From positions 533,707-597,706 of the forward strand of contig JACKOP010000001.1 of the NCBI GenBank assembly GCA_024234165.1: a stretch of DNA of 64,000 nt, in the 5' to 3' direction. The notes beneath the pieces are model-generated. The model worked only from the letters and a program-made list of their open reading frames with translations, had not been told where the DNA came from and ran no database searches. The stretch comes from Pseudomonadales bacterium (GTDB taxonomy: Bacteria; Pseudomonadota; Gammaproteobacteria; Pseudomonadales; UBA5518). Both the position numbers and the translations under genes were made by a program. Each line of letters begins with the position of its first letter. Positions within the stretch are counted from its first letter, which is position 1. Of the stretch, positions 1 through 64,000 are shown piece by piece.

Positions 1-895
1 CTACCCGAAGAGCGGAGAGCGTGGACGCCCTCCGATCGGACTCGAGCGCATGCTGCGCATGTATGTGGCTCAGAACGCCCCAGGGCTGTCCGACGAAGGT
101 ATCGAGGACGCCATGTACGACAGTGGTTCGGTACGACACTTCGTGGGCGTGGACCTCGCGATCGAGTCGGCTCCTGGATGCCACGACGCTGCTCAAGTTC
201 CGCCGCCTGCTCGAAGCGCATGGGCTGACCCGCAAACTCTTTGGCGCGATCAACGCTCAACTCGAGTCTGTCGGATTGCTGCTGCGTCAGGGGCTCCATC
301 GTCGATGCCACGCTGATCGCGGCTGCCCCTTCGACGAAGAACCGCTCCAGATCGCGTGACCCCGAGATGCATCAATCGAAGAAAGGAAACCCGTGGCATT
401 TCGGCATGAAAGCCCCTGTGAGCGTCGATGCGGACTCTGGCGGGTGCACACGGTGGTGGGCACGGCAGGAACGTGTCCGATGTCACCGTGACCGAGCAGT
501 TGCTGCATGGCGAGGAAGAAGTCGTGTTCGCCGATGCGGGCTACACCGGTGCGCCCAAGCGTGACGGGTTGACCAACAAGGAAGTCGAATGGCAGATCGC
601 CGCCAAGCGTGGTTCGATCAAGAAGCTGCCCGAAGGAAGCCCCTATCGCATGGCCCTCGAGGCATTGGAGAAGGCCAAGGCCAGCATGCGTGCGAAGGTG
701 GAGCATCCGTTCTGCATGGTGAAGAACCTGTTCCGTCACCGCAAGGTGCGTTACAAGAGATTGGCGAAGAACGAAGCGCAGCTCTTCACGCTGTTCGGGT
801 TGGCGAATCTGATGCTGGCTCGCAGGCATTTTGCGGGCGTATACGGAGAGGTACGTCTTGAAAACGGGAAATCGGGAGAAAACCTCCCGATTTGA
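1..895 (+). pseudogene. IS5-a transposase, frameshifted and 5'-truncated
   Basis: The 333-aa protein of copy B is spread over at least 3 frames here (track ORFs 21-359, 50-316, 241-564, 428-895). Confidence 0.85.
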
Positions 896-1018
896 GGTGA
901 AAATGGGCTGATTTCGTCAGTTTCAGGTGAAGAAACGGCAGCCAGCGCAAAAATTCGCGTTGATGGCAATAGTTTTCGCTTTGAGTCGACGGATTTCATG
1001 GATAGATCAGCGCTTCCC
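1..1018 (+). mobile_element. IS5-family element IS5-a, copy A (left part cut by window edge, degenerate)
   Basis: Bases 1-1018 align to about 7327-8345 of intact copy B with several indels. Same right terminus gatagatcagcgcttccc. Confidence 0.85.
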
Positions 1019-1036
1019 TAGCATCTATACGCTAAA

Positions 1037-3361
1037 CTACATTGCCAAACGCAACCCAATCCAGGCTGCTCGCGGAGCGCCAACACCGATGAACCGGGCG
1101 TTTTTGTTTTCTTTCAACCCCAGTCTTTGTAATACTTCACCGGTTTCGGCCCAGGCACCGAAGTTGGCGTAATCGCGGTCGAATAAGTTGTTGATTCGAC
1201 CGAAGAAGACTACATGTTTGTTGAAGCGGAATTCGCTGCGTAGATTGAAAATGACGAAAGCTGGGATCTTGGGGGTCAGGTTGGCTTCGTCGCCACGCAA
1301 GTATTGCGAACTGTTGTAGTTGATGTCGAATCCAAATGTCCATTTTGGAGCAATATCATAGTCCGCGCTGAACTTGGCCTGATGCGCGGGGATACTAGGA
1401 ATTTTGCTGCCGGGGCGAACTTGCGTGACGCCATCCACCGCATTAGGGTGAGCACTGTTCGGACTGCCAAAGGTGGATTGGTAAGTGGCATCGATGAAGG
1501 TATAATTGGCCGTCCAGCGCATGCGATCATCGAAAAACAAACCTGATAGACCCGCTTCCACGCCCTGACGCTGGGTTTTACCGACATTTTCGAAATACCC
1601 CATGCCGTTGACGGCACCGTTACCCTGCCAAAGAATGTCGTTTTTGTTGATGGCATGAAAAAAACCGGCGTTCCAATGTATGCGACCAAACGGTAGGTGT
1701 TTCAAATAGCCGCGAAAACCCGCTTCCCAGCTATTGACTACTACCTGTTCCAATGGTGGATCGGCCACGAAGGCATTCGGTAGTTTACAAGGATTGTTTG
1801 AGTCCGCACAGCTCAACTCCATTGGGGTCGGTACCCTAGACGATTCACTATAGTTACCATAAAACGTCAGCTCAGGCATGAACGCATAGATCAAACCAGC
1901 AGCCAGATTGATACGGTTGAAGGTGTGATAGCCAGTCAGATTCTCATCTGGATCGTCGCCCGGAAATTGATCTTTCAACTCCAGATGCGTTATGTTGTAG
2001 CGACCAGAAGCGGTCACATCCAATTTATTGGTTACGGATAGGTTCTCGATCAGGAATACGCCGTAATTATTGGTCTCGGTATTCAAACGTACTCGAGATT
2101 CCTGCAGTAACACGCCGCCCGCTCTGACACCGCGATCACTAGTCAAGTTACCCAGCTCGGTATCGGCACGATAATGTGTCGTACTGTAATCATAACTGAT
2201 CCCGCCGATCAACCGGTTGTTCATTTCCAAAATCTTGTGATGAAAAACGTTTTGCAACACAAAACCGAAGGATTGTTGCTTGGTTTCCGACGTGTTGATG
2301 GAGCCGCCTTCCAATGACTCGTCTTCTAACACCCAATTACCGTCCGTCGCCACCAAAGGCTCGTCACCTTCACACAAAAATTCGATTCGATCGATCTCGC
2401 AACCATCAAATTCGCTGCCATCGCCGTTATAGGTACTGATCTTATTGCGACGGTAATAGGCCATGCCGGACAACTGGCTCTGATCGTTTAACCAGGTATC
2501 GCCGTCCATCGACACCATGAACAAATGGTTACGCGTCAGATCGGGATGGGTAAAGACCTTGTTCCGACCGAAGGCCAGCAACTCTTCGGGAATTGCGCCA
2601 TTACCGCGCAATTCGTTTTCGGTGCCGGCGAAATTCAAATCCAGGCTGGATTGACGACCACGCCAGCTCAAAGTACCGAACCCGCTCTTGACCTCGCTAC
2701 GCGAATGATCGCGCCAACCTTCCTCGAACCAATCATTGAAGTCAGCAAAGTAGCCCCAGGTGCCATTATTCCAGCCACTGCTTAGTTCTTCCGAATGCCT
2801 GTCCCAGGAACCGCCCTGTAGTTCTATTTGATGTTTGGGCGACGAAAAGCCAGTCTTGGTATTAATGGTGATAGCTCCACCCAAGGCGTTCAAACCGAAG
2901 GCTGGGTTGGAAGCGGGCTGCAGGGTCATGTTCTCGATGGCACCCTGTGGAATCAAATCCCAGTTGATCATGTCGCCAAAAGGCTCGTTGAAACGAACGC
3001 CGTTCACATAGACAGCCATACCTGCCGGCAAGCCCATCAGCGACGACGCGCTGAAGCCGCGATATTGAATATCCGGCTGCAAGGGATTGTTTTGCGCATC
3101 GTTGATATTTACGCTACCCATGTAGCGATTCATGTAGTCTGCCAGCGATATTGCCTGTGACCGTTGCAGCCCTTCGGTCGTGGTAGTTTGCACATTAGCG
3201 GGAATTTTGTTGATATTTACACTGCTGGATTGTAACGGTGATACCGTCACTACTTCGATATCCTCCAATGACTCAGCATTACTGATCACTTCTTTCGCGA
3301 TGGTTTCCGGCTGCGGCAATATTACAAACCAGGTTAACAATCCGAAGGCAAATTTCTTCAT
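1037..3361 (-). CDS. TonB-dependent outer-membrane receptor
   Basis: 775-aa ORF with a signal peptide, a plug region (DIEVVTVSP, NVQTTTTEGL, IQYRGF) and a long beta-barrel. Visibly AT-rich compared with its flanks. ATG at 3361 is preceded by aagagg. Confidence 0.85.
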   Translation of the reverse strand: MKKFAFGLLTWFVILPQPETIAKEVISNAESLEDIEVVTVSPLQSSSVNINKIPANVQTTTTEGLQRSQAISLADYMNRYMGSVNINDAQNNPLQPDIQYRGFSASSLMGLPAGMAVYVNGVRFNEPFGDMINWDLIPQGAIENMTLQPASNPAFGLNALGGAITINTKTGFSSPKHQIELQGGSWDRHSEELSSGWNNGTWGYFADFNDWFEEGWRDHSRSEVKSGFGTLSWRGRQSSLDLNFAGTENELRGNGAIPEELLAFGRNKVFTHPDLTRNHLFMVSMDGDTWLNDQSQLSGMAYYRRNKISTYNGDGSEFDGCEIDRIEFLCEGDEPLVATDGNWVLEDESLEGGSINTSETKQQSFGFVLQNVFHHKILEMNNRLIGGISYDYSTTHYRADTELGNLTSDRGVRAGGVLLQESRVRLNTETNNYGVFLIENLSVTNKLDVTASGRYNITHLELKDQFPGDDPDENLTGYHTFNRINLAAGLIYAFMPELTFYGNYSESSRVPTPMELSCADSNNPCKLPNAFVADPPLEQVVVNSWEAGFRGYLKHLPFGRIHWNAGFFHAINKNDILWQGNGAVNGMGYFENVGKTQRQGVEAGLSGLFFDDRMRWTANYTFIDATYQSTFGSPNSAHPNAVDGVTQVRPGSKIPSIPAHQAKFSADYDIAPKWTFGFDINYNSSQYLRGDEANLTPKIPAFVIFNLRSEFRFNKHVVFFGRINNLFDRDYANFGAWAETGEVLQRLGLKENKNARFIGVGAPRAAWIGLRLAM

Positions 3362-3364
3362 CAA

Positions 3365-3449
3365 AACCTCTTGTAAAACGCATGAGGTAGCGTGGTTTTT
3401 TGTAAAGGCGTGCGAGAAGGAAAGGAGCGTGGGCGACCATTTCTAACAT
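3365..3449 (+). mobile_element. Diverged terminal fragment of an IS-X-like element
   Basis: cctcttgtaaaacgcatgaggtagcgtgg... parallels the transposase-proximal end of IS-X (33336-33425), roughly four fifths identical by eye. Confidence 0.7.
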
Positions 3450-3707
3450 GGCGCATTTGTGCAAGTTGGTGGCGATATAAACGCATCCCACGGCTGGCAC
3501 ATGCCGAGACAGCGGACACTCATCGGGCGGGCTTCTCGTGAAGGCGGTTTGAAAAACGGGAGAAACGAACGCAAAAAACCCGATATCCCGAGGCCGAAAT
3601 CGGCCTCTCGAATCGCGCTGGATGACGACTCAACCACCGATAGCGAGGGTGAGTTGTTCAAAAATATCCTCCGCCGAAGAATTGTGGGTAGGTAACACGG
3701 ATTCAGG
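3450..3707 (+). mobile_element. Solo 3'-terminal fragment of the IS1380-family element
   Basis: Aligns to 28113-28379, the right end of the complete copy. Ends with the same terminus ggtaacacg.attcagg. Confidence 0.8.
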
Positions 3708-3726
3708 CGACCCAGCGCCATATCAT

Positions 3727-3829
3727 TGTCTTGTCTTCCAGTTCCACTGGACCCGCTTGACCCGGTTTTGTGAGAGATCAAACCGGGCCGTGTCGGTCAT
3801 GTCCGGCGGCATAGTCGCCATCTCGCATT
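3727..3829 (-). mobile_element. Terminal fragment of IS3-family element IS3-Y
   Basis: tgtcttgtcttccagttccactggacccgcttgacc... matches 14389-14491 of the full element including its terminal TGTCTTGCC inverted repeat. Confidence 0.75.
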
Positions 3830-3931
3830 GATGCCGAACCCATGGCGATACTCCTCCAACACCACTTCGTTGAAGCAGAGCATCGCGACGGTTCAGACGG
3901 GATAACAGAACGGTGTGGTTTGGACGGTTAC
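3830..3931 (-). mobile_element. IS66 left-end fragment (IR-L plus first codons of tnpA)
   Basis: The reverse complement equals 12058-12160 (gtaaccgtccaaaccac.ccgttctgttatcccgtctgaacc ... atgggttcggcatc). Confidence 0.8.
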
Positions 3932-3984
3932 AGGAGTTAGCCATGAACCTGATCGCTCGGAAACAATGGGGTTGAGGGATCACT

Positions 3985-4025
3985 TACAAATCTGATGCTT
4001 GCCCGCAGGCATTTTGCAGGATCGT
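3985..4025 (+). mobile_element. Short remnant of an IS5-family transposase 3' end
   Basis: acaaatctgatgcttgcccgcaggcattttgcagg parallels gcgaatctgatgctggctcgcaggcattttgcggg of IS5-a (about 8130-8165). Confidence 0.4.
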
Positions 4026-5906
4026 CTACTTACCGTCCACCGCGAACACCAGCAATGCGTTGCCCGGCTTGCCCCAGAACGGTGCGTAGCCGGAATTGAC
4101 GAACAGTCTGCCGTCGGCAAGCACCACGCCGCCCTGCGCCAGCGAACCGCCGCGCGCAATGGTACCGTTGACGGCCGGGTAGTTGCCGTACGTGTCCACA
4201 TCCCAGAGGATGCGGCCACTGGTAGTATCCCACGCACGCAGGTGCGCATCCAGCGATCCTGCGAACACCACCCCCGGGATCACAGTGACCGCCTGCATGA
4301 AGCCTCCGGCGCACTTGTCCTCACCCCAACTGCACGCGGCCGAACCGGGTTGTACGGTATTCCACACAATTTCGCCGCTCGCAATGTCGATGGCTGCGAT
4401 GCCATTCGGCCCAGCATCGGGCGTAGGCACGAGATCGCCAGTGTAGGCGGCGTACACACGTGATGTGTCGGCCGCAGAACCCCACACCAGACCACCGATC
4501 GGAGAGGACTGACCCAGTTTGTGGCTCCACAGCACCGCGCCCGCGCGGTCCGCATCGAGCGCCCACAGCACGCCGGACTTCTGCGGTGCAAGCAACACAC
4601 GGCGGCCGTTGGGCAGCACGCGCAAGATCGGCGGTGCTCCGAAATCCCAATCCCCGCCGAGCGGATCTGGGCAGTTGTGGCCGTCACCTCCGTGGGTGCC
4701 CACACCGCAGCCGCCGATGAAGTTGTCCTTCGACGTGAGTTGTCGGATCCACTTGCGCGCGCCGCTGGAGAGATCGAAGGCGACCACCGCATCGGTACCT
4801 TCGGCGTCGGCATTCGTGTAAGAATTGCCGGTGGCAACGAACACCTCACCGTGTGCGGCATCGATGGTTGGTGGCGACCAGATCGCGCCGCCGGCGGGTC
4901 CAAACCGCGCCTTGCCGGGTTGCGGATTGGGGAACGGCCGCGGCTCGTCAACGACGTAACTCTTCCAGAGCAGTCGACCTGTGCGGGCATCGAGGGCGCT
5001 GAGGCTGCCGCGGAAGGTGCAGCAGGGATAATCTTCCTGCATCGCCAGCCCTTCCTCGCTCGAAGATGCCGTCACATACAGCCGTCCGTCATGAAACACT
5101 GGACTGCCGGTCAGTCGAGTAGCGACGTGGGCATCGATCTTGAACTCCCACCGGTGCTCGCCAGTGCGTGCATCGAGCGCGTGCATTATGCCAGCGTCGT
5201 CACCGATGAAAGCGGTGAACTCTCCGGGGGTCGTCTCGGCGACGACCACGCCGGCGCGGGCCGAACGGCCGAGATCCCGATGCCAGTACATGCACCCGGT
5301 GGCTGCATCAAGCGCCAACACCATACCCGTGTGCGTAGACACGAACACCCTGCCCGCCGCAATTGCTGGTTGCCCATAGACCGTATCGCCGGGATAGGCG
5401 AAGGCCCACACGAGCGCGAGCCGTGGCACCTCGGTAGCCTTCAGGCCGGATGTCGGATGGTAGCGCCCGTTGTCAGGGCGGTAGCCCCAGTTGCGCCAGT
5501 CGTCTGGCTGCAGCACGAAGGGCGGGTTTCTCGCGGCGCAGAGGTTTACCACCGGGTCCGCCGCTGGCGCCGATTCGATCTTGCCGGTCAGGAACAGCGC
5601 CAGCGACTGGCGGTCCGTCAGCGATAGCCCCTGACCCTGCTGCATCATCACGCCGCCGTCCAGCGCGTTGATCACGGTCTCGGGTGAGCGTCCCGCGAGT
5701 TGCAGACGCGTGGGGACGCGCTCTGCGGGTTTATCGTGACACTGTGCACAGCGTGCAGCATAAAGTGCGCCGCCGTGCTCCGTATCAGGCGTAGGATTCA
5801 GCGCGTGCACTGATGCGGCAAACAACCCGAACAGGAGTGCAGCGACTGCGCAGCTTTGAAGCCGTGATCGGCGATCACGCAGGCGGTGCCGTGCGAAAGA
5901 GCTCAT
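4026..5906 (-). CDS. PQQ-dependent dehydrogenase with N-terminal cytochrome c domain (polyvinyl-alcohol-dehydrogenase-like)
   Basis: Signal peptide, CAQCH heme-binding motif, then repeated beta-propeller segments (ALDA.TG...W). Start ATG at 5906 overlaps the GST stop (ATGA). Confidence 0.75.
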   Translation of the reverse strand: MSSFARHRLRDRRSRLQSCAVAALLFGLFAASVHALNPTPDTEHGGALYAARCAQCHDKPAERVPTRLQLAGRSPETVINALDGGVMMQQGQGLSLTDRQSLALFLTGKIESAPAADPVVNLCAARNPPFVLQPDDWRNWGYRPDNGRYHPTSGLKATEVPRLALVWAFAYPGDTVYGQPAIAAGRVFVSTHTGMVLALDAATGCMYWHRDLGRSARAGVVVAETTPGEFTAFIGDDAGIMHALDARTGEHRWEFKIDAHVATRLTGSPVFHDGRLYVTASSSEEGLAMQEDYPCCTFRGSLSALDARTGRLLWKSYVVDEPRPFPNPQPGKARFGPAGGAIWSPPTIDAAHGEVFVATGNSYTNADAEGTDAVVAFDLSSGARKWIRQLTSKDNFIGGCGVGTHGGDGHNCPDPLGGDWDFGAPPILRVLPNGRRVLLAPQKSGVLWALDADRAGAVLWSHKLGQSSPIGGLVWGSAADTSRVYAAYTGDLVPTPDAGPNGIAAIDIASGEIVWNTVQPGSAACSWGEDKCAGGFMQAVTVIPGVVFAGSLDAHLRAWDTTSGRILWDVDTYGNYPAVNGTIARGGSLAQGGVVLADGRLFVNSGYAPFWGKPGNALLVFAVDGK

Positions 5907-6508
5907 GCTAGGCCTTCCTCGCGCAGCGCCTGCTGTACCGCAGGCCGTGCGCCGATGCTTGTCTGGTACGTTTGTAGCGTTGGCCAGCAACCGAGATCCA
6001 ATCCGCCGTAATCGCACCAGCCGAGCATCGTGAACAAGTAGCAATCGGCCAGCGTGAAGGTGTTGCCGCTCAGGAAAGGAGACTGTTCGAGCGCTGCAGT
6101 GATGTGCGCGAAGTGCTTGCCGATCTGGGCGCGAACCGTGTCCTTGAACGCATCTGGTGCCGCCGGATTCATCAGTACGCTGAAGGACTTGTGCACGTCG
6201 GATGCGAGGTAGTTCAACCACTCAAGGACGCGGTAGTGCGCCAGCGTGTGCCCGACGGGAAGCAGCGGTGATGCGGGAGAGCGATCCACGATGTACTGCA
6301 TGATCACTGCAGCCTCGGTGATCACAGAGCCGTCGTCAAGTTGCAGCGCCGGTAGCGCACCCTTCGGGTTGAGCGCCAGATAGTCCTCGCCGTATTCGGT
6401 CTTCTTGGTGAACAAGTCGGTGCGCACCAGTTCGCAGGTCATTCCAGTCTCGCATACCGCGATGTGGGGGGCGAGCGAACACGAGCCGGGGTACCAGTAG
6501 AGTTTCAT
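5903..6508 (-). CDS. Glutathione S-transferase (beta-class-like)
   Basis: MKLYWYPGSCSLAPHIAV... N-terminus is typical of bacterial GSTs. gaggaaag lies upstream of the ATG at 6508. Confidence 0.8.
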   Translation of the reverse strand: MKLYWYPGSCSLAPHIAVCETGMTCELVRTDLFTKKTEYGEDYLALNPKGALPALQLDDGSVITEAAVIMQYIVDRSPASPLLPVGHTLAHYRVLEWLNYLASDVHKSFSVLMNPAAPDAFKDTVRAQIGKHFAHITAALEQSPFLSGNTFTLADCYLFTMLGWCDYGGLDLGCWPTLQTYQTSIGARPAVQQALREEGLA

Positions 6509-6562
6509 GGAACGACTTTCCTCAAAGGTAAAAAAGATAAGTAGTTGGCCCTGCAAAATTCC

Positions 6563-7090
6563 TCACACGTCCGTTGTCCGTTTTTCAGCCCAACGCGGAT
6601 AGCGTAGCAAGGGTGTTGATCCGCACGTTGTCTGCAAGATCAGCATCCTAAACATGCCCATCAGGCTGTTTACCACCCGAAGCGCCGCCAACCACCAGAC
6701 GTAAAAAAGCCGTTTGATGAGCTCGCCCCACTGGTACAAATCTTGTGGCTTCTTCGGGTTCGGCACGTCACATCGTACTTCGCTTTGAGCGATCGCTCGA
6801 AAGCGCAGTGTCCGGCCGGGATCTGCATCAGCAGATCCTCAGGCAAGTGCTGTTCGAGCACCGCAGCGGGTAGCATCAGATCGATCTCGAAGGCCTAGCC
6901 GCCGATGTATTGGCGCAACCAGCGGATGTCGGCCGCGATCTGCTCGGGCGTGTGCATCGCCACGCCGAGCACTGCGAAGCCACCCGCGTTGATGTCCGCT
7001 GCAGCCAGTCCTTGCAATGCATAACGCCACCACCGGGTATTCGATTCCGAGTCGCTCCCACAGTACCGTGTGCAATGGGGACTGCTTCAT
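6563..7090 (-). pseudogene. Nitronate monooxygenase-like gene, frameshifted with an internal stop
   Basis: N-terminus MKQSPLHTVLWERLGIEYPVV, then the LAAADINAGGFAVLGVAMHTPEQIAADIRWLRQYIGG motif appears only in another frame and ends in a stop. Confidence 0.6.
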
Positions 7091-7104
7091 GGTCGCGATC
7101 TCTA

Positions 7105-8345
7105 GGGAGAAACAGATTTATTCGACACTCGAGCAGCACGCGCGAGCGTTGGATCATCGATAATACGCACATCACGCAGCAGCACGGTGTTCTCCCTCAT
7201 GAAGCAGATCAGTTTCTCGGATGCAGAGTTCGCGGCGAAGAAAAAAGTCACGCGCCGTGAACGCTTTCTGACGGAGCTTGATCGCCTGGTGCCGTGGCGT
7301 GTGCTGGTTGCACTCATCGAGCCGTACTACCCGAAGAGCGGAGAGCGTGGACGCCCTCCGATCGGACTCGAGCGCATGCTGCGCATGTATGTGGCTCAGA
7401 ACGCCCTGGGGCTGTCCGACGAAGGTATCGAGGACGCCATGTACGACAGTGGTTCGGTACGACACTTCGTGGGCGTGGACCTCGCGATCGAGTCGGCTCC
7501 CGATGCCACGACGCTGCTCAAGTTCCGCCGCCTGCTCGAAGCGCATGGGCTGACCCGCAAACTCTTTGGCGCGATCAACGCTCAACTCGAGTCTGTCGGA
7601 TTGCTGCTGCGTCAGGGCTCCATCGTCGATGCCACGCTGATCGCGGCTGCCCCTTCGACGAAGAACCGCTCCAGATCGCGTGACCCCGAGATGCATCAAT
7701 CGAAGAAAGGAAACCCGTGGCATTTCGGCATGAAAGCCCCTGTGAGCGTCGATGCGGACTCTGGCCTGGTGCACACGGTGGTGGGCACGGCAGGAAACGT
7801 GTCCGATGTCACCGTGACCGAGCAGTTGCTGCATGGCGAGGAAGAAGTCGTGTTCGCCGATGCGGGCTACACCGGTGCGCCCAAGCGTGACGGGTTGACC
7901 AACAAGGAAGTCGAATGGCAGATCGCCGCCAAGCGTGGTTCGATCAAGAAGCTGCCCGAAGGAAGCCCCTATCGCATGGCCCTCGAGGCATTGGAGAAGG
8001 CCAAGGCCAGCATGCGTGCGAAGGTGGAGCATCCGTTCTGCATGGTGAAGAACCTGTTCCGTCACCGCAAGGTGCGTTACAAGGGATTGGCGAAGAACGA
8101 AGCGCAGCTCTTCACGCTGTTCGGGTTGGCGAATCTGATGCTGGCTCGCAGGCATTTTGCGGGCGTATACGGGAGAGGTACGTCTTGAAAACGGGAAATC
8201 GGGAGAAAACCTCCCGATTTGAGGTGAAAATGGGCTGATTTCGTCAGTTTCAGGTGAAGAAACGGCAGCCAGCGCAAAAATTCGCGTTGATGGCAATAGT
8301 TTTCGCTTTGAGTCGACGGATTTCATGGATAGATCAGCGTTTCCC
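7105..8345 (+). mobile_element. IS5-family element IS5-a, copy B (intact)
   Basis: 1.24 kb. Ends gggagaaacagatttat / gatagatcagcgtttccc form imperfect inverted repeats flanked by TA. Boundaries are good to about 5 bp. Confidence 0.85.
7187..8188 (+). CDS. IS5-family DDE transposase
   Basis: 333 aa with a DUF772-like N-terminus (RGRPPIGLERMLRMYV..NALGLSDE), DATLI, DAGY and a C-terminal KVEHPF...VRYKGL..N motif. Confidence 0.9.
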   Translation: MFSLMKQISFSDAEFAAKKKVTRRERFLTELDRLVPWRVLVALIEPYYPKSGERGRPPIGLERMLRMYVAQNALGLSDEGIEDAMYDSGSVRHFVGVDLAIESAPDATTLLKFRRLLEAHGLTRKLFGAINAQLESVGLLLRQGSIVDATLIAAAPSTKNRSRSRDPEMHQSKKGNPWHFGMKAPVSVDADSGLVHTVVGTAGNVSDVTVTEQLLHGEEEVVFADAGYTGAPKRDGLTNKEVEWQIAAKRGSIKKLPEGSPYRMALEALEKAKASMRAKVEHPFCMVKNLFRHRKVRYKGLAKNEAQLFTLFGLANLMLARRHFAGVYGRGTS

Positions 8346-8358
8346 TAACGCTGCGACA

Positions 8359-9141
8359 TCAGCCGTTGAAACGCGGCGGGCGTTTCTCGATGAACGCGCG
8401 CGTGGCCTCGGCGAAATCGGGGCCTTTCATCAGCCGCTCCTCAACCTCGGTCTCGCGCCATAATACCTTGTGGCCGTCGGCCTCGCACATGTTGTCCCAC
8501 ACCAGTTGTTTTGTCGCGATCAGCGACGACACCGGATGTGCTGCGATTTCGGTGGCAAGCGCCACCGCCGCATCCAACAGCTCTTCGTGCGGCACCACGT
8601 CGGTGACCAGGCCGATACGTTCGGCTTCGCGCGCATCAATGCGCCGCGCTGTGAGCTGCAGCCGCAACGCGTGCGCCAACCCCACCATCTGCACCAGCAG
8701 CCGACTGCTGCCCATGTCTGGCATCAACCCCATGCGCACGTGACGCTCCTCGAACTGCGCCCGATCAGAGGCGATGCGCACGTCGCACGACAGGATCAGC
8801 GTGATGCCGCCGCCAACCGCCAACCCATTCACCGCCACCACCACCGGCTTCGATTCGCGCATCATCTCCAGCCAGCGCAGTTGTGAGCGATAATTCATCG
8901 GCTCGCCGTTCGGCGGTGGTTCGGGATCCTCCCAGTCCTGCACGTCAAGTCCGGCGCAGAACGCGCGTCCCTGTCCGGTCAACACAATCACGCCGACGCT
9001 GCTGTCGCGATTGTAGCGCTCAAACACGTCGTAGAGCTCGTGCACCAGCTGCATGCTCAAGGCATTCAGCCGCTCGGGGCGGTTCAGCGTCACGATAGCT
9101 ACGCGCCCACGTTGTTCAGTCAATATAGTTTGGTATGTCAT
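8359..9141 (-). CDS. Enoyl-CoA hydratase/isomerase family protein
   Basis: RVAIVTLNRPERLNAL, GQGRAFCAGLD and AVNGLAVGGG motifs. gggaggg lies upstream of the ATG at 9141. Confidence 0.85.
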   Translation of the reverse strand: MTYQTILTEQRGRVAIVTLNRPERLNALSMQLVHELYDVFERYNRDSSVGVIVLTGQGRAFCAGLDVQDWEDPEPPPNGEPMNYRSQLRWLEMMRESKPVVVAVNGLAVGGGITLILSCDVRIASDRAQFEERHVRMGLMPDMGSSRLLVQMVGLAHALRLQLTARRIDAREAERIGLVTDVVPHEELLDAAVALATEIAAHPVSSLIATKQLVWDNMCEADGHKVLWRETEVEERLMKGPDFAEATRAFIEKRPPRFNG

Positions 9142-9167
9142 CGTCCGCCCTCCCGTCGATTCCTTAT

Positions 9168-10127
9168 TCAGGCCGCGCCGAAACGCTCGCCCACCATCGC
9201 TTCCGAAGCCGTCCACAACCCGAGCGCCATCGCGCCATCGAGTGCGTAGGATTTCACGCCCTCGGCCGAACCTCTTGCGTCGTTGATCGCCGCGACATGG
9301 CAATCCTCGAGATAACAGCCACCACGCCCCGCCAGCTCCGGCGCCGTTGCCGCATACACTGTCGTAGCCGCTCCCTCGGCCACGGTCTTGCGCTGTAGCT
9401 TGCCACCCGGGCTGTGAGCATCAACTGCCGCGAGCTCGGCAGCGTCCAGATGGCGATTGAGCTCGGTCGGGATCGCGCCCGGATGAACCGCGTAGGCATG
9501 CACGCCATCAGGGCCGAAGCGACGGTCAAACTCCACCGCGAACAGCACATTCGCCGTCTTCGACTGCCCGTAGGCGATCCACGCGTTGTACGCTCGACGC
9601 TCGAAGTTGAGGTCGTCAAGCTGCACACCGCAGACGCGGTGCCCGATCGAGCTGAGCGCCACTACCCTGCTCGGTGCCGCCCGCAGCAGCGACGGCAGCA
9701 GCAGCCCGGCCAGCAGGAAATGCCCCAGATGATTGCTCGCAAGCTGCATCTCAAAACCCTCGACCGTGCGCTCTAGCGGGCACGCCATGATGCCTGCATT
9801 GTTGATCAGCAAATGGATCGCCAGATGCCTCCGCAGCAGTCGCGCAGCGCAGGCGCGAACGCTCGCCAGCGATGCCAGGTCGAGTCGTTCGAACTCAAGC
9901 GCCTCGCTCCCAGTGGCTACGCGAATCCGCTCCAGTGCCACACTCGCCTTCTGCTCGTTGCGCGCAGCTACCACCACGTGCGCCCCAGCAGCCGCCAGCG
10001 CGCGCGCGGTTTCCTCACCGAGCCCACCGGAGGCGCCAGTGACCACTGCCACCCGCCCCCTCAGATTGATACCCTGCAACACCTCATCGGTGGTCGATCT
10101 AGCACCGAAACACCTGTTCCCGCTCAT
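9168..10127 (-). CDS. Short-chain dehydrogenase/reductase (retinol-dehydrogenase-like)
   Basis: VAVVTGASGGLG, NNAG and YGQSK motifs. ggagg lies 8 nt upstream of the ATG at 10127. Confidence 0.85.
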   Translation of the reverse strand: MSGNRCFGARSTTDEVLQGINLRGRVAVVTGASGGLGEETARALAAAGAHVVVAARNEQKASVALERIRVATGSEALEFERLDLASLASVRACAARLLRRHLAIHLLINNAGIMACPLERTVEGFEMQLASNHLGHFLLAGLLLPSLLRAAPSRVVALSSIGHRVCGVQLDDLNFERRAYNAWIAYGQSKTANVLFAVEFDRRFGPDGVHAYAVHPGAIPTELNRHLDAAELAAVDAHSPGGKLQRKTVAEGAATTVYAATAPELAGRGGCYLEDCHVAAINDARGSAEGVKSYALDGAMALGLWTASEAMVGERFGAA

Positions 10128-10148
10128 AAGTGCCTCCACCTGTCTCCA

Positions 10149-19077: not shown

Positions 19078-19971
19078 CCACCAGTGGATCCTCGCTTCCA
19101 GACCTTCGCCGCTTTTTTGCACGATGTGCGTGGCAACTCCCCGCGAACCATTCACAAGAAGCTCGTGCATCTGTCGGAGTTCTTCCATTACCGGGGCAAT
19201 CGGGGCGTCGCGGGGCTGCCTATCGGCCTGCCGGAGATCGACGCGTATATCGTTACGTGTCGTCAACGCTTCGCGCGCAGAACGGTCGCGGGCATCTGTT
19301 CGACGATCCGCAGTTATCTACAATTCTTGCACGTCACTGGTGTGATCGATGTCGATCTCGCCACTTCGGTGCCGGCTCCGATCATCCGCACCGACGAGCA
19401 ACCACACCGCGCATTGCCATGGACAGATGTACAACGGATTCTGCATGCGGTCGACCGTGCCTGCCCGAAGGGGCGTCGCGATTACGCGCTGTTGCTGATG
19501 ATGAGCGTCTACGGGCTCGGAGCCGGAGAGGTCATCCGCATCTCGCTCGATGACATCGACTGGCAAGCAGCAAAGTTCCGGATCAAGCGTCCGAAGACCG
19601 ACGTGGAGTTTCAACTACCGTTGCTGCCACCAGTCGCTCGCGCGCTCCTCGACTATTTGAAGCGTGGACGCCCGGCGTACACGCCGTCACGCCACTTATT
19701 CGTCACAATGCGCACGCCATTCAAGTCCCTGGCCTGTTCAACCACGGTGTGGTGGATTTTGCATTCGACAGCGCAGCGAGCCGATGTCACAGCGCCGTTT
19801 CTCGGCACGCATGCACTGCGTCACACGCAGGCCTGTCGGCAGCTCGAGCTCGGTGTTGCGCCCAAGATCATCGGAGACATTCTCGGCCACCGTGACCCGA
19901 AGTCCACGTCCGCCTACCTGCGCGTCACCAGCGATCGCCTTCGGGACTTGTCGCTGCCGGTTCCGGTATGA
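19078..19971 (+). pseudogene. RIT recombinase A (ritA-like), C-terminal part
   Basis: Catalytic region RDYALLLMMSVYGLGAGE...HALRHTQA...LGHRDPKSTSAYL. The 4-bp ATGA overlap with the next gene is intact. Confidence 0.75.
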
Positions 19972-20936
19972 ACGCTCTGGCAGCGGCGCACCTTGGGCAG
20001 GAAGTCACCGCCTTCCTGAAGTACAAACGCGCGCTCGGGCATTCGTACCGACGCGGCGAGGCGACGCTGCGCAGCTTCGAGCACTTTGCCCGCCACGGTA
20101 GAGGACCGCGGTCTCGGATCGACTTGGAGGCTACGATCCGGACGTGGCTGTTACGCCGCCCCGGACGCAAGCCGGTCACCCTTGCGAACGACCTCGGCGC
20201 GGTGCGGCAGTTCTGCTTGTACCTGCGCCGTAGTGACCCCGCGGCGTTTGTGCCGCCGGTCAGTTTGGCGCCGCAGACTGAATCGCTCTACGTCCCGTAT
20301 ATTTTCTCGCTGGAGGAGATCCGTCGGCTGATCCATGCGACACAGCACTATCACGGACACAATTTCTGGCCCGAAATGTTCCGGATGTTGCTGATTGCGA
20401 CCTATTGCACGGGTTTGCGCTTGGGCGAGACAGTCCGGCTCCTGCGGTCCGATCTCGACAATGCGCGCTGGGTGCTACATATCCGTGAGAGCAAGGGGCG
20501 AAGCCGTGATGTGCCGTTCCAGGCCGACTTGGCACAGGTGTTCGCGCGCTATCTTCGCCAACGCGACGAACTGCTGCATGCCCTTGGCCGAGCGAACGAA
20601 CCGGCACTGTTTGTCGGACTGAACGGGGACGGCGTCACGGTGCGTGCGACATCGGATGCGATCCGCCGCCTTTTGCGCCGGCTGGGCATGAAGAGCCCGA
20701 TGGGCCGCTGCGGACCCCGCCCGTACGACCTGCGTCACGCATTTGCCGTCCACCGACTCACGGCCTGGTACCACGACGGTGTCGACTTGCACGCCAGCCT
20801 GCCATGGCTCTCGGCCTACATGGGGCACGTCAACGTACTCGGTACCGAAGTCTATCTTCACGCTACGGCGGAGCTGCTCGAAATTGCCGCTGATCGTTTT
20901 GCCGCGCGGTTCGCGCAGCCGGGAGGGTGGTCATGA
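19968..20936 (+). CDS. RIT recombinase B (tyrosine recombinase)
   Basis: 322 aa with TGLRLGE, DLRHAFA and MGHVNVLGTEVYL motifs. Overlaps both neighbouring genes. Confidence 0.85.
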   Translation: MNALAAAHLGQEVTAFLKYKRALGHSYRRGEATLRSFEHFARHGRGPRSRIDLEATIRTWLLRRPGRKPVTLANDLGAVRQFCLYLRRSDPAAFVPPVSLAPQTESLYVPYIFSLEEIRRLIHATQHYHGHNFWPEMFRMLLIATYCTGLRLGETVRLLRSDLDNARWVLHIRESKGRSRDVPFQADLAQVFARYLRQRDELLHALGRANEPALFVGLNGDGVTVRATSDAIRRLLRRLGMKSPMGRCGPRPYDLRHAFAVHRLTAWYHDGVDLHASLPWLSAYMGHVNVLGTEVYLHATAELLEIAADRFAARFAQPGGWS

Positions 20937-22000
20937 GCAGAGTTTGCGATGCCACTCTTCTGTCGTCGGTCGAAGCATACTTTCGCGGCTACCTGATCCA
21001 GACCCGAGGCACCAGTGCTCACACGATCCGTGCCTATCGCGACACGTTGCGACTGCTGTTCAGGTTCCTCGCCGACCGGCGCAACTGTCCGGTCGCAGAA
21101 CTTACCCTCGATGACCTTCACGTCGATGCCATCCTTGCATTCTTGGCACATCTCGAGACGGTGCGGGCCAATAGTGTCGCGAGCCGTAATGCCCGCTTGG
21201 CGGCCATCCGTAGCTTCTTCCGCCACCTTGTCGAACACGACCTGCCACGCGCCGGACAATATCAACGCGTGCTGTCGATACCGAATAAGCGAGCACATCT
21301 CGGCGCAGCGCAGTACCTCGAGCCGCCGGATGTTAAATCACTCCTCACCCAGCCCGACCGCACCACTACGGCTGGACGCCGCGACTACGCGCTGATGCTC
21401 TTCTTGTACAACACCGGCGCTCGTATCAGCGAGGCGCTCGGCGTACGCGCCGAACACCTGTCCTTGATCCTGCCGCGACGCGTGCGGCTGTTCGGCAAGG
21501 GAGGCAAGGAGCGACTGTGCCCTCTGTGGCATGAGACGACAGAGGCGCTGGCGCAACTGCTGGCAGTTGGCTCAGACTCACCCGAAGGTTACGTGTTCTG
21601 TAACCGAAACGGCCAGCAGTTGACCCGAGATGGAGCTGCATACCTGTTACGTAAATATGCGGGTATGGCAGTTCGTACCTGCCCACAGCTACGCCGCCGA
21701 CGCATCACACCTCACGTTCTGCGCCACAGCTGCGCAGTGGCACTGCTGCAGGCCGGTGTCGATATCACGGTAATACGCGACTATCTCGGACACGCCAGCA
21801 TTACCACCACCAGTCGCTACGTCGCGACGAATTTGCAGATGAAACGCGACGCACTGGAGTTATTCTGGAGCCGATCGGGACTTCTCCCGACTCGTCCGCG
21901 GCCGTGGAAGCCGAAGCCCGATGTGCTCACCTATCTCGCGTCGGTCGGATCGACGCCCCATTATTATCCGGAGCAATCAGATTGTGAAACTCGAAAATGA
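20927..22000 (+). CDS. RIT recombinase C (tyrosine recombinase, XerC/D-like)
   Basis: 357 aa with an N-terminal SAM-like domain (HTIRAYRDTLRLLFRF), RRDYALMLFLYNTGARISE, HVLRHS and LGHASITTTSRY. Confidence 0.85.
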   Translation: MVMSRVCDATLLSSVEAYFRGYLIQTRGTSAHTIRAYRDTLRLLFRFLADRRNCPVAELTLDDLHVDAILAFLAHLETVRANSVASRNARLAAIRSFFRHLVEHDLPRAGQYQRVLSIPNKRAHLGAAQYLEPPDVKSLLTQPDRTTTAGRRDYALMLFLYNTGARISEALGVRAEHLSLILPRRVRLFGKGGKERLCPLWHETTEALAQLLAVGSDSPEGYVFCNRNGQQLTRDGAAYLLRKYAGMAVRTCPQLRRRRITPHVLRHSCAVALLQAGVDITVIRDYLGHASITTTSRYVATNLQMKRDALELFWSRSGLLPTRPRPWKPKPDVLTYLASVGSTPHYYPEQSDCETRK

Positions 22001-22033
22001 GCCGAGCGTGACGCGCGCTCTGCAGCGTAACTA

Positions 22034-22063
22034 CGGATAACTGCAGACTCGGGATAATGCGCC
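22034..22063 (-). repeat. RIT right inverted repeat
   Basis: cggataactgcagactcgggataatgcgcc is the exact reverse complement of 13880-13909. Confidence 0.9.
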
Positions 22064-22091
22064 TTATCCAGAGATCTGGATAAGGCGCATT
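22056..22091. repeat. Perfect 17+2+17 palindrome spanning the RIT right junction
   Basis: aatgcgccttatccaga ga tctggataaggcgcatt. The outer 8 nt of the right arm are the tnpC target sequence. Confidence 0.9.
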
Positions 22092-22446
22092 GCCGCCGAG
22101 GCTTCGAGCAGGCCCGAGATGCCGAACCGCAGGCGGCGGCCGAGGCGCTGGCGATGATTGCCGCGCTGTACCGGCACGAGCAGATCATCCGGGAACAGAA
22201 CCTGGACCGGGAACACAAGCTCGCTTACCGAACACAGCACAGCGAGCCGATCGTCAACCGCTTCTGGCACTGGTGTGACGACCAGTGCCACCGCATGGAT
22301 CTGTTGCCGAGTAACCCGCTTGCCAAGGCGATCCAGTACGCGAAGGCACGGGTGGCGAGTCTGCGGGTGTTCTTGTCGGATCCGGATGTGCCGATCGACA
22401 CCAACCACCTGGAGCGCAGCCTGCGGGCGGTTCCAATGGGACGGCG
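22084..22446 (+). pseudogene. IS66 tnpC, segment 2 of 3
   Basis: Continues AHCRRGFEQA...IAALYRHEQIIREQNL...DTNHLERSLRAVPMGR in frame with segment 1. Confidence 0.85.
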
Positions 22447-23056
22447 TTATGCACGGTTCACTGTTATGGAAGGTTGCGACGGCTGACGTCGGCAAAGGTG
22501 CACGACTGCGGACGGTAATAGCCAGTGCCGGAGCCGCTTCAGCCTCGTCACCTGCCATAGGTCATTCAATCGAACCTTACATAACTACAAGGCCTGCAGA
22601 GCCGCAGGATGTGATCTGTCGGCCGGTAACCGATCGACCCGGTGCCGGGTGGACTCAATGCCATCAATGCGCTCTCCTTCATCGCGAGGTCTGCCCCCGA
22701 GATAGTGAGGCGCGGTTGTCGTGCCCGAACCGGAGCGCAACGACGGTGATGTTGACGCCGGCCTGGAGCATATGCATGGCAGTCGAGTGCCGGTTGATGT
22801 GCGGAGAAACGTGCTGGGTCGCCAACTCGGAATGCTTGCGAGCAACACTTCGAATTGCTTACGGGGCGGCATGAGTACTCTCCCGTGACGATCGTGAGAT
22901 CGCCACGAAAGCAGTCCGGATTATGAAAGGTAACTCAACATAGACGGCGTGCTGCGAGTCGCGAAATACCAAGCGAAATCAAGCAGCGTCCCGGAAACCT
23001 TCCATAACAGTGAACCGTGCATAATTTCTGTTATGGAAAGCTTTCCATAACAGAAA
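22447..23056 (-). mobile_element. RIT-derived miniature element (about 0.61 kb, non-autonomous)
   Basis: 29-bp perfect inverted repeats (22447-22475 and 22996-23024) plus a 32-bp perfect palindrome (23025-23056). Inside, on the minus strand, is a decayed tyrosine-recombinase C-terminus (HINRHSTAMHMLQAGVNITVVALRFGH..ADLAMKE). Boundaries are good to about 3 bp. Confidence 0.7.
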
Positions 23057-23288
23057 AAACTGGCTCTTCTGTTGGACCGAGGTCGGTGCCGAGCGGGTGG
23101 CGGTTATCCAGAGCCTGCTGGTGAGCTGCCGCCTACAGAGCGTGGACCCATACACCTATCTGGTCGATGTGCTACAGCGCTTCAGCGTGCATCCGGCGAG
23201 TCGGGCAGTCGAGCTCACGCCGCGCGAGTGGAAGGCACGCTTCGCTCACGATCCCATGAAATCCATACCCCCCAAGTTCCGCAGCTAG
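23052..23288 (+). pseudogene. IS66 tnpC, segment 3 of 3
   Basis: RKNWLFCWTEVGAERVAVIQSLLVSCRLQSVDPYTYLVDVLQR... is the canonical TnpC C-terminus. Confidence 0.85.
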
Positions 23289-23339
23289 AGACGCAAGTGA
23301 TTGATTTATTTGATTCCAACATGGCGTTTGTGGCACAAC

Positions 23340-25037
23340 GCTAGTGGTTTGGCGGCGTCCTGGTGCCGAGTGCGCTGAAGAGTTCTTGCTGGATGGGGTC
23401 AGGCGCGTTGATGCCGCGCAGGGTGTCTTTGCCCACCTTGACCCGATGACGCTGGATGGTCTGCAGGATCTTGAGGGCTGCAGTCGGTGAATGTCCGTTG
23501 CCCGCCGCCTTGAGCTTTTGCCGCATGATCCGATGGAGCACCAGGGCCAGGAAGCAGATCAGCGCATGGGTGCGGATACGCTCGGGCAGGCGGTGATGCA
23601 CGGGAGCGATTTCGATATCGCTCTTGAGCACCCGAAAGCCACGCTTGATGTCGGCCAGTGCCTTGTAGCGGGCAATGACCTCATCGGCAGCGAGTGCGGT
23701 GTTGGTGACCAGCAGCAGCTTGCCATCGAGGCGCTCGGCGTTGGCCATCGCGGCCTCGTCGCGGTGAAAACTGAAGCGCTCCGCCGCCAGGTCTGCCTTG
23801 AGGATACGGCTGAGCCCTGCTTCGCTGACCGCCTCGCAGAAACGCAGATACGCCCTCCGGTCGGTGGACTTGCGCCCGCGCAGCGGCTGGCCTGCGTCCG
23901 CCTCGTCGAGGCGCCTCGCCATGCGCTCGCCTTCGGCCTCGATGGACGCGATCAGGGCGCGGCGCCGGGCGCTTTGCTCTGCCGCGCGCCCGGAGTCGTG
24001 CGCGACGACCAGGCGCCGCCCCTGCCACTTGGACTCGCCGACACCCGCATCGAGTGGCATGTTGGCCACCAGCTCGCCAAAGTCCGCGTAACGCCGTGCC
24101 GGCACGGCGAGAATGTACTCCACCGCCTGGCCAGTCGCGGTGCGTAGTGCCTCTACCGCGTCCAGGTTGTCGAGACTCAGCAAGCCACGATCCGCCACCA
24201 GTACCACCCGCTCGATCCGATAGCGCGCAATGGCCTTCTCGATGGCGGGCAGCAACGTGGACACTTCGCCGACATTGCCCGCATGGACTTCATGGGCGAT
24301 CGGCAGCCCCTCGGCGGTCTGGATCACACCGAGCACGAACTGGCGAGCAATGCCTCCGGTGTCCTTGTTGAGCCCGAAGGCACGCACATCGTCCACCACC
24401 GTGCCGTCCCCCTGGATACGCACCGTGGTGAGGTCGTAGAACACCACCGACAGCGATCGATCGAGCAGCGGGCGCAGTTGCTCCGCAATGACGGCCTCGA
24501 CCGCATCGATATGCTCCATCAACGCATCCATCGTTCGCAGCAGCTGGTCGTGCGTGACCGTCTCCGGCGCATCGGGCAGGCTGACCGTCTCCAGCCAGCG
24601 CAGGACGCCGAGCTTCGAGGTAGGCTCGCACAGGCGGTTGAAGACCATCGCGCGCACCAGCGCCGCCGCGTCGAACCGGCGGCGCGTGGAACGTAGCGCA
24701 CGGGACAGCGCAGACTCCAGGCCCAGTGACTGCCAGAGCTCATGGAGCAGATACACGTGCCCGAACGCCTGGGCAGCGAGGAACTGGGGTTGTCCAGGCG
24801 ACACCGTCTTGTGGCCTGCAACGCGTTGCAGGCCGGCAATCAGGGCATCGAGTGCACCGTCCTGAAGTTGATCGATCCGCCCCAGGGTGGCAATGACGCG
24901 CTGGCGCACCTTGTCGCCTTCACGGCGACCTTCGACCAGCTGCAGATACTGGCGTGGACCGCTTTGTTTGATGCGTGCATACATGGCACGACATTATAAG
25001 CGTCATTAAAGGATAAACAAGCATTAAATATAAAATA
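23340..25037 (-). mobile_element. IS1634-family (IS4-related) element
   Basis: A single large transposase gene flanked by a 10-bp direct repeat GTGGCACAAC (23330-23339 and 25038-25047). I could not recognise terminal inverted repeats, so the boundaries are provisional. Confidence 0.65.
23341..24984 (-). CDS. IS1634-family DDE transposase
   Basis: 547 aa. MYARIKQSGPRQYLQLVEGRREGDKVRQRVIATLGR N-terminus, VVFYDLTT, LVADRGL and a C-terminal YKALADIKRGFRVLKS motif. Confidence 0.8.
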   Translation of the reverse strand: MYARIKQSGPRQYLQLVEGRREGDKVRQRVIATLGRIDQLQDGALDALIAGLQRVAGHKTVSPGQPQFLAAQAFGHVYLLHELWQSLGLESALSRALRSTRRRFDAAALVRAMVFNRLCEPTSKLGVLRWLETVSLPDAPETVTHDQLLRTMDALMEHIDAVEAVIAEQLRPLLDRSLSVVFYDLTTVRIQGDGTVVDDVRAFGLNKDTGGIARQFVLGVIQTAEGLPIAHEVHAGNVGEVSTLLPAIEKAIARYRIERVVLVADRGLLSLDNLDAVEALRTATGQAVEYILAVPARRYADFGELVANMPLDAGVGESKWQGRRLVVAHDSGRAAEQSARRRALIASIEAEGERMARRLDEADAGQPLRGRKSTDRRAYLRFCEAVSEAGLSRILKADLAAERFSFHRDEAAMANAERLDGKLLLVTNTALAADEVIARYKALADIKRGFRVLKSDIEIAPVHHRLPERIRTHALICFLALVLHRIMRQKLKAAGNGHSPTAALKILQTIQRHRVKVGKDTLRGINAPDPIQQELFSALGTRTPPNH

Positions 25038-25143
25038 CGTGGCACAACATTACTTTTCTGGAAACAGGCCGAAAAAGCCTGAAATCCCGTACGCCACAGG
25101 GCTTTCAGAGGACTGAATCAGAGACGAAGTGCGGAACTTGGGG

Positions 25144-25535
25144 CACCCAGGTCGAGCTCTACCTCCCACACAGGTGTGGCCGGCAGTACCTCGGTCTTGT
25201 CGACCACCGGTGCGGTCAGCTCGACAAACAGCGCCTCGGGCCGAGCGCCCGCCACATCGGTGTTCCGGGCCTCGCGTAGTTTGCGCCGCCACAGCTCGAA
25301 GGTGCTCTTCGCCAGGCCGTGACGGGTGCAGAACGTCTGCTGCGAAACGCCGCTCGCCTCGAACTCGCTGATCAGCGCGCGCCACTGTGCCGCGCTGTGA
25401 CGCGCATACTTGCGCACAGAACCTGAACCCGTCGATGCCGAACCCATGGCGATACTCCTCCAACATCACTGCGTTGAAACAGAGCATCGCGAAGGTTCAG
25501 ACGGGATAACAGAACGGCGTGGTTTGGACGGTTAC
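25144..25535 (-). mobile_element. IS66 copy 2: left end only (IR-L plus 5' two-thirds of tnpA)
   Basis: The reverse complement matches 12058-12448. Homology stops at ctgggtgc (25144), where unrelated sequence is joined. Confidence 0.8.
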
Positions 25536-25745
25536 TTTGGTTTCGTCACGCCGACGCAACGCCATGCAGGCGAAGACACGGCCACCTTGGCCCATCGAGC
25601 GTGGGTGTACGAGCGTGCCAAGGCAACCCATCCGTTACGCTGGAAAACCCGTCCGGTGCGTAACTGGGAGCCCGTCCGTGTTGTTTACCTCAACCCGGAC
25701 AAAACCGACGTGCTGTCATCCAAATCAATAGGCATGGCAGCATGA
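25536..25745 (+). pseudogene. C-terminal fragment of an rve-type (IS3/IS481-like) transposase
   Basis: FGFVTPTQRHAGEDTATLAHRAWVYERAKATHPLRWKTRPVRNWEPVRVVYLNPD. The 5' part was removed at the IS66 IR-L. Confidence 0.6.
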
Positions 25746-26039
25746 GAAAGCGGACATCTTTGTTGACAAACACCGGGTGACCCGGGACGGTATGCGGCGG
25801 CGGACGATTCGTGCTGCACGTGCAAACTGTGTGTGCTGCAAACCAAGCTGACGCAGTGCTTCCTTGATGCGGTTTTTCATCTCACAACACGCGCTGTAGG
25901 ATGTCTTCGTACAGCGCCCGAACGTCCCAGTCGTGCGCATCGAGCGAAGTGACCACGAACCGTGGATTCGATCCCAATAGCGTCACTTCGGCCTTGCCAA
26001 TATCGTAACTTGTGTAACCCACCCTCCCGGCCTGTTTTG

Positions 26040-26420
26040 TTACCCATCATGCCGGTTTGGACACCGTAAACGCCAGCCCTCTGGGTGCCATGAGTTCGAC
26101 CAACTGTGCGAGGCGTTGGGAATCGAACATCGGTTGACGCCTCCGCGACGACCTCAAACCAATGGCATGGTGGAGCGTTTCAACGGCCGTATTGCCGACG
26201 TACTGGCGACGCATCGCTTTCGTGATGCCGAAGATCTGACCAGTACACTGTTGCGTTACGTCAACGCTCTACAACCATCGGTTTCCTCAATCAGCTCTGG
26301 GCGGCAAGACACCCGTACAAGCCATGAAACAGTGGCATGCTGACAGGCCGGACCTCTTTCATCGTAGACCTTATGATCACCTGGGATTTGACAGTTATAA
26401 AAATTTTGCAGGGATTCTTT
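26040..26420 (+). pseudogene. IS481-like transposase C-terminal fragment, frameshifted
   Basis: HEFDQLCEALGIEHRLTPPRRPQTNGMVERFNGRI. The downstream YNHRFPQSALGGKTPVQAMKQW is readable only after a 1-nt shift. Confidence 0.65.
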
Positions 26421-26423
26421 AAT

Positions 26424-26694
26424 TTATACAATATGCATGCCTCCATCTACATGTAATACTTGGCCGGTAATCCAACGGCCGTCCTCAGAAACAAGCATAC
26501 TTATCGCATCCGCTATATCCTCCGGTAGCCCTAAACGCCCCATAGCAGCTGCCTTTTCACCATATTTACGCAAAGCTTCCGCATTTCCACCTAACAGCAT
26601 AGGTGTGTCAGTCATTCCAGGAGAAACGGCATTAACAGTAACTCCCCGCGGAGCCAATTCACGCGCTAAAACTTTGGTAAAACCTTCGATAGAT
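26424..26694 (-). pseudogene. SDR (FabG-like), C-terminal half, split by IS1380
   Basis: SIEGFTKVLARELAPRGVTVNAVSPG...ITGQVLHVDGGMHIV. AT-rich. Confidence 0.85.
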
Positions 26695-28379
26695 CCTGAT
26701 TCCGTGTTCCATTGATTGGATTTAGTATCTAACATATTGATTTAATGAGACAATACTGCTTTTATAGCCTTCACCCAAGCTCATGCCGAAATTCCAAGTC
26801 CGCCAGAGCCGTAACCTCGACCTGACCTCCCACGCCGGCTTGGCCCTGATCGGGCAATGCTGCGAGGCAGCGCAAGTGGATCTGGTGCTCGATTCGCGGC
26901 TGCCCGTCTCGCAAGGCATGCGCACCTCGGATCTGGCCAAGTCGATTGTGGGCCTTTTGGCCCTGGGCAAGAGCGACTTCGAAGCCATCGAGGCGTTTCG
27001 GAACAACCGCTTTTTCAAGCAGGCCCTGGGGTTGGCCAAGGTGCCCGGCAGCGTCTGGATGCGCCAGCGACTCGATACCAAGGCGGTACAGCTGCGGGAA
27101 CTGACCGATGAGTTGAGTCTGCGTCTTTTGGAGCGGACCCAGGCGCCCATCACACCCCACAAGGGCTATGTCTGTGCCGACATGGACACCTTCGTGATGG
27201 ACAACTCTGACAGCAAGAAGGAACACGTCAGCCGCACCTATCAGGGCGTGGATGGCTACACCCCGATCGCCCTGTATCTGGGCAACGAGGGCTGGAACAT
27301 CGGTCTGGAGCTGCGTGCCGGCTCCCACCATTCGGCGCTGGAGACCGAGTATTTCCTGGAGCGTGCGTTTCCGCGTCTGGAGCGACTTTGTCCGACGGAC
27401 GCCAAGGTGCTGTGGCGTGACGACAGCGGCTTCGACAGCGTACGTCTGCTGTTTGCCAAGGCGGCTGAGCGTGAGCGTTGGGCCGCACTGGGGCGCTCGT
27501 TCGATTACCTCACCAAGTGGAACCCGCGCAAACAGGACAAGGCCTCCTGGGTCGAGCAGGCCGAAGCGCTCGATGCCTTGGTCGAAAGCCGCCCGGGCAA
27601 ACGTAGCGGCTTGCTGGATCTGCAAATCGAACGTGCCTGGGGCAAGACCCGACGCACGCTGCGACTGGTGGTGCGAGTGACCGAGCGCACGATCGACAAG
27701 AGAGGGCAACACCTGCTGGTGCCATTGGTCGAACTGGAAGGTTGGTGGACCAGCCTGACGGTGTCGCCACAAGAGGTGATCGAGCTGTACAAGCACCACG
27801 GCACCCATGAGCAGTTCCATTCCGAGCTCAAGAGCGATCTGGACCTGGAACGTTTGCCCTCGGGCAAGTTCGACACCAACGATGCGATCCTGCACCTGGC
27901 GGGCTTTGCCTACAACTGCCTGCGCCTGGTGGGGCAATTGGGGCTGACCGGCACGCTCTCGCCGGTACGCCATCCAGCCAAACGTCGCCGCCTCAAGACT
28001 GTGCTGCAAGAGGTGATGTACCGCGCAGCCCAGTTCATCACGCATGCTCGACGTGTGCTGCTCGACTTTGGTCGTGGCGTGGAGGCGCATGTGCGGGTGT
28101 TCGATGCGGTGCAGGCGCATTTGTGCAAGCTGGTGCCGATATGAACGCATCCTGCGGCTGGCACATGTCGAGACAGCGGACACCCATCTGGGCGGGCTTC
28201 TCGTGGACGCAGTTTGAAAAACGGGAGAAACGGATGCAAAAAACCCGATATCTCGAGGCCGAAATCGGTCTCTCGAATCGCGAATCGCGCTGGATGACGA
28301 CTCAACCACCGATAGCGAGGGTGAGTTGTTCAAAAATATCCTCCGCCGAAGAATTGTGGGTGGGTAACACGCATTCAGG
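26695..28379 (+). mobile_element. IS1380-family element (complete)
   Basis: Imperfect inverted repeats cctgattccgtgttcc / ggtaacacgcattcagg, flanked by a 5-bp repeat TAGAT (26690-26694 and 28380-28384). Confidence 0.85.
26783..28144 (+). CDS. IS1380-family DDE transposase
   Basis: 453 aa. N-terminus ...LTSHAGLALIGQ... and overall length are typical of IS1380-family enzymes. Family call is from memory of the pattern. Confidence 0.75.
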   Translation: MPKFQVRQSRNLDLTSHAGLALIGQCCEAAQVDLVLDSRLPVSQGMRTSDLAKSIVGLLALGKSDFEAIEAFRNNRFFKQALGLAKVPGSVWMRQRLDTKAVQLRELTDELSLRLLERTQAPITPHKGYVCADMDTFVMDNSDSKKEHVSRTYQGVDGYTPIALYLGNEGWNIGLELRAGSHHSALETEYFLERAFPRLERLCPTDAKVLWRDDSGFDSVRLLFAKAAERERWAALGRSFDYLTKWNPRKQDKASWVEQAEALDALVESRPGKRSGLLDLQIERAWGKTRRTLRLVVRVTERTIDKRGQHLLVPLVELEGWWTSLTVSPQEVIELYKHHGTHEQFHSELKSDLDLERLPSGKFDTNDAILHLAGFAYNCLRLVGQLGLTGTLSPVRHPAKRRRLKTVLQEVMYRAAQFITHARRVLLDFGRGVEAHVRVFDAVQAHLCKLVPI

Positions 28380-28884
28380 TAGATAATTTACTTCCAATAT
28401 AAAGAGACATACCGGATGAATTAGAGAGAGTTGCACCGCTAGAAATATTTAGTATTCTGCCAAAATCCTTTATTTTACGTGCAGCCTCACGACACATCAC
28501 AAATGTTCCCCAAGAATTCACATCAAAAATCATTTTATATTCATCAAACGTAATTTCAGAAAAAGGCTTCATATGACCTATGCCGGCATTATTTATCACC
28601 ACATCTACACGTCCATATTTTTTTATTGCATAATCAAAAAAATTTATTACTTCTTCTTCGTGCGTAATATCAATACGAAATGCAAATGCTTCACCACCAG
28701 ATTCTTTTATTGTAAAAACCGCAGCCTCTGCTCCCGCAGATGATTGAGAATATCCAACACCAACAATAAAGCCATCACGCGACAACCTTCGTGCTACTGC
28801 ACCGCCAATGCCTGTTCCGGCACCGGTTATTAAAGCAACTCGTCCTGCATTGTTTTTATACGAAAAGTTATTCATCTTACTCAC
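28380..28884 (-). pseudogene. SDR (FabG-like), N-terminal half
   Basis: ALITGAGTGIGGAVA, NNAG, and the catalytic Y..SK reached exactly at the IS junction (SLYIGSKLS). Confidence 0.85.
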
Positions 28885-28927
28885 CTCTCACGGAAATATA
28901 CATTAAAAACCTCTACACAACATCCGA

Positions 28928-30121
28928 TGGTAATCCCCCCGGAATTAGGAGCGTTCAGAAGTAGAGCTACGCGGCCATGGTCAGCCGCTGTTTTGGCGTG
29001 ATGCCGCCCAAGGCCATGTTTGGGCGGTCATGATTGTAGTCGTACATCCACTGGGTGGCGAAGAGCTGGACTTCATCGAGATCCGCTCAGCAATACTGGG
29101 ATAGCCACTCGTAACGTACCGTCCAGTTGAAGCGCTCGGCATAGGCATTCTGCTGAGGCTTGCCCGGCTGGATGTAATTCATCTTGATCATCCGCTTCTC
29201 TGCCCAGCGTTGAACCAAGTCGCTGATATTCTCTGGGCCGTTGTCGCAGCGAATCGCCGCCGGCTTGCCTCGCCATTCGATGATCTGTTCCAGCGCTCGG
29301 ATCACCTGCTCGGCCGGCAAGGAGAAATCGATCTCGATGCCCAGTGCTTCCCGGTTGATTGAAATCATCGATCACATTGAACAGCCGGAAACAGCGCCCG
29401 TCTTCAAGCTGATCATGCATGAAGTCCATGGACCAGACCTGATTGATCGCCGTCGGCACCGCCAGCGGCTCCGGCCTCTTCCGCACCAGCCGTTTCCTGG
29501 GCTTGATCCGTAGATTTAATTCCAATTCCCAGCAAATGCGATAGACCCGCTTGTGGTTCCAGGCGAAGGCCTTCACGTTACGCAGATACAGAAAACACAG
29601 GCCGAATCCCCAGTTGCGATGATTGTCGGTCAGCCGCATCAGCCAGTCAGCGATTTCCTCGTCCTCGGCATTTTTCTTGGCCGAATACCGATAACAGGTT
29701 TCGCTCACTTGGAAGATGTCGCAAGCCAGGCTGATCGAGATACCTCTTTGGGACACCACTTCCTTGGCCACCTCACGCCGGCGAGATGGCCGAGTCACTT
29801 TTTTCCCAGGTACTCCTTCAGAATGTCGGCCTTGAGCCGCTCCTCGGCATACATCTTCTTGAGCCGGGCATTCTCCGCTTCCAGCTCCTTCATCCGGGCC
29901 CTCATCAAAACGTCGAGGCCGCAGTACTTCCATGTCATTTGTAAAACGTCGCCGAGCTGATCCCCAGCTCCCGACACAACTCCGACACCGACAGCACACC
30001 TTCCACCCGCCTCAACGCCTCGATGATCTGGCTATCCGAAAACTTCGACTTCTTCATGTAGAACTCTCCCTGAACGAGAAAAATCTAATTCTGTCCGCCT
30101 CTATTGGCCCGGGGGATTACC
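28928..30121 (-). mobile_element. IS3-family element IS3-b (IS407-like), degenerate
   Basis: Ends tggtaatccccccgg / cccgggggattacc. About 1.19 kb. Confidence 0.7.
28967..30057 (-). pseudogene. IS3-b orfA/orfB with extra frameshifts
   Basis: orfA MKKSKFSDSQIIEALRRVEG...ISSATFYK hits a stop, then continues out of frame (KELEAENARLKKMYAEERLKA). orfB is split (SMDFMHDQL / CDNGPE / ATQWMYDYNHDRPNMALGGITPKQRL). Confidence 0.8.
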
Positions 30122-30380
30122 CTTTGACCAAATAAATCGGTCACCTCGACCGCGGTCCCTGAGCGCTCCTTGCGTGCGAACATAGGGGCCAACGCATTCT
30201 CGATTTTCTGCAACGGGATGTGATTGGCGAGAACTGCCAGCGGATGACGCAAATCGATCATTTGGTCGAGACGACTGCGGAAGAAATAATCGGTAGCCAA
30301 GGCGAGAATCCCCGTGTGGATCGTTATCGAAAACTCCCAGGTTTTGCAGGTAGCAGTAACGGTTTCTGGGAGTTTCAAGA
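30122..30380 (-). mobile_element. 5' fragment of another IS5-family element
   Basis: Encodes ATDYFFRSRLDQMIDLRHPLAVLANHIPLQKIENALAPMF (InsH/DUF772-type N-terminus), cut by IS3-b. The outer boundary is uncertain. Confidence 0.5.
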
Positions 30381-30472
30381 GCCGCCATTTTACAATAATG
30401 CGTTTATAAAACAAATTGTTATTACATGTCGCAATGCCGGCTATTTAAAAATAGGAAACAAACAAATGATTT

Positions 30473-30897
30473 TCAATCGTCAAAACATAACTTTAATTCT
30501 TTATTTATAGAAAGTGCGAGTTGTAAATTATCAGTATAAATATTTGGACTGATGCGATCAACCAAGCCTCCGCGGCTTTCATATATTTGTTCCGCAACCT
30601 GAGAAGGCGTACCAACTACTGCAATCTTGCATAAAATATCATCGTCGATCAACTTTCCCATATCGTTCCATTTATTTGATCTAGACAAATCAAGCAAAGA
30701 CTCATGAACATCGAGACGATCAATAGATTCCAGAACGGGTTTATAAGTGGGAGTTGAAGCGTAAAAAGCAATTTGTTGCCTCACAAAATTTTTTGCGATC
30801 TCAATCTCACTTGCATTTAAACCTGAAGCGACGATAACTTGACATGAAATCTCAAAACCATCCCTCGACCTCCCGCTTTTAGAAAACCCACAATTAA
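30473..30897 (-). pseudogene. Luciferase-like (LLM-class) monooxygenase, C-terminal part
   Basis: Joins in frame to 32364-32962 when IS-X copy 2 and one TTAA are removed (...LPTLNCGFSKSGRS...). AT-rich. Confidence 0.75.
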
Positions 30898-32363
30898 GAG
30901 TTTCTTGCAAAACTCTTTGCGTTTTTCATTGCGCAACCGCCTGATGTGTCCCACCACATGCGTAGCAGCATTTTGTCGGGATTTTCGAACCCATGAATGT
31001 GATCGCAGCGATCGATTTCGACGCATTCGAGCCGTTTTGTCGGGCGCAGTCGATAGCTGCCCGTTCCCGCGTGGGTGGGGAGGAGGACTTTGATGGGATC
31101 GGGTGAAGCGTACCTACAAGAGCAGCCGCATCAACTGATCGGCACTGAGCACCAGCACACCGAACATCAAATGGCTCATCACCTTGGCGGCGCCCTGCAC
31201 GCGCACCTGATTGCCGCCGAACTCGTCCTTGAGCCGCGCGTTGCTGCGCTCGGCGACGGTGCGCTCGTTGTAGCGCACGGCGTCCGCCGGATCGAACGAC
31301 TCCTTGAGTCCGCCACGTGGATTGTGATCGATCAGCGGTACGTGGTTCAGGCTACGACAGTGCTCGTGCAGATCGAGGCTGCAGTAGGCGGCGTCCATCA
31401 CATCGTAGAGATTGGTCACGCGCTCGGCGCTGATCAGCGACAACGGGATCGCGGCGCGGCTGTCGTGCATCGAGGCCGCGGACAGCAGCGCCGATATCGG
31501 CACCCCACAGTCGGCGGTGTCGAGATGCAGCTTGTAGCCGTTCCAGCTGACCTTGTAGCCCTGCGCATTGGACTTCGTGCCGCGATCACAGGCGGTCGGA
31601 ATCTCCGCCAGCATCTCAGCCAGGCACTGTCCGCGTTGGCGCTCGATCGGCGAGCGCGTGACCACCGTGCACTTTTCATCACGCCGTGGCCCACCCCGTT
31701 TCGTGCACGGTGTATGCCCCGACATCGAATTGGTCGCCGTTGCCGTCGTACCGCGCACCGGTCGCTCGCGCGCCTTGATCGCCGTGCCGTCGCGGCTGAT
31801 GTGACCGATCAGCTGATCACCGAGATGCGTCTTGATCAACGTCTCATGCACACGCTCGGCCAACTTCGTGGTCGCAAACTCCTCGAAGGCCCGCGAAAAC
31901 GTGGCTTCCGATGGCAACTTGCGGTACAGCGGGAATCCGCAAATCCGCCGCAGAGCCCGATCGATCATCAATCGCTCGATCAGCGCCGCAGTCGTGGTCA
32001 ACCCCAGCGCCGCCTTGGCCACGAAGGCATTCGCGAGCCACGCCCGATCGTGTGGACGGCGTCCGACGCCGCACCAGGACGAGGCAACGAATTCCTCGAT
32101 CCGCACCCACTCCAGCAGGTGGATCAATCGCTCGAGCTTCGGCGTCGTCTGGCCGAGGTCTTGCTTCAATTCGGGAAGCACCTCGTGCTGGATGACATGC
32201 CAGCGTTGCAGGATCAGGTCTCGACGGGTAGCATTCATGGCGTGGGCGATATGGTGTTGGATTTGACAACTGCATCATGCCAGAAATGGCCGCCCACTCT
32301 CCCTTCCTTTCCGCGCACCATCGCAAAAAATCCACGCTACCTCATGCGTTTTGCAAGAGGCTC
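30898..32363 (-). mobile_element. IS-X copy 2 (intact)
   Basis: 1466 bp. Inverted repeats gagtttcttgcaaaac / gttttgcaagaggctc, flanked by a 4-bp repeat TTAA (30894-30897 and 32364-32367). Confidence 0.9.
31114..32238 (-). CDS. IS-X DDE transposase (IS4/IS5 superfamily)
   Basis: 374 aa with a DUF772-like N-terminus (GRRPHDRAWLANAFVAKAALGL), DGTAI, MDAAY and the Y-2-R-3-E-6-K signature YNERTVAERSNARLK. Confidence 0.9.
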   Translation of the reverse strand: MNATRRDLILQRWHVIQHEVLPELKQDLGQTTPKLERLIHLLEWVRIEEFVASSWCGVGRRPHDRAWLANAFVAKAALGLTTTAALIERLMIDRALRRICGFPLYRKLPSEATFSRAFEEFATTKLAERVHETLIKTHLGDQLIGHISRDGTAIKARERPVRGTTATATNSMSGHTPCTKRGGPRRDEKCTVVTRSPIERQRGQCLAEMLAEIPTACDRGTKSNAQGYKVSWNGYKLHLDTADCGVPISALLSAASMHDSRAAIPLSLISAERVTNLYDVMDAAYCSLDLHEHCRSLNHVPLIDHNPRGGLKESFDPADAVRYNERTVAERSNARLKDEFGGNQVRVQGAAKVMSHLMFGVLVLSADQLMRLLL

Positions 32364-32962
32364 TTAAGTGTCGGTAACGTATGCGTCAGAAGGTATTCTT
32401 TGGTGTGAAACGGATGAATAATATGTCCATCTCCTACCTCACCCGCCACCCTAACCATGGAATCACCAACTCCGCCTAAAAATATTTTTGGAATTCCGAA
32501 ATTAGTTGGTCCTGGATTAAATGTAGGTGACATAAGCGTATGTTCATAAAAATTACCCTTAAAGTTCAAATCCGCACCATATTGCCAACAGTTCCATATA
32601 GATCGCAATGCGGAAACGTATTCCTTCATTCTGGCTGCCGGATGGGACCAAGGCATACTATAACGACGCTCTATATGTGCCTTAACCTGGCTCCCAAGAC
32701 CTAACGTAAAACGTCCTTCAGAAATAAAATTCAAATCATAAGCAGTATGCGCGATAGTGAGTGGGCTTCTTCCAAAAGCAATTGCTACAGCAGTCATTAA
32801 ATCGATATTTTTTGTACTTGCTGCGGCAAAAGCCAAGGGAATGAAAGGGTCATGTTGTCCCTCAAATGTATAAATACCATTAAAACCGGCCGACTCGAGT
32901 TCACAAGCAAATTTCTTGATTTCGTCAGGCGCGTTATTTAATAAACAAAAATCAAATTTCAT
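32364..32962 (-). pseudogene. Luciferase-like (LLM-class) monooxygenase, N-terminal part
   Basis: MKFDFCLLNNAP...FTLGLGSQVKAHIERRYSMPW is typical of LLM/F420-type flavin oxidoreductases. Confidence 0.75.
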
Positions 32963-33335
32963 TTCGACTCGACTAATCGTATTGACAGTGCTATTGTTCT
33001 ATGAAAATTTTCTAATAATAAACACAGACATGAGAGATTGCGAAAAACAAAGCGCAGTTCTTCAAGCTGTTTAGATGAACATATTTCATATTGTCTACCT
33101 GCGTGTACGGTTGCATACAGAACATGTGTCCTTTAAAAGGACACACTCTACGCAAATACTCAGTAAACGATATAAATTGTGTCTAAAATTGACAACTCCA
33201 TAAGTAAGTCAGTTTTACTGTCATCAGAGTATCTTGTTATATACTCCGGTGACCAACTAAATACCAGTTATGTGGAAAAACCTCTGCACATTATTCGATG
33301 AATTACGAGATATTGCGTAGGTTGGACAAAATAAT

Positions 33336-34802
33336 GAGCCTCTTGCAAAACGCATGAGGTAGCGTGGATTTTTTGCGATGGTGCGCGGAAAGGAAGGGAG
33401 AGTGGGCGGCCATTTCTGGCATGATGCAGTTGTCAAATCCAACACCATATCGCCCACGCCATGAATGCTACCCGTCGAGACCTGATCCTGCAACGCTGGC
33501 ATGTCATCCAGCACGAGGTGCTTCCTGAATTGAAGCAAGACCTCGGCCAGACGACGCCGAAGCTCGAGCGATTGATCCACCTGCTGGAGTGGGTGCGGAT
33601 CGAGGAATTCGTTGCCTCGTCACGGTGCGGCGTCGGACGCCGTCCACACGATCGGGCGTGGCTCGCGAATGCCTTCGTGGCCAAGGCGGCGCTGGGGTTG
33701 ACCACGACTGCGGCGCTGATCGAGCGATTGATGATCGATCGGGCTCTGCGGCGGATTTGCGGATTCCCGCTGTACCGCAAGTTGCCATCGGAAGCCACGT
33801 TTTCGCGGGCCTTCGAGGAGTTTGCGACCACGAAGTTGGCCGAGCGTGTGCATGAGACGTTGATCAAGACGCATCTCGGTGATCAGCTGATCGGTCACAT
33901 CAGCCGCGACGGCACGGCGATCAAGGCGCGCGAGCGACCGGTGCGCGGTACGACGGCAACGGCGACCAATTCGATGTCGGGGCATACACCGTGCACGAAA
34001 CAGGGTGGGCCACGGCGTGATGAAAAGTGCACGGTGGTCACGCGCTCGCCGATCGAGCGCCAACGCGGACAGTGCCCGGCTGAGATGCTGGCGGAGATTC
34101 CGACCGCCTGTGATCGCGGCACGAAGTCCAATGCGCAGGGCTACAAGGTCAGCTGGAACGGCTACAAGCTGCATCTCGACACCGCCGACTGTGGGGTGCC
34201 GATATCGGCGCTGCTGTCCGCGGCCTCGATGCACGACAGCCGCGCCGCGATCCCGTTGTCGCTGATCAGCGCCGAGCGCGTGACCAATCTCTACGATGTG
34301 ATGGACGCCGCCTACTGCAGCCTCGATCTGCACGAGCACTGTCGTAGCCTGAACCACGTACCGCTGATCGATCACAATCCACGTGGCGGACTCAAGGAGT
34401 CGTTCGATCCGGCGGACGCCGTGCGCTACAACGAGCGCACCGTCGCCGAGCGCAGCAACGCGCGGCTCAAGGACGAGTTCGGCGGCAATCAGGTGCGCGT
34501 GCAGGGGCGCCGCCAAGGTGATGAGCCATTTGATGTTCGGTGTGCTGGTGCTCAGTGCCGATCAGTTGATGCGGCTGCTCTTGTAGGTACGCTTCACCCG
34601 ATCCCATCAAAGTCCTCCTCCCCACCCACGCGGGAACGGGCAGCTATCGACTGCGCCCGACAAAACGGCTCGAATGCGTCGAAATCGATCGCTGCGATCA
34701 CATTCATGGGTTCGAAAATCCCGACAAAATGCTGCTACGCATGTGGTGGGACACATCAGGCGGTTGCGCAATGAAAAACGCAAAGAGTTTTGCAAGAAAC
34801 TC
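33336..34802 (+). mobile_element. IS-X copy 3 (inverted relative to copy 2)
   Basis: Same termini, flanked by a 4-bp repeat TAAT (33332-33335 and 34803-34806). Confidence 0.9.
33461..34586 (+). pseudogene. IS-X transposase with a 1-nt insertion near the 3' end
   Basis: A G4 run at 34504-34507 against G3 in copy 2 replaces the last roughly 27 residues. The normal C-terminus is seen in track ORF 34383-34586. Confidence 0.7.
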
Positions 34803-34894
34803 TAATGAGTGTGGCAGCTGATTTTCATCAAATCCGCCCGTTTTTTGGCTACTTTCAGCCCGTTTCGGGGCTCTTGCCCGTGCTGCGGGCACAC

Positions 34895-35887
34895 TCATCC
34901 CCCGCAAGCCTGCAAAATTCGTTTGCGCGCCAGCCACAAATTGACCAACGCAAAGAGGGTGGCCAGGTTGGCTGTGTTCTTGGCCAGACCCTTGTAGCGC
35001 ACCTTGGTGAATCCGAACTGGCACTTGAGCACCCGAAACGGATGCTCGACCTTCGCCCGGATACGCGCCTTGGTCCGCTCCAGCGCATCGACCAGACTGC
35101 CGCGCGGGGTATTCTTGTCCAGCACTCGGCGCTTGCCGGGCATCATCGCCACGTGCCAGTTCGGCTGTGGCTGATTCGCCTTGATCTCCTCGCGCTTTTC
35201 AACGCCTCGGTAGCCCGAGTCAGCGAAGACATCCTCTTCTTCACCGTGCAACAGTTCGTGTGCTTGCGTGACGTCGTGCGCGTTGGCCGATGTCGTCACC
35301 ACCGTGTGCACCAGCCCCGAGTCGGCATCCACCCCAATGTGCGCCTTCATGCCGAAGAACCATTGGTTTCCTTTCTTTGTCTGGTGCATCTCAGAGTCGC
35401 GCGTACCCGTATCGTTTTTCGTCGAGGACGGGGCAGCGATGATCGTGGCGTCGACGGCTGTTCCCGCCTTGAGAAGCAAACCGCGCTCCGCCAGAATCAT
35501 GTTGATGTGATCGAAGAGGCGTGTGCTCAAGCCGTGCGCTTCGAGCAGATGCCGAAAACGCAAAATGGTGCTCTCATCAGGCAGGCGGTCAACCCCCACA
35601 TCCAGACCAGCAAACTCGCGGTACAGCGGCACGTCGTAGAGCGCCTCTTCCATGGCCGGATCCGACAAACCGAACCACTGCTGCAGGAAGTGGATGCGCA
35701 GCATCGTTTCCACTGCAAATGGCGGGCGCCCGCCTTTCGGGCCGGGTGTGGGTGCATACGGCGCAATGATTGCCACCAGATCCGCCCACGGCACGACCTG
35801 CTGCATCTCACTCAGGAACACACGCTTTCGCGTGCGCCGCGTCTTCAACTCAAAACCGCTCATGGAGGCAAGGCTCATCTGTTTCAT
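34895..35887 (-). CDS. IS5-family (IS5-group, InsH-like) transposase
   Basis: 330 aa with GGRPPFAVETMLRIHFLQQWFGLSDP, DATII, DSGY and KVEHPFRVLK...VRYKGLAKN. Confidence 0.9.
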   Translation of the reverse strand: MKQMSLASMSGFELKTRRTRKRVFLSEMQQVVPWADLVAIIAPYAPTPGPKGGRPPFAVETMLRIHFLQQWFGLSDPAMEEALYDVPLYREFAGLDVGVDRLPDESTILRFRHLLEAHGLSTRLFDHINMILAERGLLLKAGTAVDATIIAAPSSTKNDTGTRDSEMHQTKKGNQWFFGMKAHIGVDADSGLVHTVVTTSANAHDVTQAHELLHGEEEDVFADSGYRGVEKREEIKANQPQPNWHVAMMPGKRRVLDKNTPRGSLVDALERTKARIRAKVEHPFRVLKCQFGFTKVRYKGLAKNTANLATLFALVNLWLARKRILQACGG

Positions 35888-36067
35888 GCGTCGACTGTCT
35901 CATACCAGGCGGATGCAAGCCAGGTTTTTACAGAGGTTTTGCAGAGGTTCCCTAACGACACACGGGGTGATCACGACGGATAAGTCGATCAGGTTGCGCT
36001 GCGCTTTCGTGCGATCGCTTCATGAGACCGAGGGCTGGCACGGACGGGGAAACGCCGGTGCCGCAGC

Positions 36068-37264
36068 CTACGCCGGTGCTTGGGTTGCAGCTTCGTCGAG
36101 ATAATCGGCCCACCACTGCATCATCAGCACGCGCTCTTCAAAACGATCTCCCCGGTCGTAGGCACCCTTGACCTTGTTCTGCTCGACATGCGCAAGCGCA
36201 CGCTCCACCGCATCCACCGACCACATACGCTGTTTCCGGCCGTCAATTTCAGCTACCGCTTCATTGAGGATCGTCGAACCCAGTGCCCGAAAGCCGTGGA
36301 CAGTAGTACGTCTGTGAAAACCCATCCGGTATACAGCAAAGAGCATCGTGTTCTCGCTGACGGGCTTAATGTCGATCCGACCCGGCATCAGCCATCGGGT
36401 GTGGCCAGACACTTTGTGCAACTCCTGCAGTGTGGCAAGTGCCTGCCGCGACAGTGGAACCCGATGGATGAGACGATTTTTCATACGTTCATCCGGAACC
36501 GTCCAGACTCTTTCCTCAAGATCAAATTCGGCCCATTTGGCCTCACGAATTTCGCTGGTGCGAGCCAGCGTAAGGATGAGCAATCGCAGTCCCAGTCGAG
36601 TCGCTACATCACCATCATAGCTTTCCAGAGCACGCAAGAATCCGGGTAGTTCTGTGATATCAAGAGCGGTCTGTTTTCCCTTCTGCCGCGGTTTCAGGTG
36701 GCGATGAAGCTCACTGGCCGGATTGATATCCCGGTACCCCAGCGCAACCGCACGGGAGAACACGGCGCGGACACGCTGCAACACACGCGCCGCCACTTCT
36801 CCCGCACCCCGATCTTCGATGGCTTCGATCAGCACCATGATCTCGCGTGGCAGGATCGCATCAATCGGACGCGAACCAAGTTCGGGGAAGATATCTGCTT
36901 CCAGGGTGCTCCAGACCTGTGCCGCATGCTTGCGTGTCCAGCCATGCAGCTGCCGACTGTGCCACTCTTTAGCGACATCAAGGAAAGTCGGTGCTTTCGA
37001 GCCCGTCGACTGCTTCTCTGCCTGCTTGGCAGCGGACGGATCATCGAGCTTACAGGCGTTACGCCACTTATCACGGGCCTCCGCCAAACTGACTTTGGGG
37101 AAAGGTCCGATGCTGAGAGTCTTTTCCTTGCCATCGACGCGGTACTTGCCCCGCCACAGCTTGCCACCCGCCGGAGAGACGAACAGGTACAGGCCGTCAC
37201 GGTCGTAAAGCTTGTACGCTTTGTCAGCCGCCTTCGCGTTTCGGATTTCCTGAACCGTGAGCAT
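36068..37264 (-). CDS. int: P4-type tyrosine integrase (DUF4102 N-terminus)
   Basis: 398 aa. KAYKLYDRDGLYLFVSPAGGKLWRGKYRVDGKEKTLSIGPFP arm-binding domain and a catalytic C-terminus (HGFRALGST). Lies 186 bp from the 3' end of tRNA-Asp. Confidence 0.9.
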   Translation of the reverse strand: MLTVQEIRNAKAADKAYKLYDRDGLYLFVSPAGGKLWRGKYRVDGKEKTLSIGPFPKVSLAEARDKWRNACKLDDPSAAKQAEKQSTGSKAPTFLDVAKEWHSRQLHGWTRKHAAQVWSTLEADIFPELGSRPIDAILPREIMVLIEAIEDRGAGEVAARVLQRVRAVFSRAVALGYRDINPASELHRHLKPRQKGKQTALDITELPGFLRALESYDGDVATRLGLRLLILTLARTSEIREAKWAEFDLEERVWTVPDERMKNRLIHRVPLSRQALATLQELHKVSGHTRWLMPGRIDIKPVSENTMLFAVYRMGFHRRTTVHGFRALGSTILNEAVAEIDGRKQRMWSVDAVERALAHVEQNKVKGAYDRGDRFEERVLMMQWWADYLDEAATQAPA

Positions 37265-37450
37265 CTGGGGGTATTTTCCGCTGGGGGGATTTTATACCCC
37301 CAATAATACCCCCAAATGAGGCGTGCTAGGCAGCTATAACGAGAGACCTCGCGATATAGCTTTGCTAAGTGTATCTACTTGTTTTATAACAAGAAATTTG
37401 TGAAATCTAACGGTTTTTATAAGCTTATCAAGGGCTTAAAAACAGTAAAA

Positions 37451-37527
37451 TGGCGGAGCGGACGGGACTCGAACCCGCGACCCCCGGCGTGACAGGCCGG
37501 TATTCTAACCGACTGAACTACCGCTCC
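37451..37527 (-). tRNA. tRNA-Asp (GUC)
   Basis: GGAGCGGTAGTTCAGTCGGTTAGAATACCGGCCTGTCACGCCGGGGGTCGCGGGTTCGAGTCCCGTCCGCTCCGCCA. Cloverleaf fits by hand and CCA is encoded. Confidence 0.95.
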
Positions 37528-37548
37528 GTGAATGCGTTCGTCTGCAGT

Positions 37549-37624
37549 TTGGTGGGTGGTGACGGGATCGAACCGCCGACCCCCTGCTTGTAAGGCAGGT
37601 GCTCTACCAGCTGAGCTAACCACC
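37549..37624 (-). tRNA. tRNA-Val (UAC)
   Basis: GGGTGGTTAGCTCAGCTGGTAGAGCACCTGCCTTACAAGCAGGGGGTCGGCGGTTCGATCCCGTCACCACCCACCA. Confidence 0.95.
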
Positions 37625-37640
37625 CCTGAGGCGAGACGCG

Positions 37641-37668
37641 CATTCTACAGATCCCACCCTTGATGTCA
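37641..37668 (-). promoter_or_regulatory. Sigma70-type promoter of the tRNA-Val/Asp operon
   Basis: On the minus strand: TTGACA, 16 nt, TAGAAT, then a GC-rich discriminator gcgcg. An A/T-rich stretch (ggaaattttctttt) lies upstream. The -10 ends 16 nt before the mature tRNA-Val 5' end. Confidence 0.6.
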
Positions 37669-38016
37669 AAAGAAAATTTCCTGCTGTGTGCCGATGATCC
37701 GATGCAGCTCCCGCACGCTGCAGGTCTTTCGCGAAACATGGCTGGCACAGCCATCTCGGGATGGTCAAGAGCATCGGTAACGCAACGCAGGTACGGTCTG
37801 TTATCAACATGCAACACGCACACCCTGATTCCTAAGGGATTGCACTGAATTCTTGCAAAATCATTTCATATTATTTCTGCAACGTTTTGTTATTACACAA
37901 TAAATTTGTTAGTTCGTAATTTGATCAATTACCACAAGTTCGCCATTTCCCCGGTATGGAGCGGCCGACAGACATATTGCTCACAGTTTTATCCACAGAA
38001 ACTGTGAACAACTTCG

Positions 38017-38730
38017 TCAGGAACGGCCCCGCTCGCCAGATACCGTGTTGTGCTCTTTGCACAGCCAAGCCTGCACGATCTGCGTGGACCAGTCTGGACC
38101 AGCTTGCATGACATACCCCTCGGCAAAGGCTTGCCCATGATCACTCAGCAGCCACGCCCCGTCTTCGCGATAGCGCAGCAGGTGCACCAGGTTGCGTCTG
38201 CGCCTGGGGCGCGACAACGGGCGGCTTGCGATCTTCATGTCGGCGATATCGATGAGCCCGAGTCGGCCGTCGTCGTCGAGCACGATGTTGCCAAGATGGA
38301 TGGAGCGGAAAAAGACCCCCAGATCGTGCAGCCGTGCAACGAAGCGACCAAGCCGGGTCCGCAATGCGGGCGTCTCACACTCGACTCGATTGCCCTGGAC
38401 GAGCTGCCGCAATGTGGCACCTGGCAACGGGTGGTAGTGGACCACATCGCGCCGAATGCCCGGAAAGCGATGAACGGCGATGATCTGCGGGCAGGGTATG
38501 CCCAACCGCTCCAGCGTGACGGCATGGTCTGCAAATCGTCGCGCGTATGGGTACCAGAGTGCGGAAGACAGCAGCCGCTTGCGTCGGAAAAGCTTCAGGT
38601 AGCTGCCATCGCGAAGTCGCAACACCTTTTCGCCGTGGCCATCGGCCTCGATGACTTCGGCATCACCCCGCAGCACGAAGTAGTCGTTGGCACTCATCAT
38701 TCGCACCCTTCGAAAAAGCCAGCGCTTCAC
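38017..38730 (-). CDS. Lipopolysaccharide kinase (Kdo/WaaP) family protein
   Basis: 237 aa. HLGNIVLDDDGRLGLIDIAD catalytic segment. The start overlaps the waaP stop. Confidence 0.75.
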   Translation of the reverse strand: MKRWLFRRVRMMSANDYFVLRGDAEVIEADGHGEKVLRLRDGSYLKLFRRKRLLSSALWYPYARRFADHAVTLERLGIPCPQIIAVHRFPGIRRDVVHYHPLPGATLRQLVQGNRVECETPALRTRLGRFVARLHDLGVFFRSIHLGNIVLDDDGRLGLIDIADMKIASRPLSRPRRRRNLVHLLRYREDGAWLLSDHGQAFAEGYVMQAGPDWSTQIVQAWLCKEHNTVSGERGRS

Positions 38731-39557
38731 CGCACGTCTCGTGCTTGCTGTCGCGGTGCGTACTTGCGCAGGTAGCGCCTCTCGAGCCGCCTGGCCTCGG
38801 CTCCAAGTCTGTCCAGCACTACCCGCTCCGCCTCCAGGGTGGTACGCAATGGCCCCGGAAAGTACTCACGCACGAAACGCAGCAGGTCACGCCGCGTCAG
38901 GCCGATGTCGAGTGCCGAGAAATACAATGCAGCCAGATCCTTGTCGCGCCAGCGGCGCGGCGTGTGTTCGCGCACCTGACTGCGGTGCAGATCGATCAGC
39001 GACACGCGCAGCGCGGTGGACGACGGCGCCGGATCGAGATGCAGCAGAAAATGGCACAGATAGAAGTCGCGATGATTCATCCCGCCTTCGTGCATGTGCC
39101 GCGCGATGCCTGCCACCTGCCGGATCAGCGCGCGCTTCAGCGCAGGCTGCGGTGGTTGCTGCAACCAGTTGCGACAGTAGTCCTCCAGACTGATCGTAGG
39201 GACCAGTTCATCCGTGACGATGAAGGAGTGCCGACGTGCCGGATTGCATCCACGTTCACCGTACGCCGCGACACGCAGCGTCGCGACACCAAGCTGCTCC
39301 AGCCGTGCAATGGCTTTCCACTCATTGGCTGCACCGAGTACCGGCAGGCGGCCTGACAGCAGATTCTTCCATATTTCACGCCAGCCGATTCCGTGGTGAA
39401 TCTTCACGAAATAGGCACGCCCCTCGACTACCGTGCGTAACGTGCGGCGACCTTCCAGTTCGCGGAAAATCTCGCCATGCAGCGCATCCACTGCCTCGAA
39501 GGCATCACAGCCCTGCCATAGGCTGCGAAAAGGCTCCTTCAGCACCAGCACACTCAT
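38727..39557 (-). CDS. waaP: LPS core heptose(I) kinase
   Basis: RAYFVKIHHG, NEWKAIARLEQLGV and HRDFYLCHFLL motifs. ATGA overlap with waaG. Confidence 0.8.
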   Translation of the reverse strand: MSVLVLKEPFRSLWQGCDAFEAVDALHGEIFRELEGRRTLRTVVEGRAYFVKIHHGIGWREIWKNLLSGRLPVLGAANEWKAIARLEQLGVATLRVAAYGERGCNPARRHSFIVTDELVPTISLEDYCRNWLQQPPQPALKRALIRQVAGIARHMHEGGMNHRDFYLCHFLLHLDPAPSSTALRVSLIDLHRSQVREHTPRRWRDKDLAALYFSALDIGLTRRDLLRFVREYFPGPLRTTLEAERVVLDRLGAEARRLERRYLRKYAPRQQARDVR

Positions 39558-40693
39558 GCCGGCCGATCCCTCGTGCCGAACCTCAAGATCAGATCTGCAG
39601 CGCGCTCGGGCAAACTGTACAGATCTGCCCGGGCGGCGAAAGTGAGGCCGTTGAACTGCCAGCACCGGCGGGCATCTGCATCACCCAGCATCTCCGCCAA
39701 GGCCTGGTCAAGGTGTGCCTGCACGAAAGGTTCGGGCAGCACACGGCCGGCGTCGGCATCTTCGATGTAATGGGCATAGCCGCAAACGGCCGTCGTCAAC
39801 ACCGGCAGTCCGGCCACCAGGGCTTCGAGCAGCACGGTGCCGGTGTTCTCGTTGTAGGCAGGGTGGGCAAGAAGATCGGCTCCCAGCAGGAACCGCGGTA
39901 TATCGCTGCGTCCTTCAAGAAAGAGAACCTGTTCGCCAATGCCCAGCTTTGCCGTCTGGCGCCTGAACGGCCTCGTCTGGTCCTGGCCGATCACGATCAA
40001 TCGGGTGCGGCTGCGCAACGGCGGCGACAACGCCGCGAGTGCTTTCAGTGTACGGTCGAGGCCCTTGGTCCGGAAGCCGGAGCCGATCTGCACCAGCAGC
40101 AGATCATCGTCACTTGCGCCGAATTCGGCGCGAAACGCAGCACGCACGGCGACAGCATCGCTCGGCCGGCGCCGATCGGCGTCGATTCCGGGAGGAAGCA
40201 GGTGGAATCGGCTCTCCGGCGTGCCGTAGTACTTCACGAACAACGGTTGTTGCACGCCGGAAATCATCAGGATTTCGGTATGGCTCTGCGCGCCGAACAC
40301 CGCGTGCTCGTACGCGGCAAAGTGGCGATAGCGGCCACCAAGCCGGTACAGCGGATTGCGCAACGTACGCGCCTTCGCCTCGAAGCAGGGATCGGCTGCA
40401 TAGTACACGCCCAGGCCTGGCATCTTGTTGAAGCCGACAACACAGTCTGCCGGTCGGCACCCGAGGTCAGCCTGCACCCAGGCGGTGTACTTCCGGTAGC
40501 GCCGATGATTCAGCCACGCGCGCATCGGCACCTGCACCACTTCGAAGCCTGGCGGTATTTCGCCTTGCCATTCGCCCACATAGACCCGGATCGCATGGCC
40601 ACGTACCTGACACGCCAACGCGATACGCAGGAAGTCGCGCTGCATGCCACCGAACGGGAAAAACTTATAAAGACAAAACGCGATTTGCATCAA
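39554..40693 (-). CDS. waaG: LPS core glucosyltransferase I (GT4)
   Basis: MQIAFCLYKFFPFGGMQRDFLRIA N-terminus and the E-x7-E region NTGTVLLEALVAGLPVL. Confidence 0.8.
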   Translation of the reverse strand: MMQIAFCLYKFFPFGGMQRDFLRIALACQVRGHAIRVYVGEWQGEIPPGFEVVQVPMRAWLNHRRYRKYTAWVQADLGCRPADCVVGFNKMPGLGVYYAADPCFEAKARTLRNPLYRLGGRYRHFAAYEHAVFGAQSHTEILMISGVQQPLFVKYYGTPESRFHLLPPGIDADRRRPSDAVAVRAAFRAEFGASDDDLLLVQIGSGFRTKGLDRTLKALAALSPPLRSRTRLIVIGQDQTRPFRRQTAKLGIGEQVLFLEGRSDIPRFLLGADLLAHPAYNENTGTVLLEALVAGLPVLTTAVCGYAHYIEDADAGRVLPEPFVQAHLDQALAEMLGDADARRCWQFNGLTFAARADLYSLPERAADLILRFGTRDRPA

Positions 40694-40725
40694 AGGTATT
40701 CGGCAGAACGAGCCTCGGCAGTGAC

Positions 40726-42012
40726 TCAGAACCGGGCATCGAGGTCGATCTGCAACGCATCGATATCGGCCCCCCGAAGCCCGCGACTGCTCGCAGCGTC
40801 CGATTCTGCCATGAACCAGGTGGCTCCGATCGTGAAATTCTCGAGGATCCCGTAACTCAGCTTCAATTTGTGACCGCTGGAGTTGGTGTAACCGGCTGCG
40901 AAATCGGATTCGGTCAAACCACCGACGACCGCGTTTGCCTCCACGTCACGGTAGCTGTAGTCAAGCGCAAGACGCTCGATGCTGCTACGCAGTCCGATCA
41001 GGTAGGCTGCGTCCTGATCACCATCGAGCGCAGCGCCGAAGTCACGAGCATCGCGATTGCGTACGTATTGGGCGTAAACCGACAACGGCAATGGCAACCC
41101 GGTCACATCGGCCTGCATGAACAATTCGTTCAGGCCGAAGCGGTCGGTGGAGTTGCCATTGGCACGAAACGCGCTCGTAGAACCAAACTGTTCGTTGTCG
41201 AATCCGAACAGGCTGCCACCGAGCGTCAGGTGCACGCGCTTGCCAACATCGAATCCAGAGCCGATCTGCAGGTGGTAGAGGGACAGGTCATTCCTGAATT
41301 CAAAGCCGTCACCATCCACACCATCGTTCATCGTGTAATAGCCGACGCTGCCGAACAATGTGACCGTACCGCTCTTCCTCGTGTACGCAAACGCCAGACC
41401 CTCGGGATTGATATCGGCATCCCACGCCACCTCGGCGACTGCCATCCACGGCTGCTTCATCTTGCCTGCAGAAATCCTCAGTCCGGGAACCGCCGTCGGC
41501 GTGTAATCGATATACGCGAGATCGAGCCACGCTGCCTTCTTGTCGAAATAGTTGTCCATATCCTGCATGAGCGAACGACGATCCGGACCGCTGCCACTGG
41601 CAATCCGTATCCCGGTTGCAACCTCGGGGTTGATCTTCGTGAACGCACCGAGCCGCGCACGCAGCCGCTGCCGATCCTTGTTGCGGCTGCCGGTGAAATC
41701 GGGCTCACCCCGGATATCGATCGACTCGTGCCTTACCCGCACATCGCCACGCAGTACGGTGTTTTCGACCCACCCTGCGGCACTCCGGAACGCGACGAAA
41801 TCCTTCTTATCAGGAACTTCACTATTCGCCCGGGTCGCACCCCGGCTCTCGCGTGCCAGATCGCCCATCAGCTCCGCATGCTGTGCCCCGGTGATGGCAC
41901 CATTTGCCAACAGCATGTCGAGCAGCTTCTCGTCCACCATACCTGCGTTTGTCTGGGCGACGCACGCCAGCACAACACTACCCAGCAGAAACTGCTTTTT
42001 CACGAAACCCAT
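40726..42012 (-). CDS. Putative outer-membrane porin
   Basis: Signal peptide, alternating beta-strand pattern and a C-terminal ...QIDLDARF. ggagggg lies before the ATG at 42012. Confidence 0.6.
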   Translation of the reverse strand: MGFVKKQFLLGSVVLACVAQTNAGMVDEKLLDMLLANGAITGAQHAELMGDLARESRGATRANSEVPDKKDFVAFRSAAGWVENTVLRGDVRVRHESIDIRGEPDFTGSRNKDRQRLRARLGAFTKINPEVATGIRIASGSGPDRRSLMQDMDNYFDKKAAWLDLAYIDYTPTAVPGLRISAGKMKQPWMAVAEVAWDADINPEGLAFAYTRKSGTVTLFGSVGYYTMNDGVDGDGFEFRNDLSLYHLQIGSGFDVGKRVHLTLGGSLFGFDNEQFGSTSAFRANGNSTDRFGLNELFMQADVTGLPLPLSVYAQYVRNRDARDFGAALDGDQDAAYLIGLRSSIERLALDYSYRDVEANAVVGGLTESDFAAGYTNSSGHKLKLSYGILENFTIGATWFMAESDAASSRGLRGADIDALQIDLDARF

Positions 42013-42192
42013 CCCGTACCCCTCCGTTGTGACTTGCGAAAACGCGCCAGCCGGCACCGCAACACGAACCGCCGAACCATGCATGAGCAATCACCGTCGA
42101 TCACGGCAGAGCCACGATAAGCAAAGAATATGACGCCTTGACGACTGCGGTGTCCACGTCGTGAGCGGGAAATGCGTCCGTGCTGGCGCTCG

Positions 42193-43509
42193 TCAGACGG
42201 GCACGCAGGACAAATCGACGTTGCAGGATGCCGGATCGAGGCCGGCAACGATTTCCAACAGCTTGCCATCACCGTCGTGTGTCGTCACCGCCAGGTCGAG
42301 TGGTCGCGGATCCTGCAACTGCTTGCCGGTGCGATCGAGCAGTACCAGCAGTTGCGGACGCAGCCGGCGTGTACGGTAACCGGCGGTCGTGATTCCGACC
42401 TCACCATTGCTCAGCTCCACCAGCGTGCCCGCCGGGTAGGCGCCGATCGCCTGGATGAACTCTTCGATCAGATCTGCCTGAAAGTCCACGTCACGCCACG
42501 CGTAGAGCCGCTTTACCGCATTGCTCGGCGCCATTGCCTGCGCGTACGGACGCGGGCTGGTGATCGCATCGTAACAGTCGACGATCCCGGCGATCCGTCC
42601 GAAGATCGGTATGTCGCTCCCCCGCAACCCACGCGGATAGCCGTGGCCGCCATGGCGTTCGTGGTGGAACTCGACCATGTCGTTGATCGTGCGATTCAGA
42701 ATGCCGGTGTCACGCAGCATCTCGAGACCGAAGTCTACGTGCGACTTCAGCAACTGGAACTCACCTGCCGACAACGGCATCGGCTTGCACAGCAATTCGT
42801 CGGGAATCTTCAGCTTGCCAACATCGAACAGCAGCGCACCAATCGCCAACCTTTGCAGGTCGACCCGTGGCAGTCCCATATGGCGCCCGAACGCTACGGC
42901 CCACACGGCAGCCCCTACCGAATGTCCGGCGATATATCCCGCTTCGTCACGGTTGCGGGCCAGCCACACGCAGGCGTCCGGATTGCGAATCATGCTCTCG
43001 ACCAGCGGATTCACGGCATCGCGAATCCCGCTGACGTCGATCCGTGCGTTCCGGCCGTACTCTTCCATCATCTGCCGGTAGGCGAGCGCAACGTCTGCAT
43101 ACGCCGTGCGTGCAGGCGTCAGTTCCTGGGCGAAACCGCTGCTGTCCGTATACGCCTTGAGCTTGCGGTGCGGGAACAACTCTGCCGTGACACTCTCGCC
43201 ACGAGGACGGAACTTCACCGGTCCGGTCGCCGCGCTGCCAGCAGCCGATACCGGGCGCGAAGCGATCGACGGCCGCAGCACCGACGTCCCGACGACGCGA
43301 CTGCTGCGTGTCCGTCGATCGTTGCTGAGGCGGCTGCGCACCACGTCGACGTAGACGACGTCGCAATACTTTTCGAGCTCCTCGATATCGGTTTCGCTGC
43401 TGATATAGAAGCCTTCGACGAGAAACGGCGTCTCGATCCAGGGACGATCGAGAGCTGTCACGTACATACCGACTTCAAGGTCGGTCACAGCGGTGGGTAC
43501 GGCGTTCAT
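42193..43509 (-). CDS. HD-GYP domain c-di-GMP phosphodiesterase (DUF3391-type N-terminus)
   Basis: HSVGAAV...LLFDVGK...FHHERHGGHGYPRGL. Confidence 0.85.
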   Translation of the reverse strand: MNAVPTAVTDLEVGMYVTALDRPWIETPFLVEGFYISSETDIEELEKYCDVVYVDVVRSRLSNDRRTRSSRVVGTSVLRPSIASRPVSAAGSAATGPVKFRPRGESVTAELFPHRKLKAYTDSSGFAQELTPARTAYADVALAYRQMMEEYGRNARIDVSGIRDAVNPLVESMIRNPDACVWLARNRDEAGYIAGHSVGAAVWAVAFGRHMGLPRVDLQRLAIGALLFDVGKLKIPDELLCKPMPLSAGEFQLLKSHVDFGLEMLRDTGILNRTINDMVEFHHERHGGHGYPRGLRGSDIPIFGRIAGIVDCYDAITSPRPYAQAMAPSNAVKRLYAWRDVDFQADLIEEFIQAIGAYPAGTLVELSNGEVGITTAGYRTRRLRPQLLVLLDRTGKQLQDPRPLDLAVTTHDGDGKLLEIVAGLDPASCNVDLSCVPV

Positions 43510-43601
43510 ATCGAATATCGACTGAGTTGCTGCAGGCTTGAACCGGACCGTCCCAGACGCTCCGCTGTCTGGCCGACCGACTGGAAAATCCGCGTCATAG
43601 T

Positions 43602-44645
43602 CTAATCCACGCCAGCAGCGCGCGCACCGTCACGGCGCTTGCCGCGGCGATTCTGGCGTTCCTCGAGCAGTTCCAGTCGTAACGTCAACATCCACACCGA
43701 GCCACGCGCCTCCTCGATGCTGTCGCGGCGCCAGACATGTGCCGGCTCCACTTCCACGAAGATCCATGGCCGTGCCACGTTGCGTCGATAACGCACACCG
43801 ACACCATAACCCGTCGTGAACTGATCCGGGTCCGTCTGCCCCGACACCGAAGCAAAGTAACTCAGGGCCTGCCGGGAATCGATACGGATCTGGTAGCTGA
43901 GAAGAGATCCCCATTCGGCGCCAGCGGTCTCTTCCCCATAGTCGACCTGGTTGGTCCACCGCACCATGCGATCAGTGCCGATCAGATAATCCAGGTCGAC
44001 CCGACTCAGAGCTCCGAAGCCGTCGTCCTGCTTGTAATAGAGTTTCTCGCCAAACTGCACCCGCCAATCGTCGCCGAATGTCCGCAGGTACTTGTAACGC
44101 AGGCTGGTACGCAGATCGAGCGAGCCATTGAGGCTCATCGAAGCCCAAAGCCGTGACGCACCACGATCGGACAGGCGCAACTGCAGCCCTACATCCTTGC
44201 CGCCGCTGCTTTCCGGAACGACCTCCTGGTACTCTTCGTTTTCTTCGGAAAATATCAGGCTCAGACGCTTGCTGAGTCGCGGCAGGTCGACCTTGCCGCG
44301 CAGACGCAGATCGGTGTCGACGCCATGGTCTTCGTCGAGCACCGCCTCGCCACGCAAGCGCAATATCGTATCTGCCGACTCACGGTCCGAGGTCGGCGTG
44401 CCAAAGAACGAATCCAGCCAGACTGCGAGTGTGTCGCTGTGTGACGTCACGTACTCGTAGGACGTGTCCACCCAGCTTTGCTCAGCCGACGGACAGGGAT
44501 CGTGTCCGGCGGTGCAGTCCGCATCGGGCGCCGCCGTTACCGTCAGACTGCAGAACCACAACAGGCACGGCAGCAGCATCCCGTATGGAACAACGCCAGA
44601 GCGCCGGGTTCCATCCGGCCTCGCTGGCAAACCCGGCCTGTTCAC
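43602..44645 (-). CDS. Hypothetical exported protein (possible outer-membrane beta-barrel)
   Basis: Signal-like N-terminus and repeated amphipathic strand pattern. I recognise no family. Confidence 0.5.
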   Translation of the reverse strand: MNRPGLPARPDGTRRSGVVPYGMLLPCLLWFCSLTVTAAPDADCTAGHDPCPSAEQSWVDTSYEYVTSHSDTLAVWLDSFFGTPTSDRESADTILRLRGEAVLDEDHGVDTDLRLRGKVDLPRLSKRLSLIFSEENEEYQEVVPESSGGKDVGLQLRLSDRGASRLWASMSLNGSLDLRTSLRYKYLRTFGDDWRVQFGEKLYYKQDDGFGALSRVDLDYLIGTDRMVRWTNQVDYGEETAGAEWGSLLSYQIRIDSRQALSYFASVSGQTDPDQFTTGYGVGVRYRRNVARPWIFVEVEPAHVWRRDSIEEARGSVWMLTLRLELLEERQNRRGKRRDGARAAGVD

Positions 44646-44650
44646 TGCAC

Positions 44651-45625
44651 TCAGGCGCCGCCGGGTGCCGCGTAAAATCCGCAGAACACGTCGATGAACC
44701 GCGCCAGATCCTCCGGCGGCAAGCGGTTGATGCCAGCGGCTGCCTTGCGCCCACCGCCGGTCGCAAACTGCCGGCAGATCTCATCGGCTCCGGTACGATT
44801 CGTCAACGGGGCCCGCACACTGACCAGCAGGTCCCCTCCGCCGATTTCCGTCAGGACCGCGTGTGCCCGCTCCGGATGCAGGTTCACCAGATCGTTGCTG
44901 TAGACCCCGCTGACACGTCGCGCCCACGGCTCGTCGGGCAGCAGGAAGACCGCAGCCTGCGAAGTCTGGTGCATCGGCGTCAGCGCAGCCGCAGCAGCCA
45001 TATCACCGCGATAGCCATCCTCCAGCCGTGCAAACGATTCATGGTCACCTTCGATGAACTGCAGCGGATTCGCGTATGGACGCAACCGCCGGAACAGCTC
45101 TTCCGGTGCGAAGTGCAGATCCTCGACTGCTGGTCCGTAACCGTTGTAGTTGATGTACGTACCCAGGCGCTCGGCTGCATCGAGGGCGGCACCATCGATT
45201 CCGATCTGCGCGGCGAGTGCGCGTGCGCTTGCCGCGAGGTTGTCTCCGAATGCGCCGACCACCGCCCACGCAGCCCACGCCCCGCCGAGATGTCCATTGA
45301 CCAGCAGGCTGGTACAGACCTCCGGCGCAGTATTGATGATCGCCTGCAACCCCGGGTGATCCGGCACATCCCCGGGGATGTGGTGATCGACGTAGAACAC
45401 CGTCGCCCCTGCGGCGAGCAGCCGGTCGAGGTCGGTCCGGTTTTTTTCCATCGCCACGTCCAGCACCGTGACCCGATCGCCATGTCCGGCGGAAACACGA
45501 CGCAGCAGGTCGATATCGCGTTTCACTCCCGTGACCAGTTCACTCTCACGCGGCACGGCAAGATGCAATTGCATCAGCGCGCAGATACCATCGGCGTCAC
45601 CATTGAATACATCCACATAGCGCAT
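44651..45625 (-). CDS. DHH-family phosphoesterase-like protein
   Basis: FNGDADGICA and FYVDHHIPGD motifs. Confidence 0.6.
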   Translation of the reverse strand: MRYVDVFNGDADGICALMQLHLAVPRESELVTGVKRDIDLLRRVSAGHGDRVTVLDVAMEKNRTDLDRLLAAGATVFYVDHHIPGDVPDHPGLQAIINTAPEVCTSLLVNGHLGGAWAAWAVVGAFGDNLAASARALAAQIGIDGAALDAAERLGTYINYNGYGPAVEDLHFAPEELFRRLRPYANPLQFIEGDHESFARLEDGYRGDMAAAAALTPMHQTSQAAVFLLPDEPWARRVSGVYSNDLVNLHPERAHAVLTEIGGGDLLVSVRAPLTNRTGADEICRQFATGGGRKAAAGINRLPPEDLARFIDVFCGFYAAPGGA

Positions 45626-45768
45626 TTTTGCTTTCCTTTATTGGTATCAGCGATCCTTGGGCAATCGTACTGTATTCCCGGATTCCGGGAACAGGGCGAA
45701 GACAAAGGCCTGCAGCATCGTCCCGGCATCTTATGCTTGCACTCACGGCCTGCAAACACGCTCAGGCA

Positions 45769-45800
45769 AGCATAGCCTGCATCCAGCATAGCCTGCATCC
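45769..45800. repeat. 16-bp tandem duplication AGCATAGCCTGCATCC x2
   Basis: Exact tandem copies. Further GCATCC/GGATGC copies lie at about 45815 and 45827. Confidence 0.9.
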
Positions 45801-45871
45801 GATCCCTGCACGATGCATCCGGCTGCAGGATGGATGATGCGCGGTGGTATTCGAGCGGAGAATGGGGGAAC

Positions 45872-45889
45872 GGGCGCCCTGCGGCGCCC
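45872..45889 (-). terminator. GC-rich hairpin downstream of comEA
   Basis: gggcgcc ctgc ggcgccc. No U-tract follows, so the call is weak. Confidence 0.25.
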
Positions 45890-45911
45890 GTGGTTGGCGT
45901 TTACCGATCTC

Positions 45912-46223
45912 TCAAAGCGATACCTGCGGGCGCAGTTGCTCCAGCATCTTCTCACCGATTCCCTTCACATTGATCAGCTCGTCCACCGACTTGAACGGTC
46001 CATGCTGATCACGATACGCAACGATCGCCTCTGCCTTCTTGACCCCCACTCCGTTCAACGCACTTGCGAGCGTGGATGCATCGGCGGTGTTGATATTGAC
46101 GCGCTGCGCGGCCTGCTGCACGGGTGCAGCAACTCTGGATGGTTCGGCCGCAACATGCGCGAGTGGAAGCGTGAGCAGCGACAGTCCGAACACCGCTGCC
46201 TTGAGAACGTCTGCGAGTTTCAT
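45912..46223 (-). CDS. comEA: ComEA-like helix-hairpin-helix DNA-binding protein
   Basis: Signal peptide plus VNINTADASTLASALNGVGVKKAEAIVAYRDQHGPFKSVDEL. aaggagg lies before the ATG. Confidence 0.85.
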   Translation of the reverse strand: MKLADVLKAAVFGLSLLTLPLAHVAAEPSRVAAPVQQAAQRVNINTADASTLASALNGVGVKKAEAIVAYRDQHGPFKSVDELINVKGIGEKMLEQLRPQVSL

Positions 46224-46296
46224 GGAAATCCTCCTTGATACATTCGTCCATGCACGGTGCATCCATTGCACCGTGGACATACGCTAGCAAGTGGAT

Positions 46297-47031
46297 TCAG
46301 CCAGGGCTGTACGAGATATCGGAGCCGATTTCGGTCAATGCCGCCAGCGGATCCACGGCCGCAGTAACCGGTCTGCCGATGACCAGATAGTCTGCACCCG
46401 CAGCAATTGCCTGTGCCGGCGTCAGCGTGCGCCGCTGGTCGTCTGCCGGCGCACGTGCAGGCCGAATCCCCGGCGTGACCAGCAGCGGCTGCGGCCCCAA
46501 CCGTTCACGCAGCATCGATGTCTCACGAGCGGAACAGACGACACCGTCCAGACCGCATTCGAGCGCAAGTCCTGCCAGTCGCAACACCTGCGCATCCACA
46601 CCGTCGCCGACACCGGTTTCGTTCAGCTCCGCAGCTTCCATGCTGGTGAGCACGGTTACCGCAATCAACAAAGGCCGCTGCTGCGTCGTGCCGAGCAGCA
46701 CCTCACGCGCAGCACTCATCATGCGGCGCCCGCCACTTGCGTGCACGTTCACCATCCAGACGCCAAGTTCCGCCGCAGCACGCACTGCACCGGCAACCGT
46801 GTTGGGTATGTCGTGGAATTTGAGATCAAGAAACACGTCGAAGCCGCGCGCCACCAGCGCGCGCACCGGCTCGGGGCCTTCGGCGGTGAACAGCTCCTTG
46901 CCGATCTTCAGTCGACACTGATGCGGATCCAGACGATCGGCCAGTGCCAGCGCCGGAGCTGCACGGGGAAAATCGAGCGCAACGATCAAGCGTGACCCGG
47001 ACCCCGCGATCGTGCTACCCGCGAGATTCAT
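46297..47031 (-). CDS. pyrF: Orotidine-5'-phosphate decarboxylase
   Basis: [19 protein letters not shown] and DYLVIGRP motifs. Confidence 0.9.
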
Positions 47032-47285
47032 GTATCTCCGCCGCGCGAACGCGTCAACGCACGGCGCGCACGCCAGATCGCACCACCGCCGGCCGCAAGG
47101 CCGCACAGCCCCCCGGCGATGAAAGCCGCGACGATCCACACCGACAGCGCGGCCTCCGGCAGGCGCAACAGCACCAGATCCAGCGCCACCACCTCGTTGT
47201 TGGCCAGCGAAAAAAGGAACGCCCAGAAACCGACCACCAGTACGGACAACAGCAGCAACAGTCGCAGCAGACGGGTGCGGATCAC
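47028..47285 (-). CDS. lapA: Lipopolysaccharide assembly protein A (DUF1049)
   Basis: 85 aa with two transmembrane helices and a basic tail, located after ihfB. Confidence 0.65.
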
Positions 47286-47290
47286 TGTAC

Positions 47291-47593
47291 TCAGCCGCTG
47301 CTTGCCTGATCCATATCGGGGTTCACGCGCTCGCGCATCTCCTTGCCGGGTTTGAAGTAGGGAACATACTTGCCCATCAGTTCGACCGCATCGCCAGTCT
47401 TCGGGTTGCGACCCCGTCGTGGTTCACGGTAGTGCAGCGAGAAACTGCCGAAACCGCGCACCTCGATACGTTCACCCTGTGCCAGGCTCGAGGCCATGTA
47501 CTCGATGATCATCTTGACCGCGAGTTCCACGTCCTTCGGTGACAACTGTTGCTGCTGTGCAGCGATGCGTTCGATCAACTCCGATTTGGTCAT
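47291..47593 (-). CDS. ihfB: Integration host factor subunit beta
   Basis: [14 protein letters not shown]...[27 protein letters not shown]. Confidence 0.95.
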
Positions 47594-47704
47594 GTGCAAC
47601 TCGCTGTTTTTATTTGAAAAACATACGATGCCAAGCATAGTTGAGAACAGCGGGCGCGTCTAATGCAGGTATTCGCTGCAACCAGCACCAAGGCCATGTG
47701 ATGA

Positions 47705-47732
47705 CGGCGGAGCCCGCGAGCGGACCCCGCCG
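47705..47732 (-). terminator. GC-rich hairpin between rpsA and ihfB
   Basis: cggcgg...ccgccg stem. No clear U-tract. Confidence 0.3.
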
Positions 47733-47742
47733 TTCTGGCGCG

Positions 47743-49416
47743 TCAGCGACGATCCATCTGTGCCTTGATCAGATCGCCGATCGTGGTTGGTGCTGCTGCA
47801 TCAGCCTCCTCCCGCAACGCCTTGATCGCATCCTTTTCGTCCTGAACGTCCTTGGCCTTGATCGACAGCCCGATCACGCGGCTCTTGCGATCGACGTTGA
47901 TGATCTTGGCCTCGACGCTGTCGCCCATATTCAGCACATTGCGCGCGTCCTCGATGCGGTCGCGGCTGATTTCCGACGCCTTCAGGATCCCCTGCACGTC
48001 ATCGGCCAACTGCACCACTGCCGACTTCGCGTCGAGCTCGACGATCTTGCCCGTGACGATCGAACCCTTGTCGTTGACAGCGACGAAGTTGTTGAACGGA
48101 TCCCCTTCGAGCTGCTTGATGCCAAGTGAAATGCGTTCGCGCTCCGGATCGATCGACAGGATCACCGTGCTGACGTCGTCACCCTTCTTGTACGCACGCA
48201 CGGCTTCCTCGCCCGTCTCGTGCCACGAGATGTCCGACAGGTGCACCAGGCCGTCGATATTGCCTTCCAGCCCGATGAAGAGTCCGAAGTCGGTGATCGA
48301 CTTGATCTTGCCGGTGATCCGTTCGCCCTTGGCATGCGCGGCCGCGAACACGTCCCACGGGTTCTCGGTGCACTGCTTCATGCCGAGCGAGATACGACGA
48401 CGTTCCTCGTCGATGTCGAGAATCATCACATCGACCTCGTCGCCGACCTGCACGACCTTGGACGGATGGATGTTCTTGTTGGTCCAGTCCATCTCCGAGA
48501 CGTGTACCAGACCCTCGACACCCTGCTCGAGTTCGGCGAAACAGCCATAGTCGGTCAGGTTCGTCACCCGGGCCTTGACCCGGGTGTTTTCGGGGTAACG
48601 CGACTTGATGCTGACCCACGGGTCCGCCCCGAGCTGCTTCAACCCGAGCGAGACACGGTTCGTCTCGCGGTCGAACTTCAGCACCTTGACGTCGATCTCG
48701 TCGCCGACCTTCACGACTTCGCTCGGGTGCTTGATGCGACGCCACGCCATGTCCGTGATGTGCAGCAGTCCGTCCACGCCGCCCAGATCGACGAAGGCGC
48801 CGTAGTCGGTGAGGTTCTTGACCACGCCCTTGAGCGTTGCGCCTTCCTGCAGATTCGCCAGCAGCGCCTCACGCTCGGCGCTGTTGGCCTGCTCGAGAAC
48901 GGCCCGGCGCGAGACCACGATGTTGTTGCGCTTCTGGTCCAGCTTGATGACCTTGAACTCGAGCGGCTGACTCTCGAGGTGCGCGGTGTCGCGCACGGGA
49001 CGCACATCGACCAGCGAACCGGGCAGGAACGCACGGATGCCTTGCACATCGACGGTGAAGCCGCCCTTGACCTTGCCGTTGATCATGCCACGCACGACTT
49101 CGCTGTTTTCGAACGCGGACTCGAGATTCTTCCAGGTTTCGGCACGGCGCGCCTTCTCGCGTGACAGCCGTGTCTCGCCATAACCGTCCTCGATCGCCTC
49201 GAGTGCGACGTACACTTCGTCGCCGATCTCGAGATGGAACTCGCCGTTCTCGTCGAGAAACTGGCTACGCGGTATCACTCCCTCGGACTTGAGTCCCGCG
49301 TGCACGGTGACCCATTCGCTGTCGATATCCATCACGACGCCGGTGATGATCGAACCGACATCCATCTCGACGGTCTTCAGGCTCTCTTCGAAAAGCTGCG
49401 CAAAACTCTCGGTCAT
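47743..49416 (-). CDS. rpsA: 30S ribosomal protein S1
   Basis: [15 protein letters not shown]-terminus and six S1 repeats. Confidence 0.95.
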
Positions 49417-49576
49417 TGAAATTCCCTGCTGCGGCAACGCCGCAAATGGTCTTGCCCGCGCCCCAGCCGGCTCGGGGTCAACGATGAAAAACCAGCCACC
49501 GGGATGCTGGATACAGGGTGCCCGGGGACCGGAACCACACGGTGCACTGCGGGAGCAGCGCGACCGCGACGGAGCA

Positions 49577-50275
49577 TCAGATCATGCCCCTGCCTTTCAC
49601 TTCGGCCATCAAGCGGAGAAACACCTCCGTGATGCCGATGCCCGTCGTATCGACCAGTACCGCATCGGGTGCTGCCCGCAACGGGGCCACCGCGCGTTCG
49701 GTATCACGCCGATCGCGCGCCTCGATCTCCTCCACGAGGCGCGGCAGGCTAACAGCTTCCCCCTTTCCTTTCAACTGCTTATAGCGGCGTTGCGCACGCT
49801 CGGAGACGCTTGCAGTGAGGAAAACCTTCAGCGTCGCATCAGGAAACACCACCGTACCCATGTCACGCCCGTCGGCCACCAGCCCCGGCGGGATGCGGAA
49901 GGCACGCTGGCGCATCAGCAGCGCGCTGCGCACACCCGGCACTGCGGCGACCTCCGATGCGAGCGCCCCGACCTGCTCGCTGCGCACGATCGCGCTTACG
50001 TCCTCGCCTTCGAGGACCACACGCGCCTCCCCGCCGCCTGCGCCCGGGCGGAACCGCACATCCAGATGCCTGGCCAGTGCCTCGAGCGCTGCATGGTCGT
50101 CGAAGTCGACCTCGTGCTTGCGTGCCGCAATACCGACCAGCCGGTACAGGGCTCCACTATCGAGCAGATTCCAGCCAAGCTCGCGCGCAAGCAGTCGGCA
50201 CACGGTACCCTTGCCGGAGCCGCTGGGGCCATCGACCGTGACAACCGGAGCGTCCTTTTCCCTCGCCTTCCTCAT
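49577..50275 (-). CDS. cmk: Cytidylate kinase
   Basis: [16 protein letters not shown]-loop and standard length. Confidence 0.9.
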
Positions 50276-50296
50276 CTCGAATTCCCGCTGCCCGCT

Positions 50297-51655
50297 TCAG
50301 GACGCAGCGGGTGCTACGGCGTGCTGGTCCACACGCAATCCGGCGTGTGCTGCAAGTTCACGGAAGCCCGGGAACGAAGTCGCCACGTTCGCGCAATCGC
50401 GAATCTCGATCGCCGCGCTCGCGCGCAGCGATGCAATCGCAAACGCCATCGCGATCCGGTGGTCGCTGCGGCTGTCTATTCTGCCACCGCCGAAGGCACC
50501 ACCACGGATGCGAATGCCATCCGGCAATGTTTCGTGCACCACTCCGATCTGCTGGAAACCACGCGCCATGGCGTCGATTCGATCGCTCTCCTTGACCCGC
50601 AGCTCCTCGGCCCCGCACAACACCGTTTCACCGTCCGCACACGCAGCAGCGATGAACAACACCGGAAACTCGTCGATCGCAAGCGGCACCAATTCCACGG
50701 GAATCCCGACTCCACGCAATGGTGCATGACGCACACGCAGATCCGCAACAGGTTCGCCACCGCTCTCACGACGCGCCAGCATCTCGATATCCGCACCCAT
50801 CAGACGCAGGATGTCGATCACCCCGGTACGCGTCGGATTCACTCCGACATTGCGCAGCAACAGATCCGAACCCGGCGTGATCGCCGCGCCGACCAGGAAG
50901 AATGCCGCCGACGAAATATCGCCGGGGACCTCGATGGCTGCAGCCTGCAACCGGCCGCCACCCTCGAGCATCACTGCCGCACCAGCGCGCCGTACGGGAT
51001 AGCCAAACCCCTGCAGCATGCGCTCGGTATGGTCGCGCGTCGGTGCCGGTTCGATCACGCAGGTGCCGCCGCTCGCGTAGAGGCCGGCGAGCAACACCGC
51101 CGATTTCACCTGCGCGCTGGCTACCGGCATCCGGTACTCGATTCCGTGCAAGCTGCATCCGCCGTGCAGCCGCAACGGGGGACGGCCACCATCGGCAGTA
51201 TCGATCCGCGCTCCCATCAGGCGCAGCGGATCCGCAACGCGTGCCATCGGCCGACGGGTCAGTGATGCATCACCGCTCAGGACCACGTCGAAGGGCTGGG
51301 CTGCCAGGAGACCGGACAACAGCCGCATCGAGGTACCCGAATTGCCGAGGTAGAGTGGCGCTTGCGGGGCGCGCAGGCCATGCATTCCCACCCCTTCGAT
51401 GCGGACACGCCCGGCCTCTGGTCCACTGATCTGCACGCCCATGGCACGAAATGCTGCAAGCGTCGCGAGGCTGTCCTCACCGTCCAGGAAACCCTGTACC
51501 TCGGTCACACCTTCAGCCAGCGAACCGAGCATGATCGAGCGATGCGATATCGACTTGTCACCCGGTACGCGAATTTCTCCACGCAACGCACTGCCGCCAC
51601 GTGCGACGTAATCGATCCGTTCCTGCTGCACCACGCTGCCCCCGTCCGAACTCAC
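50297..51655 (-). CDS. aroA: 3-phosphoshikimate 1-carboxyvinyltransferase (EPSP synthase)
   Basis: VPGDKSISHRSIMLG and LGNSGTSMRLL motifs. The start overlaps the tyrA stop. Confidence 0.9.
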   Translation of the reverse strand: MSSDGGSVVQQERIDYVARGGSALRGEIRVPGDKSISHRSIMLGSLAEGVTEVQGFLDGEDSLATLAAFRAMGVQISGPEAGRVRIEGVGMHGLRAPQAPLYLGNSGTSMRLLSGLLAAQPFDVVLSGDASLTRRPMARVADPLRLMGARIDTADGGRPPLRLHGGCSLHGIEYRMPVASAQVKSAVLLAGLYASGGTCVIEPAPTRDHTERMLQGFGYPVRRAGAAVMLEGGGRLQAAAIEVPGDISSAAFFLVGAAITPGSDLLLRNVGVNPTRTGVIDILRLMGADIEMLARRESGGEPVADLRVRHAPLRGVGIPVELVPLAIDEFPVLFIAAACADGETVLCGAEELRVKESDRIDAMARGFQQIGVVHETLPDGIRIRGGAFGGGRIDSRSDHRIAMAFAIASLRASAAIEIRDCANVATSFPGFRELAAHAGLRVDQHAVAPAAS

Positions 51656-52542
51656 TGCTGGATACCTTGTTCGAGCCAGCGCAGATACCGCTCGCGCGCC
51701 GTACGTGCGCGCACGAAAACCTGCTCCAGCGCCGCCGCATCACCTGCGGCAACTGCCGAGCGCAGCGCATCGAGAGTGACCGTGAAACCGTCGATCGCGT
51801 CGAGCAATGCGCTGCGGTTCGTAATCGCGATGTCGCGCCACATCACGGCATCGCTCGATGCGATGCGGGTGAAATCTCGAAACCCTCCCGCCGCAAAGCG
51901 AAAGATGTCCTCGCTCGCACTCTGGCGCGCAAGACTGTCCACGAGCGCAAACGCCAGCATATGCGGCAGATGGCTGGTCAAGGCGAGGATGCGATCGTGA
52001 GCCGCGACGTCCATGCGTACGACCTCGGCGCCGGTCAGCCGCCACATCGCATCCACGATCGCAAGTGCTGCGTCATCGGTATCCGGGAGTGGCGTGAGAA
52101 TCACCCGGTGGCGTTCGAACAATCCGGCATGCGCTGCCTCCACACCGGACCTCTCCGCACCAGCGATCGGGTGCCCCGGAACCAGGCGTGGCGGCACGCT
52201 GCCGAAGACCGCTGCGGCGGCTGCGACCACGCTGCCCTTCACACTGGCGACATCGGTGATCAGCACGTCCGGGCGGCCATGATCACGGATCGCCTCGAAA
52301 ATCCGTCCGACCGTGAGTGTCGGCACACCGACCACGATCAGGTCGGCCTCTGCAACGGCTGCTTCGAGGCTCTGCGGCGCGGCATCAATCAACCCGGCAG
52401 CGAGTGCGTAATCGAGCGAGGCACGGTTGCGGTTGAACGCGGTAATGCGACGTGCAAAACCCTTGTCACGCAGGGCGGCAGCCAGCGAGCCACCGATCAG
52501 GCCGAGGCCGACGACCAGAAGCGTATCGATCCGGCGATTCAT
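51652..52542 (-). CDS. tyrA: Prephenate dehydrogenase
   Basis: LLVVGLGLIGGSLA Rossmann fold and SHLPHMLAFALV. Confidence 0.85.
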   Translation of the reverse strand: MNRRIDTLLVVGLGLIGGSLAAALRDKGFARRITAFNRNRASLDYALAAGLIDAAPQSLEAAVAEADLIVVGVPTLTVGRIFEAIRDHGRPDVLITDVASVKGSVVAAAAAVFGSVPPRLVPGHPIAGAERSGVEAAHAGLFERHRVILTPLPDTDDAALAIVDAMWRLTGAEVVRMDVAAHDRILALTSHLPHMLAFALVDSLARQSASEDIFRFAAGGFRDFTRIASSDAVMWRDIAITNRSALLDAIDGFTVTLDALRSAVAAGDAAALEQVFVRARTARERYLRWLEQGIQQ

Positions 52543-52610
52543 GTCCGCTGTCTCCGCGGACAGGGACGAACACAACGACGCGGCACGCGCGACACCGGGC
52601 CGTCCATCGC

Positions 52611-53753
52611 TCAGATCACCGCCTGCGGATAGGAACCGAGGATCTTCAGCATCACGGTCTGCTCTTCCAGTTCGCGCAGCACGCGTGCAACCACGGGATC
52701 CTCGCGGTGTCCCTCGAACTCGATGAAAAAGAGATAGGTCCAGGTCTCCGACCGCGAAGGCCGTGTATCGATCCGTGTCAGCATCAGTTGTTCACGCTGG
52801 AACGGTTCCAGCAGGGCGAACAGCGCACCAGGCTTGTTGTGCGTGGACACGATGATCGAGGTCTTGTCCCTGCCGGCCGGCTTCACCAGTTCACGCCCGA
52901 TGACCAGGAAGCGTGTCGAGTTGTCGGCATAATCCTGGATGTTCGACGCCAGCCGGTTCAGACCATAGATCTCCCGAGCCACGTCACCGGCGATCGCTGC
53001 CACCGTGGCGTCGACTGCCGCGAGCCGTGCCGCTTCGCCGTTGCTGGAGCTTGCCTGCTGCTCGACGTGTGGCCAGTTCTTCTCCAGCCAGCCACGACAC
53101 TGCGCAAGCGCCTGCTGATGCGCGCAGATACGCCGCACATCCTGCGGCGTGCAGCCAGGCCCGCCGAGCAGATGCAGGCGAATCGGCAGCTCGACCTCAC
53201 CACAGATCTTCAGCGTCGAGCGGATGAAGTTGTCCAGAGTGTGCGTGACCATGCCTTCGGTGGAATTCTCTACCGGTACCACCCCGTAATCCGCCTCGCC
53301 CGATTCGACGGCGTCGAACACCGCATCGATGCTCATCAGCGGCCGGCTGATCACCGCGTGACCGAAATGCTTGACCGCGGCCGCCTGCGTGAACGTGCCC
53401 TCCGGACCAAGGAACGCGATCGTCATCGGCTTTTCGAGTGCGAGGCAGGCCGACATGATCTCGCGGAAGATATGCGCGACCTCGTGTGCCGGCAACGGGC
53501 CCCGGTTGCGCTCCATCACGGTGTGCAGCACCTGCGCCTCGCGCTCGGGGCGGTAGAAGCTCACCGCCGTCTCGCCGCATCTTCCATGCATGGCGAGCAG
53601 TTCGGTCTTCTTGACTTCGGCCACCTGTTGCGCACAACCGGCACGCCGGTTCAGCAGATCCTGCAACTGGAGATCGATACCGTCGATCTCGGCACGGATG
53701 CGCGCAAGACGCTCGGCCGGATCGGCAGCGTCGCTGCGTCCGGATTCAGCCAT
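52611..53753 (-). CDS. pheA: Bifunctional chorismate mutase / prephenate dehydratase (P-protein)
   Basis: LARIRAEIDGIDLQLQDLLNRRA (chorismate mutase), TRFLVIG and ESRPS-like SRSETW (dehydratase/ACT). Confidence 0.9.
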   Translation of the reverse strand: MAESGRSDAADPAERLARIRAEIDGIDLQLQDLLNRRAGCAQQVAEVKKTELLAMHGRCGETAVSFYRPEREAQVLHTVMERNRGPLPAHEVAHIFREIMSACLALEKPMTIAFLGPEGTFTQAAAVKHFGHAVISRPLMSIDAVFDAVESGEADYGVVPVENSTEGMVTHTLDNFIRSTLKICGEVELPIRLHLLGGPGCTPQDVRRICAHQQALAQCRGWLEKNWPHVEQQASSSNGEAARLAAVDATVAAIAGDVAREIYGLNRLASNIQDYADNSTRFLVIGRELVKPAGRDKTSIIVSTHNKPGALFALLEPFQREQLMLTRIDTRPSRSETWTYLFFIEFEGHREDPVVARVLRELEEQTVMLKILGSYPQAVI

Positions 53754-54828
53754 TGCGTTTCGCAAAGTCCTGCATGAAAGCGATCAGGGTTTCGACGGCA
53801 TCCATGCCGAGTGCGTTATAAATGCTTGCGCGCATGCCGCCGACCGAACGGTGCCCTTCCAGATACAGCAGACCCGCAGCTGTCGCTTCGGCCACGAAGG
53901 GTTTCTCCAGCGCCGCATCGCTCACGGTGAACGGTACGTTCATCCACGAACGCGAAGCAGCTTCCACCGGGTTGGCATAGAAACCGCTCGCATCAATGTA
54001 ACCGTAGAGCCGCTCTGCCTTGCGCCGGTTCGATTCTCCAACCGCAGCCAGCCCACCCTGGCGCTTCAGCCAGTCGAACACCAGTCCGGCGAGATAGATG
54101 CTGAACGTCGGCGGCGTGTTGTACATCGATGCGTTCTTCGCCTGCAGCGTCCAGTCGAGCACTGCGGGTGTGCGCGGATCCGCACGCCCGAGCAGTTCGC
54201 GGCGTACGATCACGATCACCAGCCCGGCCGGACCGATATTCTTCTGCGCACCGGCGTAGATCACGCCGAAACGATTCACGTCGACAGGCCGTGAGAGGAT
54301 CGTCGACGACATGTCGGCAACCAGCGGAGTCGAACCGACCTCGGGCACCCAGCCGTACTCGACACCTCCGATCGTCTCGTTCGGCGTGTAGTGCAGATAA
54401 GCCGCTGCCGGCGAACGCTGCCACAGATCCTGCGCCGGTACCGTCGTGTAGCGGGTGGCTTGCGCGCTCGCGACCACATTCACGTCACAGTACTTGCGCG
54501 CCTCGGCGATCGCCTTCTGGGACCACTGTCCGGTGTCGACGTAATCCGCCGTGGTGGCACCACCGAGCAGGTTCATCGGTATCGCCGCGAACTGCGCCGT
54601 CGCTCCGCCCTGCAGGAACAGCACGGCGTAATCGTCGCCGATACCGAGCAGCTCGCACAGATCCGCCTCGGCACGTTCGGCGATGCCGACCATGTCCTTG
54701 CCGCGATGGCTCATTTCCATCACCGACAGTCCGCAACCGTGCCAATCGAGCAGCTCGTCGCGCGCCTGTTTCAGCACGGCCTCGGGGAGCGCCGCCGGTC
54801 CGGCGCAGAAGTTGAACACTCGTGTCAT
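53746..54828 (-). CDS. serC: Phosphoserine aminotransferase
   Basis: FNFCAGPAALPEAVL, GAQKNIGPAGL. Confidence 0.95.
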   Translation of the reverse strand: MTRVFNFCAGPAALPEAVLKQARDELLDWHGCGLSVMEMSHRGKDMVGIAERAEADLCELLGIGDDYAVLFLQGGATAQFAAIPMNLLGGATTADYVDTGQWSQKAIAEARKYCDVNVVASAQATRYTTVPAQDLWQRSPAAAYLHYTPNETIGGVEYGWVPEVGSTPLVADMSSTILSRPVDVNRFGVIYAGAQKNIGPAGLVIVIVRRELLGRADPRTPAVLDWTLQAKNASMYNTPPTFSIYLAGLVFDWLKRQGGLAAVGESNRRKAERLYGYIDASGFYANPVEAASRSWMNVPFTVSDAALEKPFVAEATAAGLLYLEGHRSVGGMRASIYNALGMDAVETLIAFMQDFAKRNG

Positions 54829-54881
54829 CGCAGTTTCATCCTCGTTGTATCAGGAACGGAATCGCCAACGGCGACCCGCCA

Positions 54882-57467
54882 TCAGTGGATCGATTCCGGC
54901 ACCGGCGCATCGGCGTCGGCTGGCGTATCGCCACCATTCGCCTCGGCAATGCGTGCAAGACCGACCAGTGTCTCGCCGTCGCGCATGTTCATGACCTTCA
55001 CTCCCTGCGTGTTGCGCCCCAGCAGCGAGATCTGCACCACCACCGTGCGCAACAGTGTTCCCTGGTCGCTGATCAGCATCACCTCGTCGTCAGACGAGAC
55101 ATTGATCGCGCCTACCAGCGCACCGTTACGGCTGCTGGTCTGCATCCCAATCACACCCTGGCCGCCGCGACGGTGCAGCGGGAAGTCAGCGGTCGCAGTA
55201 CGCTTGCCGTACCCGTTGCCGCTCACGGTCAGCACCTGCAGCGCGTCGCCTCCGGGGACGATCAGCGACACCACACGCTGGGCCTCGCCAAGACGCATGC
55301 CGCGCACACCATGCGCGGTGCGGCCCATTGCACGCACGTCGACTTCACTGAAGCGGATGGCACGCCCGGAACTGCAGAACAGCATCACCTCGCTGCTGCC
55401 ATCGGTGATCGCCGTTCCCACCAGGTGATCACCCTCGCCGAGATCGATGGCAATCAGCCCGGCCGAACGCGGCCTCGCGAACGCGACCAGCGGGGTTTTC
55501 TTCACCGTGCCGTCCGAGGTCGCCATGAACACGAAACGATCCTCGCCGAACTCCGCGACCGGCAGCAGCGAGGTGATGCGCTCACCGTCCTCGAGTGGCA
55601 GCAGGTTGACCAGCGGGCGACCCTTCGCACCCCGCGACGCACTCGGGATCTCGAACACCCGCAGCCAGTAGACACGTCCCCGATCGGAAAAGCACAGGAT
55701 CGTGTGATGCGAGTTGGCAACCAGCAGGTGCTCAATCGAGTCCTCCTCGCGCACAGGTGCGCCCGAGCGACCGACGCCGCCACGGCGCTGGGCCTGGTAC
55801 GCATCGAGCGGCTGCGATTTTGCGTATCCGCTGAAAGATACGGTGACTACACGCTCCTCCTGTGGAATCAGGTCTTCCGCGCGCAGGTCCTGGCGGCTGG
55901 TGACGATCTCGGTCCGTCGCGCATCGCCGTATTCGGTCGCAACTTCCTCTAGTTCGGTACGAATCACCCGCATCAGGCGAATCGGGTCGGCGAGGATCTC
56001 GAGGTAATCCGTGATCTGGGCGAGCTTCTCCTGATATTCCGTGAGCAGCTTCTCATGCTCGAGACCGGTAAGACGGTGCAGACGCAGATCCAGGATCGCC
56101 TGCGCCTGCTCTGGTGAAAGGTGATAGTGACCGTCGCGCAGACCGTACTCGCCCGGCAGATCTTCCGGGCGACAGGCGTTCGCGCCTGCCCTGTCGAGCA
56201 TCGCCAGCACGCCACCGGGGGCCCAGACGCGCGCCACCAGACGCTCGCGTGCATCCATCGGGCTTGCCGAGGCGCGGATCAGCTCGATCACTGCATCGAT
56301 GTTCGCCAGCGCAACCGCAAGCCCCTCGAGCACGTGACCACGCTCGCGCGCCTTGCGCAGCAGGAACACCGTGCGCCGGGTGACTACCTCGCGCCGATGT
56401 CGCAGGAACGCGTCGAGCATTTCCTTGAGGTTCAGTGTGCGCGGCTGGCCGTCTACCAGCGCGACTGCATTGATGCCGAACACGCTCTCGAGCTGTGTCT
56501 GCGCATACAGGTTGTTCAGCACCACCTCGCCGGACTCGCCACGGCGCAGTTCGATCACCACCCGTAGCCCGTCCTTGTCCGACTCGTCGCGCAGTTCGCT
56601 GATTCCCTCGATGCGCTCGTCCTTGACCAGTTCGGCGATCTTCTCGATCAGCCGTGCCTTGTTCACCTGGTACGGAAGCTCCGTGACCACGATCACATCA
56701 CGGCCGCCCGCCTTGTCCTCGACGACCTCGGCACACGCGCGCACGTAGATGCGACCCCGACCGGTGCGGTAGGCCTCGACGATGCCCTGGCGCCCGTTGA
56801 TGATGCCGCCGGTCGGAAAATCGGGTCCCGGCACGTATTCGATCAGCTCATCGACGTCGAGGTCCGGTCGGTCGATCAGCGCCAGGCACGCAGCGATCAC
56901 CTCGTTCAGGTTGTGCGGCGGGATATTGGTCGCCATTCCGACCGCGATACCCGAAGAGCCGTTGACCAGCAGGTTCGGAACCCGGGTGGGCAGCACTGCC
57001 GGGATCTGCTCGGTGCCATCGTAGTTCGGTACGAAATCGACCGTCTCCTTGTCGAGATCGGCCATCAGATCGTGCGCGATGCGACGCATGCGGATCTCGG
57101 TATAGCGCATCGCCGCTGCCGAGTCTCCGTCAACGGATCCGAAGTTGCCCTGGCCGTCGACCAGCACGTAGCGCATCGAGAATGGCTGCGCCATGCGCAC
57201 GATGGTGTCGTAGACGGCCGAATCGCCGTGCGGGTGATACTTGCCGATCACGTCGCCGACCACGCGCGCGGACTTCTTGTACGCCTTGTTCCAATCATTG
57301 CCGAGTTCGCTCATCGCGAACAGCACCCGCCGATGCACCGGTTTCAGGCCGTCGCGCACGTCTGGCAGGGCGCGTCCGACGATCACGCTCATCGCGTAAT
57401 CGAGGTAGGACTGGCGCAGCTCGCCCTCGATACCGACCACAACGACTTCTTTTGCTGATTCGCCCAT
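54882..57467 (-). CDS. gyrA: DNA gyrase subunit A
   Basis: [39 protein letters not shown] (QRDR region) and a C-terminal beta-pinwheel. Confidence 0.97.
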
Positions 57468-57652
57468 AATAACCTGAAAAATCAATGGTTTCCACATGCC
57501 GGAAAACAGATCGACGGCATCTTTCAGGCATCGATTCCGGCTGCTTCAAAAGGGCGGCATCATAGCATAGCCGGACGATGCGCGGTTAGCCGCCGACCCG
57601 CGGTTCGCGCCTGCGGGCCAGCGGGTATACTTGCCGCCGCCCGGCGCGCCCG

Positions 57653-58990
57653 GTGTCGGTCCTGGAGGGGGTATTGGAGAACGTCGACCACATCATCCAT
57701 GCGCGCTGGCTGCTGCCGGTCGCACCACGCAATGTGTTGCTCGAGGCGCACAGCGTCGCGCTGCGTGACGGGCGAATCGTGGCGATCGCAGCGCACGATG
57801 AAATCACGCGCTGCTTCAGCGCCCCCGGCGAAACCGCACTCGCGCACCATGTGCTGATGCCGGGGCTGGTCAATACGCACGGCCACCTCGCGATGACGCT
57901 GCTGCGCGGGCTGGCAGACGACCACGGCCTCACGAGCTGGTTGCAGCAGCATATCTGGCCGGCCGAGGCACGCTGGGTCGGCGAGGATTTCGTGCGCATC
58001 GGCACCCGCCTCGCGATCGCCGAGATGCTCGCCGGCGGCACCACCTGCGCGAGCGACATGTATTTCTTTCCCGACGTCGTCGCGGCAACGGTCGTCGAGA
58101 CGGGTTTCCGTGCCCAGATCGCGTTTCCGGTCCTCGACCACCCCAGTGCCTGGGCGTCCACCGCTGCGGAGTACCTCGCGAAGGGGCTGCAGGTGCGCGA
58201 CGACTACCGCGGCAATCCGCGCCTGAGCTTCGCATTCGGACCACACGCGCCGTACACCAACAGCGATGCCATGCTCGCACGCATCGCGATGCTCGCGGCC
58301 GAACTCGATGCACCGGTACAGATGCACGTGCACGAGACCGCGGGCGAGATACGCGACTCGATCGCGCAACACGGCAAACGGCCCCTGCTCCGCCTCGCGG
58401 AACTCGGCCTGCTGTCACCACGCTTCCAGGCCGTGCACATGACCCAAGTCGCAGCCGCCGATCTGGAAGTGCTCGCACGCGAACGCGTGCACGTGCTGCA
58501 CTGTCCCAGCTCGAACCTGAAGCTCGCGGCTGGCTTTTGCCCGGTACACAGCCTGTGCAACGCCGGGATCAACGTCGCCCTGGGCACCGATGGCGCTGCG
58601 AGCAACAATACGCTCGACCTGTTCGCCGAGATGCGCCTGGCAGCACTGCTCGCCAAGGGCAGCAGCGGCGACCCGACTGCCGTATCGGCACATGCGGCAT
58701 TGCGCATGGCAACCCTGGGCGGCGCCGAGGCACTGGGACTCGCCGAGCGCATCGGCAGTCTCGAGGCTGGCAAGGATGCCGACATGATCGCCGTGAACGT
58801 CGCGCGACACGGGTGCCAGCCGATATACGACATGCACTCGGCTCTCGTTTACGCGGGCAGCGCAGCAGCCGTAACCCACGCATGGATCGAGGGCCGTCAA
58901 CTCCTTGGCGCGGGCTGGCCTTCCGCTCTGGATCACGCGTGTCTGCTGGCCGACGCCGCACACTGGCGCCAGCGCATCGCAGCGCACTGA
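57653..58990 (+). CDS. mtaD: 5-methylthioadenosine/S-adenosylhomocysteine deaminase-like amidohydrolase
   Basis: LMPGLVNTHGHLAMTLLRG, HVHE and GTDGAASNN motifs. Confidence 0.8.
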   Translation: MSVLEGVLENVDHIIHARWLLPVAPRNVLLEAHSVALRDGRIVAIAAHDEITRCFSAPGETALAHHVLMPGLVNTHGHLAMTLLRGLADDHGLTSWLQQHIWPAEARWVGEDFVRIGTRLAIAEMLAGGTTCASDMYFFPDVVAATVVETGFRAQIAFPVLDHPSAWASTAAEYLAKGLQVRDDYRGNPRLSFAFGPHAPYTNSDAMLARIAMLAAELDAPVQMHVHETAGEIRDSIAQHGKRPLLRLAELGLLSPRFQAVHMTQVAAADLEVLARERVHVLHCPSSNLKLAAGFCPVHSLCNAGINVALGTDGAASNNTLDLFAEMRLAALLAKGSSGDPTAVSAHAALRMATLGGAEALGLAERIGSLEAGKDADMIAVNVARHGCQPIYDMHSALVYAGSAAAVTHAWIEGRQLLGAGWPSALDHACLLADAAHWRQRIAAH

Positions 58991-59029
58991 ACACTCCCCA
59001 TTCATCCTTTGTCAGACGGACTTTCGCGC

Positions 59030-64000: not shown

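Follow-up and report, generated by a model that had tools for sequence, protein, structure and literature searches.

A probable non-autonomous miniature RIT element at a recurrent insertion site in an IS66 transposase gene

A gene-less insert of 610 bp (22447-23056) interrupts the IS66 transposase gene tnpC in the window, by which we mean the whole 64-kb stretch of Pseudomonadales DNA analysed here. From its ends, its internal remnant and its junctions, this insert probably derives from a RIT element as a miniature, non-autonomous form (hereafter mini-RIT), inserted site-specifically and moved in trans when it was already defective. RIT (recombinase in trio) elements are reportedly treated by Van Houdt et al. 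in 2009 and 2012 and by Ricker et al. in 2013. Their description dates from 2009, and they are widespread, an autonomous member carrying three adjacent, overlapping tyrosine-recombinase genes, ritA-ritB-ritC; to our knowledge, RIT transposition has never been shown by experiment. In a review table of 2023, both the target specificity and the movement of RITs carry the entry “not tested” (PMC10214605), circular RIT junction reads were not found in a mobilome study (PMC5737581), and the ritA1B1C1 element of C. metallidurans CH34 is reported to have inactivated an IS66-family tnpA (PMC2864759).

The interrupted IS66 gene and its empty site

The IS66 element comprises a tnpA-like gene (from 12146), tnpB (12483-12842) and tnpC (from 12897), the last of which is split by the mini-RIT and by a resident large RIT of the GATAA-arm clade:

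12897-13885, plus strand: tnpC 5' segment, ending ...GCW-A(H) (from the ORF list, the healed ORF and the alignment to the intact IS66 copy L048)
13880-13885: X_L hexamer of the large RIT, GGCGCA, the last 6 bp of the tnpC 5' segment
13886-22089, plus strand: resident large RIT
13886-13912: left inverted repeat (IRL) of the large RIT
about 14669-19017: nested IS3::IS110::IS5-like block interrupting ritA of the large RIT
19021-19971: 3' part of ritA
19968-20936: ritB
20927-22000: ritC
22031-22057: right inverted repeat (IRR) of the large RIT
22058-22063: X' of the large RIT, TGCGCC
22064-22083: palindrome of the large RIT, TTATCCA-GAGATC-TGGATAA
22084-22089: X_R of the large RIT, GGCGCA
22090-22446, plus strand: tnpC middle segment, ...HCRRGFEQA...RAVPMGR-R
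23057-23288, plus strand: tnpC 3' segment, (R)NWLFCWTE... up to the stop codon

The IRL of the large RIT lies far from its IRR because the nested IS elements split it. At 7172-10139 and 43602-45625 on the minus strand, a second trio was considered and discarded, as Pfam identifies metabolic enzymes there and not recombinases.

Taking out both inserts restores an uninterrupted TnpC of 525 aa that shares 96% identity with the TnpC of an intact IS66 and matches Pfam PF03050 and PF13817 (DDE_Tnp_IS66 and the IS66 C-terminal domain) in its C-terminal part. The intact copy L048, which aligns without gaps at 95.4% nucleotide identity over 1558 bp, runs to window position 22446 and picks up again at 23057-23058. 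Because it supplies the empty site, CCAATGGGACGGCG|(C/A)AA(T/C)TGG, the insert boundaries are exact, and a target-site duplication is absent at the mini-RIT: its flanks read ACGGCG versus CAGAAA, and the empty site holds no duplicated bases. The first of these, ACGGCG (22441-22446, the end of the tnpC middle segment), is the native target hexamer X_L.

An earlier note, made from the sequence alone, had placed a 0.61-kb insert between PMGR and (R)KNWLF. The empty-site alignment returns the same coordinates and the PMGR side stands, but the K does not: PMGRRNWLF is the native reading, shared with P0001 and P0003 as the nearest intact homologs, and the apparent “RK” at the junction is due to the imported hexamer CAGAAA. 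Placing the insert at 22445-23054 with GRKNWLF was rejected, since it leaves the left ACGGCG unexplained and intact homologs read GRRNWLF.

Anatomy of the miniature element

The insert itself consists of the following parts:

22447-22475, plus strand: left inverted repeat (IR), from complementarity and motif scan
22593-22858, minus strand: decayed RitC C-terminal remnant, RitC aa ~264-355, from tblastn and three-frame translation
22859-22995: ritA-proximal non-coding rest, between the internal deletion breakpoint (near 22858/22859) and the right IR
22996-23024, minus strand: right IR, 29/29 complementary to the left IR
23025-23030, plus strand: X' hexamer TTTCTG, the reverse complement of X_R
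23031-23050: core palindrome TTATGGA-AAGCTT-TCCATAA, with 7-bp arms and a 6-bp spacer
23051-23056, plus strand: X_R hexamer CAGAAA, imported with the element, from alignment to intact IS66

The 29-bp IRs are thus perfect, as the earlier note had it, and their arms have only these two matches in the window at up to 3 mismatches (expected 0.00). The left IR is made of two direct subrepeats, an outer TTATGCAC (22447-22454) and an inner CTGTTATGGAAGG (22461-22473), a layout also seen in the full-length RITs L001, L035, L024 and others. Beside the right IR lies a perfect palindrome of 32 bp (16+16, 23025-23040 / 23041-23056), the 7-bp core arms of which are related to the IR subrepeats; the core motif CTGTTATGGAARG occurs four times in the window (expected 0.02), always within the mini-RIT, in agreement with the proposal that the palindrome was built from the IR core. 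At both ends the mini-RIT seems to have kept the cis-acting parts of a TTATGC-arm RIT, with subrepeats resembling recombinase-binding sites. The suggestion that its layout mirrors that of the large RIT some 360 bp upstream is likewise borne out, the latter having the same end layout and ending 357 bp away, as is its assignment to another subfamily than the resident trio (TTATGC-arm versus GATAA-arm).

No intact ORF with recombinase similarity is found in the mini-RIT. The RitC proteins of related full-length RITs align to 22706-22858 through aa ~264-315, the stretch of the R-H...G-H box (46-54% identity, E ~1e-14 to 1e-15), and to 22593-22694 through aa ~321-355, the RitC C-terminus with its tail ADLAMKE.... 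The remnant reads ...VVALRFGHDN / TTTAPHYLG / ADLAMKESAL... in three frames, with the catalytic-Tyr motif TTTAPHY in the middle one, and has therefore undergone at least two frameshifts. These results uphold the earlier view of a decayed RitC C-terminus continuing as ADLAMKE in another frame, for which alignment to RitC proteins had been put forward as a check. Both the catalytic-domain motifs and the RitC-specific C-terminal tail mark the remnant as a member of the RitC subfamily, for which a C-terminal helix after the catalytic Tyr is distinctive (PMC8138268), and wherever plasmids match the remnant, they do so in the third gene of a trio. RitA and RitB queries gave nothing significant against the mini-RIT; with only a RitC C-terminus matched, the element is a derivative and not an autonomous RIT. 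About 2.9 kb is gone, namely ritA, ritB and most of ritC, and comparison of 22859-22995 with related elements detected no similarity.

A conserved end module and a search for parents

The order IR tip, X' (6 bp), 7-6-7 palindrome, X (6 bp) and target recurs in about 50 RITs. An exact-pattern scan of 185,579 species genomes for GTGCATAA-N6-TTATGGA-N6-TCCATAA yielded 31 loci, in 28 of which X' and X are exact reverse complements, and plasmid RITs with other arm sequences display the same X'-7-6-7-X layout. The arms of the module co-vary with the IR motif, TTATGGA/TTATGCA occurring in one clade and TTATCCA/TTATCTG/TTATGTG in the other, and the spacers are often palindromic themselves (GAGCTC, AAGCTT), although many are not (GAGATT, AAGGTA, CAGCTT). 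A palindrome overlapping or adjoining one RIT end has been described earlier (PMC3414803, PMC5737581). Three elements, L045 (NGR234), L056 and L057, lie outside the strict junction pattern, L056 having 112-nt IRs and a palindrome of a different type.

A parent with the identical 29-bp IR was found neither among the 185,579 species genomes, a set in which the host genome is absent, nor in the JGI metagenomes, and the 610-bp unit was not met a second time in pattern scans of the 64-kb window, the species genomes and the metagenomes. The inner subrepeat is present in 0/31 of the related genome ends. What the nearest full-length relatives have in common with the mini-RIT is the outer 8-mer together with the arms of the palindrome; they differ in the inner subrepeat. 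A single true relative came out of the metagenome scan with the specific IR: L043, a contig of 1.5 kb with the insertion once more at an IS66 KNWLF site. Two further matches without rit genes (L041, L042) were treated as chance or solo ends.

Shortened elements occur elsewhere. One RIT family has full-length members of 3.48-3.51 kb and shortened ones of 2057, 1787 and 344 bp, the smallest corresponding to both ends of a full-length relative (96% and 81% identity). In Pseudomonas sp. MPC6 a mini-RIT of 315 bp (L036) adjoins a KNWLF fragment of IS66, and it was present as a single copy only when plasmids were searched for further copies. As the shortened derivatives seen are all single-copy (5/5) and differ in their deletion end points, sporadic deletions fit better than an amplifying MITE family. 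The description of the insert as a MITE-like deletion derivative of a RIT holds for its structure only (short, with IRs and without a functional recombinase), multi-copy amplification not being seen in the sequences scanned.

Target sites, polarity and junction hexamers

RIT-type insertions at the DNA coding for GR(K/R)N-W-L-F in IS66 tnpC number 12 with the window included (the others being L001, L002, L035, L036, L037, L038, L043, L044, L046, L058 and L059). This is the recurrent site of the TTATGC-arm clade, and the GATAA-arm clade, resident RIT included, recurs at the CWAH-coding site of tnpC (4 cases). The target preference that the earlier note could only hint at is strongly supported by this comparison of insertion sites. 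A gene-specific target was also considered for a Burkholderiales RIT family and rejected, the healed targets having no long ORF across the junction; the target of that family looks like a GC-rich pseudo-palindrome, GCNGC-N3-GCAGCG-RTTGCNG.

At the shared IS66 site the rit genes are found in either orientation and the palindrome is always downstream; both gene orientations occur even within single RIT families. The side of the palindrome thus follows the polarity of the target and not that of the rit genes, and for this reason it is ritA-proximal in the mini-RIT and ritC-proximal in the large RIT, a difference that had been remarked upon before and is explained by the independence of gene orientation and palindrome side.

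Compared with the intact copy L048, the mini-RIT has a native X_L (ACGGCG) and an imported X_R (CAGAAA). The converse is seen in L035, where X_R is native (compared with the intact IS66 copy L054) and X_L is the reverse complement of X', and the same kind of asymmetry is present in L038, L047, L021, L032 and L010. X' follows the target-type hexamers by clade, NCGNAA at the IS66 GRK site and GGCGCA at the WAH site. At its GRK site the intact ISAtu6 reads CAGAAA|AAACTGG, identical to the imported X_R of the mini-RIT. Since the hexamer that was brought in corresponds to the G-R(AGA)-K form of the IS66 site, the element or its ancestor seems to have come from another IS66 copy.

Proposed origin and alternative explanations

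From the comparison of junctions, the mini-RIT would have entered IS66 tnpC by site-specific recombination of the tyrosine-recombinase type at the G-R-(K/R)-N-W-L-F DNA. Excision is envisaged as the joining of the two element ends into a circle with the junction A2-A1-X'-P'-s-P-X-A1'-A2', a palindrome of ~100 bp with two equivalent inverted core sites, each arm - 6-bp overlap - arm. For the mini-RIT the predicted circle junction is ...CCTTCCATAACAGTGAACCGTGCATAA-TTTCTG-TTATGGAAAGCTTTCCATAA-(CAGAAA or ACGGCG)-TTATGCACGGTTCACTGTTATGGAAGG..., and the empty site predicted after excision is CCAATGGGACGGCGAAACTGGCTC. On integration the target half-site b-X-b' could recombine with either core site, so that the palindrome would always come to lie on the b' (downstream) side whichever way the body points. 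Differences within the 6-bp overlap would be tolerated, and one junction would therefore carry the hexamer of the target (ACGGCG, left) and the other that of the previous site (CAGAAA, right), which is still mirrored as the X' TTTCTG. The circle and the double core are deduced from junction anatomy and should be interpreted with the corresponding caution. In its present context the mini-RIT is inert, because the only RIT in the window has GATAA-type arms and a disrupted ritA.

That the element was already defective on arrival, and was presumably moved by Rit proteins acting in trans, is suggested indirectly by the frameshifted ritC remnant (at least two frameshifts in about 270 bp) within a tnpC of 1578 bp that has no frameshift and no stop codon, although it has been a pseudogene at least since the insertion. 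Alternatively, a full-length RIT could have integrated and then lost ~2.9 kb and its reading frame in place, without ever moving as a miniature. We consider this decay in situ a possibility to be taken seriously, if less probable than the movement of a defective element: it is compatible with the single copy in the window, with the lack of another copy or an identical-end parent in the pattern scans, and with the finding that all shortened RITs are unique, single-copy and unlike in their deletion end points. Against it stand the 29-bp terminal repeats and the 32-bp palindrome, which are still perfect, and the uneven distribution of frameshifts, for which the best-case Poisson probability under equal age and equal indel rate is ~0.006, a value that presumes indels to be equally frequent in both sequences and tnpC to have escaped gene conversion from other IS66 copies. 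It is most improbable that the palindrome is foreign to the element, whether as a terminator, as a host repeat of the REP type or as what a second, independent insertion next to the mini-RIT left behind. While it folds into a stable hairpin as DNA (-14.4 kcal/mol, z = -5.2) and lies outside the 29-bp IR pair, it is absent from intact IS66 and hence arrived with the insert; it is found nowhere else in the window, and the X'-7-6-7-X module abuts one IR, with arms co-varying with the IR motif, in every RIT examined. The terminator scan did not flag it, the stem being AT-rich and not followed by a T-run.

Two further alternatives concern single steps of the proposed pathway. Inversion is a standard outcome of recombination between inverted tyrosine-recombinase sites, and both orientations might result from inversion in situ after integration, between attL and the IRR-X'-P' core, given that the left b-X-A1' and the right A1-X'-P' are inverted copies whenever X_L is the reverse complement of X', as is frequent. 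Taken alone, such an inversion gives no account of why X' tracks the target-type hexamers (NCGNAA versus GGCGCA), and we think it rather unlikely; it is compatible with the main model, of which one step would be altered. A hairpin-ended linear intermediate, with the 7-6-7 palindrome as a miniature telomere-resolution site and no circle, seems considerably less likely still. It would accommodate the exonuclease-protected RIT DNA without circular junction reads, for which Nielsen et al. proposed hairpins (PMC5737581), as well as the often palindromic spacers; however, many spacers are non-palindromic, there is no supporting sequence evidence here, and the failure to detect circles may have a simpler explanation, since the predicted near-perfect palindrome of ~100 bp would be hard to sequence and map.

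Returning to transposition of a defective element through a circle, we tentatively extend it to a broader scenario, which we hold to be possible but far from established: that RITs are dedicated parasites of IS66, with palindromic double-core integration, a coupling hexamer, and mini-RITs that hop in trans. RIT clades would then recognise the coding DNA of CWAH..RR and GR(K/R)NWLF, the most conserved pair of TnpC motifs; mini-elements of 0.3-0.6 kb would still transpose with recombinases supplied in trans; and the mini-RIT of the window would have hopped, already defective, from an ISAtu6-like IS66 (CAGAAA) into the present one. If so, the minimal cis-requirements for RIT transposition can be read from the 610-bp element. 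Apart from this scenario, the insertions compared here show RITs systematically inactivating another kind of mobile element: they strike codons of the most conserved TnpC motifs, the part of IS66 least free to change, with relevance for the restraint of IS66 copy number on plasmids of rhizobia, sphingomonads and Burkholderiales. For experimental work, the mini-RIT and its relatives offer a natural minimal substrate (two 29-bp ends and the 32-bp module), a putative attB of about 20 bp defined within IS66 tnpC (NCGNAA-RAACTGGCT), and a read-out in the junction that keeps the donor hexamer, the landing side of the palindrome and the predicted circle junction.

Comparison with known systems

The RIT literature consulted contains truncated trios, but no miniature elements with both ends intact, and neither an X'-palindrome-X module, a hexamer rule nor a defined IS66 target. 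The mini-RIT resembles RITs in its RitC-type sequence including the C-terminal tail, in the 28-34 bp IRs, in the palindrome at one end and in its insertion into an IS66 transposase gene. It differs from them in the loss of ritA and ritB and in retaining only ~90 frameshifted codons of ritC, and therefore cannot be autonomous. With the MITEs of DDE transposons it shares its small size (610 bp), terminal IRs, the lack of a functional recombinase and an origin by internal deletion of an autonomous element; in contrast to these, its parent encodes tyrosine recombinases, there is no target-site duplication, the site is specific, and multi-copy amplification, the hallmark of MITEs, is not seen. Like a CIME, it keeps tyrosine-recombinase sites without a recombinase and would need a related element in trans, whereas CIMEs derive from ICEs/IMEs and have attL/attR direct repeats at tRNA-type sites, in place of IRs with a one-sided palindrome in the transposase gene of another mobile element.

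The junction hexamers of RITs are heterologous, one native and one carried, with no target duplication, as in Tn916, Tn554 and SEs; in SEs and Tn554, 6 bp are copied from the donor flank (PMC10214605). Unlike in those elements, the imported hexamer of RITs may lie on either junction, an extra inverted copy (X') is present inside the right end, and the genes are three Xer-like recombinases without Xis, TnpC or Tfp. Finally, the units A1-X'-P', P'-s-P and P-X-b' at the right end of RITs are similar in geometry to loxP, FRT and dif, with inverted arms around a spacer of 6-8 bp, but RITs differ in having what appear to be three overlapping core-like sites that share arms, together with a seemingly weak half-site in the target.

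Boundaries and content of the mini-element

The IS66 of the window is one element (tnpA-like ORF from 12146, tnpB 12483-12842, tnpC from 12897) whose tnpC is interrupted twice. When 12897-13885, 22090-22446 and 23057-23288 are joined, a TnpC of 525 aa reads through without a break, with Pfam DDE_Tnp_IS66 and IS66 C-terminal domain matches in its C-terminal 194 residues. A protein search returned the intact homologs P0001 (96% identical) and P0003 (87%), both reading RAVPMGRRNWLFCWTE, and the contig encoding P0001 (L048) is 95.4% identical to the window IS66 in DNA over 1558 bp without gaps. This empty site reads ...CCAATGGGACGGCG CAATTGGCTC..., and its alignment runs to window 22446 and picks up again at 23057-23058, which together with the intact homologs makes the insert exactly 22447-23056 (610 bp), the extent given in the earlier note. 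The split after PMGR stands as had been described; the 'RK' of (R)KNWLF does not, being made by the element-borne CAGAAA at the right junction. Comparison with L048 revealed no target-base duplication, and by the same comparison the left hexamer ACGGCG is the native target.

Features in and around the interrupted tnpC
22447-22475 and 22996-23024, inverted-repeat arms of the mini-element, complementary 29/29
23025-23056, perfect 16+16 palindrome beside the repeat
22706-22858 (-), match to RitC aa ~264-315 of related full-length RITs (46-54% identity, E ~1e-14 to 1e-15)
22593-22694 (-), match to aa ~321-355 of the same proteins, the RitC-specific C-terminal tail
22593-22608 (-), terminator-like hairpin CCTGCGGCTCTGCAGG with T-rich tail, overlapping the final RitC codons of the remnant
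13886-13912, left inverted repeat of the large RIT
orfB 14669-15655 and orfA 18706-19017 (-), IS3-family element splitting ritA of the large RIT
15677-16285 and 17729-18514, IS110-family element splitting that IS3
16554-17625, DUF772 / DDE_Tnp_1 ORFs of an IS5-like element splitting the IS110
23341-24984 (-), IS4/IS1634-like transposase gene directly past the IS66 tnpC stop codon
25118-25447 (-), tnpA-like ORF of a partial second IS66 copy, near-identical to the one at 12146

The perfect repeats and adjoining palindrome reported earlier are borne out by these coordinates; their common core CTGTTATGGAARG occurs four times, always inside the mini-element (0.02 expected), and no further copy of the inverted repeat was found in the 64-kb window at up to 3 mismatches. 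The decayed RitC-like C-terminus, with ADLAMKE in another frame, is likewise recovered, both by the RitC matches and by three-frame translation (...VVALRFGHDN / TTTAPHYLG / ADLAMKESAL...). Since related RitC proteins read ...LGHESPTTTHQYVEADLAMKEKAL... in one frame, the remnant carries at least two frameshifts. RitA and RitB queries gave no significant match to the mini-element, and wherever it matched plasmids by BLASTN, the match fell in gene three of an annotated recombinase trio. What remains in it is ~412 bp from the end next to ritC and ~166 bp from the end next to ritA; ~2.9 kb is absent. The hairpin may be the retained ritC terminator, terminator-like sites in the surrounding region being at chance level (1 found, 0.8 expected).

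IS66, RIT, IS3, IS110 and IS5-like elements form five nesting levels (nested block 14669-19017). The second IS66 copy lies inverted beyond the IS4/IS1634-like gene, and the region 23341-25500 suggests a rearrangement between IS66 copies.

Conserved end module and miniature RITs

The pattern GTGCATAA-N6-TTATGGA-N6-TCCATAA, scanned in 185,579 species genomes, gave 31 loci, 29 of them in Burkholderiales. All 31 have the order inner subrepeat, 9 bp, GTGCATAA, X' (6), TTATGGA, spacer (6), TCCATAA, X (6), flank, and X' reverse-complements X exactly at 28 of them; the left ends read flank, X_L, TTATGCAC... The identical layout is seen in plasmid RITs whose arm sequences differ and at the right end of the large RIT (GGGATAA, TGCGCC, TTATCCA-GAGATC-TGGATAA, GGCGCA, TTGCCGC), so that the mirrored end architecture proposed earlier holds as the same inverted repeat-X'-palindrome-X order in both elements. 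Because intact IS66 lacks the palindrome, it comes with the element, and it is a conserved RIT end module. A role as terminator was rejected, the palindrome not being terminator-like. Elements named RIT, first in C. metallidurans CH34, were described with a 28-29 bp inverted repeat and overlapping palindrome (Van Houdt et al., 2012; PMC3414803), and palindromic repeats of 47 and 51 bp were noted at RIT ends (Nielsen et al., 2017; PMC5737581). RIT clades differ in end architecture, as seen from L056 (Paracoccus aminophilus pAMI8, 4305-4416 / 7657-7810), a RIT outside IS66 with 112-nt inverted repeats (97%), much longer than those above, and an adjoining palindrome of different build (GGTTATGGTGCG/CGCACCATAACC).

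Complete Burkholderiales elements (n=6) measure 3480-3507 bp from left to right inverted repeat, and shortened ones (n=3) 2057, 1787 and 344 bp. The 344-bp element (L031, Hydrogenophaga aromaticivorans) has both ends intact and consists of 1-199 (96% identity) and 3353-3538 (81%) of a full-length Alicycliphilus plasmid RIT. Both ends are also intact in a 315-bp mini-RIT on Pseudomonas sp. MPC6 plasmid pMPC6-328K (L036, 4192-4538), which has nothing left of ritC but its final ~30 codons and adjoins an IS66 KNWLF fragment, its left flank not being tnpC. Several shortened RITs with both ends indicate that miniature RITs recur, each one seen being single-copy with different deletion end points. 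Truncated trios have been reported, with mobility yet to be demonstrated (Van Houdt et al., 2012; PMC3414803).

Four TTATGCAC/TTATGGA-type end matches lie on the 281-kb plasmid unnamed1 of Alicycliphilus denitrificans Ylb10 (L019, L020, L024, L028), all with hexamer GCAGCG; L020 and L024, being identical, may represent a single site. Those flanks that differ have RTTGCTGYCG as their consensus, a pattern that suggests a recent spread within the genome, with a GC-rich pseudo-palindrome as target.

Target sites and junction hexamers

Twelve RIT-type insertions, including the mini-element, share one site in IS66 tnpC, after codons G/T-R and before (K/R)-N-W/S/A-L-F.

RIT-type insertions at the shared IS66 tnpC site (element; left junction hexamer X_L; X'; palindrome; right junction hexamer X_R; downstream flank)
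Mini-element; ACGGCG; TTTCTG; TTATGGA-AAGCTT-TCCATAA; CAGAAA; AAACTGG
L001 Sinorhizobium terangae; CCGCAA; TTGCGG; TTATGCA-GAGATT-TGCATAA; CCGGAA; GAACTGG
L035 Sphingobium herbicidovorans; CCGAAA; TTTCGG; TTATGGA-AAGGTA-TGCATAA; CCGTAA; AAACTGG
L037 Thiodictyon; TCGGAA; TTCCGA; TTATGCC-GAGCTC-GGCATAA; TCGGAA; AAACTGG
L038 Agrobacterium rubi; AAGAAA; TTGCGA; TTATGCA-AAGATT-TGCATAA; TCGCAA; AAACTGG
L044 S. meliloti pSymA; GAGAAA; TTTCTC; TTATGCA-AAGGTT-TGCATAA; GAGAAA; GAACTCA
L046 Roseibium; not found; TTTCTG; TTATGCA-GAGGTG-GGCATAA; CAGGAA; AAATGCA
L058 Ensifer; GAGAAA; TTTCTC; TTATGCA-AATCTA-TGCATAA; GAGAAA; GAACTCG
L059 S. meliloti USDA1157; GAGGAA; TTCCTC; TTATGCA-TAGATT-TGCATAA; GAGGAA; GAATTCC
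L002 Skermanella; CAGGAA; TTCCTG; right side rearranged (palindrome, X_R, flank)
L036 Pseudomonas sp. MPC6 mini; ACCCAA; TTGCGA; TTATGCA-CAGCTT-GGCATAA; ACGCAA; GAACTGG
L043 metagenome; no sequence; TTCTTC; TTATGGA-AATATT-TCCATAA; GAAGAA; GAATTGG

Part of the twelve were found with a query containing tnpC flank and form a biased sample. The ritC-only match list is unbiased for target preference, and of its seven RITs examined four lie at the IS66 site (L001, L002, L058, L059) and three elsewhere (L003, L056, L057). One complete RIT from the clade that targets IS66 (L047, S. meliloti ml28 pSymB, ~776-4240) lies between polysaccharide-biosynthesis genes at a look-alike of the site outside IS66, CATTAA/GAATTACCTC (= CATTAA/GAATTACCTCTATGCAGG), with imported hexamer GAGAAA; it is a natural off-target event, which argues for DNA-level recognition. 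With its GATAA arms, the large RIT is a member of a second clade; it sits in the C-W-A-H(-x-R-R) codons of tnpC, GGCGCA standing at both junctions (GGTTGTTG/GGCGCA/TTGCCGC; 13880-13912, 22031-22089). GATAA-clade ends at the same motif on three unrelated plasmids, from Sphingobium sp. AntQ-1 (L051), Rhizobium etli Mim1 (L052) and Marinobacter nauticus VT8 (L053), mark this as a second RIT hotspot. The suspected target preference in IS66 is thus upheld at two sites, as is the assignment of the mini-element to a different RIT subfamily, the large RIT having its own arm type and target. The Burkholderiales family targets a GC-rich pseudo-palindrome around GCAGCG, across which no long ORF was found.

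In complete elements X' is usually the reverse complement of X_L, X_R or both, and where these differ one hexamer is that of the native target and the other agrees with X'. The mini-element has a native X_L, its X_R CAGAAA being the reverse complement of X'. L035 is the opposite: X_R CCGTAA is native, as in an intact IS66 (L054) 93.6% identical to the L035 flanks, and it is X_L, CCGAAA, that X' reverse-complements. The imported CAGAAA specifies the same G-R-K, AGA being the Arg codon, and also occurs at the site in intact ISAtu6 (CTCGG/CAGAAA/AAACTGG), so the mini-element or an ancestor derived from another IS66.

Orientation, mobility and proposed mechanism

The palindrome is ritA-proximal in the mini-element and ritC-proximal in the large RIT, as first noticed, and both arrangements occur within the Burkholderiales family, where the rit genes may run towards the palindrome or away from it (ritC adjoining it in L010, L012, L021, L025 and L033; ritA in L017, L024 and L032). 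At the IS66 site, rit genes are on the tnpC strand in L035, L037, L044 and L046 and opposite in the mini-element, L001, L002, L038, L058 and L059; the palindrome is invariably downstream, on the NWLF side, so that its side is set by target polarity, not gene polarity.

We infer that attL x attR recombination would yield a circle whose junction, A2-A1-X'-P'-s-P-X-A1'-A2' (A1 and A2, inverted-repeat subrepeats; P'-s-P, the 7-6-7 palindrome; primes, inverted copies), would be a ~100-bp palindrome within which A1-X'-P' and P-X-A1' form a pair of equivalent inverted core sites. Integration via either would give the observed architecture, with the body either way round and the palindrome invariably on the b' side of the target (halves b and b'). 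The orientation step could instead be an in situ inversion between the inverted repeats. If the core sites were used in alternation, X' would also be refreshed from the hexamers of earlier targets, which would account for X' being target-type in each clade. A mobilome study found protected RIT DNA without circle junctions (PMC5737581), perhaps because a long palindromic junction is hard to sequence and map.

For the mini-element, being single-copy, the evidence that it may have been mobilised in trans is indirect and lies in a frameshift asymmetry. The window tnpC lost its function no later than the insertion of the mini-element, and the joined gene has 0 frameshifts in 1578 bp, compared with at least 2 in ~270 bp of ritC remnant. 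By our own calculation the best-case Poisson probability of this asymmetry is ~0.006, assuming equal age and equal indel rate of the two; the argument would be weakened if other IS66 copies had converted tnpC or if indel rates were uneven. The asymmetry suggests that the mini-element was probably already defective on arrival. The large RIT cannot be its helper: it has GATAA-type arms, and the nested IS3::IS110::IS5-like block interrupts its ritA.

The earlier observation is confirmed, and its interpretation is supported and extended. A literature search, with Ricker et al. (2013) outside its scope, found no published description of miniature RITs, nor of an X'-palindrome-X module, a hexamer rule or defined IS66 target sites. 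In a 2023 table (PMC10214605) both the target specificity and the movement of RITs are entered as not tested, and the mini-element makes the open question of RIT movement directly testable.

Both hexamer outcomes would be expected if tyrosine recombinases exchanged strands across a 6-bp overlap that differs between the partners, each junction beginning as a heteroduplex that replication would resolve. Coupling sequences of the Tn916 type are known to behave in this way, and so are the 6-bp footprints of Tn554 and SEs (for these footprints, see PMC10214605).
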